Shown piece by piece: positions 1-64,000 of a stretch of 64,000 bases of DNA. The DNA is taken from the NCBI GenBank assembly GCA_964234715.1, contig OZ174276.1. One strand, given 5' to 3'. The notes beneath the pieces were generated by a model, which saw only the letters and a program-made list of their open reading frames with translations, did not search any database and was not told where the DNA came from. This stretch comes from Podarcis melisellensis (Eukaryota). Position 1 is the stretch's first letter, and every line of letters starts with the position of its first letter. A program made the position numbers and the translations under genes.

Positions 1-609
1 TGGGACTTCAGGTTTCCATGTGTGGAATTTACATGTTCCAGTACTGAAAGTGAATTTTAGGGCATAAAACACTGTGCAGATTCTGAGGCAATCAGGAAAA
101 AAAGCTTGCACACAGTGAAACAATGTCTGTGATAGACCTAAAGTCTGGAGAGACAGCTGAGCTGGGAACAGAGACAGACTCTGTGGATCTCTTATGATGT
201 AAAATATTCTGAAATCCTAATCTGGATTTATCTGAGTCAACAGTGCAAACACTAGTTCCTTGGTGACAGCAAACAGGATTTTCAGAAGTAATTAAATAAA
301 ATCTATGGGAGGCTATTTGGATAATCTTTCAGTCCAAAGAGAAGCATGGCTTAGCAATGCTTGATGCATTGTTAGCATATCCATCAATTTATGGCAGTTG
401 TCAGTGATCCTTTCAGAACTTTTAGAAAACTAAGGCATGTTTGGAAACTAATTTGGCCTATAGGGAACAGAATATGAATGGGATTTGCACAGGATATGAA
501 GGCACATCTTGCTAAGCCATATATTTGAACATGATGTATCTGAAAATAGCTCCCACAGCTTGATCCACTGATTCAGAAAACTTTTATAATGGGAAAGAAA
601 CTGAAAATG

Positions 610-1070
610 CTGCCCACTGACATTATTATCCTCCTCATCTACTGTGTTTCTTACTCATCTGTCACCATGAGGTTCCTGGGCAGGTACAACAAGTAAAAAA
701 AGTTAATATTTAAAAAGTTAAAACCTAATACAATAAAAAATAATAGGGTAGGTTCTAAAATATATATCTCAGGACTCAAAGGCCAGGGTAAAGATGTGCA
801 TATGGCAAAACCTATATGCTGAAGGTGCCCAGTGCATAGCTGTCAACTTTTCCCTTTTTTAAAGGGAAATTCCCTTATTCCGAATAGGATTCCTCACAAG
901 AAAAGGGAAAAGTTGACAGCTATGGCCCAGTGAGACTGTGGGGGAAGGCATTCCAGAGTTTTAGGGGCTGCCACAGAGAATGCCCTCCCCTGGACTGGCG
1001 TCTGCTAAAATTCTGAGGAAACTGGAACTACCAAGAGGGCCTCCCTTGCCAATCTTAACACCTGAGAGGG
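610..1070 (-). mobile_element. Degraded L2-like LINE 3' fragment, interrupted by a MITE
   Basis: Motifs resembling antisense lizard L2 3' ends (TTATTAT start, 'ggggaaggcattccagagt..ggggctgccacagagaatgccctc'). Recognised by resemblance only; boundaries approximate. Confidence 0.4.
835..924. mobile_element. 90-bp hAT-type MITE
   Basis: 24-bp terminal inverted repeats (TIRs) CATAGCTGTCAACTTTTCCCTTTT / AAAAGGGAAAAGTTGACAGCTATG. Perfect 8-bp target-site duplication (TSD) GCCCAGTG at 827-834 and 925-932. Confidence 0.9.
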
Positions 1071-3450
1071 ATGACCTTATTATCATTCAGATGATAAGAA
1101 ATAACAGGAGTTGATTAAGGAAAAGCAACTTTCAAATATGTGGGGAAAATCAGAATATAAATCAAGAAGTGAACTGCTTTTATGGCTGATGCTAAATTTC
1201 AGAAATCAGCACCCAGGTTCTACATGTAGAACACATACTATAACAACTTTGTATCTTCATCCACAAATGCATCTATTGATGCATATTTCCTGAGGGAAGC
1301 AGTCAGGGCCAGTGCAAGAGATTGTGCCACCTGAGCCTCTGCAGCAGCTGCTGCTGCCCCTCTTGCACTCCTTCCCTCCTACTTTTCTTTTATGGTGGTG
1401 AGGTTTTCTGCCTGCCTGCCTTGCTCTCAGAGGTGGTTTGCTGCAGTGACGAGAATTGCTCCTAAACATTTTTTTGAAGTTTAAAGTTATAGTAACATTA
1501 AGCTCCACACAGACTCCGATTTAGACAGTGGTTTTAGCAGCAAGCCTTGGCAGTGACACACAGCCACCGCACACAGAATGGCTCACTTGGACTGAGGACC
1601 CCCTTGTCCCTTCCTAGGATGATGTAGGGAGGGGAAGCGCCTTGCCAGATGTGGTGGCAGGAATAGTAGCAGAGCTGGCTAGCAGATGCATATGGCGGAT
1701 ACAAGGATGCACCAATTTGCTGACCGCCTATATCTCCAAGTGAGACAACTGATCCAGTTTGCTTAATGGGAGGGCAAGCTCTGACAACAGCTGGTTATTC
1801 AGCGAGCGCACCAATAATCTGAATGCTGAAATATTTCTTGAGGTTCTGAACTATGCTTGGTATATTATTGTGAAAATACTTTATGAACTGCGAGCAGGTA
1901 TTTTGATTGCTTATTGATGGAGCCTGATAGTACAGACAGGAACTTGACCTAGAAATATCGTATTTATGATATAGCACAGTAATAAAGGTTTCAGAAAGTA
2001 AATGTGATTGAAATATTCATTGCAGCATTGAATCACTTGTGCCAGAATGGAAAAATACATTAGGGCAGATTCCTAGATGAACTGGATTAATATTGAAAGC
2101 CATTCTTCATATTAACCTCTCTGATTAGGCCATTTATTAATCTTTTCAAATAATTTATTAAAAGCATCTGCAAAAGCTGACCTGCTGCCAGCATGTGTCC
2201 TCCATACTATAACAATGTTTAGCCATAAAAGAAGATCCTGCTCTAAGCAGTGGGTCACCATCAGCAACAAAACTCTTGAAGGGGTGACACCACAAGAGTT
2301 TACTCGACAGCTGAAGACCACCTCTTTGCCTAGGCCTTTGGACCCTCAGACCATTGCGTGAAGAATGGCTTTATAAACCACGTAAATGTATTAAGAAGAT
2401 AAATTCTAAAAGCAGTAGAGGGAGATAGAAGCATGGTCATCTCCATTGGCTTCGATCAGCTCCATTTTGCTTGCTCTCTCCCTCAGCTCTCTTCTAGCAG
2501 CATTTCTCTCAGCTGCAGCACAGAGAAAGCTTGGGAAATAGGGCTTACTCCATTGGCTTTGCTGAAAAACTAACTGCCTTTGGTTTCTCCTGTCCCTCAT
2601 CTCTTTCCATTCCAGCTGGCCATTACACTTGACAACAGCTCGTGTGTAAGGAGAGCTTTCCTTTCACCCTAGGTGCTGGTTTGCAGTAGGAATCTCTAGT
2701 AATACTGTCAGAAATGTGTTGCTTTTAGCTGATGCCTTTCTTATGTGTATTGGCTTTTATATGGTATTATGGTGCATCATGTGTTTACCTCTCTTGTAAG
2801 TCACTATGTGTACCCATGGTGCATGGAAAGGTAGATTGCAAATATTACAAATACGCAAAAATTCAAAAACAAAGAATAAATGGTACACACTCTCACCACT
2901 TCAGGTAAGCAGCATTCTCTGTACGATCTTCGCTTGAATACTTGAACATTCCCAATGCATTTTATGACATAGCAGTGTAATATGTTTCTTTATAGTGTCA
3001 TCTTAATGATTTGGTGCTCTTCTTGACAACAATTCCGGTTATACTAATTTGACTGATTGGCTTGGCAAGTCTTAGTTTCATAGCTAACTGAAGGGAAAGC
3101 AGCTTAATATCTTTGAGGCATGTCTAACAATGAGCACACAGGTAGCACAAGTTTCCACTGAAGTGCCAAATCTGTATCTGCATCCTCTCCTTCCCCTAAT
3201 TCTGCTCTAGGGGGTTCCCCAAATAAGGTCCAGCAAATATGTTAGTTTCAGTTTCTCTCAGTTTCCATTTCTCCAGTCTTAAAGTTCAGTCCTCCCCTTT
3301 TCCACATCAGTTTGCATAAAAAATCCTTATGAAAGTTCATCAGCATTTTATTGTGGCTTTAATATAATATACATATTTTAATGCAATTTCCCCTAATATA
3401 GAAATTTTTTGCAAAGCAGTTTACCCTAATTTATTTTTGTATGCTATTTT

Positions 3451-3494
3451 CACTGTTACGTGTTATATTTCACTATTACATGTTATATTTCACC
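3451..3494. repeat. 20-bp tandem repeat, about 2.2 copies
   Basis: cactgttacgtgttatattt cactattacatgttatattt cacc. Confidence 0.7.
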
Positions 3495-4679
3495 TTGCCC
3501 AAATAGCCTCTTGTTCCACTTGTGCACAGATCATTGTTTGGAAGCCACTAACTTTCAAAGGGACTGAGTATGTATGACTGACTGCCCATTCTGAAGTATA
3601 GAGAACTGCGGTTATGGAACTTTAGGCTTGAACTTTCCTGTATTCTATTTTCTTGGGGAACTGGGAGCTAGACAAACCACAGGGTGAACTATGCTACATG
3701 TTTAATGGCATTGTCTATGCTTTATCAGTGCCTGGGACAAGCAACTTGTACAACTGTCACCACGAAACCATGACTTCAGTAGATGGATCATAGGGCATTA
3801 TGTGGCTTGCTGCATTAAAATGACATGGAGTCCTGGATTTTCTAGGTGAATTTACAAAGATACGTATACGCAGTGCAGCAACAAATTACTCAGCTGTATG
3901 AAGTTTCTATTTCCCCTTCTTGAATGAATCATAGCTTTCATTTTCTGATGTGTCACCGACAAGGTGGGCTGCGTTTGTGTGATCATAGTAGTACAAATCT
4001 TAGAGCTGAAATGAATTTGTAGTCAAAACTTCTCCTCAAACTTTTCTTCTGTGGATTTTGATGAATAATGTTCTTTGGATAAGTGACTATTTGGTGCCTG
4101 TTTGATGTTCAGCATCAACGTTTGACATCCAAACATTTTGTCGTAGCAAACCAACATTTGCCAGTATGTGACAGCTACCATACAGTAGTAGTTACTTTTG
4201 AACTGTATCTAACACCTAGCAGTTAGTCTTTGACTGAAATTGGCAGCTTGCAGTAGAACTTAGGTCATTTTATATCAACATGATGTACCCATCAAAACAG
4301 GCGATTTTCAGATTTTATTGCCAAATTTTAATTTTGAAATTCATTGGCAAATTTTGGGACCAAGGGTGGTAGCCAGCTAAATATCTATGGTAATGCAACA
4401 ACTTTTAGGCACACAGCATAACTTCCCCATCCTCTCCTCTCCCTATGTTCCCCCTCCAGTCAGCTTTGGGTTTTCCCCAACCTATTTATTTGAACTTGTG
4501 ACCTTTCAGTGATGTGTAGCCGTTATTATTAGCATTAATTGAATTTATAACCCGCTCTTCCTGAAGGAGCCCGGGGTCATCTCTACCAAACTGGTTTTAA
4601 CCTATTCTCCACTAGTAAGAAGGATGCATCATTTTTGAGACTTGGGATTGATTCCCGCACAGAGCCAGTCTATCAGACT

Positions 4680-4904
4680 CAGTGGTACCTCGGGTTACAT
4701 ACGCTTCAGGTTACAGACTCCGCTAACCCAGAAATAGTGCTTCAGGTTAAGAACTTTGCTTCAGGATAAGAACAGAAATTGGGCTCCGGCAGCGTCGCAG
4801 CAGCAGGAGGCCCCATTAGCTAAAGTGGTGCTTCAGGTTAAGAACAGTTTCAGGTTAAGAACGGACCTCTGGAACGAATTAAGTACTAACCTGAGGTACC
4901 ACTG
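4680..4904. mobile_element. Tc1/mariner (Tigger-like) non-autonomous MITE
   Basis: TIRs CAGTGGTACCTCGGGTTA / TAACCTGAGGTACCACTG, followed by TA. Internal repeats of 'ttcaggttaagaac'. Confidence 0.8.
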
Positions 4905-5702
4905 TACTTCCAGATGACCTGGAAACCTGAAGTTGTGTGTGCAGCATATACAGTCCATGACATCCTGATCTTGAATAATGTACCAAATTTTCAGGTGTCT
5001 GAAAATGGGACATATTGTCAATAGTCAAAACTCAAAACATGACAGGTAACCTTTGTATTGTTTTAGAGTTTATAGAGCTGGGGTTATTTTAAGTTGTTAA
5101 TCAATGCTGTACTTTTACTTTTATACTTCATTATTTTTACATTGTACACTCTATTGTTAGGTACTATCTTGTGGTAGGGGAAAATGGTCTATATATATTT
5201 GAAATAATAGCTGGCACTCCTAACACAAAGTAAAGGAAGCTATGAAATGTTACTGAACACAGTCTGGAAAAGTAATAGTAGCACATAAGCTTACCTGCCA
5301 AGTGTGTATGGCTAAAGCCCAAGGGAAACAAGCTCATTTCTCTGTACTGTTAACTTGTGCTTAACTTCCTTTCTTTGAGTAGTTTAGAATTGAGGCATTT
5401 CTCTCTTTGTACAGTCATGTTTAATGTTTGTTATTCTGTATAATTGGTCACGTGTGTTATAGAAGGGGGTCCTCATGACTATGGCTGGTTTTAGTTTTAT
5501 CCTATTTATTTTAAACTCAGCTGTTGTTTAAAAGGATTGTTTATTTTGTGCAAGATCGTTCATAAGTATGTTTGCAAAAAAGAAAAATGAAGTCAAGCCA
5601 CACTAGACTTGCTGGGTTGTAGCAGTTTTCCTCTCATAGCTAGAATCAGCAGCTTGGGTTTAGATTTTTTATCTTGTATTTTTATGCTGTGATAATTAAA
5701 TA

Positions 5703-5935
5703 CAGTGGTATATTGGTTTAAGAACAGCCCTGTTTAAGAACTATTCAGTTTACGAACTCTGCAAAACCAGAAGTAGTGTCCCGGTTTGCGAACTTTACCT
5801 CGGTCTAAGAACAGAATAGTGGAAGGGCACCAGCGGCAGGAGGCCTCATTAGGGAAAGCATGCCTCGGTTTAAGAATGGTTTCAGTTTAAGAATGGACCT
5901 GGAACGGATTAAGTTTGTAAACCGAGGTACTACAG
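5703..5935. mobile_element. Related, more diverged Tc1/mariner MITE
   Basis: TA-CAGTGGTA...GAGGTACTACAG-TA. Shares 'ggtttaagaa', 'gcaggaggcc.cattag' and 'ggacctggaacggattaag' blocks with 4680-4904. Confidence 0.7.
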
Positions 5936-8900
5936 TAAATATTTTCCATGTGTAAGCAAGTTGAGGTTGAGCCGAAACGAAGTAGGGGAAGTTTTTTTCT
6001 CCTGTCACCTAGGGCTAGATGGGCAGTCAAACATCTGAAGGTATCACATGGTGACAATGGTGGTTTTAGGGTATATTCCATTAACATGTTGTTTCCTATG
6101 TAGTTACTTCACTTGCTGAATGTACGCTTCCATCCAGTTACCTGTCTTCTTCCTATTTCCACCCCCACCCCTTTAGCTGCATTGGGATATTTGAGCTGAG
6201 CCTTAGCATTGACCTGAATAAAGGAAAGAGCCTGTTACATTAATTATATAGTCCCCGAGGAGAATGAATGCAGCAGGATTTTCAAAACGACGCTCTCATC
6301 ATTTTAACTGTGCGTTTACCTTCCCACATGACAGGGTGATGGCAGGAAATGGCTTGTGTTATGTTCTCAACAGATTTGCCGCAGAATCTCAGGGACATCC
6401 AAGCAGGGCTTCAGCCCTACTCTTTATCTATTTATCCGGATAGTTAAAATGCTCAGTGTACCATTTCTAAATCACAGGAGGATGAAAGAAAGAACAGAAG
6501 CCCCGTATCAAAAGGCATAAGCCTATACATATCCATAAATAAACATGACAGGCATCCAGTCCACTGCTGCCTTTTCAGTATGAGAAAACTGAAAGAAGTA
6601 TGGCAAGCTCTGCGTGCAGGGGAAACAGATACAAACAGATTGTAAGGGAGGACAAACAGGAGGAGAGTATCTGTACTGGATCAACATCCTACAGTCCAGT
6701 GTGTTTCCTTGTGAGGCCCACCATATCTTATGAGGTGGATGTGGCTTCCCTTCTGTAGTTCCATATGCCTCACACATCACAGTCAAAGAGCTGGCTTATT
6801 GGTTAAAGTGAACATATAAACACACTGTCCCATTGCCTTTTCACTGCTTCCTTAGGATTGCCAGCTCACAATGCTGCAGTAAAGACAGAATCCGCAGGTG
6901 GAAAATTATCCATCTAACTATTAAAGGGATTGGAGAATCCTCAGGGACTAGACTCAGAAAAAATAGGCTACCTAACTCCCCCGTCCATAGTCCCACAATC
7001 CATTTTCTCAGGCCTCTCTTTTTTTCCTCAGGTTCATGTAGTACTCTCTATTAATTGCACAATTTTCCTGTGGTTAAAATGCACGAGGGTCCAAAGTGAG
7101 CCTTGCAGAATGCCATGCCATGTGCAGAGCAACATTCTGCCAGAACCATCCTCTGGCCCATCAGGCAAGAGTAGAACTACTGGAAGCTAGTCCAGGAGGA
7201 TTATGTGGTCATTGGTACTGAATACCTCTGTACGTGGTGTGCCAGAAGGTGTCATATGAAGTCAGATATGTATGAGAGAAATATATGGTTGTAAAATGAA
7301 ATCTTGAGGTTGGAAAGGGCATGTTAATATTAATGTTGGGGACACAAACATCATTATGTTTCTCCACCTCTCCTATAGCCCATCATCCAGCAGACTTAAA
7401 AAGCCCTCATTATAGAGAATCATCCTCTTGGTAAAATACAGTTTAGCTTCTGCATTTCAGAGCTAAAAATAAAAGAACAAGAGAAGAATTTCAGCTGTTA
7501 TGCATGCAGCAGATGCACTGCACACAAGGGAGCCATTATGAGTAGAATAAGTGAATGCAATTAACAGCGCTGAAGTGACTAAGCATTCCATATAAAATCA
7601 CTATGGATCAAAGTGAAGCTACTTGTGCATTTGAAATGGCATCTTTAGCAACAGGAAACACAATACCAAGTAATTTTTCTTAATTTTAGGACATGGAGGG
7701 GGTTCCCTCCCCCATGTATTATTCTGAAAAATTATGCCTTGTCTACTACATGTTTTCAGAGAAAGACATTGTATAGAACCTCGTGATTTTAAGCTGTTTC
7801 TGTTGAGGGACAAGATGCTGATTTCATATTAATATTATCTTTTTGATCACTGCGGTGTTTCAGTTAGCTTGTTGAGATACATCTTGAACTTGACCTGGTG
7901 AAAACATTAAGCAAACATTTGGGTCCCCAACTAATATCCAAACAGTAACTTTTGCAAATGCATATATATTGGATGGAGATAAAGCAGTTGTGAAATGCTG
8001 CCTTTCTCCATTACAAAGAGAAATCACAGCCTGCCAAACACATGGACATTGATAGCACCTTCCACAGAAGCAACCACTGTGATGTAGACAAAAAGAACCC
8101 AGAAACTGAGAGGCTGCAATGTTCCCCATAGATGGCTATTTGAAAGCCCTTTTGCTTCTATCTGCAAATAGCCATCCTTTATGTTGTGTATTGAGTCAAA
8201 GGATTTTATATCTGTATTATTATTGTCTATCTATCAAAAGTGGGGAAAGGGTAGTCAGTTCAGTGTAGTGTAGTTTCCAGGCAGCTTCTTTGGGAGGTTT
8301 CCCTGTTGGGGTTTTTCATACTGCTGTGGATATGCTGTAACTGGATGCAGAGCTGATCTGAATCTTAAACTTGGTTGTGGTGGTACGGGCAGAGTTGGAG
8401 GAGGTTGTGGGAAGTATTCATTGGCTCTCAGTTGAGTTTGATGTGTTTTAACACGCACCGTCTCTTTTGTTGTCATAATGCCATGCTAACAACACTGCTC
8501 ATCTTTGGCTCTTCCATTGGAAATACACCAGTGTAATATTATGATGTATCTCTGCTGTTTAGCTGATGTCAGGTTTTACCTGTATGAAATGCCTAACATC
8601 TGGTGTCATGGGGCACTTCCCCAAACCCTAAATTCCCCAGCTTGCATAAATTGAACACAGAGGAGAAAGCTGATAATTACTTTGTTGTAGTGTTGTTGTT
8701 TTTTAGCTGCAAAGCATTCCACAGGCAAACATATTTTTATATTTTCACAACTTGCTGACACGTCACTTTTTGGTACACTTTAATTAGACCAAATCATGCA
8801 AAATTTACACCAATAGAACTGAGTCTTTGCATTCCTATTCCACCCATCCTCAGCAGAGAAGATCATCACAATGTAGGCTTTATTATGTTTTCATCTCATA

Positions 8901-9234
8901 AGGAGTACACTCTTTACTCAAGACCTATAATGCATCCCATAATGCTTTGATGAACATGATTCATATCTGTACTTCTGGTTGATGTCCACATAGTTCAGAA
9001 TCCATAAATACTTTGGGCATGGCACCATCAGAAATAACTTTTCTGTCTTAAGATTGTTTGGCTAATTTTGTTTCTTTTTTTCATGGTCTCTGGAGCATTA
9101 AATGGCTATCCTCTGCAGCCATTACCCTTCCTTTTGATGATAAAGGCTTTTCTGCACTGAAAAGAATAAGAAAAATAAATATTTGATGTTCATTTTCAGT
9201 TGCTGTTGTTAATAATAATCATGAATCCAAATCA

Positions 9235-9372
9235 GCCTTGTTTGTCCTCACAGCGATCCTGGGAGGCTGGTCAATGTTAATCCCATTTTAGAGATGGTGA
9301 ATTGAGGCGGCCACACTCTGACTTGCCCAAGGCCTCCTGTCCATGACTGAGTTATAATTTGAACATCTAAGG
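9235..9372 (-). mobile_element. MIR/CORE-type SINE remnant
   Basis: 'tcctcacagcgatcctgggagg..cccattttagagatggtgaattgaggc..tgacttgcccaaggcc' matches the antisense CORE-SINE pattern. Confidence 0.55.
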
Positions 9373-9377
9373 CTGGG

Positions 9378-9520
9378 GGAAGGGTTGTAGGTTTGCATGC
9401 AGAAGGTCCAACATTCATTTCCCCAGCATCACCAGGTAAGGCTGGGAATGTTTGCAAGTCTGAAACCCTAGAGAACTGCTGCTAACTAAGCTAGATGGAT
9501 CAACGGCCTATCTGTCCAAG
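9378..9520 (+). mobile_element. tRNA-derived SINE remnant
   Basis: 'ttgcatgcagaaggtcc..cagcatcaccaggtaaggctggga..tgaaaccctagagaactgctg..gctagatgga'. An antisense relative lies at about 38860-39030. Confidence 0.5.
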
Positions 9521-9777
9521 GTTGTAATCTTATGTGCACTGACCTGGGAGTTAGCCCTACTGAATTCAATAGGATTTACATCAGTCCATTAGACCATGGC
9601 AGTTTGGGGGTTACAGCAAAATCTGCTTTCCTCCACATAATGTAAAGTGGAAATAATTATGTTTAACTTAGAGAGAAGGTAGTATGTTGCATTCAATAGG
9701 AGAGATATCTTCATGCTGATCTTGAATGAAATGTGGATTTCATTCCTGGTTTGTTTGTTTTTTCCATCTTATTTCAG

Positions 9778-10206
9778 AAAAATGAATGGCTGTGTTTGAA
9801 CTGCCAAACTCAGAGGCTGCTAGAAGGAAGCCTAGGAGACCCTGCTCCAATGCCACTGCCTGCTCCAAAGCAACAGCCAACTGGATCCCCTCGACACCAA
9901 CCCGGAGGAATTGTTCAGCAACAGAGAGGAGCTCCTCAGCAACCTGAAATGTCGGCTCCTCACGACAGGCACCTTTCACAAGCAAACCATCTCAGGACTT
10001 CAGAACCGAGTAAATTACCAACCACTGTCCAAGACAGAAAGCCTCCTGCTCCATCAGAAGGAAAGCCACTGCCCAAACTACCCGAAGAGCCTCCCAAAGC
10101 TTCTGAAAGTCCATTGCCAAAGGGGAAAACTATGGCCACAAAACCAGAAGCGGATATCAAAGATAGCACAACCGTATCCGAGTCTCAGAAAACACGAGAA
10201 CAGGAG
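9778..10206 (+). CDS. BSN: Bassoon coding exon 4 (end of second zinc finger, Pro-rich linker)
   Basis: Acceptor tttcag|AAA and donor GAG|gtaagc. Encodes KNEWLCLNCQTQRLLEGSLG (Bassoon/Piccolo Zn-finger end). 429 bp, phase 0/0. Confidence 0.95.
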
Positions 10207-13200
10207 GTAAGCATCACTCCACTGGACACAATGGTTTAGTTAGAAGAGGGGTTTTTTGAGTAGCTGATACCCAACCTAAAAGCCAACAGGAGACAGTTTA
10301 TTAAAGTGTTTTTAGCTGGCAGTGAGGCAGGGGATGATAGAGACATGGTCTGCTATCCAACAGGCCTCTTCGCACAAATGCACCATATTTGCAGAAGTCT
10401 CTTTTCGGGTTTTTCCCCCCTTGCCAAGATTCGTTCGTCCACTTCATTGCTTGCTATTTTTAAAAACATCTCTGGGTTTTCGAAACACTAATGCCTCCAA
10501 GCATAACTGGATTGAACATATTCTAGTTTCAAAAATGTCTGGAGTTAATTTCAAGAGTCTTCTTAATAAATTAATGCAGAAAGCATGATTATTTTGGGGT
10601 GACATTATACTTTAACATCAACAACATAGGCTACTGTAACTGTAACAACATAGGCTTTTGTGTGGTAATCAGAAGCACATCACCAGGTGAGGTAGAGATG
10701 AAGGTGCCAAGATGGTGGGGAGGTCAGCATAGTGCAAACTCATTGGCAGAGCCAATGTGGTGCTCCTGCTGGTGCGTTTGCATCTACCCACTGCCTCCTC
10801 CTCCTCTGCCTCCAAATAAGCCACAGTGGGTCACCTGCCAGAAGCTTGTGTAGTGGCTCTACCCTAGCTGAAGTTTCTTCCAGTTGTAATGCTTTAGTCC
10901 AAATACAAGAACTGCCTTTCTGGATCAGACCAAGCAGGACATGAAGGTGCTTGTTATTTGTCTCCAGCATCTTTCATAAGTGTACCTCCTATACACAGAG
11001 AGGTTTCACCTATCACAGCACTGTTTTTTTGTGGGGCCAAGCACAGTAGGCCGGTGACCCTGCTGGGTGGTTTGTAATAGCAGAAATGATGGCAAGAGAA
11101 GAGTGTTTGTTTATGCAGAGTGATTTAAGGCATGTTTTACAGAGAAGACCTTTCAGAGAGTCTTTTTCCTTCCTTCTGACCCTAGTGTAATGCCTTTGCA
11201 GCCTTAGGTTCAAACTACATGTTACACTCATATGTATGTAGCTGCATCCTAATATACCTCTTTATGTTTTAAAAGCAGCTTTTGTGTGGGTGTGTGGCGG
11301 GGGTTATCCAGCAAATGCCGGTAGGAGTCAAAATGGCTACCTGTGAATAACATTTGCACCTGTGAAGTCAGTGTCTGTTCCTTTTTAATAGCATTCGCTA
11401 TTGGGTAATAATAGGGGTTACCGAGATCTAGCAGAGTTTAGCAGAGAGAATGAAAGTGCGAGCAGAGAAGGTGGAGTGTTAGGTGCCACCTGCACAGTGT
11501 GAGGCTAATTGTGAGATGCTCCAGAGAAAAAACAAAGGTGAAATTGAGTGCTTGAGGGATAAGTGAAAAGCTCTTGCTAGCAGAAGAAGCAGAAAGGTGG
11601 AAAGAAGGAAGAGAGAGTGCAGAGGGCAAGGCCCCAATACTCAGCATCAGAATGTCATTTTGAAGTTTCTTCTTTCCCCTCTCCTGGCTCCTCCCAGGAT
11701 GGACGGCAAAGATACTTCCCAGAGGACTTTACAGCAAGCTGGTGTTTCTGCTGTTCTTTATACAGACTCTCTTTGCTTCTGTTTTTAATCAGTTGTTCAC
11801 ATTGACTAATTTCAGTTTACTACAGTTGAAGGATCTGCCTTCTCAGCCCCCCTGAACTGCAAGTAGGGAGTAAGCATTAGCCTAGATGACATTTAACACT
11901 AATTTTGTTAGGGCTTTGTAGAAATCTCCAGTTATGCAATACCAATCCTGCTGCCAATGCTTTGATTGGGGTATTGATTAAAAACAAACTTTTATTTGTG
12001 CCACTGTCCCTTGCCTCAATCTCTTGGGCTTTCTCTGCAAAATTGTCAACCCCTGAAATTAAACTCCACAGAGCGGTTGCTGCCTCCAGAGACACTGATT
12101 AGCTGGTCTTTTGTCCTCTCTTGTTATTTTGTCACCTGGTCTTGGCATCTGAAGTGCAGGAATTAAGATCTTCAGCCTCTTGCTATTCAGGGCATGAATA
12201 AAATTCCCTTCTTGATCTCAAATTCTAATTATAAGTTCCACAAGTTCTGTGTGAAGATTTAAAATATTCACTGCTGTATGTGGGATTTCAGTCACCATAA
12301 ACTTTACTGGAGCCCTGGGAATAAACATAACGCTTAGCTGAACTGCAGCAACATTTCTGAAATGCCCTTTTCGACGCATTTTTGCTGTAAGGAATTTGTA
12401 GAAAAGAATGGAGGTGGAGTTTGTGCCACACAATCACAATGCCTTCTTTATCAAACAAAGACAAATGTCCATTAGGTATTTGCATGGGTGGAGCACAAGG
12501 TGGAGCAAGACTGCAAAGGAGCAGAAGGGTAAGTGTTTTTAGGGGGGGGCAGAATATGGAGCAGGATCCCCACTTCTGCTCTATTTATAGAGGCTGGCAG
12601 CCTGCAGGAAGCTGCTGAATTACTGGGGCAGAAGAGGCTCATTATATTTTATCCTAGGCATGAGCAAAGAAACCCTTAAGAGAGAGTGAGCAAAGGTGGG
12701 TGGTGTGAAAGGAAGAGGAAAGCTAATATTGAGTGATGCATATTTTTAGTTTTGAAGAAGCCTACTTTTCCAGCTCTTTGGGCAAATGTTTTGTTTAGTT
12801 TTGGGAGGAGGTGTCAGATCATGACTGGCTTGTGGCAGCTTTTGCCAAACACCTATTAAAAAAACCTAACTCTGTAGTTGCTTGGAAAAAGTATATTGCT
12901 TCCAAAGTACTCTAATTCTTTGGCATAAGAAGCCTCAGACTGCCTGCATTTAGTCAGGATTGTCAAATCCTGTCCTGATTATATCAAGGCCCCATTGCCC
13001 AAATGCTCTGCACCCTATCCATGAGAATTACATCCTTTTTTAAAAAACAACAACACCAAAAACCTCCTCTAAAAGTTTTGAATGCAATTTCCCTTTTACC
13101 CATTATTTTATGGAGAACGGTTGAAATAAATGCAGGAGAAATTGTAATCACAGGACTAGAACCAACAATGGCAGCTTAATTTATTTGCTGCACCAAGAAA

Positions 13201-14194
13201 TTAACAGTCTTGTTAACAGTGCCGCATCACTTTATAGTATATTCAAGATATTTAAATACTCTAATAGCCATTCTTCCACACCAGAGAATAATGGTCTTTT
13301 GACAGCTGGCTGTCAAGTTTGGGATTTCTTTTTTTACAAGTAATATTCTTGACAATTAATCTTCCAGCCCACATTTTCAGAGGTACACACCAAGCAAATA
13401 TTTGAACAAATAGAGCTGAAATAGAGCTGTACACACAAATTGGGTAGTTGCTGGGGCCACGAACAATGGTGTTCCAAACTTCCCTACAAATGTTCACCAG
13501 TCTGCAGATTTGTACATGAAAAGTAGTCAACTTAGGCATTAATTTGGAAATAGTGCTTATTAACAACTGTTAGCCATGATAGCTGTATGGAAACTCCATG
13601 TTCAGAGGTCCTGTACCTCTGAGGACCAGGTGCTGAGGCCATTACAATCATACCTGACTTGTGAGCTTTCAGAGGGCCTTCCTGGCTGTTGTTGGTAATA
13701 TATTACTGGACTAGATAAACCTTGGCCTGGTCCAGCAAGGTAATTCTTGTAGTCTTAACTTGTAGAATTTCAAGGTTTGTGCTCCTTCTTATTGCAAAAG
13801 GAACACTTATATTTTCACTAGACTTCAGGCTACAAAAAAATGCTAGAGCATACAACTTTGGAGCCAACCAGCCTTGGGCAAACCAGATGGTCCTTTTTAA
13901 AAGGAAAGGAACCAGCCAATAAGACACTGTCATCTTAGCCCCTGGGTTGACAACAAGAGAGCACAGATTTACAAAACTGCAGAGCCAGCTATTTGCATTT
14001 TACAAATGTTTTGTTTGTTCCTAGGGACTTGCTGAAATCCAGACCTGTCAGAAGCAAACAGATGCAGTAAAGCTTAGCATGTTGAAGACTTGGGCTACAC
14101 TTAGACATAATTTAATTTTTAAAGAAATATCTAAGTGTATAACATGAAATAATAAAGATTTTTTTAAAAGAAAGAGATGTAAATTGATCATAAT

Positions 14195-14296
14195 CAGTGC
14201 TGTTTTTCTAGAAAAAGAGGTGCTGGAACTCACCATGCCCACCTGAGAGGTTTTGGAACTGAGTTCTGGCGAGTTCTGGCTGGGGGAAAAGCCCTG
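14195..14296. mobile_element. hAT-type MITE, same family as 47989-48107
   Basis: Ends CAGTGCTGTTTTT / GAAAAGCCCTG. 8-bp TSD ATCATAAT / ATCATAGT (one mismatch). Confidence 0.75.
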
Positions 14297-14719
14297 ATCA
14301 TAGTTAATGAATGACAATCAGAGCAATCAGGATAATTCTGATTTTGTTAACACAGAGTTGAGGGGAATCACATTTCCTAGCAGCAAAATGTTTCAATTTG
14401 GGTTCTGGGAAAATATATTGTTTCTCAAAACCAGAAATGCTTCCTGGAAGAATGACATCTGCAACAAATGACTAAGAGCTGTTCATTTATTAGATTTAAA
14501 TGGATTGCGTGAAAGGTCCTGTCCGTCTTGCTTTACTGTCATGAACTTGGCAAGAAGGAATTTTTAATTAAATGCATCATGCAATGATACTTCTTTCATG
14601 TTAATTTGCAAGGGTGCCAGATTTTTGTTTCTAAACTTGATAACTTTGCTTACATTCTTTGACATCTGAGTATTGAGAGATAGGGTGGGGTGCAAGCTTA
14701 AAAATAAATTACCGGTACT

Positions 14720-15015
14720 TCAGAAGGTCAGCCGTTCGAATCCCCATGATGGGGTGGGTGAGCTCCCATTGCTTGGTCCCTGCTCCTGCCAACCTAGCAG
14801 TTCGAAAGCACATCAAAGTACAAGTAGATAAATAGGTACCGCTCCGGCGGGAAGGTAAACAGCGTTTCTGGTTCACCAGAAGTGGCTTAGTCATGTTGGC
14901 CATATGACCTGGAAGCTGTACGCCGGCTCCCTCGGCCAATAAAGCGAGATGAGTGCCGCAACCCCAGAGTCAGTCACGACTGGACCTAATGGTCAGGGGT
15001 CCCTTTACCTTTTTA
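14720..15015 (+). mobile_element. Sauria-type SINE, 5' truncated
   Basis: B-box-like GTTCGAATCC. Diagnostic body 'cctgccaacctagcagttcgaaagcac..gtagataaataggtacc..gggaaggtaaac'. Tail CCTTTACCTTT. Confidence 0.85.
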
Positions 15016-15287
15016 CTTGCTTATGACTCCTGAGTTTAGGAGCCCTTCCCTTCTTAATTTTTAAAATTATTATTAAAGTGAGGGATAACACTTTTTTTAC
15101 TTGCTAAATTGTGACTATTGTGTTGTAGGTGTTTTTTTTTTCAAATTTTGAGGGTTTTATGTCCCTTCATGATGTCCAAGTTAATTATAGCCCAGGATTT
15201 CTGCAAGCCTGTGTGATAAACTGGGTTGTGCTCATAAAAGTCTCTTTTAATGTCATCTAATGGAATTTGTTTTCTCTTCTTTTGTAG

Positions 15288-18200
15288 GAATCCAGTAAGC
15301 CTTATCCACCAGACCTGTCTCGTAGCCCTCAAAGCTTGAGTGACACTGGCTACTCATCTGATGGCATATCCAGTTCCCAGAGTGAGATCACGGGCTTAGT
15401 GCAGCAAGAAGGAGAACAACTAAATGAAACCGGAATTGTAGAGCCGAGCCCTCCAAGTCCTTCGGAACTCACTAAGCTGGAAAGCAGTATGCGGCCCCTC
15501 CTGGAGTCCAAGGGGCTGGCTCAGGAGCCAACAGACAGAGGTAAAACATACCACGAATTACGAGAGGAACAGAGGGAAAGGCAGAGGCCACGGTCCCTTT
15601 CTATCACCCCGGAAGCCTTTGATTCTGATGAGGAGCTAGAAGATATAATGGAAGAAGATGAAGACTCTCTAGAATGGGAGAACCAGAAGGAGCAGAGGGA
15701 CAGCATGGAATCCTCAGATGACTTCGGCAGCAAGCTACGCCACGACTACGTGGAGGACAGCAGCGAAGGAGAGTTCTCCATCGTACCAACAAGGCAGAAA
15801 AGCAAAGAACCTGCAATGACTGACGAAGAGTTCATGAGAAGGCAGCTCCTGGAGATGAGCGCAGAGGAAGATAACCTGGAGGAGGAGGAAGAATACGATC
15901 GTGTAAAATATAGTGTTGCAAAAAACGGGCACAAGCCTGACTCGGAGAAAAGCAGGGAGGCCGCCTTATCCAAGAGGCGCCTGCCTCACAGCTCTGGCAG
16001 CATATATGAGGAGGAAAGAAAAGAGCTGGAAAGTACTGAGGGGGAAGACATGGCTGCATCTCAGGGAGGTTTGCGGCGTTTCAAAACCATTGAGTTAAAC
16101 AGCACTAACAACTATGGCAGAGACATGGAGATCAGCCAAGAGGCAGACATCAGCCTGGACAGAGAACCTGAACTGGAGATGGAAAGCCTGACGGGATCCC
16201 CAGAAGACAGGTCAAGAGGCGAATATTCTTCCACCTTGCCAGCAACAACACCCAGTTACACATCAGGAACCTCCCCCACCTCCATCTCTTCCCTGGAGGA
16301 GGACAGCGATAGCAGCCCTAGTCGCAGGCAGAGGCTGGAGGAGGTCAAGCAGCAGAGGAAAGCCCGGCATCGCTCCCACGGACCTCTGCTGCCAACCATA
16401 GAAGATTCCTCCGAGGAAGAAGAGCTGCGGGAGGAAGAGGAGCTCTTGCGAGAACAGGAAAAAATGCGAGAGGTAGAACAGCAGCGCATCCGAAGCACGG
16501 CTCGGAAAACAAAGAGAGATAAAGAAGAGCTGAGGGCACAGAGGAGGAGGGAAAGGTCTAAAACGCCACCCAGCAATCTGTCTCCCATTGAAGATGCATC
16601 ACCCACCGAGGAACTGCGTCAGGCTGCAGAGATGGAGGAACTGCACAGATCTTCCTGTTCGGAATATTCTCCTTCCATTGACTCCGAGGCAGAGGGGTTT
16701 GATGTCATTGCCTCCAAGCTGTACAAGTCTGGCAGTGAGTACAACCTCCCAACATTTATGTCCCTCTACTCTCCAACAGAAAAAACTGCTGGCTCTGGTT
16801 ACCCCTCCAACAAGCCCCTGAAAAGTGCGGAAGAAGCTTATGAAGAGATGATGAGGAAGGCAGAAATGTTTCAAAAGCAGCAACCATCCCAGCAAAGCGT
16901 TTCCTACAGCAACACCTTCCAGCAAGTAGGCTATCGTGGTTCAGAAGGCCAAAACAATTTCGAATACCAATACATAGACGACTACAGCTATGACGGCCGG
17001 AATTTAGACTCCTCTCAAGCAGACTATCAGAACGAACTTTCCAAATCTGGGGCAGTTTATGAAGAAATCCTTCAGACGTCACAGAATATCTCCAGGATGC
17101 ATCAATCCTCTTCTCTGGATTTGACCCTTGAACAGGACGTAAAGAAGAAAGGGAGAGAAGATGCTTATCAAGAAAAGCAGTTTCTGAATGCAGAGAGTGC
17201 TTATGAAAGTGGCCCACTCACTCCTGGGACAAGCCCAACCCAGTTGTCTGCTCCTGTCTCCTTTTCCTCCACTGAAAGCAGCGCAGGCAGAATAATCCCT
17301 GATGTTCGAGTCACTCAACATTTCGCAAAGGAGAGTCAGGAGCAGCCAAAGCTTCATAGCTCACCCACAGCACCTAGCTCAGTTTCAAAGAGCGTAACAA
17401 CGCCCTACACGTATGCTAAAGGAACTAGCACCGTCACCACTGTTGTTTCCAGTCCTGCAAGTGCACCACGAATCTACAGCTCTCCGACTTCTCTGAGTGG
17501 CTCAGATGCACCATCCGTGTCCACTACTAGCCGAAGTTATACTCAAACAAAAGTAACAGCAAGCTATGGTTGTCAAACAGAAAATATTTCCAGGGTCAGG
17601 AGCGTTGCAGAGATTAGTGGGCCATCAGCAAGAGAGAAACTCCAAAGCATGACTGACAAGTCCACTGGACCCATGTCAACACCTAAAACATATTCCTACT
17701 TCAAAAGCTCAAGCCCACCGCTTTCCCCTTCTTCTCCTACTCAGAGCCCCACTCATTCTGTTCCTAGAGCTGGGGTACCACCCAGTTCAGGGATGGGGGT
17801 TAAATCAACTGCAGAGTTTTCCACCCAAACCCATAGCCCGGTTCTCGCCTACGATGCCCCCACGACTACCGCTATGTCAACCTCTTCTCCAATGGTAGCT
17901 CAAGGAACACAAACTCCCTACCGATCGGGTTCCCCTCGCCTTGCTCGGCAACAATCATCACAAGAATCTCCCTTTATGGTCATCACATTAGCAGCAGATG
18001 CAGCCATTCAGACCAAGCCGATTGGCGTAAGTTCCTCCATTTCACCAGCCTCCTCTCCAACTCGGCAAGGCCGCCAGCATAGCTACAGTCAGACAGTAAT
18101 CCATGCAGCGCAACTCCAACAAGAGCAGCTGCAGTCCACTTACACGAAGACCCAATCAGCTCTCGAAAGAGCCTCTGCTCCTAGTGCTGCAATGCAGAAA

Positions 18201-21200
18201 GTGCAAACAACTGCTGCTGACAGCATGCCTGGTGTGTATAGCTGGGGAACGCTGCCTGCAGAGAACATTTCTTTGTGTCGAATATCATCAATACCTGGGA
18301 CATCAAGAGTAGAACCTGGACCCAGACCAGTTGGTAGTAATATTGTGGACCTGCGGACTGCAATAAAGTCAGCTCCAATCATTATAACAGACCAAGGGAT
18401 GGATCTCACATCCCTAGCTACAGAGAGCAGAAAATACTGCCTCACTATGGACCAGTCACCGAGTCGGCAGTCCAGCACCATCCAACCCTTAATTATCAAC
18501 CTTAATGCCCAGGAACAGCCCCATGCTATCATAAGCACAGCCACCACAGTCAGCATCACTGTTGCATCTTCCATGCTTGTGTCTCAGCCAAAACATCCTG
18601 CGGTCTATGGAGACCCTTTCCAGAACAGAGTGGACTTTGGTCAAGGGACGGGGAGTCCTGTCTGCTTGACACACATTAAGCAGGTAGAACAAGCAGTTCA
18701 GACTGGTACTTTCAGAGGAGTTGGTAGCGGCACTGGAATTTCTGCTTCTGCGGGCCGTCCAGAAGCCGCAGGTCCACAGCAAGCGAAATTTGCAAGATAC
18801 AATTTGCCCAACCAGATGACATCCTTGATGAAAAAAGATGCCCTGATCAGTCAGACCAACAATGCACAGAATATTGTGAGTGCCATTCCCAGACCGTTTC
18901 CTCAGGACCAAAGTTCAGAGGTGTATAGAGGGATCCCAGTGGAACTGAAAACCCAGACACCCCCAGTCACCATTGGGACTAAGAAATCCCAGGTTATGAT
19001 GGTGCAGATGGATGATATTGCAGCAGGCCCTGTCACCAAACTTATCAAAGAGGAACCTCCTCCCAATGCCTTGGATCTCACAGGGATGAAGCCTGAAAGT
19101 CAAATAGCATGCTGTGACGTAGTGTACAAATTTCCCTTTGGAGGCAGCTGCACTGGGGCTTTTAACCCTTCTTCCAAGGTGCCAGAGAAAAATGTTGGGG
19201 ATGCAGCAAGCGCTGACAAACTTAGTGGCCAGTACTATGGCGGCAGAGAACAGGAAGTGGCAGAGGCATATCCTTATCGAGAACAAGCAGCACCAGGGCC
19301 TAATCCGTACGAGGAGCACAGATTCTACCATCATGGCCTGTTTGGGAGACTGTATTCCTCAATGTCAGATACAAACCTTTCTGAAATGGGCTTGAACTAT
19401 TACCCAGTTAAGGGAGGGCAGCCCTTCAACACTCCTGCTGGGGATTCCGCTGTGGATCTGACAACCATGAAACCTCCGTACAGCCACAGCTTCACCGAGG
19501 GAGGCTACATGGGGCACGGAATGCAGTACGGCTCTTTCTCTGACCTCAGGCAGCCCAGTGACTTGCTGAGCCATTCCTACCCAATGCGGAGATATAGCTC
19601 GGCCTCCAATATCTACTCTGACTACAGGTATTCGCTGAGAGGGGACCTGGCAAATTTCCAGGAAGCCAGCCTGGCTCATTATAGCGCCACAACAGCTCGC
19701 GAAATCAGCCGAATGTGTGCAGCACTCAACTCTATGGACCAGTACGGTGGTCGGCATACAAACAGCTCAGATCTTCTCCAATATGGACAGTATGGGCCAG
19801 GAGGGGGCGGAAGCATCTCGGCCCAGCAGGGTGCCATGAAATCAAACATGATGTACAAGCCAAATTTCCCAGAGTCTGGCCAAGGCTATGGAAACCTAGC
19901 CCAGTACAACCTCTCCAGATTTGGAGCTGTCAGACAGGGACACCCTTCCACAGCCACCGTACGAGCTGCTGATGGCATGATTTATTCAACCATCAACACA
20001 CCAATCGCATCAACTCTCCCCATCACTACCCAGCCAGCTTCTGTGCTGCGCCCCATGCTCCGAGGCCTATATAGACCCTATGCCCCAGGCAGTATCACAG
20101 CGGTCCCTCTGGCCAGCTTGACCAGAGTGCCTCTAGTTGCTCCCAGGATCCCCCTTGCATCCCAAGGTCTGTATCGTTATCCAGTGCCCAGCAGACTCCC
20201 AGCGGCTCCCACATCTTCAGTAATGGAAACACCAATGTATTTGGGGAAGCCTGTTAGCACCACTGCAGCCAGCACTGCTGCCAGTAGCGTAAGCCCAGCA
20301 CCAGTTTCCAAGCCCTCGGCTCCGACTGCTGTCCCCTTGCAAAGGCCTGAGCAGAAAGGCAGAGAGGAGGCTGCTGCAGTGACTTCTGGGGTGCAGAGTA
20401 CTGTCAGGGATGCCAGCCAAGGACAGCAGCAGCAACAGCAGCAGCAGCAGCCACCGCCACCACCGCCTCCACCACCACCACCACCACCACCAACCCAGAA
20501 ACAAGCCGAAGCTACCCAGCCCAGCATTGCCAGCAAAGCAGCCACAGAAAGGGAAGAAAAGGAGAAGGAGGAAGAGAGGCAGAGGAAGCAGCAGGAGCAC
20601 ATCCTCCAGATTGAAAGGGAGAGAGTCGAGCTGGAGAAACTGAGGCAGATGAGGCTGCATGAGGAGCTGGAGCGGGAGCGAGTGGAGTTGCAGAGGCACA
20701 GAGAGAAGGAGCAGCTGCTGATGCACAGGGAGATCCAGGAGCTGCAGTCCATAAAGCACCAGGTCCTGCAACAGCAGCAGGAGGAGCGCCAAGTCCAGTT
20801 TGTGCTGCAGCGGGAGCAGCTGGCCCAGCAGCGCTTGCAGCTGGAGCAGATCCAGCAATTGCAGCAGCAGCTGCAGCACCAACTGGAGGAGCAGAAGAGG
20901 CAGAAGAGCAGCTTCCCTCCCGTCTGTGACCCTTCGGGGAGGCTCCCTCCCCAGGCCGCGTCAGAGATCACCATCGAAATGCAGCGGACCCTTGCTCAAA
21001 ATGGGCAATACTGGCCACCCATGAACCAAGCATTTATAGCTACTGCGGCCCCAGGACAAGACGGGCAAGGGCAGCCTCGCTACCCTGGACTCCAGAGGCC
21101 TCTCACCAACTCAGCCTCTGAAATGTCCCTGCAGACGGAAGACCAGTGGGAAGCCGGTCGGGGGATCAAGAAGAGGAACTCCATGCCGCGTCTCCGGGAT

Positions 21201-22145
21201 GCTTATGACAAGGAGCCAGGCCATGAGCCATATGTTGCCGTGAAGAAGATCACAGACAGCAGTGTGCAGACGGATGAGGAAGATGGGGAGGAACGTTTCT
21301 ATGCATCCCGCCGCCGGCGGACCCGGCGCAGCACCGACTGCAGTGTGCAGACGGACGAGGAAGACAACGGCGAGTGGGAGCAGCCCGTGCGGCGCCGGCG
21401 CTCCCGCTTTTCGCGGCACTCAGACTCCAACGCAGAAAGCAAGCCAGACTCTTCGGCCAAAGGCACTGCTAGCATAGCGATCCAGACCATCAGTGACTGC
21501 TCTGTTCAAACCGAACCTGACCAGCTCCACCGAGTGTCCCCTTCCATCCACATCACCACCCCTGACCCCAAGGTGGAGATTGTGAAATACATCTCTGCCC
21601 CCGAGAAGACCCAGCGAGGAGAGAGCCTGGCTTGCCAGACGGAGCCGGAAGCGCAGCCACAGCCAGGCATCGTGATCCCCCAGCTCACTGTGCCTACGAC
21701 GATTACGCCTTACTCCTCCAACATCCAGATCGTAAGCACAGGCCCCCTGGATCCCCATTCGGTCCGACAGCAGGCCTTGGGGAAGAAGAAGCCCGACCCA
21801 CTTGAAATTGGCTACCAGTCCCACCTGCCGACAGATTCCTTGTCTCAGCTGGTGTCCCGTCAGCCTCCCAAGTCCCCCCAAGTACTCTACTCCCCAGTCT
21901 CGCCCCTGTCCCCACATCGGCTGCTAGAGTCTTCCTTCACAACCAGCGAGAGGCTCAACAAGGCCCACGTGACCCCGCAGAAGCACTTCACAGCCGACAC
22001 CACCCAGCGCCAGCAGACCCTACCTCGCCCCATCAAAACCATGCAGCGGTCCTTATCTGACCCCAAGCCCATCAGCCCAACATCAGAGGAGTCTGCAAAA
22101 GACAGGTTCTCCTTGTATCAGCACGCGTTGCTTCCTGGTAGCCAG
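15288..22145 (+). CDS. BSN: Bassoon giant coding exon 5 (6858 bp, 2286 codons; coiled coils CC1 and CC2, LC8- and CtBP-type motifs)
   Basis: Acceptor ttttgtag|GAA and donor CAG|gtaaga, phase 0/0. Bassoon hallmarks DLSRSPQSLSDTGYSSDGISSSQSEITG, GGLRRFKTIELN, RHRSHGPLLPTIEDSSEEEELREEEELLREQE, KKKPDPLEIGYQ. Confidence 0.98.
20424..20492 (+). repeat. Coding (CAG/CAA)9-(CCN)14 trinucleotide tract, giving Q9P14
   Basis: Read directly from the sequence inside BSN exon 5. Confidence 0.95.
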
Positions 22146-22540
22146 GTAAGATTGCCGCTTGTCTGATAAGTAAGAGAAGTCTGATGATATTTCTGCTTTT
22201 CTTTTTAAAGGCCCCCGCTTATCACGTAATCACTGTATGCAGCAGGAATGAAGGAGAGCTGCTTTAAAGTCCCTGTGAAGATAAGACACAACAGGCTTAT
22301 TGGTCACAGCAGGTCCCTCACTCTCCATGTAAAGCTTGTTTTGCAACTTTCTTCACAGACATGCAAGTCAAATGCATAATGCTCTTAATCATGCTCCTCT
22401 CCTTCAAGCAGAGTGCCCCCACTTTTAAACCCAAAAATTGCTAAAATAAAATAAAACCATGAAGACACTGAAAATAATTATAAAATTACTTTAAGGATTG
22501 GTGAGGTAGTGGACATTGACCAGTAAGTACCCACTGCAGC

Positions 22541-22719
22541 CAGGGGCATAGGAAGGGGGGCGGTCCGCCCCGGATGTCATCCCTGACAGGGGTATCAAAA
22601 TCCCCCCTGGGCAGATCACCACCAGGGCAATCGCCCCCCCTGGGCAGATCGCTGCCATGCCAATCGCCCCTGGGTGCATGGCATGGGTCTGGGTCCCCAA
22701 GCGACTAGCTCTGCCGCTG
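22541..22719. mobile_element. GC-rich hAT-type MITE with internal ~33-bp tandem repeat
   Basis: Ends CAGGGGCATAG / CTCTGCCGCTG. Perfect 8-bp TSD ACTGCAGC at 22533-22540 and 22720-22727. Internal 'cccccctgggcagatc' occurs twice. Confidence 0.85.
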
Positions 22720-24329
22720 ACTGCAGCCTGCTTTCACTTGACATGCTGAAAATTTCCAGAACCACTTTTTCAGAGTTCATTTCAAGACATTGAAAGGTAT
22801 ATGCATTTTCTATACAGCAAAGGCACTTCCAAACCACCTTCACTATACTTAAAATGATTCCTCTGTCTTAACCTTTAAGAAATGTATTCCCTCTTACTGG
22901 ATGTTAATGTGTGGTTTGTACTGTGTATAAGGCATGAATATATATACAAAGTCCAGGCTATCTGAAAAACTGTATTCCCTCATACGAACCTTCCAGGTTC
23001 TGAGATCTTTAGGTGAGGCCCTTCTCTTGGTCCTGCCACCCTCACAGTTATGCTTGGTGGGTATGCGAGAGAGGGCCTTGGGTAATCCATCCCTGGAGAA
23101 GTTATTATGCCTCCCTCCATGTTGTCCTTCCACTGGCAAGTGAATACCTTCTTATTCCAACAGGCTTTTGGGGACTGTCAGTTTTTAATGAAAGGGCAGG
23201 TGCTGTTTTTATTATAATTAGCTGTATGTTTTTAATAGATCTCTGATAGATGGATGGGTAGATAGATATTTAGTTTCATTAATGTTTAATTGGTTTTAAA
23301 TTATTGTATTTTTTTCTATGCTTTTGGCTATTCTTATTTTGTCCGTATTGACTCCCTGTCAGGGAAATAGACAGAGTATGAATACATTTATTATTATTAT
23401 AATACCCCACAGCGTGAAAGAATCCACTGCTACTCCTTATGTTCCCAGTATGGTATCAGATACTAGAACATCTTCAGGCAATCTACAGACATCTTAAAGA
23501 GGGGACCATCACATCTCACTCATACAACATGGCAGATTGGCATCCTGGTCTTCAGGAGCAAAGTCTAGCTTTGAATTGCACAGCATCCTTACTGAATTTG
23601 TGCAAGAAATACATAATGAACTCCATTCCTAACATATTTTGTATATAAAGTCTTGTGCTTTTATTATACTTCTCAGCTGTTCCTACCTACCAACTGCAGC
23701 AGTTCTTCTCATATAGGATTGCATTATGTCTACCCTCTTACAGCAGTCTCTTTTGCTTCATCTTTAATATATATACTCTGTGGTGTGGTTCAGTATCAGC
23801 AAGATACTGAACACACCCAAGTCCAAAATAGCAAGTGCTCCCTTTTCTGCATCCTAAAAACCCATGCAAGCGGAGAAGCTGTGTGTTCTCTCTTGTGCCA
23901 TCTAGTGGCAATAAAGAAAAATAGCATTTTGTGCTTTGGGAAAAACATGTTGTTAGCTGCTAAGGAACTCCTACGTGGCATCTCAGAGGAACTTTCCCTT
24001 CATTAGTACATATGAAAACAAGACATCCATGTGGGAATTGTCATGAGATCTTTTGCTTTAGTACCTGCCAGGACAGCTGCGCAAGGGGAAATCGTATCCC
24101 ATTCCCTAAAATGTCCATCAATTCACCTTCGTCAGTCATATCCTTTTCTACACAGACATAAGAAATCTATATTTTGGAAAGCTGATAAATTGCAATGGAA
24201 AGGTGCTTCCAGACATTGGAGGGAGGGTGTTAATCTAGGAAGCATTCTAATTTTCTGGCTCTAGCAGGCTGTGCATCTGTATTCTTGCTCTGTCAAGCTC
24301 TTGTGGTAGGCAACACAGGTTTTTCAGAT

Positions 24330-25000
24330 AGTCTTAACATTGCAGTTTGCAGCTGTGAGAAACCAGTACAAGTGCTAATAAAAGTTTTCTATTGCAAAGT
24401 GGTCCCAGTCAATAAACCTGCTGTTATGTTTTGAACTAATTGCAGTTTTTAAACGACCTTCAAGTGCAGTCCCCAGTACAGCACATTGCAGTAGTTTTAA
24501 AAAAGACCGTGCCAAAATCAAGAACAACTATTTCTGGCTTAGCTTTGTGTCACTGAGACCACTTGGGCCACTATGGATAAGACTAAATCTAATAGCATCC
24601 CCAGCCTACAGGCCTGATTCTTAAGGGGGAGTGCAACCGCATCCAGAACAGGCAACATAGCACCTCCCATGGCAGACAGACTAGAATACTGTACATACCA
24701 CACCCCCAATTTATGGGTGACTTCCCTCAGATGTTAACAGCACGGGGACAGAATGGAACCTGGCAGAACACCAGAGACAGAGCTGCGGTCCCCAGCACCA
24801 CCTTCTGAAATACTATGGAAAAAAGTCCCCCCAATCTTGACTTCAGACAGCCTTTCCAGAAACATACCATGATTGATTATATTGATAGCTGCTGAGAGGC
24901 CCAGGAAAATTGACAGGGTTTTGCAGTATCCCAACCCTACACCCAGCAGAGGTCATTCCTCAGGACAACCAATGCTATTTCAATGACAAAACCAGGTCAG
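24330..25000 (-). mobile_element. Degraded L2-like LINE fragment
   Basis: Antisense L2-like motifs ('gcagtccccagtacagcacattgcagtagt', 'gggggagtgcaaccgcatccagaacagg'). Resemblance only. Confidence 0.35.
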
Positions 25001-26959
25001 AAAAAGGATTCGGGTGGGTCCAAAGAATTTGTGTCATCCAAGAATGTCTGCAGTTGCACTTAAGCAGCTTTCCCCTAATGGGAATGTTTGTGACCAGCTA
25101 ACGGGGGGGGGGGAGTCTTGTGGAGACCATGTGACCATTGTCTTCAAGGTAATCAGGATTGCACACACACCCCTCTTTTCATGGAACATTTATCACTTCC
25201 TGGAGCCAACTGGTCAAACCCTCTCCTGCTTGATATAGTAAGCAAGATGGTCATATCTAACGGGTAACTGGCTCTGGTCCTTGTCTCAGCAATTGAAAGT
25301 CATTTCATAAAAAAGGAATAGATGGCACTCTGGATGTATTCATTGCAGATCTACAAGAATGCAGAGTGCAGGTTGACACAGATGCAAGCAATTTTATCCT
25401 CAGAGTACTTAGTAGATGAGTGATAACAGACATCCAAGGACTTATCCCATCAACTTATGTCCCAGTGCCTCCATTTTCTCCCTCTCCTGCATGCTTTAGA
25501 CTCAGACAGTGTCATTTTGAAACACCAGCTGTATTTACTTGGCTTTTTGTGTCTAAGTTTGAGTGTTGCATATATCTGAGCAGACACTCAACAGGTCAAA
25601 GAGATATTAGTTGGGGACTTTTGGCCTGTGAATCTAATTAGGCCTGCCAGACCATTTTGGCCAAGCCATGCCCACCTGCCCAGCACCTGATGTCATATAT
25701 ATCGCATCAGGTGTGGGGCAGATAAAAGCGCAGTGGGGGTTTGCAAGGCACATTTGAAGCACCAGCTGTTAGGTGGTTGTTGGGGCTTCAAATCACCACC
25801 TAGGGATCTCTACAAGCATCGACAATCAACTGGTTGAGGGTGCCTGAAGTGCACAGCCAACAATCAGCTGATTGTTGGGAATCCAAAGCACATCTCTTAC
25901 AAGCAGCAGGGATTGGCTGCACTAGGGAAGTCCCTATTGGGAAATCCATAGTGCAGTTGAGGAGGCTAGAGGAAACAGCTTGGATTCAAAATGCTTTTTG
26001 TGCAAAAAGCACAAAAAAATGAGGATTTATCCCTCTGCAAAGAAAGTGGTTTGGATTCAGAGTCCTTCATCCAGCTCTTTGAATCCACTTTATTTCTTCT
26101 GGAGAGAGAGAAATGTGAAGCTTTCAATCTTTCTCTTTCTCTCTCCAGAAGAAACAGCTTGATAAACTTAGGGCTTACATGCTAAAATCCCATGTAGGGA
26201 TTTTGTAGCGTTTGAAGTGCCCTGCAATAGTCATGAAAAGCATTTGACAGTTACACTTCTGGAATGACAACTCTCCAGAATAGGCTTGCATATATGTCAG
26301 CCATGAGTTGTATTTGGATTTTTAAGGTGTTTTCTTGCCTGACTTGAAGATACTGCCTCAGTGTGTGAACTGATCATGATGCTCTTGGGCAAATTCTACT
26401 GATGAAACGAGTGCTGTTTACATTTTTGATGCAGCATAACGTGTTAATATATTCCTCCCTTGTCAGTCTTTGGGAGGTGTCCCTCAGTGCAACTGGAGGA
26501 TTGCCTAAAGCAATGATATCAAAGTTTTGCCATTATTTCTCCATGTCTACTCTGCACACCTCTCTGCATATCCAGTATTCCATGCTGTAGAATAACCTGT
26601 TCTGCAGGAGAATTTCCCCAGCAGGTAGACTTGGACATTTCCATTTGATTAACGTTCCAACAATGAATATTTTAAAAGGCTGGACTTGGATTACAGCCTT
26701 GGTGTGTGCACATACACAGTCATTTACAGATGCACTCTCAGTTCATCTCCCTGTACACAGTGCTAATTTCTTCAGTTTCTTGATTAACAGGCTGGAGCCC
26801 AGGTTGACAAAAAGCCCTCATTCCCTGAACACCCTTTCTCCAGTCCACTTAGCAAAAGATGGAGCCCTCCTGGGTGACAAAAAAATAGCTGAAGGCTGTA
26901 TTACATAACGGTTGCTTAAATTTTGGCATTTCCCTAAAACACTAGCACTAATTGCAGCA

Positions 26960-29030
26960 TCAGTAAGGGCACAATAGCTGGGTTAGACGAAGGGTCCCTC
27001 TAGTCTATCATCCTGTTAGATGCTTCTAGGAGACCCGCCTGCAGCCTCCCCCATTGCTTCCTCCCTCCGCCCCCAGGAACTGGTATTCAGAGGTTCCATT
27101 TATTTACCATGACTGATAGCTGTTGATAGCCTTATCCTCCGTAAACCTGTCTAATCCTCTTTTAAAGTCATCACAACATCTTGCAGCAAGAAATTCCATA
27201 AGCTCATTACGTGCTGTTTGAAAAAGTACTTTCTTTTGTCTGTCCTGAATCTTATCACCAATTAATGTAAATAGTGACCCTGAATTCTAGTTAGGAAGGG
27301 GGAGGGATCTCTTTTTTTAGTTATTTTCTCTAGGCCATTCAAAATGTTTTTCTCCAGTACAACTTCCACAATATCCCTCTTGTTCACCTGTAAAAGCCTC
27401 AACTGCTTTAACCTTTCATGGTAGGGAAGGTGCTATACACTCATCATTGTGTGCCCTCTTTCAGCATTTGCTCCAGCTCTACAATATTCTTTATATTCAA
27501 ATACGGTTGTATTATAGCCTTGTACCAAGCCATTACAATACTGACCACTTTATTATTTAGAATCTTATAAACAATCCTTTATATGAAATTTGTTTTTATC
27601 ACTGATGTCTCACAATGAAGTGATGTTTTCCACCCGGCATATATGTGGGTGGAATTTTTTCTCTCGGTGTTTATCACTTCTCCATTTTCAGTTAACCTAA
27701 CTTGCTATTTTGTTTTGCCCATTCACTCAGTTTGCGGACACCCTTCAGGATAGGAGTAGGGACTCTGTCAAGAGTTCACCTGTGAGGGAGAGGTCAGCTT
27801 GGCCAGCACACTCCCCACAGGAAATGCACTAGGGAAGCACCACCCAGCAGGACTGAACTCAGCTCATCAGCTGATGAGAGGGGTGTTAAATCCTGCTGTT
27901 TTGACTGTATACCAGTTCCCTGTGGGGACCTGGTGGGCACAGCCAATGCAGAATTCAACCTCGCCCATCAGCTGATTGGCAGGTGGAAGTGCTTAGGGGA
28001 AAATTGGAGGTCAAATTGGACCCCCTGGTAGGCCAAGATTGGCCTGTCGGCTGTAGGATCCCTTTCCCTGCTTAAGGAGCTCTTCTCATTCTACATCAAG
28101 CCCCATTCTGATTGATATCATCCAAAAACTTGGCCACCTTACGACTTACTCCTTGACCTGATGTAAATAAGTTAAATCGCATTGGTTCCTATACATATCC
28201 TTGAGGGACTCCACTGCTTACTTCTGTCCATTGTGAATACTGTCAATTTGTTTATTCCTGTCTTATGATACCTCTTTTTTAACCAATTATCATGAGAGGA
28301 CCCCGAACAAAGGTTAGACTAATAGATTTGTAATTTCCTGATTTTCTGCCAGCTTTAAAAAGTTGATACAGTGTTATTTTAAGGAAATCAGTTTTAATGA
28401 CAAAGGTCATATTTTAATTGGATGATCAACGATTTCATATTGGGTGTGTGGCATCTGGTGACTTTTTTGTGGTCAATTAGCCATAGACCTTCATCTCTTG
28501 CCATCTCTAATGAATACTAGTTCCTGTATCTTCCACAGTGAATTCATCCGGCTTCTCAGTAATCTTCCTATTCTCATTTAGCAATTCTTTCACACCACTT
28601 TTGTCTTAACAGTCTGACAGCTCCCCAGGCTAGTTTCCTCATTCTAAAGGATCAAAATAAAGCTGTATAGTTTTGAACAATCTCCCTCAAATTTTATTCA
28701 CTTGGTTTATTGTCATTTTACATTTGTTTTACCAGAGTTTAAGCTCTTTTTGTTTTCCCAATTTGGACAAGGCATCCATTTTCTAAAAGAAAGCTTCTTC
28801 CTTTTACTGTTTCCTTGAAGTCTGCTCATTAACTAGGTGGGCATCTTCCTGGCTTTGTTTATTCCTTTCTAATCTGCTGTATAGATTTTATCTGAGCTTC
28901 TAGTACAGTATGTTTCATTAGCTTCTAAGTGTTCTGAAGACATCTGACTCTCCCTTTCAACTTCCTTTTAACTAATCCCCTCATTTATTAGGTTTCTTCC
29001 GTCAATAACATTATGATTGGCATTCTGGTA
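26960..29030 (-). mobile_element. Degraded CR1-like LINE, antisense, interrupted near 27750-28075
   Basis: Antisense CR1 3' motifs ('aagggtccctctagtc', 'ctaatcctcttttaaag', 'aaaaagtactttcttttgtctgtcctgaat', 'catatccttgagggactccact'). No intact ORF; boundaries approximate. Confidence 0.5.
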
Positions 29031-32000
29031 TTCTGACACTATTCTCATCTTGCTTTTGCCTTCAGGCTTTACACTTGGGACTTCAAGTACTGCAGGATAG
29101 TTATTTATTGTTTGATGAACAGCTTGTGTTTGTTAGCTGACAGAATAAAAGATTAGTACCTCTGTGTGTATCAGCTACTAGCTGAGGATGCATAGTGGTA
29201 GTGATGTGTAAAATGTTCATGATCTTCGATATTTTCATGCAAAAACCGTCATTTCAAAGGGTCCACAACTTCCCCTTTATTTCCATTTCAAGATTATTTT
29301 CATGCTTGTTCCACAGCTCTCTCCCCCACCACCTCCACTTCAGCTCAGCACTACATGATGTACTTTAATAGGTTAGACACACATGAGAGATGACACATTT
29401 TACAAATGATGCAGACTCAAACTCTTGGCAGATTCATTTGACTCCTCCACGCTGTCATTTATCCTGGGTCACTACTGAAATTCTGTTGATTTCACCAGCA
29501 CTAGACCTACCTCTACAGTATAAACACTTCTGATTGACATATGCACTGAGATTGTGTGGAATTCACCTAGGTATAGTCTGCTAGTGTTTAGGCCACTACA
29601 AATTGTATGCAGTAAAAAAGGGAGAAATTTTCCCATTCTTCAGCATGTGGCTTCAAAGCTGCGGCCTGTTTTATGTGCTGTTCAGTTCTTCTTGGAGATG
29701 CTACTGCAGGATCTGCCGCAATTGTCTCTCCTTCTCTATTGACATCCTGCAGTGAGGAGTGAGAGAAATCCCTGAAAATCAGCTGCTTTGACAGGCCAAG
29801 ATAGCAATGACACTAGGGTCAGATCTAGAATCTGGAAGAAACAGCTGATACCCCACTGATATTGGCTGCCCAAATTTCAGCGGCAGAAATCTCCCTTCTG
29901 CAATTGCTGCTGGAGCCTTTGCATGGCTTTTAAAAGACAATTACCTAAGATGATGTAGGAATCCAAATGCTGCTTGTTGTGTTGCTGCAAAATGGACTGT
30001 TGAGACATGTCCTCCCAATGCAGGAGTGCAAGGTAGAAGGCTAAATATGGCTGCATTCTAAGTGCACTGTAAGTATCACAAGCTACCAATGCATTGAATA
30101 GGTGTGAGGCAGAGAGCAGTAGAACTATGTAAGCCTCTCTTCCTTTCTCACAATTTTTCCTTTCCTTCTCATTCTCTGTATCCCTTGTTTCCTCTCTGCT
30201 CCCTTTCTCTAAGGGAGTCAAAATACTGGTTAAAAGTGCAATACTTCTAGATGGTTCAGGATATAAAGGAATCACGGGTTAATACCTGCCTTGAAAATCT
30301 CAAAACATTGCAAGGCCACGTTAGCCTGATATATACTGAAACTTTATGAAGATCAAGTTATGTCTGGTGCCTGTACAAAGATTTTTGGGAGATCAACAGG
30401 TTGGTGAGATCCCAGAAAAATGAAAGTGAGCATCTATCTACTCTTTTGTTGTTTCAAGTTAAGCCTGCTACATCAAAACACTGGCATCCCATATCTTATC
30501 ATTTATCTTTCTGTTTTTCCCCTGCAATGAAGAGTGACTGCTGAATGCAATAGAGAAGCAAGAAAGTGTGCTTTTGCGAAACTGCACCATTCCTCCAGGG
30601 CACAAGACACCAACCTTTTTGGACTAGTGGGCACATAATGAAATTTCAGAGTTCCAGGTCTCACAATGACTGCCATGAAGGCAGGGGTGGCATAACACAA
30701 AATAATTAGATGCCCACCACTGGCAACCTTATTCTTGCCCTGGAAAGTCAGCTGTGTTCTGCTGGTCCTGATTATGGAGATCCAACACTGACAGATGCTG
30801 TTGCTCTCTAATAACAACAGGGAGCATTCCCCAGGAAAAAGCAAAAAATATACTAGGTAGCCACACCACTCTCATTTTACAGAAATCACTTAGAAGGTGC
30901 CTGCAAATCTTACCCCATAACTTTCTTTCTAAGAAGGCCAGAGACACTTGCCCAGGGACACCACTGGTGACCTAGGGCTAGCAGGCCCTGTGTGGGAAAG
31001 CAACTCTCATTTTTCAGCAATGAGAAACGAAAACTGGCTGCTAGGAAAATACTCATGAAATGATCTCCTGACTGGCCAAAAGCTAATTGTTAATATTTCT
31101 GCTCATCAGAATGTCTTCATGTCAGACAGATGACATTTTGCCTGCAAGGCATCCTTGCCCTCTCTACTTGGCCCAATGGAAGCCTGCAGGCTGCATGGCC
31201 CTTAGAGACCAATCAGAGATACCGATGGAATAGCTGTTATACCCTCCTCCAAGCTCTACATGATAGCTGTCTCTTTCTAGGGCCCTACTGATTCTGTATA
31301 GTCATTTCAAAATATGTTACTTGCATGACCTCAGATACTCTAACACTGCAAAACGTTGTTCTCTAACATTGTTAGGGTCTCATATTTCCACTGGTTATGT
31401 AAGATCTGCCAAGGTGGCAAGACCTTTGAGGAGATTTCCTTCCACCTGGATTTTACATACTGTTTGGCTTGGGCTTCCGCAAAAGCAAGACCAAAAAACA
31501 AACAAACAAACAAAATAAGAAAAAAAATATCAGAATCATCTGAACTTCAAAGACAGTGGATCTACACCTTCAGACTAAATAAGGGTGCCTTTCCCAGACA
31601 GACAAATTTTGCATTATTAGAAACTTGCTTTGCCTGCAAAAGCAGAAATCTTCCCAAGATAATCTAAGCAGAGATTTTTATTTTGACTTCTTTATTTTTA
31701 AAAAAAAAAAAATCTGTGAACCAGACTGAGTTGATTTTGTTCTGGCTCATTAGAGAAAAATATTCAAGCTGATTCCTGCTTCTTTCAGAACTCATTTGAT
31801 CAGTGTCAGTAACTGTGGTGATTCATATAGTATAATATTGCCATTAACATCATTATTCAATTTAGCCTTTCCAATATTAAGAAGCAGTCCACCGCACACC
31901 TGCCCCAAATCATGAGAATTTGTATACAGTATATTTTAGTTGTACATTTTAGTTTTGAAGATAACCACCCAAATGCTTCCTGAATTGGACATTCTCAGTG

Positions 32001-32316
32001 GGTGTTTTTTGGGGGGAGGGGGTAAAAGAATCAGGCGCCTCTACTCATATATTGATAAAAGTGTTGTGGGTGCCAGCACAAAATGGCTGCCATGTGCTGC
32101 AAATGAATAAAATAAAAAGAAGTGCTGGTACTCTATATCCAGTGAGTACTTTAGCAGAAAGAGCCATGGACATGCTAATCTAGGGCATTGCCAAATTTCA
32201 AAACCTCCATAGAAATACAATTTCCTTAAACTAATTTAATTTAATGTAATGGAGAGGGTGAAGCATCATTAAGCAGAATCATTACCATATTGGCCCAAAT
32301 ATAAGCCGCACCTGAA

Positions 32317-32816
32317 CAGTGGCATTGCAAGGTGGGGACGGGGTGGGGGCGGTGCGCCCCGTGTTCCCTGTCGGGGGGGTGACAAGAAGGCACCCCGCGG
32401 TTGCCCTGCCGCCCTGGCCCGGGTGTGTCAGCATGAGCAGCCATCGTGCCGCTGCAGCCAAATGTGGAGGATCCTCTACTTGCAGCTGCAGCCGCGAGCA
32501 GAAGATCCCGCCACCATCCGTACGGCTCTTGGGTGGCAACAGCGGCAAACCGCTACATACAATGCATGCACTGTGTCGCACGCATTTGCTGTGCATACCG
32601 ACACCACACATGCGCTGTACATAGCGGTTTGCCACTGGCGCCGCTGGAGCACTGTACGGACGCGGTGAGATCTCTCCGCCGCCAGTAGGAGTCGCTCACA
32701 GCGAGCTGGGGGCCCCCCTCTCCGCCTCCCTCCCTCCCCGCTCGCCTTTTTTAAAGAGAAATTCCCTTATTTTGAATACGATTCCTCACAAGAAAAGGGG
32801 AAAGTTGACAGCTATG
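32317..32816. mobile_element. CpG-rich composite DNA-transposon remnant
   Basis: The left end resembles the 22541 family. The right 72 bp (32745-32816) nearly match the right part of the 835-924 MITE. Confidence 0.6.
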
Positions 32817-33368
32817 GGTGGTGGTGGGGAGGACCCCTCAGAAGGGGCCAGTGATTTGTGAGGTTCTGAGGAGATCGAGGGGAGTTAGGAGGAAGAAACC
32901 GGGGAGTCGGAGACGGGGAAAGGAGGAAGGAAAAGCTGGAAGAGGTCTCAGAAGCTGACCCTTGAGATCCCCTCTCTCCCCACCTCCGCTGTATCTCTGC
33001 TCAAGGAGAGGCTTGAAGTGAGGGGAGCAACTGGTGCTTCTGCACACCACATCAGACAAGGGGTGAGAGGTAAGAAAGCAGGAAGGGGCGGGGCCACACT
33101 GTTGCTCCAACTCTCCAAGATAGAGCACCGTTCTGCAGAGGTAAATTTCCTAGGCAGCTAGTTAGCAGGAAGGGGTGTGCATATCCCTTGCACCTTAGCG
33201 GCTGATGTAACCAAGTGCTTTGCTAATAAAGAACTAAAATTCCTGTCGCTTGACCTCATTGGTCTGGCTGCTGCATGCAGCATCCTTGTGTTTCAAGTGC
33301 TTCTGAGTCCTGGTGAGTTTTAACAACCATTAATGTGCAAGGTTACACTTTGTCTCCATCACAAGATT

Positions 33369-33580
33369 AGAGCCAGTGTGGTGTAGTATTTAAAAGTGTG
33401 GGACTAGGACCTGGGAGACCAGCGTTCAGTTATCCCTAATCCACTCGGCAAAGCTCACTTGGGGCAGTCACTCTCTCTCAGCCTCACCTACCTCAAAGAG
33501 GATTGTTGGGGGGGGGGTTAAATGAGGGGGAGAATCATCTATGCCGCTTTGAGCTTGAAAAGGGTGAGGTAAAATATGAG
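33369..33580 (+). mobile_element. tRNA-derived SINE (Squam3/MIR-like)
   Basis: A-box-like GTGGTGTAGTA head, then 'ggactaggacctgggagacc' and body 'ttggggcagtcactctctctcagcctcacctacctca'. Confidence 0.65.
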
Positions 33581-33732
33581 ATATATATAATGGGCTTGTC
33601 TTAGAAGATAGGAACCCCAGAAGTGTGGGCCACTGTTGAGTAATACACCCACCTGGTAACTAAAAATGGAAATGTGTTCTTTCACACACATGGTTACCTG
33701 CTATCTAAATTAAGCTTCCCATTACCTTCTAG

Positions 33733-35887
33733 ATTTCAACCCTGCAGTCAAACACCCTCATTCGGAAAGTGAAACGGACCCTGCCTAGCCCCCCACCGGA
33801 AGAAGCTCATCTCCCCCTGGCCAGCCAAGCTCACTCACAGATGTACATGCCGGGCCTCATGCAGAAGGGAGTGGCAGGGCCAGCCATTCAGGTGACGAAG
33901 GCCAGCCTCCTCAAAGACATTGACCGCGACTTGAAGCTAGTGGAGCACGAGTCCACAAAGCTGCGGAAGAAACAGGCTGAGCTTGATGAAGAAGAAAAGG
34001 AGATTGATGCCAAACTGAAGTACTTGGAACTGGGGATTACGCAGAGAAAAGAGTCTTTGCTGAAGGACAGGAACGTCCGTGACTATCCCTACCTGAGATG
34101 CTTGGGGGAAAACAGGGATTATATGTCTGACAGCGAGCTCAACAACCTACGACTCTCTGGCTATGAGAGTCTGACGAGGCCTAGTACTGCCCCTTCCAAT
34201 CAGTACGCTGACTTTTCCAGTGCACAGTACACATCAGCCTCCTCTTACACCCCATATCAGTACTCCTCAGGACAAGCTGCCCCACCAGCCCCAGCCACAT
34301 TCCAGCAAGCAAGGTTTCAGCCTCCACACTACCCCTCAGCAAGCAATGTCCCTGCGCAGAACGGATTCCAAGCAAGCCAGATGCCGGCCTACCCTTCCCA
34401 AACGACATACCAGAGTCACAGCTTTACTCCAAGCACCGGGTATCAGTCTGAACAGGTTCTGCAAAGTCACCAAGGCTTCCGGCCACCTTACCAAGCACAG
34501 ACCACGTATCCCAGTCAGACACCTCTGCAGCCAGCACAGAGCGCTCTTTTCCAGACCCACGCGGACACACACACCACCTCCCAGAAACCGCGACAGACAT
34601 CGCTAGCTGACCTCGAGCAGAAAATGCCCACTAATTATGAAGTAATAGGCAACCCCACTGTGGTCATCTCAGCCGCAACTCCAGAAGTGACGTACAGCAC
34701 CACAACTGTGACCAGCAGCTACGACCAGTACAAGCCGCCAGAAGGAAGGCTGGTGGACAGGAGCGGCGTAGCCCAAAGTCCCTCGACCAGCTATTCCTCT
34801 GACTCCCTCTACACCAACCTGGAGCAGAACATTCCTCGGAACTATGTAATGATTGATGACATCAGTGAACTAACCAAAGAGAGCACCTCAGCAGAGGGCC
34901 AAAAAGGAGATTCGCAGTTGCAGAGCAGCAATGGGCGATATATGAAAGAAAAGAGTGACTTCACAGACACAGATGTCTCCAGCAGGCCTTGTTGCTACCC
35001 AAAGGGAGAAGAGTCAGAGGAGGACATGTATGATCACCACGGCCCTGACCATCGTGGGAGAGGCTACCATAGGGGCCCAGAGAGCAATGGGAGGATGTCG
35101 GGTAGCTCCGGCTCCTACTACTATGGGGACAGTGATTACAGGCACTCCACTCGCCCAGACAAGCCTGGGTCCACCATGGGAGTGCAGAAGCACTCTTCCA
35201 AAAACTTGGCCCCAGCTGTCATCTCTTCTAAACGCAGCAAGCATCGGAAACAAGGTATGGAGCAGAAGATCTCAAAATTCTCCCCTATAGAAGAAGCGAG
35301 AGATGTGGAATCAGACCTGGCCTCTTACCCAGCAACCACGTCAGTCAGCAGCAGCAGTGTGGCATCCAGAGCAAAGAAGATGCAAGACGACATCACATAC
35401 GGCCTCAAAAAGAATGTATATGAACAGCAGAAGTACTATGGTGGGTCTGCCAGGGATACGATGGAAGAAGATGACAGGGCATACAGTGGCGGACGATCAA
35501 GATCGTCTGGTTATGTGTCGGAGAGAATGTCGAGCCGCGAGATCAGGAGCAGGTCCTACGAGAGAGAGAGCATGGAGAGGCCTCAGAGAGGCAGTTCCAA
35601 ACCTTCTTCCCTTAGCATGAGTCAAAGTCGCGGGCGACCTCCAATTCGCACACAAACCTCAGAAGAAGAGAGCCCCATCAGTCCTTTGGGGAAGTCCATG
35701 GGCGTATCGCGGTCCTCGGGTGGGCCTCTCCCTCAGTCTGCTGGGGACAGCTGCTCTCAGTTCTGCTCCAGTCACTCATTGCCTGATGTACAAGAACATA
35801 TCAAAGATGTGCCAAGAACCCACTCTTACAAGCATGAGGAAGGTTACATCATGGATGATTCACACTGTGTTGTTTCAGACAGTGAAG
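33733..35887 (+). CDS. BSN: Bassoon coding exon 6 (CC3 coiled coil and C-terminal region)
   Basis: Acceptor ttctag|ATT and donor GAA G|gtaatg, phase 0/1. Encodes RKVKRTLPSPPPEE, LKLVEHESTKLRKKQAELDEEEKEIDAKLKYLELGI, GMEQKISKFSPIEEA, HCVVSDSE. Confidence 0.97.
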
Positions 35888-36260
35888 GTAATGGCTACCT
35901 GTGGTAACTTAACCCCAGAGCATGCCCAAGCGGGTCATATTTGCAAGGACAATACCACAGCCTCCGTTTCCTTGCCAGGTGCCTTTCTCCCGCATTTTGC
36001 TTTGTTTTGGTGGTTCTGTGTTAGCATGCTGCACTCTGCATGTCCTACTGGTGCTCTGCTCACTGCTTGTTCAGTGTGATACTGTGCTATGATTCCTCTT
36101 TATCTATAGATATCTATTTCCCAAGCGGCTACTGTGGCATATCCTGTGTGCATGCAATCGGTTCCTTGCTTTCTTTTAATCCATTGCATGGCTTCATCCT
36201 GGGGTACATTCCCAACTGTGGATGAGGGGATTGACTGTGATTTGTTTTTGGTTTCTGAAG

Positions 36261-37099
36261 CCTATCACTTGGGTCAGGAGGAGACAGACTGGTTTGATAA
36301 GCCGAGGGAACCTCGTTCGGAGAGGATGAGGCATTATGGTGGCCACTCCTCATCCTCCCAAAGGAGGGGTCCAGTTAAGCACACCTATCACGACTATGAC
36401 GAGCCCCCGGATGAAGACATGTGGCATCACGATGACTACTCTCACCCGCGACACTCCTCTTCCAAAGAACACAGGCACCATGGAGACTACGGGAGGCATT
36501 CGTCCTCCTCTCGGCACTCCACCGATGACCTGCCAAAGAGGTCATCCAGGCAACATCCCAGAGATGCTGGCCGCCACGAGTCACGCGGACATGGGCAGCC
36601 CTCTTCCCAGAAGAAGGCTCAGCAGGCCGATATAAGAGCGCAGCCAGGTTATCCTTCCAGCTCCTCAGAGTACCCCCAGCAGTCTCGGCAGCCGTCAGGC
36701 TACCATCATACCTCAGAGTCCCAAAAATCGCAGAGGCAGGTGCAACATGGGCCGCCATCTCAGCAGCCAAAATCGGAGCCTCTTTCGCACCAACAGCAGC
36801 AGCAAGCGAGGCAGCAGCAAGTTGGGCAGCAGCAGCAGCAGCAGCCGTCATCCAGGCAGCAGCAGCCGTCGAGCAGACAGCAGCAGCAGCAGCAGCAAGC
36901 AGCTCCCTCGCAACAACCTTCTCAGCAACAGCAACAGCAAGCTAGGGTGCAGCAGCAGCAGCAGCAGCAGCCACCGCCAGCAGGAACCCAAGCCCAGCCC
37001 TCCTCACGGCCAGCCCAACAACAGCCTGGCCAAGCCCAGCCAGCAGGCAAACCCCAATCTGCCCTCCAAGCACAACCTGGCACTCACCCAGCGGGACCA
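36261..37099 (+). CDS. BSN: Bassoon coding exon 7 (His-rich and polyQ region)
   Basis: Acceptor tttctgaag|CC restores DSE-AYHLGQEETDWFDKPR. Donor CCA|gtaagt. Phase 1/0. Confidence 0.95.
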
Positions 37100-37410
37100 G
37101 TAAGTACCTACGTGCCTTTGTTCGGGGTCAGTTATACAGTAGGTCCCTCAGAGCTGACGACAGCTTGTTTTGCCCCACGTCAGGTGAGAGGGCTGGGCTA
37201 AGCGATGGCCTGTTCTGTAGTACAGGAGTCGCGCTGGGATTGCCTCACCTTAGAATGTCAAAGCAAGGAAATGTGCATTTGTGGACTGACTAGGTCGCTG
37301 TGGAGAATGAAGTCTTCCCAGCAGAGTAGTGGTTCATGGAACTAACAATAGGCTGCAGTAAGTTATAGAGGGGGCAGTTCGGACACAGACAAAGAAGAGG
37401 GGAGGGGAGA

Positions 37411-37474
37411 GGAAAGGAAAGGAAAGGAAAGGAAAGGAAAGGAAAGGAAAGGAAAGGAAAGGAAAGGAAAGGAA
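37411..37474. repeat. (GGAAA)12 microsatellite
   Basis: Direct read. Confidence 0.98.
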
Positions 37475-37749
37475 TGCACTTAAGGGAATGGCCTTTGTAT
37501 AGGAGCTTTATATGTAGCTTTCTTGATGGAGATCACAGGCAGTACCTCAGGAATCCTAGAGGGTGGGGAGTATCTGGTGGAGAATAGGGTGGGTGGATAA
37601 GGATTGTTGTGAGACATCCAGGATGACCTGGCAGTTAAACTCTAGGAAGAAGGCTAAGAGAAAGACCCCAGGAGATGGGCTTCATTTTACCATTATTCGT
37701 TCTCATATGCATTAAATAAATTCATAAATCACTGTTTGCTATATTACAG

Positions 37750-37846
37750 TCTAAAGCAGAGCAGATGGATGCATCCAAACCTACCACAAAAGTGCCACAG
37801 GTGGGGAAAGCACCCCAAACACAGCCACTGGGAGCAGCAGCAGGAG
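37750..37846 (+). CDS. BSN: Bassoon coding exon 8
   Basis: Acceptor attacag|TCT, donor G|gtcagt. Encodes SKAEQMDASKPTTKVPQVGKAPQTQPLGAAAG. Phase 0/1 bridges exons 7 and 9. Confidence 0.88.
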
Positions 37847-38580
37847 GTCAGTAGCTCCTTTCCAGCATCTGCAATTGTATGTGTTTTCCTTAAAAAGGGA
37901 GGCAGCACCAATAGTTCAGTAGGCTCAGATCTCTCTGAGGGACGTAAGATTGAAGTCAAAGGGAGTTCCAAGACCATTTACTGTGGGTGGGGGGGGGATA
38001 TCCTACCTGAGATTAAGAAGGCAAATGCTTTAGGTCATTTAGCCATGGTTGGCCCCAGAGTGTAGGCCAGTCAGCGTAGAATTAATTCACTTGAAACTAG
38101 TATTCTGTATGTCATAGAAAAGATAAACACAAGTAGAATGCCCAAAAGCAGCCTCCAGCTTCATTCCACATAGGGTACAATAGGTTCGCTTTGCATAGCT
38201 GTCAAAAATAAAAGGCTTCCCACTCCTGTCTCATTAACCAATTGGGGAAATGACTGCAAGTTGAGTTGTCTCATCATTCAGCTCCAATTTAAAATACTTT
38301 TTTCACCAAGAAGTTTTAGTTGTTTCTTGTGCCTGTCATACTGATATCTCACCAACACATTGTGCATCTTGGTTAACACTCTTAGAAATAGTGTGGCCAT
38401 CATTTTCTGGTGGAGGCGGTTAGACAGAGATTGGTTATGGCCTATGAATGTGGGGCGGGGAGTATATGCAAATTGCCAGTTGGACCTACCCTTGGTGATA
38501 TGGGAGGATATATATTTAAATAAATGCATATATGCAGCTAAATAAATCCATACAAATCAATTTCTCTCTCTCTCCAACAG

Positions 38581-38721
38581 GCATTAAGATAGGTTCCAAA
38601 CCAGCAGGTGCTCCCACTTCTGCAGGGGCAGCGACTGGACTGCCAGGAGCTGAGGGAGAGAGCGTCTTCTCCAAAATCCTGCCAGGAGGGGCAGCAGAAC
38701 AAGCAGGCAAATTGACAGAAG
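38581..38721 (+). CDS. BSN: Bassoon coding exon 9
   Basis: Acceptor ctctccaacag|GC, donor G|gtgaga. Encodes GESVFSKILPGGAAEQAGKLTE. Phase 1/1. Confidence 0.96.
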
Positions 38722-38859
38722 GTGAGAGGTTTCAGAGGCATCTTTCTTGGATGCCCCATGTCAAAGCACGCGGGATTTGCTCCTGGAGACAGCTCACCTG
38801 TCTTCATGCTTGCACACGTGGATTTGTTCAACACTTCTTGCAGGACAAATGGCAGAACT

Positions 38860-39030
38860 GCAGGGCAACTGCTAATTCAGACCACCGGTCCGCCTAGCTC
38901 AGTATTATCTACACTGACTGGTAGTGGCTCCCTGGGATTTCAGGCAGGAGTCTCCCTCAGGCCTCTCCGGAGCAGGCAGAAATCTGAACCTGGGACCTTC
39001 TGCACTCACAGCAGATGCTCCGCTGCTGAG
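38860..39030 (-). mobile_element. tRNA-derived SINE remnant, antisense
   Basis: 'ctagctcagtattatctacactgactgg..tgaacctgggaccttctgca' is the reverse-complement relative of 9378-9520. Confidence 0.55.
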
Positions 39031-39592
39031 ACACAGCACTTGTTTTAGTTTACACCTATGTGAGAATACAAGAAATAAGAAGCCAGCAAGAAAAGTAAAA
39101 GCTGTGAAAACGAAATCAAAATAAAGAAAATGGGGATTGGGTGGTAGAACACTGAAGGAAAAAGCCACGTTAGCATAGCAGACCATCAACACAGCAGGCC
39201 AAAAGTGCTCACTTGATGAGGAGGATCACTAAGGGCTAAAACAGAATTGCCTTATCCCAATGGCCAGCAGCTGCTTTCCATCAGCTCAGGCTAACCCTTC
39301 TGTTGGGAGATCCATTTTTACTTGAAATGCCAGGAAGTGACTTTCCTTCTACTTGCAAAGCATGTAACCATAGTCCCTTCCTGTGTCACAAACAGAGATG
39401 TGGGGACGGAGGGTGATAACGGGACTGGCAATGTGAAGGCTGATAATATGGAGGAGGGGCTCTTGTGAAATAGAAGAAGGGCCCTAAAAACTGAAGATTC
39501 AGTGGGAAAGAGGTGAGTGGGGGAAAGATGCAGTCAGTCTTTGCTACCGCATATGCTGATGGCATTTATTTCTCTTACTTTTACTCCCATAG

Positions 39593-39633
39593 CTGTGTCA
39601 GCTTTTGGCAAGAAATTCACATCATTTTGGTGA
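39593..39633 (+). CDS. BSN: Bassoon last coding exon 10 (AVSAFGKKFTSFW-stop); the exon continues as UTR to 39647
   Basis: Acceptor cccatag|CT. TGA at 39631-39633. Matches the conserved Bassoon C-terminus. Donor GG|gtgagt at 39648. Confidence 0.96.
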
Positions 39634-40014
39634 GAGAACATCGCTGGGTGAGTCGCTTTTTGTTGTGGTAATAATAATTTATTTCTTGTACCCCACACAT
39701 CTGACTGGGCAGTCCCAGCCAGTCTGGGTGGCTTCCAAGCAAAACCCCTGATACTTTTCATCTTCTCTGGCCATTGCAATCCAAAGAGGTCCTTGCGTAA
39801 TTTCCTGTTTAATAGCTTGGTTCAACTTCTGTCCCTCAACAGGCGTCTTTCTTTGCTGCAGCACCCTAACATTAGAGCTAACCTATTGTTCTGTTAATCC
39901 AAGGGCCCCTTCAGTTACTCTGACATTTTTCTATTTTTTTCTGCACATGTATATTTTTCTTTCCTTAATAGCCCTATCTTTTTTCTTATGTGTGTCTCTC
40001 CATCACCCCGGCAG

Positions 40015-40113
40015 GAGTTTGGGAGAATAAATGGAGATCTCATCATTGCACTGGAAAAACCTATGAAGAATCCATTGGAATTCAGTCTGCCGCACCAGAC
40101 TCTGGGTATAACA
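40015..40113 (+). other. BSN: Predicted non-coding 3'-UTR exon of BSN
   Basis: Long polypyrimidine tract ending ccccggcag (40014) and donor ACA|gtgagt (40114). Prediction from splice signals only. Confidence 0.6.
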
Positions 40114-40640
40114 GTGAGTGTCACCTCGTTGCCTCCATTCCTACATTCTTCTGAGGGTGTGGATGAGATCAGATACTTGGCTTTCATCAAGGCTCAGAGA
40201 TGGCCCCCAAGATACAAAGCCCAGAGGAGATATTTCTTTTACCTAGTCATATGATATCCTGCTTAGCTTATGGCAATTTGCCTGATAGTTTAGGTAAGCC
40301 ATGCCACTTCCAGTCAAGAGTATATCCTGTTGCTGCTAAATGTTTGTTTAATGTCCACAGCATGCTACACACTGTACAGACTTAAAGAAAAGAGACAGTC
40401 CCCATTCAGACTTCTTACAGTCTGTATTAGGTGGATATACCTAGTGGGGGCAGGGGAAGGCAGGGACTGACACGGAGGAGGAAATGAAGGTGCAGGTCGG
40501 TGTGGCTAGGATGGTTTCAAAGAATCATAGAGTTGGAGGGGATCCTGAGGATCATCTAGTCCTGAATGCAGGAATATGCAGCTGGCCCTTAACGGGGGAC
40601 CAAACTGCAGCATTGGCGTTATCAGCACCACACTCTTAAC

Positions 40641-40920
40641 CAGGCTTTCTCAAACTCGGCCCTCCAGATGTTTTTAGCCTACAACTCCCATGATCCCTAG
40701 CTCAGTGTTTCCCAACCTTGTGCCTCCAGATGTTTTTGGCCTACAACTCCCATCATCCCTAGCTAGCAAGACCAGTGGTCAGGGATGATGGGAATTGTAG
40801 TTCAAAAACAGCTGGAGGCACAAGGTTGGGAAACACTGCCCTAGCTAGCAGGACCAGTGGTCAGGGATGATGGAAATTGTAGTCTCAAAACATCTGGAGG
40901 GCCGAGGTTGAGGAAACCTG
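40641..40920. mobile_element. Outer hAT-type MITE
   Basis: TIRs CAGGCTTTCTCAAACTCGGCCCTCCAGATGTTTT / AAAACATCTGGAGGGCCGAGGTTGAGGAAACCTG. TSD CTCTTAAC at 40633-40640 and 40921-40928. Confidence 0.9.
40703..40838. mobile_element. Inner hAT-type MITE (136 bp)
   Basis: TIRs CAGTGTTTCCCAACCTTGTGCCTCCAG / CTGGAGGCACAAGGTTGGGAAACACTG. TSD CCCTAGCT at 40695-40702 and 40839-40846. Confidence 0.92.
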
Positions 40921-40959
40921 CTCTTAACCATCTGAGTTTGGGAAAGGCCTTATTAAAGG

Positions 40960-41082
40960 AATCTCCTTCCCTAGAGGTTTTTAAGCAGAGGTTGGATGGC
41001 CATCAGTCACAATGCTTTAGCTGACATTCCTGCATTGGACTAGATGATGCTCAGGGCCCCTTCCAGCTCTACACTACGATTT
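40960..41082 (+). mobile_element. CR1 LINE 3'-end fragment
   Basis: 'tctccttccctagaggtttttaagcagaggttggatggccat..ttggactagatgatgctcagggccccttccagctct'. Confidence 0.75.
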
Positions 41083-44000
41083 AAAGAAGAAGGGCTTAAA
41101 GGAGGCTGAGGCACTAAATACTCTTACATACAGCGGGAAGATGTTTTAGACACAGAGGACAGCATGTCTGGGGACAGCAGTGGCAGGGAAAAAGAGATGA
41201 TAAAGCATGATGGAGCAAAACAGCAGGTCGCCTGCTACAGCGGAGTTCCAACGCTAACTTCCTTGCAACAGTGCCTCTGCTGCTTAACCAGGAGCGAGAG
41301 GGACTAGGCAAGAGGGAGGCCAGGATGGTGTGTGCTCAACAATGGGGCTATTCCTTTGCTCCTGCCATGGCAGCCATGCCACACCAGCCTCCCCGCCATC
41401 TCCTCCTTCCCCTTCTTCCTCCTCACATTAAGCAGCAGTGACACACCTGCCAGGATGTCGCAGCTGCGCCCCACTGGGTGAACTCTGCTACTGTGATAGA
41501 GGAAGCAAGAAAATGAAGGTGTGGGATAACACCTAGTTGGCACAATGTCATATAACCTCCCTGCAAACAAATCAGTATGGATGCTCCATAAATAACTGGG
41601 GTTGTCCCCGCAAACGCTGTGCAAACAAATCAGGATGAATGGCCAATAAATAGATTGTCTGGAACCAACTGTAGAAATGTGTCCCATTTGTTTGGTGCTT
41701 AACTCTGTTGTCTGGAATGGTAAGGCATCAAAATGGGTTTGCTGTGGCATAAAATTTATTCTATCAGCCATAGCCTTAAATAATTAAGCCCCCAGACCAG
41801 CAATCCAGATGTAAAATGGATAACGGGGGGCATAAGAAGAAGACATGATGAGGATATTTGCTCTTTGCTGCTTATTTTGACTAAGAAATACCGCTTCGCT
41901 CAGCACAATATTGCAGTGACTGTTTTGGGGAAAGCAGCTGTTATTAGCAGTCCTCTCACTGCAGGCAGCAGACAACAATCCTTTCTCTTTGCTCTATCAA
42001 TAGAACACAGCAGCTCATCTGGAAGCGGGAGGGGAAAGAACCTGTTTTGTGCATTGCTGTGCTAAGTTCCACCAGGAAAGCCAGTGTGCCATATGCAGAA
42101 CACTCTTACCTTGGGAAGAGTTGAAATGAGGGGAAGAGGCAGAGAGACCATGGCAGCTTCAGAATGTGGGTAGCAGCACAAGCCTGCATAGGCCCCAGGG
42201 CCACAGCCCTGAGCCACAAGCAGAGAGAGAATATTTTTGTCCAGCTGATTCCATCCCCTGGGTGTGCTCAGAGCTTTGCCACTTACAGCACTATCTCCTT
42301 TCATGGCCCTGTCTGTGTTTTTGTCCATTTTAGAGAGCTCACTGAAAGGACTGCATGCTTTTTGATTTGAGGGGGAAATTGAACTTATCCCAGCTGAGGT
42401 AAGTGGGTAGCTTCTTACACTTGCTGCCTCAGTCTGTACATTGCAGTGTGAGCCAGGTCTGCCCCCGGGTTTGAGTGGAGAGGTGAAAGCAAACAACAAA
42501 TCTCTTTGGGGAAAGTGCTGGCTCTTTCAATCCTCAGTTTTAGACAACCCCAGTATGAAACAGTTGCATCTCAGTAAGCGTGGGCAGCTGATGTCATTAT
42601 GTAAACTGTTCATGCTCTTTGATTGGTGGTCTTTCCTGGCTAGTTCTTTGGGTTGCTTTTGTGCTTTGGTTTTGAGAAATGAGAGAGGCGCCCTGCTGCC
42701 ACAAACAGTATAGTACAGCAGAGCTTTCTCAGGTGGTGCTGTGAGTGAATATCCAGAGAGGATCAGGAAAAATTGTGCCAAACCATGGCATGGCAAGAAA
42801 TTGTGTTTCTGTGAATGACCTAATGTAAATATAATATTTCTGATTCTCTCTTTTGTCTCATCAAGCTTTTGAAACCATGGAAAACCACTAGGCTGCGAGA
42901 TGGAAGGCGGAAGAGATCTTTATGAAGACATTTGCCAGTGGATCCCATAAGAAGCTCCTTGAGGACATCTGAGCCAACTGTCGCAAAAGGCTTTCAGAAG
43001 CCGCCTGCTGTCAACTCCACGGTGTTCGTTGCATGAGCCCCAAGGGGTGAAGGCAGACGCTTAGTCTGAGAAGATGTACATAAAAGACGTTTACAGAACA
43101 TGGCCCGGTCCCAGCTTGTCACACAGACTGGCCACTTCCCTGATCCTGGAGGGGATGTCTGGGGCTCCAGAGACTACTCACTGCGGTGGTTCCATTTGTG
43201 CCTAAGGTCTAATGTTGGGAGCCATGGCCCTTTCTTGAGATTATACGCAGAGTTTTCTCTCTTACTGAATTTTAACTCTAGAATCTTCATAGGTTTTTCC
43301 CACTCTCCAAGATGTGCTTGAGTCGAGGGCTGGGAGCTGGGGGCTCTGCTCTTCACATTCCAGTTTGCCCTGTCGGTCGCTCCGCCTGCACAGTGTTTGT
43401 TCCCTCTCATCCTCCCTGCAATGGAAAGCATGGGATGAAGAGAACTTCGACTAGGACCTAACACTGTTTCACCACTGAGATAAGAGGCCATAGGACTCTG
43501 AAAGGCAGTGCAAACTGGCTGACTATTGACTGAAGCAAATGCTGGCCAGGCATGTCTATCAGCCACCCCAAAGCCATCCTGAAGCCATTCTAAAGCATTC
43601 AAATGGCAGTGCTTTCCGTTGTTAGTGTTGTGCATTGTTTTATGTATGCCTGGGGATTATTTTTATTTCAAAAACAGCCTTAATCATTCCACTTTTATTT
43701 ATGCGTATACCTCATCAGCACCCAGCAACTGGGGGTTTGGATTTATTTTAAATTTTGTTTTTTTGTGAGGTTCTTTTTTGTTCTCAGTTTTTGTTTTTTA
43801 CTTTGTATCGAACATACTGTTTTTCCTCTTTGCTTTGTCCTGCGTTAGCACATGGACTGTTGTCGGTAGAAGCAATAGAGTGCAGAAGGCTACAAAAAAG
43901 AGCACAATCCAGTGTGATGAGATCAGGAGAGCTTGCCTCTGCCATCCTCCTTCCTACTACTACTGTGCAATTCAAGTCCTTCTTAAGCCATTACCAGTGG

Positions 44001-47000
44001 GCATGCTCAGAACGATGGAGGAGCTCCCTGGGGGCAGGATGTCGCTGAACCTCCTGGCACTTTTACCCGCGAGAGCCGATAGAAAACCCTGTGAAACGGC
44101 TCCTCTTTTCCTTTGCTGTAAAGAATCCAGCAAGTGTATGGATGCTCTGGCTCCCATTTGTCTGCGCTGTCTGTTTCCTGCCCGTCTCTCGTCCACACTG
44201 AGCATGCTCAAGAGCAACAATTCATTGGTGTGACCCATAGGAGCTTCCATTCACCGTGGGTAACAGCAAAATGATTCTCATGTCTAATGTTCTATGCAAT
44301 GAAATAACAAAACAAAAAAAAGTTTAAAAAAACAACTGTTAATATTTAATAAGTTCAATGTTATGTATAAGGATTTAATTGCAAATGTGCTATTGAGAAA
44401 CTGGATAGGTATCTTTATATCGAACACCTGTGCGTATGAAGTTTTCAATTAGTGGCATGCTTGACCCATCCGAGGGACACTTTTGCCAAAGGGTAGCCAT
44501 AGAGCCGGTGACTGTCTCTGTCTGTTGTAGAGCATGGCTTGCTACTTCTCTGCACGGTTTCATCTATTTAGAATGCTTGCCGTTCTTTGCTTGAGGTTTT
44601 TTTTCTCTCTCTCTTTCTCTCTCCAGTTGGTTCATCATCACTTCTGAATGCCATTAGCAGATTTATGCACTTGTTATTGAAGGCCTGTCAGTGACACCAT
44701 GAAGCATCATTATCCTGCAGAATGTAACACCAGATGTGTCCTGTGGAACTCCATTAACTCTTGGTCCTTTGCCACATCCTTCCCTGGAGTAGCCATTAGT
44801 GTCCAGTTCAAGGGGCTTCCTGGGCTTTCTTGAGACCTGAAGCACATTCCTCCTGGCCAAAAAAATATTAAGCCCAAATTCTATATTGGTTCAAGAGCAC
44901 CACAGGCTGGGGGAGGTGTTCCAAGACTCAGTTGCCCCAATAAATTCTGCATGGACAATTTGAGCAGTGTGGCATCAGTTAGTGCAAAGAAAGCACCTCA
45001 TTCCCCTCCCCTAAGTTCAGAACCTGGGAAACAGCAGTGATGTTTCCTGTTCCCACAAGCACAATGTTAATGAATAAAGACCTACTCAACCGCAGCTCCT
45101 GACAATGGGAGGCTGACAGCCACTGAGCGGTGCAGTTTAAGCTGAAGTAGGTTGCAGAATAGAGACCATTTCAACTCACTTCCGCCATACCAAGCACCCT
45201 TGGTACAATGATGGTGCAGGGCCTTTTCCTCCATGGTTAGACTCCAAGGCAGAGCTCTGCAAAAATTGGAACAAAACTGTATGAGCTTTTTCTGACAGAG
45301 GAGAAGGGGAAAGGTTAAGAGGCAACTACCTCTGTTACACGAGAGGTTCTTGCAAACACAGAAGTTTGTTACATTTTTAAGAGAACCTGACAGATCAGTG
45401 AGTCTAAGGGCCATGTCCCCCCTTTTGCAGAGGCAAACCTGGGTACCAACTGGACACTCAAGGAGCAGCAGCTCACCAGGACTCCTTGACTTGTATTCCT
45501 GGTCTATTTGATGCTTAAAACACACTTGCAAATGTGTTTCACGCTTTTCTATTTTATGTGAGCACTTAAAAAGGGAGCATGCTGAAAAAGGAATGTATGC
45601 TGTGGCCCTTAGGCAGCTGGGGGTTGGAATCACATGAGCTCTCTACAGTAATTAATCCAGGTCTGCATTATTTTGATATAAGCCTTAATGTTACAAGAGA
45701 CTCATGTGAACAGCTAGCATATCGTGTGGTTCATTTTCTAACTAAAAAGAAGAGGACTGTGACACTATAAGCAAAACTATAAAGCCAGACATGCTTGCAT
45801 GGTTCCCATGGAGTGCACTTAGGGAAGGCTCACACTTTGCAACGCCTTTGGCCAGCAGCGGCCTCTCCTTGTCATCTTAGAGAGCACATTCACACATCAA
45901 TTGCCTGCGCTCCTAGTTTGTCACTATGGTGCCCAACTAGAGATCTGGCCAAAAGCCTTAGAAAAGGCAGATCCCTTTTTGCCTCGGACACCTATGCAAT
46001 GAGAACCAGTGTCTGCCTGAGGGAGACACAGTCATCCCCACCAGCTGTGTGGATGGATGAAGGGGACCAGGGTCAAAGTCTACAGGGTCGAAGCTACACG
46101 GGCAATGCAACTGCACCTGATACCCGAATGGGTCTGGTGCAGACATGATGTTGAGTTGCAAGTCTAAAAATACTAGTAGGAAGGTCTCTTGATGGTAGTT
46201 CAGTTGTTTGCTAAGAACCCAGCTTCTCAGTCAAGATGCAGATATACTGCCTACACAACCTTTGACACTATCTTCCCCTCCTGCTCTGGTACCATTGAGT
46301 GACCTCTAAGCCTTAAGTTATTCCTTCCCATGGATTAAGAGGTAGGGAAAGTTATCATATGTATCTAGACTAGAGGCTGTCTTCTAAAGTAGCCAAGCCA
46401 GGGTATTTTACCAGCATGGAATGCTTTGTAGAACGAAGGCCAATCATTTGATACAGCAGTTGGCTTAGGACATGGAAATTCATGTAGGAGATAAAGGCAG
46501 AGGCCATGCTTTCAAGCTGGCTGCCTCTTGAATTCCTTGCACTGTTGAATTGGTTACTCTACTAATAAAAGCATAAGCAGGTACTTGGGCCCTACCTCAC
46601 TGTGCTGTCTCATTGGAGGAGACCAGAAAATATCACCTTAGCTTCAGAGAATGCTAGTTGAGTTTTCCATGGGCAAGGAATCTGCACACTCGCCTTGTTG
46701 GCAATCACCCATTGTAAAGACCCAGTTTTGGCAGCAGTCTGCGTACCTGTTTGGTTCATCTTGGAGTTGTGGCCACCATAGCAGTTATGGAGTTCATGGA
46801 TCTTTCTGATGATAGACAGACTGGAAATAATTCCAAGTAGAAGGGGTGGCAGCTACTCATAGTGGACATACAGGATGGAAGGCTTGGTTGGTAAGCATAT
46901 GTTCTTGGCAGCTGCTTCAGCTAGGATGGCTAGCTGGGGTAGAGACTCCCAAAATGGAGATTTGCTTCCAACTTGAGTCAAACAAGGCATTTGGTAGCAA

Positions 47001-47230
47001 CAACTGCAAGTTTCTCCACCCAGCTCCTTCCCTGCCACTCAGGCTTCCCCTGTCCCCCCACCCCACCCCCAAAATATACAAAGGATTACCCACAATGACA
47101 AGTGCAAAATCTGAGGATGCTTCTTCAGGGCTCTAGGTTGAATTTGTGTCCCCTACAGGTTTTCTCAACAGTGGCTGCTACAACCTCCCTCCCTCCCTTC
47201 CATTGTAAATATTTGTACAGTGTGTAAAAT

Positions 47231-47236
47231 AATAAA
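47231..47236 (+). terminator. Candidate proximal polyadenylation signal of BSN
   Basis: AATAAA preceded by several TGTA elements and TGTAAATA (47204-47211). Confidence 0.45.
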
Positions 47237-47781
47237 ACTAAATTAAAAATCTCATGTGGTATGAAGAAAAAAAAAAGAAAAACAACAACTCACAGGCCCC
47301 TTTTCGGGGGGCTCCATCTCACCAACCAGCACACCTGCCAACTCTTGCTTTTGTGTACAAAAGATCAACAAACAAAGCCTGGTGTTTGTGACTGGCTCCT
47401 TTGGACTGTTCCTCTTCTTGCAAAGCATAGCAGAGTCTTGTAGAGTTGTTGTGGCTGTCACATGACATGTACCTTTCATGCCCTCGTCCTGCCTCCCATG
47501 TATCTTGAGTTGTTCCCTTATCTCTTTTTTATTTTTATTATCTTGGAGGCAGGAGGGGTTCTGTATAAAAATTATTTTAAAAAATACCAACCACCACCCA
47601 TCAAACAAAAGAAGAAGTTTACAGTTGTAAGTGCAATGACCTAAATCCTTTATCTGAACATTGTAAATGATGTGTGTGTCCTGCTGTGCTCTGTGAGAAC
47701 TTGTAGTATTTCAGTGTACCACCTCATGTATTGTGATTCCGTATGGGAAGTTGCCCTACAAGGTATTTCTGTGGAAAACAG

Positions 47782-47787
47782 AATAAA
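47782..47787 (+). terminator. Candidate distal polyadenylation signal of BSN
   Basis: AATAAA after a TGTA-rich UTR-like end. Repeats resume immediately downstream. Confidence 0.6.
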
Positions 47788-47821
47788 AGGACTTAATATG
47801 ATTCACAAGGCTGAGTCCCTG

Positions 47822-47899
47822 CCTGCTGGGGGCACATAAAGTTAGGGTGGGTCCCCCCCCTGCTGGGGGCACATAAAGTTAGGGTGGGTCCCCCCCCCC
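47822..47899. repeat. 37-bp perfect tandem duplication
   Basis: CCTGCTGGGGGCACATAAAGTTAGGGTGGGTCCCCCC x2. Confidence 0.95.
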
Positions 47900-47988
47900 A
47901 GGGAGGTTACCTAGATTTGAAACCGGTGTAAACTTTCCTTCTCCATACACTTCCTTCTAGAGTCTAGTTTTCAGATTGGTGGTACAGC

Positions 47989-48107
47989 CAGTGCTATTTT
48001 TTCTAGAAAACGAGGTGCTGGAACTCTTACAGTGGCAATGGTGCCCACCTCTGAGGTGCCGGAACAGAGTTCCGCTTAGTTCCGGTTGTGGGAGGGGAAA
48101 AGCCCTG
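47989..48107. mobile_element. hAT-type MITE, same family as 14195-14296
   Basis: CAGTGCTATTTTTTCTAGAAAACGAGGTGCTGGAACTC...GAAAAGCCCTG. Perfect TSD GGTACAGC at 47981-47988 and 48108-48115. Confidence 0.85.
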
Positions 48108-51100
48108 GGTACAGCCATATCTGGACAGCACTCCTTCAGACTATGGAAGACAATTCCCGTAGCTGAATGTAACTGAAAATGGCCTGGACTCACAGAAAAC
48201 CACCACTCCGATAACGAAGCCAGAACTAATGAGCATCAGTCGCTGCCTTATAGATTGCAGCTGTCACAGACCTAGTCAGCACATGAGGCTGCCATGGTCA
48301 AATTAGTCTGGGTCTTTCCCAATTCTAAAAGGAGAGCTGTACCAGCTGGAAAGGGCCATCTATGCACCGGTCATACTGACCACAGTGTACCAGAATGGAG
48401 GTACTTTTACGTGCCACAGAAAGGTGCACACACACCCATGGCTCCAGATGTCTCAAGAGTCCTTTCACACACACTCATCCGGCAAGAGATCCAATACGTG
48501 CAGTAGAGGATTTGCTCCTCACCCTGACTGTATTCAAAGGAACATGTGACACAAGTATTACAATCAGCCATCTAGCTGTACGTCCACAGGGTCAATTTGT
48601 GTGATCAGTCCCCCTCGGGAGAAAAAGGGGGGGAGGGAAGAGAACCCAGAATGGTCCATTGTGTGTACAGTGTGCTTCTCCCTTTGCACTAAATAACATT
48701 CCTGCATTACTGAAAAATCCCAGAGAGAAGGGGGCTGCGGCTGGTGTCTCTTTCTTTTACTGCATCCATAAGCATAATGTTGCAGTGCCAGGCCAACCCA
48801 ACAAGCAGTATAGATGGATCCCTCAGGCATCAGCAGTCAGCTCTAGGGGTGGGGAGGAGTTACACATAGCAAGATATATCCAGTGGAGTCCTGACTGATG
48901 AAAGCAGACAGCTTATACCTGCTGCAGCTGTCACAGATCTAGTCACACCATGAGTGCCCAAAGCCTGCTCCCATAATTCCCAGATTCCCTGCTACATCAC
49001 TTATTCCCAGGGCCCTGATAAGCATCAATGACTTTCTGAGGATCCTGATTGGACTGACTTGCATCTTCATGACAGGTGAGCTCATGAAGTTGCTTCACAC
49101 TGTCAGACACTGACCCCTGGTCCCACTAGTCCAATACTGTTTACTCTGGCAGACAGCAGCACCCCCACCTGAGCCTCGGGCAAAGGTTTTTGCCAGCTCT
49201 GCTAGCAGAGTTCTCTTAATTGGTGATGCCAGGGATTGAAACTGGGATTTCTGCACTTCCATGGAGTGACAGCCCTTCCTGTAAATCCAGACTTGCTGTG
49301 CCTAGATTTGCTACTAATCCATTAATCACATCACCCTGCCGCATTCAATAGACAGAGTTCCAGGTCTTTCAGACAAATCCTTTAGGACAGGTAGCTGAGA
49401 TCTGTGCTCCGCCAGAAAGGTACCTGGTCTAGCCCCTCAGATGTCATCTGGGTAGTCATCAATAGCAGACCCAGACAGAACATGTTACAGTAGTCTAGCC
49501 ATGAGGTCACAAAAGCATATTTGCTAGGTTTGGGTAGCATTAAAAAAGCTATCCCAAAATGTAGCCAGATGCATTATAAGGCTATGAACCAGAAAAGCTA
49601 GAGGAGTTGCAGTCCCCCTTCCCCAAGATCTGCTTCCTTCATTGAAGAATCAAAGTAAGATGTAAAGGGCTATATCCTAGCAGACTGGTGACACACACTG
49701 AACACTTCACAATCTCATTTAGCGGCTTCATGTTTATTTTCAAAAGGTGAGATACTTGGTTGGAACCTAATAAGATTCTAGAGCAGGACTCGCCAACACA
49801 GTGCCTGCAAAATGTTGGACTATTACTCCCATCAGCCTCAGCGAGCTTGGCCAGTGATCATGGATGAGGGGAATCGTGATTCAACAACACTGCTATCCTA
49901 GAGGGGAAATGCCATGAGCAGATAGATCTATGCCCTACAAACCAGCAGTGAGTAAGACCACTCTAAAGGATACAAATGGCGGCAAGGGGCATCATAAAGT
50001 CACTCAAACAATATGAACGATTTGGTTAACAATGTGGAAGCCTGCAGAAAGGTTTTGTGAGCTCAATAGGTGGAAATGGTTTGTTTCTACCTCAAGGTTA
50101 AGATCACTAACAAGGACCACAAATGCTATGGGCCAAGTTTGGGGGAGGAAAAGGGAAACATTTTTAAAAGGTTAGAAAAATAAATGGTATTGGGAAATGC
50201 AGAAGAAACAGAATCAAGGAGCCTTCCTTGGGGAAGGTTTAAAACTAATTCATCACTGGTTAGTAGCTAACATGCTACCTACCTACAGATGATGTTGGGC
50301 TATACAGTTCCCAACATCTCTAACCACTGGCCATGCTGGCTGGCAGTGTTGGGAGCTCAAAGTTCAACAATTTTCGGAAGGCAACACTTTGGTTCTTGCT
50401 AGGGTGGGGAGCCTGGACCCAATATTGATTCTCTCTCTTTTAACCAGGGACTGAATTACTGTGGGTTTAAGGCTGTCCAGCACTCTCCCAAAATAATCCC
50501 TGTGTTGTTGGGTTGTTTTTTTAAAAAAAAACACAGCCAAAGGACGCAATTTCTCCCCGTTTCTATGTCTTTGTATGATTTTAGGCGGGGTTGTTATAAA
50601 AAAGAACAGCGTCTTTTACTTCTCAGAATTGCTTCTGCTGCTTTTTCAGCACACACAGAGAGAGCTCAAATCGGCTTCAGGTACAGACATAGTTCATATC
50701 ACATCCAAGGCTTTAAACAAGCACATTACATGTCAGGAATAGTATGGAAGAAGATGCCCACCTGCTGCTGTCTCCAACCCTGAGGCTGCAAGGGCTTAAA
50801 GCATCAAGGCCTGTCAAAGACATTGCTTCTCTCAGAAAGCCAATTACCCTGCCCCCTCTTCTTCTTTTAACTGTTTGTCCCTCTCCCGTCATGTTACCAT
50901 ACCTGGGTCGGTCTCAGCCCACCCACTGCATATGGATGCAGCTCCCACTCAGTGCCTGCAGAGCCATCTGCCACCGAGTGCTTCCTGTTGCAGTTCATCT
51001 GATTAGCAGCACACAGGAAGCGCCAATCTGGAAGGTGTGATTTGTCATTCCACTCCAGTCACCCTGCCGTGGGGGCAGCTTCCCACTCGGCTTTGCAGGG

Positions 51101-53039
51101 CGAGGTTTTCTCCTGACCCTGAGATATTGGCTGGCTGGATTAGCAGGGAAGCTGCTCCCATAGACCTTAAGCCATTATAAACAAGCTGGAAAGGGTTGGT
51201 GCCTGCCTCCGACAGACACTGCCTCCTGCTAGGAGCCCCATCCATTCACATTTTCAAGCGGCTGCCTGCAGACCCAGGAGGTGCACAGCTTTCCTGTGGG
51301 AGTCACATGGCATGTGCTATTCCCCGTTCAAGTACTGGCGCAGGAACATTTAGTCCCACGCAGCCAGAGTTGGCAAGAGCTTGTGCAAGGCACCCCTTGT
51401 TTGCCAAGAGAGGTGTCTGCATTGATTCCATGGAGTCATGAAAGCGACGTGTGCGCCCTTCTGAGATGAAAGTACAGTGCATGAAGTGACAGCCAAAACC
51501 AAGCAAATCACTCTTCCTTTCCAAAGCTGCAGGTGCTGGGCACCCAAGCGGGTTAAGATGGATGACTAGATCTGTTGCAAAGGCAAGAAGAGAGGAACTG
51601 CTCATGAACAATCTTCCATAGTTGAATTATAAATACTTAACGGGGGGGGGGGGCTGTGAGGAATTATGGGATGCAGGAGTATCCATAGTTCAAGTGCCAT
51701 ACACACAAGAAGCAACGGTCTCACTCTACAAACTTTTGGACCTATTCCATTTTCTATAACCCCTCCTTCGCTCCGCTGACTGCCAGAAGCCTGCTTTTTT
51801 CTCAGAGGACACCCTTCTGTCACCTTCCACTTCATGTGGTAAAATCAGCTTATCATAGCACCACAAATAACACAGCGGACCACAGAGCAGCTAGGGCCTT
51901 CCCTCTCCCCCTTGACTGCTGTCTAGAAGAATCACTAAGAACAGGATCCAGATGCTCAGTCCTTGGTAGGGCACTGGAGAACCCAGTGACCTTGCCCTCT
52001 TCCCCTTTATGAAAACAGCAGAGCTAAGCAATGCTTCACCATCTGCTAGGCATCACAAGAACAGACACAGCTGAAACAGGCACAACTTTCATTGAGCAAC
52101 ATCAGTGATGGCAAAGGAGCATCCAAGCTGTTTTTGTTTAAAAAAAACAACTCTCTCACAGAAACAATTGGAAATGCTGAAGCAGCCCAGGGATTCATAC
52201 CAGCACACAGTGCAGAAAACAGTGGTTGCAAGACAAACTGCAGCTCCATAATTGCTAAAACACAACCTAAGGGTGAAGGAATTACAAGTGACTTTCACAT
52301 GCAATGGACACAAATTGGAAGAGGCTTTGATAATTGGCTTCCCACCCTGCCTGTGGAGCTGCTAAAATTGTAAATAAGATCCAAAAACAGTTATACTGGC
52401 ACGAGACTTGGTGTCCAATTCTATTATTCCTGAATGCCTAGTGTGAGTCCCACACTGAATGGCATGTGGGTCTTTACTCAGCTGGACTTTACTCAAAGAT
52501 GCCTGAATGTCACTGTGACTGAACTGGAGGTATCAACCACACCAAACCTATGTCACTACTTTTAAAAACAAACCTGTTTTCATTTCCATTAGGGCTGTTT
52601 TTTTTTTTAAGTACATTCACAATTCAAGCTAGTTGCAGCAGAATCGCTGAACTTCATTTGACTTTTGCAAAGATAAAATTCAGATTGGAAGTAGTAGGTG
52701 GTTGAACAACCCTCATAAAAATGTAGGCTTTTCGTTCCAAGTTCCTGGCAGCCAGATGATTGCAGAAACGATTTTAAATTTGCTGCCTCTCCCCGCCGCC
52801 GCCACCTACACAGAAAATATGAGTCAAATTCATAATAAACACAAGTACGACATTTATTTAGGAAAGTAAAGAAACAATTTAGGATGAGAGGAGAATAAGG
52901 AGAAGTATGGGGCTAACGTTGTGGGGTGGCCTATTTTAAGCCACTGTCCTTGAAACCCCGCCACGAGGATCTTCGCCTGCAACACATTTTTAAGTGATTG
53001 CAAATTCACATTAGAGTGGGGGAAAGGGTCGGTTTAGAA

Positions 53040-53620
53040 AGAAAAGAGCACCAACGGGCCGGGTAGTCAGAGACGTCCATGCCAAACCGAGGCTTTGCCT
53101 TGCAACACAGGAAGTCCTGTCTCCAGATAAAAGGAATGACCAGGCTTCCCACTGAGCAGCGCGCGCTGATTTTGACGGGCAGGTCCACAGCCAATGAAAA
53201 TAGGCGGGACCGAAAAGGCACAGCCCCACCCACCCTGGAGGTACCGAGCGGAAGGTGACCGAACTTCGAACCTCCGGGACTGGGCGCAGCGGCAAAGGAG
53301 ATGGAACCACCGGTGAGAAACCCGGGGGGAGGGGGGTTCCCCGGGTCCGCCCCCCCCAGAGGATGCGGGGGGGGGGGCTGCGCCCGCGTGAAGCAGCTCC
53401 CGCTGCTCGGTGAGCAGACCTTCCCAGAATGCTCCGCGGGCGGGTGTGTTTGTGTGTTGGGGCTCCCAGCATCCCCTTCGGAGGGGCACGAACGTGTGAA
53501 TGGACTCCCTTCTACTGCTGCCACGCTAGCTGTCCGCATAGGATTGTTCCTGGGGGCGGGATACGGGCCGCGCTCCAAGGCTGCTGGCTCCCTCTCTCTC
53601 CCCCAGCCCCCGCTTTTCAG
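53040..53620 (+). promoter_or_regulatory. CpG island and TATA-less promoter of APEH
   Basis: Dense CpG around the first coding exon. ETS-like CAGGAAGT 53108-53115, CCAAT 53191-53195, GGCGGGA about 53203-53209. Confidence 0.8.
53301..53312 (+). CDS. APEH: APEH exon 1 coding part (MEPP)
   Basis: Strong Kozak context gagATGG and donor CCG|gtgaga. Four-codon first exon, as recalled for mammalian APEH (MERQ). Phase 0 fits exon 2. Confidence 0.8.
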
Positions 53621-55897
53621 AGCTGCGAGATGAGCCCAACTGCAACATGTGAAACAAGTCTTCTCCACAGGCACACCCGGCCAATATGGAGATGTAATTG
53701 GGGGTGGGTGGCAACTCTTCTTTATATCTCCAGTCAAAAGAAAAAAAGTTCCTTTCGCAGTACTACAGCATCCCTCTACTCTTCCCCCTCCAAAAAATAA
53801 AAATAAAATCACGTGCACACAAGGTGGGAACCGTCACAGCTCTGAAACATTTGTATTATAGCGTGTTGACCTGGCATGGTTTAAGAACCCTGAGCGCATG
53901 GGTGACTGGATGTGGCACGAATTTAGGTTGCTACAGGGGGAAAGTCTTAAGGTGGTGGCGGAGGGGGGGTGGTTATCTTCATTCTTTGTCACCACACTGT
54001 TGTTCCCATATATCAAGTGGATTATTAGGGTAAGGTTCCTCACTTGCTTCGGAGAAGGGAGGACTGAGTGTATGAAATAGCTGTTGTTGCTGAGAGAATG
54101 GGACTTTGAACTCTTGCACTAAAGGAGACCTGTTGCTTTAGGGCAGGAGTGGCTGACCTGTGGCTCTTGGACACAGTGTGGCAGGTAGATTGGGTGGAGG
54201 TGTCCCTCTGCTCAGCTCTGCTGGCCTCCACCTGTACAGTGGTATCATTCTGCCAGTATGGACCCCCCTGTTCTGCCTGCTGAGCCTGCAAGTGTATGCA
54301 AGTGCCACTGGCAGGATCCCCGTCAGCAGCGCCCCACACGAAGCCCCAAAATTGGGTGACGTGAAGGCAGGGAAGGGCTGAACCAGCCTGAGATCCATTG
54401 CATTGCAAGTCAACCTCACTGCTGATGGTACTGGACCCAGTCTCCATCCAACTGCTGCACCAGCTCCAGGCATCCCCACTCCTTCCACCCTGGCCAGCCA
54501 AAACAGCATGGGTGTAGCCAAGGGGGGCAGCTGCCCCCCTATTCAATAAAATCCAGCAAGAATGCATAGCAAACTGAGGTTATGCCCTCCCTAACAAAAG
54601 TCCTGCCCCCCTAACAAAAATCCTGACTGCGCCCATGGCAGCCATGGCAATCTGATAAACATCACTTCTGTCTGTTCAGGGTTTGAATTTTGCAACCTAA
54701 ATGATGTTGGACTCTCAACCCCTACCATCTCTGACCACTGGTCATGTTAGCTGAGGTGGAGTCCAACAACATCTGGAGGGCCACAGCTTCCCTATCCTTG
54801 GTTTAGAAAAAAAAAACACAAAGGGGAAGGGGGAGCTGGGGGAGCAGGAAGGATATAGGAAGAGTTCTTCCTGGACACCTTTCCAAACAAAATTCTGTAG
54901 TTGTCAGTGGCCCAAGGTTATTCCCTGATGGCCCAAATGAAATGTTAATGAGCAAGGGAGGCAGGGAATGTTTTTACCCTCCTCCTATTTAGCTTCAATG
55001 ACAATTGATGTCTCTTTTTTGCATGGAAGTTGCTGATTCGGGATCCTCACATGCTTGTGAACTTTTCAGATAGAAGGAGTGATAACTGGTCTTTAATTAC
55101 CATGTGATTGCCTGCCCTGCCTTTCCAAAGTAAATAGTGTGCCAAATGTAGCTATTGAAACTTTGTCCTTCCACAAACCATGTTTCAATTGCTGCGGGCT
55201 TAGAGTGTCACACATTAACTTGGGCTGCTGGGCTGATTAATGTATTGGTAGTTGAAAGAGCACCTTTGCTGCAGCACCTGCAACTTGGTACAGAACAGAC
55301 TTTCTGGTTTTGTCTGTTTCAAAAACAAGTAGACAAGAAACATCCAGCTCTTGTCTGTTTTGGATTGCAAACTTGGGACAAAACAAGTCTTGTGTGTCAC
55401 CTTAAAGATTTAACCAAGGACCCAAAATGTTCCATGAGAAAGGACTTATAAGTAATATAGATTGTGTATTGGTTGTGGTGGGGAATGAAAAGGGAAAACT
55501 GAGCAGGAGACAGGGAGAAACATACACCCTATATCAGTGTGGCAACTTAATTTGCTCAGAAGCAGGTGATGAGCTTCTCTCTCCTATCTACAGCAGTGAT
55601 GTGATTTTTCCTGTATGCACATCAGTAAATCTGCTTAGGTAAGAAAAGAAGTTAGAAGCAGCTGCTACAGCCAATCTTCCTCTAACCTGCAGAAGGTGCA
55701 AAGCCAGGACTGCTTTGTTTCCAGCTATCTGTGTGCTCTCACCTTCACCTCACCAAAGTGGCTCCACCTTCCAGCTTCTCACCCAGAAGCAGTTGTTACT
55801 AGCCATGAGCAAAGGGTTAATTGCAAGCATGTTTGTGTTGCTTTTACCTGGAGTTGGTCCCAACTAATTATGCTGCTGCTTTCTTTTTATTGTGCAG

Positions 55898-56027
55898 TTG
55901 TTGAATGACGCAGAGGAGATAGCTGCTTTGTATCGTGAGCTTAGCCAGTTCCCATCTCTTTCCAGTGCCTCTATTGGGCCAGAGGTAACAACTCAGTATG
56001 GTGGGAAATACTGCAACATTTACACAG
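55898..56027 (+). CDS. APEH: APEH exon 2
   Basis: tgtgcag|LLNDAEEIAALYRELSQFPSLSSASIGPEVTTQYGGKYCNIYT G|gtaaac. Confidence 0.93.
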
Positions 56028-56524
56028 GTAAACCCTCTCCCTCATAGTTGCCAACATTAGTTGGGACCCGTGTTTATATTGCGATTCACTTTGGGATGCC
56101 TTATGAAAAGCAATGAGTACATTTTTCTTTGCCTTGCCTTGAACCATCACTCCTGACAAGATAAACCAGGATACTAGCTGTCAGCACCAGAGTTTCTGTG
56201 GCTTTGACTGGCTGGTTCCTGTGCTTCAGTATCAAACCAACTTTCATCTTCCTCTGATGATCATAAGAAATAAAGCCCAAAGATAGGGTTGTTGGCATTC
56301 TTGACCATGGAATGGGCATGATGAGCCTTTATACATACATTCAATGTATAAGCGACCCTATAACTTCTCTGGGCAGTTCTCTGGGCAGCTTAATGGGATT
56401 TAAAACACACAGAGAGAGACCAAAATTAACAGTAAAACAAACTACAATCCGCATCATTACATAGTCACACATCACATTAAAACAGGTCCCTGGGTATGGT
56501 CCGAATGCACATGAGGTCACCGCT

Positions 56525-56642
56525 TTGCTGAAGCTAAGCAGGCCTGAGTATGGTCAGTGTCTGGATAGGAGACCACCTGCCAACCACGTTGCGAACCATG
56601 ACAGGAGAAGGGTGGGATATAAATGTAAGAAAGTAAATAAAA
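56525..56642 (+). mobile_element. 5S rRNA-derived SINE remnant (SINE3-type) with L2-like tail
   Basis: GAAGCTAAGCAGGCCTGAGTATGGTCAGTGTCTGGATAGGAGACCACCTG resembles the 5S internal control region. Tail GGGTGGGATATAAATGTAA..AAATAAA. Confidence 0.65.
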
Positions 56643-56959
56643 TATTTTTTTGCAGCAACAAATCAATGTAAAATGGGGGGCAATGGAATAAAATCTGTGG
56701 GAGTCAAACCAAGATGAAATCATAACTTTAAACATGGGGAAATAAAGTTATTTGACTGGTGTTGGAAATACATTAAGGTAGGTTGACAGGCAAGTCTCTT
56801 GTGTGGGGAGGCTCCTCTTGTCTGCGCCTGGTCTTGCCTGAAATAGTTGGGGGAAGAGGAGGATGGGACAGTGATGTTGGGATTTTTTTGTGGTAGAGGA
56901 AGATTGGTTCTTTCTGTGGTAGGCTGGACAGAAACTGAGTTCTCTCCCTCCCTTTACAG

Positions 56960-57086
56960 AGTGGTCTCAGCGAGACTTGGAAAGAGCTGAAAATATAAAA
57001 TTCTGCCATCAGTACCTCATCTTCCATGACAGCCACTCCATTGTGTACTCAAGCCCCTCTGGCAATTGCACGGAAATCAAGGGAGA
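56960..57086 (+). CDS. APEH: APEH exon 3
   Basis: ctttacag|EWSQRDLERAENIKFCHQYLIFHDSHSIVYSSPSGNCTEIKG GA|gtaagt. Confidence 0.95.
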
Positions 57087-57557
57087 GTAAGTCTCTTGTT
57101 TGTTGTGTTTCACCACGCTTTCTGCAGAAACAGCAGATCACTACCCAAAGCCTTGCGCTGAAGGGGGTCTCCCAAGGATCAGCACAGCCTTGAACCTCCA
57201 GTGCCAGGGATACATGTTCTGCACCAAAACAATCCAAACCCTTTAATGAGATCAGACTGCTTTACTTTCAAAATTATTTGAGAGTCCATAATTTTGGACC
57301 GAAGGGGCCTCTAAGGCAGCTGACTGAAAATCAGAACACTAAAACAATGGTTAAGCGCCCTAATCTGCAATATCTAGCACTGTCAGAAGCCACAGGGAAA
57401 GACAAAACTGCAAACCTGCCCAGCAGCATATACTTACTCAGCAGGAACTTCTGGAAAATCCCAGTTACAGATAGGTAGCCGTGTTGGTCTGCCATAGTCA
57501 AAACAAAACAAAATTTCCTTCCAGTAGCACCTTAAAGACCAACTAAGTTAGTTCTTG

Positions 57558-57595
57558 ATATGAGCTTTCGTGTGCATGCACACTTCTTCAGATAC
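57558..57595 (-). ncRNA. Minimal hammerhead ribozyme motif, antisense copy
   Basis: Reverse complement reads GUAU CUGAAGA A GUGUG CAUG CACAC GAAA GC UC AUAU. Confidence 0.65.
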
Positions 57596-57600
57596 ACTGT

Positions 57601-57638
57601 GTATCTGAAGAAGTGTGCATGCACACGAAAGCTCATAC
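57601..57638 (+). ncRNA. Minimal type-I hammerhead ribozyme motif (Penelope-type)
   Basis: GUAU CUGAAGA A GUGUG-CAUG-CACAC GAAA GC UC AUAC. Conserved core, stem I GUAU/AUAC, stem II GUGUG/CACAC, stem III reduced to palindromic AGCU. Confidence 0.75.
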
Positions 57639-58238
57639 CAAGAACTAACTTAGTTGGTCTTTAAGGTGCTACTGGAAGGGGAAAAAAATTTGTTTTGGAA
57701 AATCCCAGTTTTTACTGCTTACTAAAGATAAGCAGGCCTTGGTTGGCAGGGGTGTTCCACAGCTGTGGCACCACACTTAAAAAGGCTCTCTCTTGTGTCA
57801 TCCTGCCCTGGGGAAACGTGAGGTGAGGTAGTTCTTCTAATACATTATATGTATTGTCATACGTTTACTTTATTACCAAATGACAATGGAGATGATCCAC
57901 ACGACCCATCCGTCCCTTGCAATATCCTAGCTAGGTGTGCTTCCAAAGCCTTTTGTGTGTGGTGTTTGTTTGTTACCCTTTGCAGCGGCAGGACCCCTTC
58001 CTTAGTGTCAGCACTGGCTGTTTCTCCCAGGACAGAGGGGCTGCTCCCTTCAGGCATAGCCAGCATGGCCTGTGATCTGAACTAATGGGAAGTGGGGAGC
58101 CCAACAACACCTGGAGGGCCACATGTCCCCTGCTTGTCCTGGAAGGATGGGCACATCCTTTCTGGTACCTTCTTTGTACTGGCCTGTGCCTGACCGAAGC
58201 CATATTTCCTAGGCTGACCATCCTGTTTTCCTTCTTAG

Positions 58239-58329
58239 GCTGCTCAGTCGGGACTCTCCCAGTGGAACACAGAAAGCCGTTCTACGAAAGACTAGCAACA
58301 CCAAAGGCGAAGAGAAACAGTTCCTAGAG
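58239..58329 (+). CDS. APEH: APEH exon 4
   Basis: ttcttag|G LLSRDSPSGTQKAVLRKTSNTKGEEKQFLE|gtatat. Confidence 0.94.
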
Positions 58330-58690
58330 GTATATATAGCTGGCTTGAAGAAAGCTGAGCGAAGAGACTTATACCCTGGCTCTCTAATATGTTTCTCCTG
58401 TGTAAGGCAGACTTTCCAGAGATGTTCTGCCCCTTCATTCCCAGCGCAACGTGGCTTCATATTTGGCCCATTTGCTCAGTGATTCTTAAACTATCCATCA
58501 TGCTTCCAACCCGGGAGGCAGTTGTATAGCACTCTGACTTGAGTGGCTTTTGCTTCTTTTTGTTTGAAAGGAAAGGGGTCAGTTTGTGGCTCTTTCATGT
58601 GGCTCAGAATAGGTCCGGTCTCTGAGAAGACATTGGGTACATAAGCAAAGGGGTTCAGAGACTAAATCTGCCATGTGTCTGCTCCCACAG

Positions 58691-58766
58691 GTGTGGGAAA
58701 AGAACCGCAAGGTGAAGAGCATTGAGTTGACAGCCCTGGAGAAGCATGGCCAAGTGTACGAGGACG
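58691..58766 (+). CDS. APEH: APEH exon 5
   Basis: cccacag|VWEKNRKVKSIELTALEKHGQVYED G|gtgaga. Confidence 0.95.
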
Positions 58767-59030
58767 GTGAGATTTCCTTGCAGCTCTGTTTCCATTTGTA
58801 AGAGACAAGAGAAGAGGATAGCTAGGCCCCAACATTCATCCTTTCCTTGCAGCTCGGGAGTGCTGGTGGTGGTAGGGTGTTCTCCGATATCCCTGATATG
58901 CACTGATAAGGGAAGTCATTTTTGTCCTGTTTGAAAAGGGGACCTGGGAAACCTAGGAATGCTTCTGGTCATTGCATTTTTGATTGAGGTCAGTCAGTGA
59001 AATCTATTGTCATATTGTTCCCTGCCCCAG

Positions 59031-59191
59031 ACCAATTTGGCTGCTTGGCCTGGTCACACTCCGAGACGCACCTTCTCTACGTGGCGGAGAAGAAGCGCCC
59101 CAAGGCTGAGTCGTTCTTTAAGCCAAAAGCCCCTGAGCTGAGTAGCGAAGAGGAGCTGGCCAAGACAGAGCGACGAGACAAAGCCATTAAG
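59031..59191 (+). CDS. APEH: APEH exon 6
   Basis: gccccag|DQFGCLAWSHSETHLLYVAEKKRPKAESFF...DKAIK|gtagaa. Confidence 0.96.
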
Positions 59192-59598
59192 GTAGAATGA
59201 ACTTCTGCTTTGCCTTGTGTCCTGCGAGCCAGTATTTCAGTTTCTCTTCATCATCACCATATGCCATTTTTTTTCCATATTCAAAGCAGCTCTATTCATA
59301 AGGCGATGCACTACCAATTACACTTATACCTGAAATGCAGTAAAGCTAATGCTTGCATCTTGAACAGTTGGCTCTGAGGGAGCAGTTGCCTCCAAAGGTG
59401 ATGTCCCTGCAGTGGAACTGCGGAGTTTGTAAGCAAATGTGTGCGGGGGCTTCTCACTCTTCAGGAAGTGGGAAGCGCTTGACTGATGCCAAGTTGAAAA
59501 CCAGTGATGCGGGCCCTGGCAATCTCCCAGGCAGGTGAGACTCCCTTTGCTGTCACTCAAGCTGCCTCTGCATCAGGATCTCTCTTTGCTTTTCCTAG

Positions 59599-59736
59599 GG
59601 AGAGCAGTTTGTGTTCTACGAAGACTGGGGGGAGACCCTGGTGGCTAAAAGCACCCCTGTGCTGTGTGTATTGGACATTGAGAGCAACAACGTTTCGGTC
59701 CTGGAGAGCGTTCCAGAGCACATCTCCCCTGGGCAG
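59599..59736 (+). CDS. APEH: APEH exon 7
   Basis: ttcctag|GEQFVFYEDWGETLVAKSTPVLCVLDIESNNVSVLESVPEHISPGQ|gtcagt. Confidence 0.96.
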
Positions 59737-60235
59737 GTCAGTATAGGATAAACTGAGGGAGAAGGTTGGCACCCAGTTAGATAAGGGTATTTTTATTTAT
59801 TTTAAATACTTGCAATCTTCCTTCTAGCTCCAAGGAGGGTCTCTAAAAGCAACTTACAGAAGATTTCCACATGTTTGGTATCTGGAACAGAAACAATGTG
59901 GAGTCATCCTCGGTGTTGCCTGTTACCCCCACCCCCAAAAGTGTTATTTGCCAACTCCAATACTATAATAGCTGTTCCAAAATGGCTAGGATATAGTGGG
60001 AAGGACTCTGTGCTTGCCGGCCAAGATGCTTCCTTCCTGGAAAGATAATTTCAAAATTATCTTCCAAGACAAGAGCCAGGGAGTGTTCCCCATCCATTTA
60101 ATTCCAGGTTACCATGGTATATATTAGTTGGGTCTGCTCTTGTCTTCCAACCTGTCTTAACCCCGCATGTTGGAGATGTGCTAGAGTCACCCGCCTGCCT
60201 CTCCACACCTGACATGGCATTCCCTTCTCCCCCAG

Positions 60236-60327
60236 GCCTTCTGGGCTCCAGGCGACACTGGGGTGGTATTCACAGGCTGGTGGCACGAGCCCTTCCGCCT
60301 AGGGTTGAGGTACTGCACCAATCGCAG
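60236..60327 (+). CDS. APEH: APEH exon 8
   Basis: cccccag|AFWAPGDTGVVFTGWWHEPFRLGLRYCTNR AG|gtaagt. Confidence 0.96.
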
Positions 60328-60905
60328 GTAAGTTTCCTACCAGGACAAGTAAGAATCCAAGTGGGATTGACTATATTAGATAGATGAGGGACCAAATGGG
60401 GGGAGTGGGCCTACAAACATTCTGGGGTCTTTGGGGTTGGAGGTGCTTTGTATGCCTGCAAAACACACCTGTAGCCAGGGAGGATGTGGTCTTGTGGCTA
60501 TGGAGGAGCTTGTGTGGCTTCATGCAGATGAAGTAGGCACCCAGATTGGACTTGGGCCCTTTTCGATTCTAGAACGTGCCCATTTCCTGTTTGGGAACCA
60601 CCCTGTTGCCTCATCAGGAAGAAGTCACCTCTTCACCCTGTCCTTTTAAACAGGGGCGGGAATTGTTTTTGTTTGTTACTATGTTACGTATTTTTGTGAT
60701 TTTATATTGTAAACCACCCTGTGATCCTCAAATGAAGGTCGGTATAAAAATGTAATTAATAATAATATTCCTGTTATGTTCCTGTCTGGGTGATGAAGGA
60801 GACACTAGCTTGCTGGGAGAAGATAGATGTCCCCACCCCCTTAGCCAGTCTCACGTGATGCTCTCCCATGTAAGCCCCACTTCTGTTTTGTGGTTTTCCT
60901 TCCAG

Positions 60906-60946
60906 ATCAGCTATCTTCTATGTGGACCTGACAGGTGGTCGTTGTG
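60906..60946 (+). CDS. APEH: APEH exon 9
   Basis: cttccag|A SAIFYVDLTGGRC G|gtgaga. Confidence 0.93.
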
Positions 60947-61046
60947 GTGAGACATGTTTTCCTGTTTTATCATCGTCATCATCAGCAGCAGCCATGCAGT
61001 GACTTCTCAGTCCTCTTTTAATTCACTGTATCCCTTCCCATTGCAG

Positions 61047-61168
61047 AGCTGTTATCAGACGACAACAAAGCCATTTGGTCTCCACGCCTGAGCCCAGACC
61101 AATGTCGCATTGTGTACCTGGAGAACCCGGCTTCTGGGCCTCACCAACAGTGCAGCCGTCTCTGCATG
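61047..61168 (+). CDS. APEH: APEH exon 10
   Basis: attgcag|ELLSDDNKAIWSPRLSPDQCRIVYLENPASGPHQQCSRLCM|gtgagt. Confidence 0.96.
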
Positions 61169-62225
61169 GTGAGTATTGCTTTTGAGCCTTAAGTCTTTGC
61201 ATGAGAGACGAATAAGCTCCTGCCCTCTATTTAGACTCCGGAGGTGAAGGCACAAGGAACACTTCTGAACTGGGCCCAGAGGTAGCAGGGAACCCAGACT
61301 CTTGAGTTTTCATTTTGAAAAATGTAAATATCTAGCCCTTTCCAGAAAGAAGGTTGTTATGAAGCAAAATGCGGAGGCATCAGTCTAACCCACTGCTTTG
61401 TAAGAAATGAGCCGGCTCCTGTCTTTCTGTGCTGCAGCTGAAGGAGTACAGTCACAGTTGTGAATGACTGATGAGCACTGTAGAGAAATATTAGTCACAT
61501 ACACACCAGGGAAAAGCAAATTACAGCTTCACAATGTGTTACAGCTCATGAAAATTGAGGTTTTTGCCTGGTTTGGAGTTGGCACTGGGGGAGAGTAGTA
61601 TCAGGTAGAAATTCAACAGGTCACATATTTTCTAGGACAGAAACACAATTATGGGGAAAGTTCCAGCTTTTAGCCTTCTGCCTGCCAGACATCTTATTAC
61701 TTGTGTGTGGCCCCTGATTTATTGTTGGGTCCTCCTCCCTGCCCACAGAAGAGAATGTAAATTGGTATGTATTTGCATATGGCCCAAATTGTATGCAAAT
61801 TGGAGGCCTCTTCTGCAGATAAGGAAGTGGGCCCAATCCCCATGCAGAAAGTCCTGTTGGCAGCTTTGTGAACGAGTCATTGAGCTCTTTGGCCTTTGCC
61901 AAACTGATGTGTGAGAGATCAGGCAAAGCTCTGGATGAGCCTGAGTTAATTCTGCCTTGTTGGCAACCATAGTGGGGAATCCATATTTGCTAGCAGGGGT
62001 TATGAGGGTTGCTTCTTGGAGAGCTTGGTCAGAGGAATTGAGGCAGAGCTCCTCAGTGAGAGCATAAGGAGAACCAAGGCCTGTCATTGTCCACCCAGAA
62101 CTATCACATCAGGCCACTTCAGCACCTCCGTGAAGCATGTCTTGATGCTATAAAATATTTGTGGGGCAAGAAGCTGTGCACTGCCACATCCTTTTCTGAT
62201 GCCTTTTGATCTCTTTTGCCCCCAG

Positions 62226-62286
62226 TACGACTGGTACACAAAGCTCACTTCCGTCGTGGTGGAGATTGTGCCTCGGCAGAGCCAAG
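62226..62286 (+). CDS. APEH: APEH exon 11
   Basis: cccccag|YDWYTKLTSVVVEIVPRQSQ G|gtgtgt. Confidence 0.94.
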
Positions 62287-62667
62287 GTGTGTATTACAAC
62301 CGTGCTGGAGCTCCCAGGGGTGTTTGATGGGATCCGATGGAACCCTGTGGGTATGCCAAGTATTCCATGTGCAACAACAAGCGAAGCCAAATGTTAGGAC
62401 CGCTGCATATCACGCACAGTCATGTATCTTGTTCAGAATGGCCAACATTTATCACTGCGTTAACTACAGGAGTGTAGAATGTGAAATCTGCCTATAGGGC
62501 TGTGGATGGTTTGGGAGAAACAAGGTGGTGTTAAGGAGGAACGAAAGGAGGAGATTCTGGGGCAGTAGGGAAAAGACCTGAGCATTGGGAAAACATGAAA
62601 ACCAACCACAGGCTGCTCATGGCACCTTCTCTGTTAGGGTGTCTCTGGAAGCACCCCTTGGAATCTT

Positions 62668-62733
62668 TCTATATGTGTTGGAAGCCGCCCAGGGTGGCTG
62701 GAGCAACCCAGCCAGTGGAGCATAAATAATAAA

Positions 62734-62776
<43 letters not shown>

Positions 62777-62790
62777 GCAGCAGCAGCAGC
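62668..62790 (+). repeat. L2-like 3' end followed by (ATT)14(AGC)5 compound microsatellite
   Basis: 'ggaagccgcccagggtggctggagcaacccagcca..ataaataataaa', then ATT repeats at 62734-62775 and AGC repeats at 62776-62790. Confidence 0.8.
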
Positions 62791-63249
62791 TTCTTTGCCT
62801 GCCTCAAGTTTGGAATCAGCAATGGCAATTAGGTTCTGTGTCTTCAGCAAGTATTTTTCTGCAGAATCTTTTGCCAGTTTTTTTCAGGAATTCAGAATCC
62901 ACTTTGCCATTAGAAAAGCAGGCTCAGTAGGCAGATCCTGGCTGTGGAATATCACGGGGACTGGCTGCAAAGAGGGATTGGGGGGCCTTGGAATATATAT
63001 CAAGAGAGACAGCATCACGGCTAACCTTCTCATTAGGCAGGGTGAAGTCACTTGTTATAGGTGGCAGATTATTATCATTTTTGTTACCCTGAAAGGGCAG
63101 GAGATTGACAAGAATTTAATTTCATGGGATATTTCTGGCTGGCATCCATGAAAGGGGCTTATCATGTGGCTTCCTGGCCCAGGGGCATCCCTGTGTCTTC
63201 CAACAGAAGGGCAGCTGTTGTTTCAGTGAAGGCGCTTTGTCTCTTACAG

Positions 63250-63347
63250 GTGACTTCACTGGGATCTATAGCACAGCACTGTCAGAGCACTGCTGGGCAG
63301 CAGACAGCCAGAGGGTTGTGCTGGACACAATTCAACGTAGCAGGCAG
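63250..63347 (+). CDS. APEH: APEH exon 12
   Basis: cttacag|GDFTGIYSTALSEHCWAADSQRVVLDTIQRSRQ|gtaaga. Confidence 0.95.
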
Positions 63348-63608
63348 GTAAGAACAAAGTGTAGAGTACCTTGAGCTTCAGACTGAAGCCAGGGGTAGTT
63401 CGGGCAAACTAAGCACAAAGGGCACCAATCAAAGGCTTTATCTGGCACAGGGCAAATTGAATCAGCACATCTAATATCTTTAAGCTTCATGGGGATCTCA
63501 CATTGATCCACATAACAAAGCAGAGGATTATAGCACCATCTGAACATTTGGCTCTTTCCAAATAGTGTGGTGGAGAAGGGATTGTTGTGCAAATCTTGCA
63601 GAACCTTG

Positions 63609-63611
<3 letters not shown>

Positions 63612-63655
<44 letters not shown>
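63612..63655. repeat. (GT)22 microsatellite
   Basis: Direct read. Confidence 0.98.
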
Positions 63656-63656
<1 letters not shown>

Positions 63657-63752
63657 TCCCCATTGATGAATTGCAGGACAGCTTGTTGTGTGAGAAGGTG
63701 CTTTCTGGAAGCAACTGAGAGTAGATCTCTCTCATGCTGTCTTTTCCTCTAG

Positions 63753-63804
63753 GAACTGATTGTAGTTGATACAGTGTCCGGCAGTGTGTGCTCTCTGACC
63801 AAGG
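63753..63804 (+). CDS. APEH: APEH exon 13; gene continues beyond the window
   Basis: cctctag|ELIVVDTVSGSVCSLTK G|gtaagt. The catalytic S9 peptidase domain is not yet reached. Confidence 0.92.
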
Positions 63805-64000
63805 GTAAGTAGCAAACTCCATAACTTGGCCCTCCATAATTAGTTCCTTCCAGTAACTGCAGTCTGTTCTGTATCCTGCCACTGCAATCCTCTGATCTTC
63901 TGGCAGAAGTGAGTCCTAATTTGTTTAATCTGTTTGGGGCAAAGCTATTCCAAGAGAACAGACAAGCCATCCTGCAGTCTGTTGTTCAGGGAGTTCTTCA

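Follow-up and report, generated by a model that had tools for sequence, protein, structure and literature searches.

A probable young Penelope-like insertion with a minimal hammerhead motif on each strand in an intron of an APEH-like gene of Podarcis melisellensis

How does a near-perfect palindrome that carries a hammerhead ribozyme motif on each of its strands come to lie in an intron of a lizard gene, and what is the ribozyme expected to do there? The palindrome occupies positions 57517-57679 of the window that we analysed, i.e., the whole stretch of 64,000 nucleotides from Podarcis melisellensis (contig OZ174276.1 of assembly GCA_964234715.1), in which there is not a single N. Here, we report that the locus quite probably arose when the terminal part of a Penelope-like element (PLE), or of a non-autonomous derivative using the PLE machinery, was recently inserted into a ~1.15-kb intron of an APEH-like gene.

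Results

The host gene was recognized from the translations of its exons, which were searched singly. An APEH-like coding exon on the + strand (approximately 56950-57086, translated as ...TEWSQRDLERAENIKF...EIKGE) is followed by a GTAAGT donor, and the next APEH-like coding exon on the same strand (approximately 58238-58329) reads LLSRDSPSGTQKAVLRKTSNTKGEEKQFLE; the host intron lies between them at ~57087-58237. Later exons are colinear with the Pfam domain APEH_N, scoring 34.6 bits at 59611-59748 against a cut-off of 23.1 and matching weakly at 58997-59197. The original prediction had placed the palindrome in intron 3 of APEH: the flanking + strand exons, by their translations and by the Pfam matches, agree with an intron of an APEH-like gene, and for the number, "intron 3" is plausible, at least two coding exons preceding the insertion-bearing intron.

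Several other features of the window were noted in passing. Three long + strand open frames (15288-22163, 33733-35904, and 36110-37198; 2,292, 724, and 363 codons, respectively) are probably exons of Bassoon; BSN-APEH synteny occurs in other vertebrates, and the window would share it if these frames are indeed Bassoon. The region 53000-54500, upstream of the first APEH-like coding exon, is G+C-rich with long spurious open reading frames (ORFs) on both strands, and is probably the APEH promoter CpG island together with the first exon. Two microsatellites are found at ~62690-62740 (an AAT/ATT-type run, appearing as poly-Asn or poly-Ile in ORFs) and at ~63640-63700 (a CA/GT run, appearing as (CV)n or (HT)n in ORFs).

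The palindrome is built of two inverted arms of 81 nt each (57517-57597 and 57599-57679), which are 99% complementary according to both the sequence and a repeat finder. Its centre is the single nucleotide T57598, which sits within an ACAC/GTGT repeat, and the sole mismatch sets A57558 opposite C57638. On both sides stands a perfect 15-nt direct repeat, TGGAAAATCCCAGTT (57452-57466 and 57696-57710), which stretches to 18 nt at the cost of one mismatch. The 81-bp arms with one mismatch, the 1-nt centre, and the 15-bp direct repeat are all as the original prediction had described them.

Logan contigs of four runs, which are built from 31-letter words, were aligned to the host intron. We found a precise empty site in three of the four runs, where 57451 is joined straight to 57696 (X1, record 4, 258 nt; X5, record 16, 5,692 nt; X9, record 24, 674 nt). 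A 229-bp insert together with one copy of the 15-bp repeat makes up the 244 bp that are skipped, and because the empty-site contigs skip exactly this length, the direct repeat is taken as a target-site duplication (TSD) and the insert as 57467-57695. Three other genomes or individuals lack the insertion, which is therefore young or polymorphic. The filled allele was seen in none of the four contig runs, and the palindrome itself is known only from the assembly. In X1, the unique flank 57402-57440 is covered solely by the empty-site contig, and positions 57409 and 57410 show non-window letters only.

X1 has two haplotypes over 57275-57386 and 57827-58034, one of which equals the window (records 2 and 6; 0 differences) and one of which is divergent (records 3 and 5; 4 and 14 differences); beside the insertion site, the divergent, empty haplotype is the only one seen. 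The same intron holds a second repeated stretch, 58065-58142, with a word depth of 1,500-7,400 vs ~100 on its flanks (X1 and X9), which is probably a fragment of another repeat family. Compared with the window, X5 has small deletions at 58071-58084, and both X5 and X9 (organisms C and D) have 13 additional nucleotides, GTCTGAGCTGCCT, after 58155.

The insert can be described as two unequal copies of one unit placed head-to-head. The left arm in its full extent (57467-57597) is a 131-nt copy whose sense is the - strand, beginning at the centre with the 5' end of the family and extending to the family's outer terminus, and the right arm (57599-57695) is a 97-nt copy whose sense is the + strand. 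The left arm exceeds the right by 37 nt at its outer end (57467-57503), an extension resembling the PLE "tail"; the right arm lacks it and stops at the equivalent of ~57504. Apart from this, the arms differ by the one mismatch and by a 5-nt indel in an A/T-rich tract (57680-57684). The outer ends of the arms lie ~61 and ~95 nt past the predicted hammerhead cut. By inspection of the sequence the insert has neither a poly(A) nor a LINE-type 3' tail, and the 64-kb window has no further copies beyond the two arms. Likewise, no tandem direct repeat of the hammerhead unit is found within 800 bp or in the window, the inverted pair being the only arrangement present. The locus does not have the layout of a non-LTR retrozyme.

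The family to which the insert belongs was followed in the contigs. Over 57441-57674, the word depth in X1 is 1.4-4.4 million vs ~80-107 on the flanks, a ~10^4-fold difference that is not to be read as a copy number, and 17,154 contigs of X1 were aligned to the stretch; the element family is very abundant. Contigs that follow the left arm past 57599 carry a conserved 30-nt extension in all four runs, with an agreement of 0.64-0.87, and a similar number of contigs stop at ~57601 against unrelated AT-rich flanks. In the sense orientation, the extension reads ...TATAAGGGTCTGGTGACTTCTGTTT and then CAGTGTATC, and in these longer copies a TATA-like box, TATAAG, stands ~29 nt upstream of the equivalent of 57601. 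At the other end, many contigs have loose ends at ~57463 with unrelated flanks beyond, and this position is accordingly read as the canonical outer terminus of the family. Among the family joints listed, 12 of the 15 have one side at 57593-57606 and a variable other side. Please note that family-wide statements draw on contigs with short joint sides (20-28 nt). With this in mind, the joints are suggestive of a canonical 5' end close to G57601 (mirror 57595), to which a variably truncated partner is often joined in inverted orientation. Both arms at our locus read as 5'-ended copies of a longer unit, and the palindrome is near-perfect here because both partners are full length to the common 5' end.

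For the ribozyme itself, we scanned the window with a descriptor of the minimal hammerhead (min-HHR) that asks for a helix I no shorter than 3 bp, CUGANGA with or without one more nucleotide, a helix II no shorter than 4 bp, GAAA, a palindromic 15.2-16.2 pair, and U-H. The descriptor has exactly two matches in the 64 kb, + 57601-57638 and - 57595-57558, and none in 300 shuffles; a looser hammerhead pattern has two matches in the window vs 0.01 expected. Both motifs consist of a 4-bp helix I, CUGAAGA, an extra A, a 5-bp helix II with a 4-nt loop, GAAA, GC, U, and C17. On the + strand (57601-57638), helix I is formed by 57601-57604 and 57635-57638, followed by CUGAAGA (57605-57611), the extra A (57612), helix II with its loop (57613-57626), GAAA (57627-57630), G15.2-C16.2 (57631-57632), U16.1 (57633), and C17 (57634), with the predicted cut after 57634. 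The - strand motif (57558-57595) is identical save that its helix I is closed by G-U (AUAU for AUAC), and its predicted cut falls after the mirror C at 57562. The conserved core (C3 U4 G5 A6 N7 G8 A9, G12 A13 A14, A15.1-U16.1, H17) is complete on both strands (CUGAAGA...GAAA-GC-UC). The traits of the min-HHR class are also present: an extra nucleotide, A57612, between 9 and 10.1; a G10.1-C11.1 pair, G57613-C57626; a long helix II; and a palindromic 15.2-16.2 pair, G57631-C57632, inside AGCU and without loop 3. Helices I and II both appear in the MFE fold of the isolated arm, and among the variants listed for the four runs, the contig variant table has no variant at 10% or more inside the motif. 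A full core with stems I and II and a stem III reduced to AGCU, on both strands, had been claimed for this locus, and both the descriptor scan and the class traits confirm it; the cleavage position that had been predicted, C57634, coincides with C17 of the descriptor match.

The Rfam hammerhead models, to which the original prediction had pointed as a check, gave a different outcome. There is no match at gathering score over the 64-kb window, and none appears even at E<=10 when 361 nt or the single arm is searched. We do not consider this miss decisive because the min-HHR class is without helix III, which the Rfam models include; the class was in fact defined as lacking helix III and had been missed by earlier descriptors (Cervera & de la Pena 2014, PMC4209133).

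One side observation concerns helix II. Together with its loop it reads GUGUGCAUGCACAC (57613-57626; also 57570-57583), which is a perfect 14-nt palindrome, and two sense arms cofold through it at -33 kcal/mol vs 2 x -8 kcal/mol as monomers. On these calculated energies, the helix II palindrome could offer a second, domain-swapped dimerisation route besides helix III.

The core pattern was also scanned in metagenomes, where it gave 116 loci that are mostly chance matches in microbial contigs. No copy of this insert's family was found among these 116 loci, the sole blastn match being 34 nt at 85% in L076. Three loci resemble genuine min-HHRs (L094:2477, L036:992, and L023:662), having the extra nucleotide together with 5-6 bp in helix II and 4-6 bp in helix I. 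L042 (5847-6431, 6946) has, as a PLE would, an ORF on the strand of the motif and ~500 nt upstream of it, with a weak GIY-YIG match (20.2 bits, under the cut-off).

Folding calculations set the hairpin and the hammerhead against each other. As RNA, the whole insert forms a single hairpin of -158.5 kcal/mol (z = -24), and as DNA it reaches -104 kcal/mol (z = -27). The isolated hammerhead arm has -8 kcal/mol, no better than shuffles, and with z = +0.9 the isolated sense arm is not unusually structured and thus gives no hint of a further conserved fold. The AGCU duplex for a dimeric helix III amounts to ~-2.5 kcal/mol. By these energies, the 81-bp duplex (-158 kcal/mol) would far outcompete the isolated hammerhead fold (-8 kcal/mol).

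Discussion

We consider first whether the insertion belongs to the PLEs. PLE insertions are described as strongly 5'-truncated, often with an inverted 5'-truncated copy adjoining the 5' end (Craig et al. 2021, PMC8557442), and often with a 30-40-bp tail at one end only (PMC8557442, PMC11167929). At our locus, both arms start at the centre and run outward, i.e., an inverted 5'-truncated copy stands at the 5' end; the one-sided extension has 37 nt, close to the length described for the tail; and a retrotransposition footprint is left in the form of the 15-bp TSD and the precise empty site in three runs. An RT or GIY-YIG ORF is found neither at the locus nor elsewhere in the 64-kb window, and at the locus this is expected because of the extreme 5' truncation. 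Poseidon_Ac (PAc), from Anolis carolinensis (PMC11167929), was the only PLE consensus compared, and by term search and by eye it shares no sequence homology with the insert; its hammerhead, CUGAGGA-U-helix II-GAAA-CG-UC, has the same architecture, and the architecture alone is common to the two, which does not speak for their belonging to one family. The original prediction had linked the palindrome to Penelope-like retroelements, and this identity is supported by the hammerhead class traits, the head-to-head pair, the tail, and the TSD with its empty site; sequence shared with Poseidon_Ac and an Rfam hammerhead match are not among the evidence.

Other points of comparison go in the same direction, each with its differences. 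Like the PLE min-HHRs (Cervera & de la Pena 2014, PMC4209133), the motif has a type I layout, a full core, an extra nucleotide after A9, G10.1-C11.1, and a long helix II, with no helix III beyond the palindromic A-G-C-U, so that it would be expected to act only as a dimer; in contrast to them, it has no same-sense second copy nearby, its neighbour being its exact antisense, and its helix II with the loop forms a perfect palindrome. The insertion architecture of PLEs (PMC8557442, PMC11167929) is matched in the head-to-head copies, the one-end extension, the TSD, and the two alternative 3' end points past the hammerhead. Here, however, no ORF-bearing unit lies between the repeats, the insert being two terminal fragments only, and both fragments reach the common 5' end, giving a near-perfect palindrome.

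If the element is a PLE, a two-sided target-primed reverse transcription is a reasonably likely origin. The PAc protein cleaves and extends both target strands and is a predicted dimer; its reverse transcription begins at two internal positions downstream of the hammerhead, the tail being the sequence between them (PMC11167929). By the same route, the endonuclease of our element would nick both target strands 15 bp apart, and both nicked 3' ends would prime reverse transcription at two internal start sites of the kind typical of PLEs. The product would be two copies of a ~100-130-nt unit, head-to-head, each starting at the centre immediately 5' of the min-HHR and each running outward to one of two alternative 3' end points, 37 nt apart, with the pair flanked by the 15-bp TSD; where a full-length copy meets a full-length copy, a near-perfect palindrome would result.

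Could the palindromic interior instead be an assembly artefact, e.g., a fold-back chimeric read, over a real or unreal insertion? The filled allele is in none of the four runs, and inverted PLE structures are known to trouble assemblies (PMC8557442). However, a perfect 15-bp TSD bounds the insert and matches the single copy in the empty alleles, and head-to-head junctions of the element family are present in independent runs; because a fold-back artefact would not generate a TSD within the contig, we rate this explanation as very unlikely. The same element might also have produced the palindrome by snap-back, where one first-strand cDNA stops at the centre, folds back, and primes its own second strand, unequal resolution then leaving the one-sided tail. 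Such an event would go well with the almost exact symmetry of the arms and with a 1-nt centre inside the ACAC/GTGT repeat, but most of the family joints listed are not symmetric, the canonical 5' end forming one of their sides, PAc has been shown to prime on both strands (PMC11167929), and a proper TSD on both sides is easier via two staggered nicks. The 5-nt indel between the arms speaks against snap-back as well, although the indel and the mismatch, taken together, are neutral between the candidate mechanisms. We regard snap-back as unlikely.

It may also be asked whether the PLE machinery is needed at all, since a short unit with a huge copy number and no ORF could be a non-autonomous element of SINE-like or retrozyme-like type that moves with the help of a LINE or through rolling-circle or circular RNA, and reptiles are among the hosts of animal non-LTR retrozymes with hammerheads, whose mean consensus is 176 bp. 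We think this quite unlikely: the tandem direct repeat, which is the defining retrozyme layout, and a poly(A) or LINE-type 3' tail are both missing, the one-sided 37-nt tail with an inverted partner is a PLE signature (PMC8557442), and the retrozymes themselves have been argued to be PLE derivatives. Even less probable, to a degree that we hardly entertain it, is a reading in which the host has selected the hairpin as an RNA gene (a miRNA precursor) or in which APEH is acted on by a regulated ribozyme in its intron. The stability of the hairpin is very high, and several Rfam miRNA hairpin models align with it at similar scores, the best at 65.6 bits; but all of these matches are below the gathering scores (for the best, MIR1222, 65.6 vs 90), and the models come from unrelated plant and animal families, which makes them generic long-hairpin matches, and the insertion, missing from three related genomes or individuals, is not conserved. 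For a regulated ribozyme, moreover, there is no same-sense partner for dimeric cleavage. The Rfam miRNA annotation was accordingly rejected as a set of sub-threshold generic hairpin matches. A MITE or fold-back DNA transposon was rejected on separate grounds, namely that most family contigs are not palindromic and either pass the centre or end there on unrelated flanks, and that the TSD has 15 bp vs the short fixed-length TSD expected.

Returning to the PLE reading, the position of the canonical 5' end can be considered further. PLE pLTRs hold promoters (PMC6765202), and taken with the TATA-like box in the longer copies, we infer that the canonical 5' end may be a transcription start site. From there, a tentative and rather doubtful extension would be that such mini-insertions are run-off cDNAs of a ~100-130-nt RNA: its TATA-directed start would lie just 5' of the hammerhead, its ends would be set by two internal PLE RT start sites, and a dimeric protein would prime on both nicked strands, giving spacerless palindromes when both cDNAs are full length.

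What, then, is the ribozyme expected to do in the APEH-like intron? Any transcript of the locus would contain one hammerhead and its exact antisense. As the host gene lies on the + strand, the antisense arm would be transcribed first in the pre-mRNA, and the hammerhead would be locked in the 81-bp duplex. There would also be no same-sense partner in cis for the dimeric helix III that the min-HHR class requires. Because the motif would be locked in the duplex and has no such partner, no self-cleavage is expected, and the ribozyme is predicted to be inactive at this site. Single min-HHRs have shown no cleavage and dimers low cleavage only (PMC4209133), the cleavage of min-HHR dimers being attributed to Lunse et al., as cited in PMC6765202; for PAc, reads ending at the hammerhead cut site were not found and the motif is dispensable in vitro (PMC11167929). 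The practical product would be a long intronic dsRNA hairpin made from the insertion-bearing allele. The original prediction had spoken of a self-silenced ribozyme, and this reading is sound on the order of transcription and on the calculated duplex energies, both of which favour the lock-up; it adds nothing beyond what would be a near-automatic consequence of the structure. Processing of the hairpin by ADAR, Dicer, or Drosha and cruciform extrusion of the DNA are reasonable expectations from the predicted folds.

Two known systems help to place the locus. The non-LTR retrozymes (Cervera & de la Pena 2020, PMC7229834; Li et al. 2026, bioRxiv 10.64898/2026.07.22.740005) are, as here, short, non-coding, hammerhead-bearing, and of high copy number; reptiles have them, and an origin from PLE pLTRs has been argued for them. 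They differ in having tandem direct repeats able to yield circular RNA, whereas the present insert is an inverted pair with no tandem copy. The other system is that of intronic inverted-repeat transposon pairs, e.g., inverted Alu pairs, which are sources of long dsRNA. By analogy, an intronic near-perfect duplex, of ~81 bp here, would form in the pre-mRNA; in contrast to inverted Alu pairs, a single insertion event gives both arms, with no spacer between them.

The locus is another instance of a known element type and reveals no new kind of ribozyme or regulation. For the host gene, it is an ordinary intronic transposon insertion, special only in the spacerless 81-bp pre-mRNA duplex that would arise from one event, and APEH splicing, A-to-I editing, and small RNAs could be compared directly between its filled and empty alleles. 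For transposon biology, it is a clean, datable miniature of two PLE signatures, the inverted partner and the one-sided tail, and it agrees with recent in vitro work in which a lizard PLE was found to prime on both strands, using two internal sites (PMC11167929). If the run-off cDNA reading is true, polymorphic perfect dsRNA hairpins of 80 bp and more would be scattered through host introns; they would provide an allelic series made by nature, on which the effects of ADAR, Dicer, and splicing could be studied and in which the hammerhead would serve the element and not the host.
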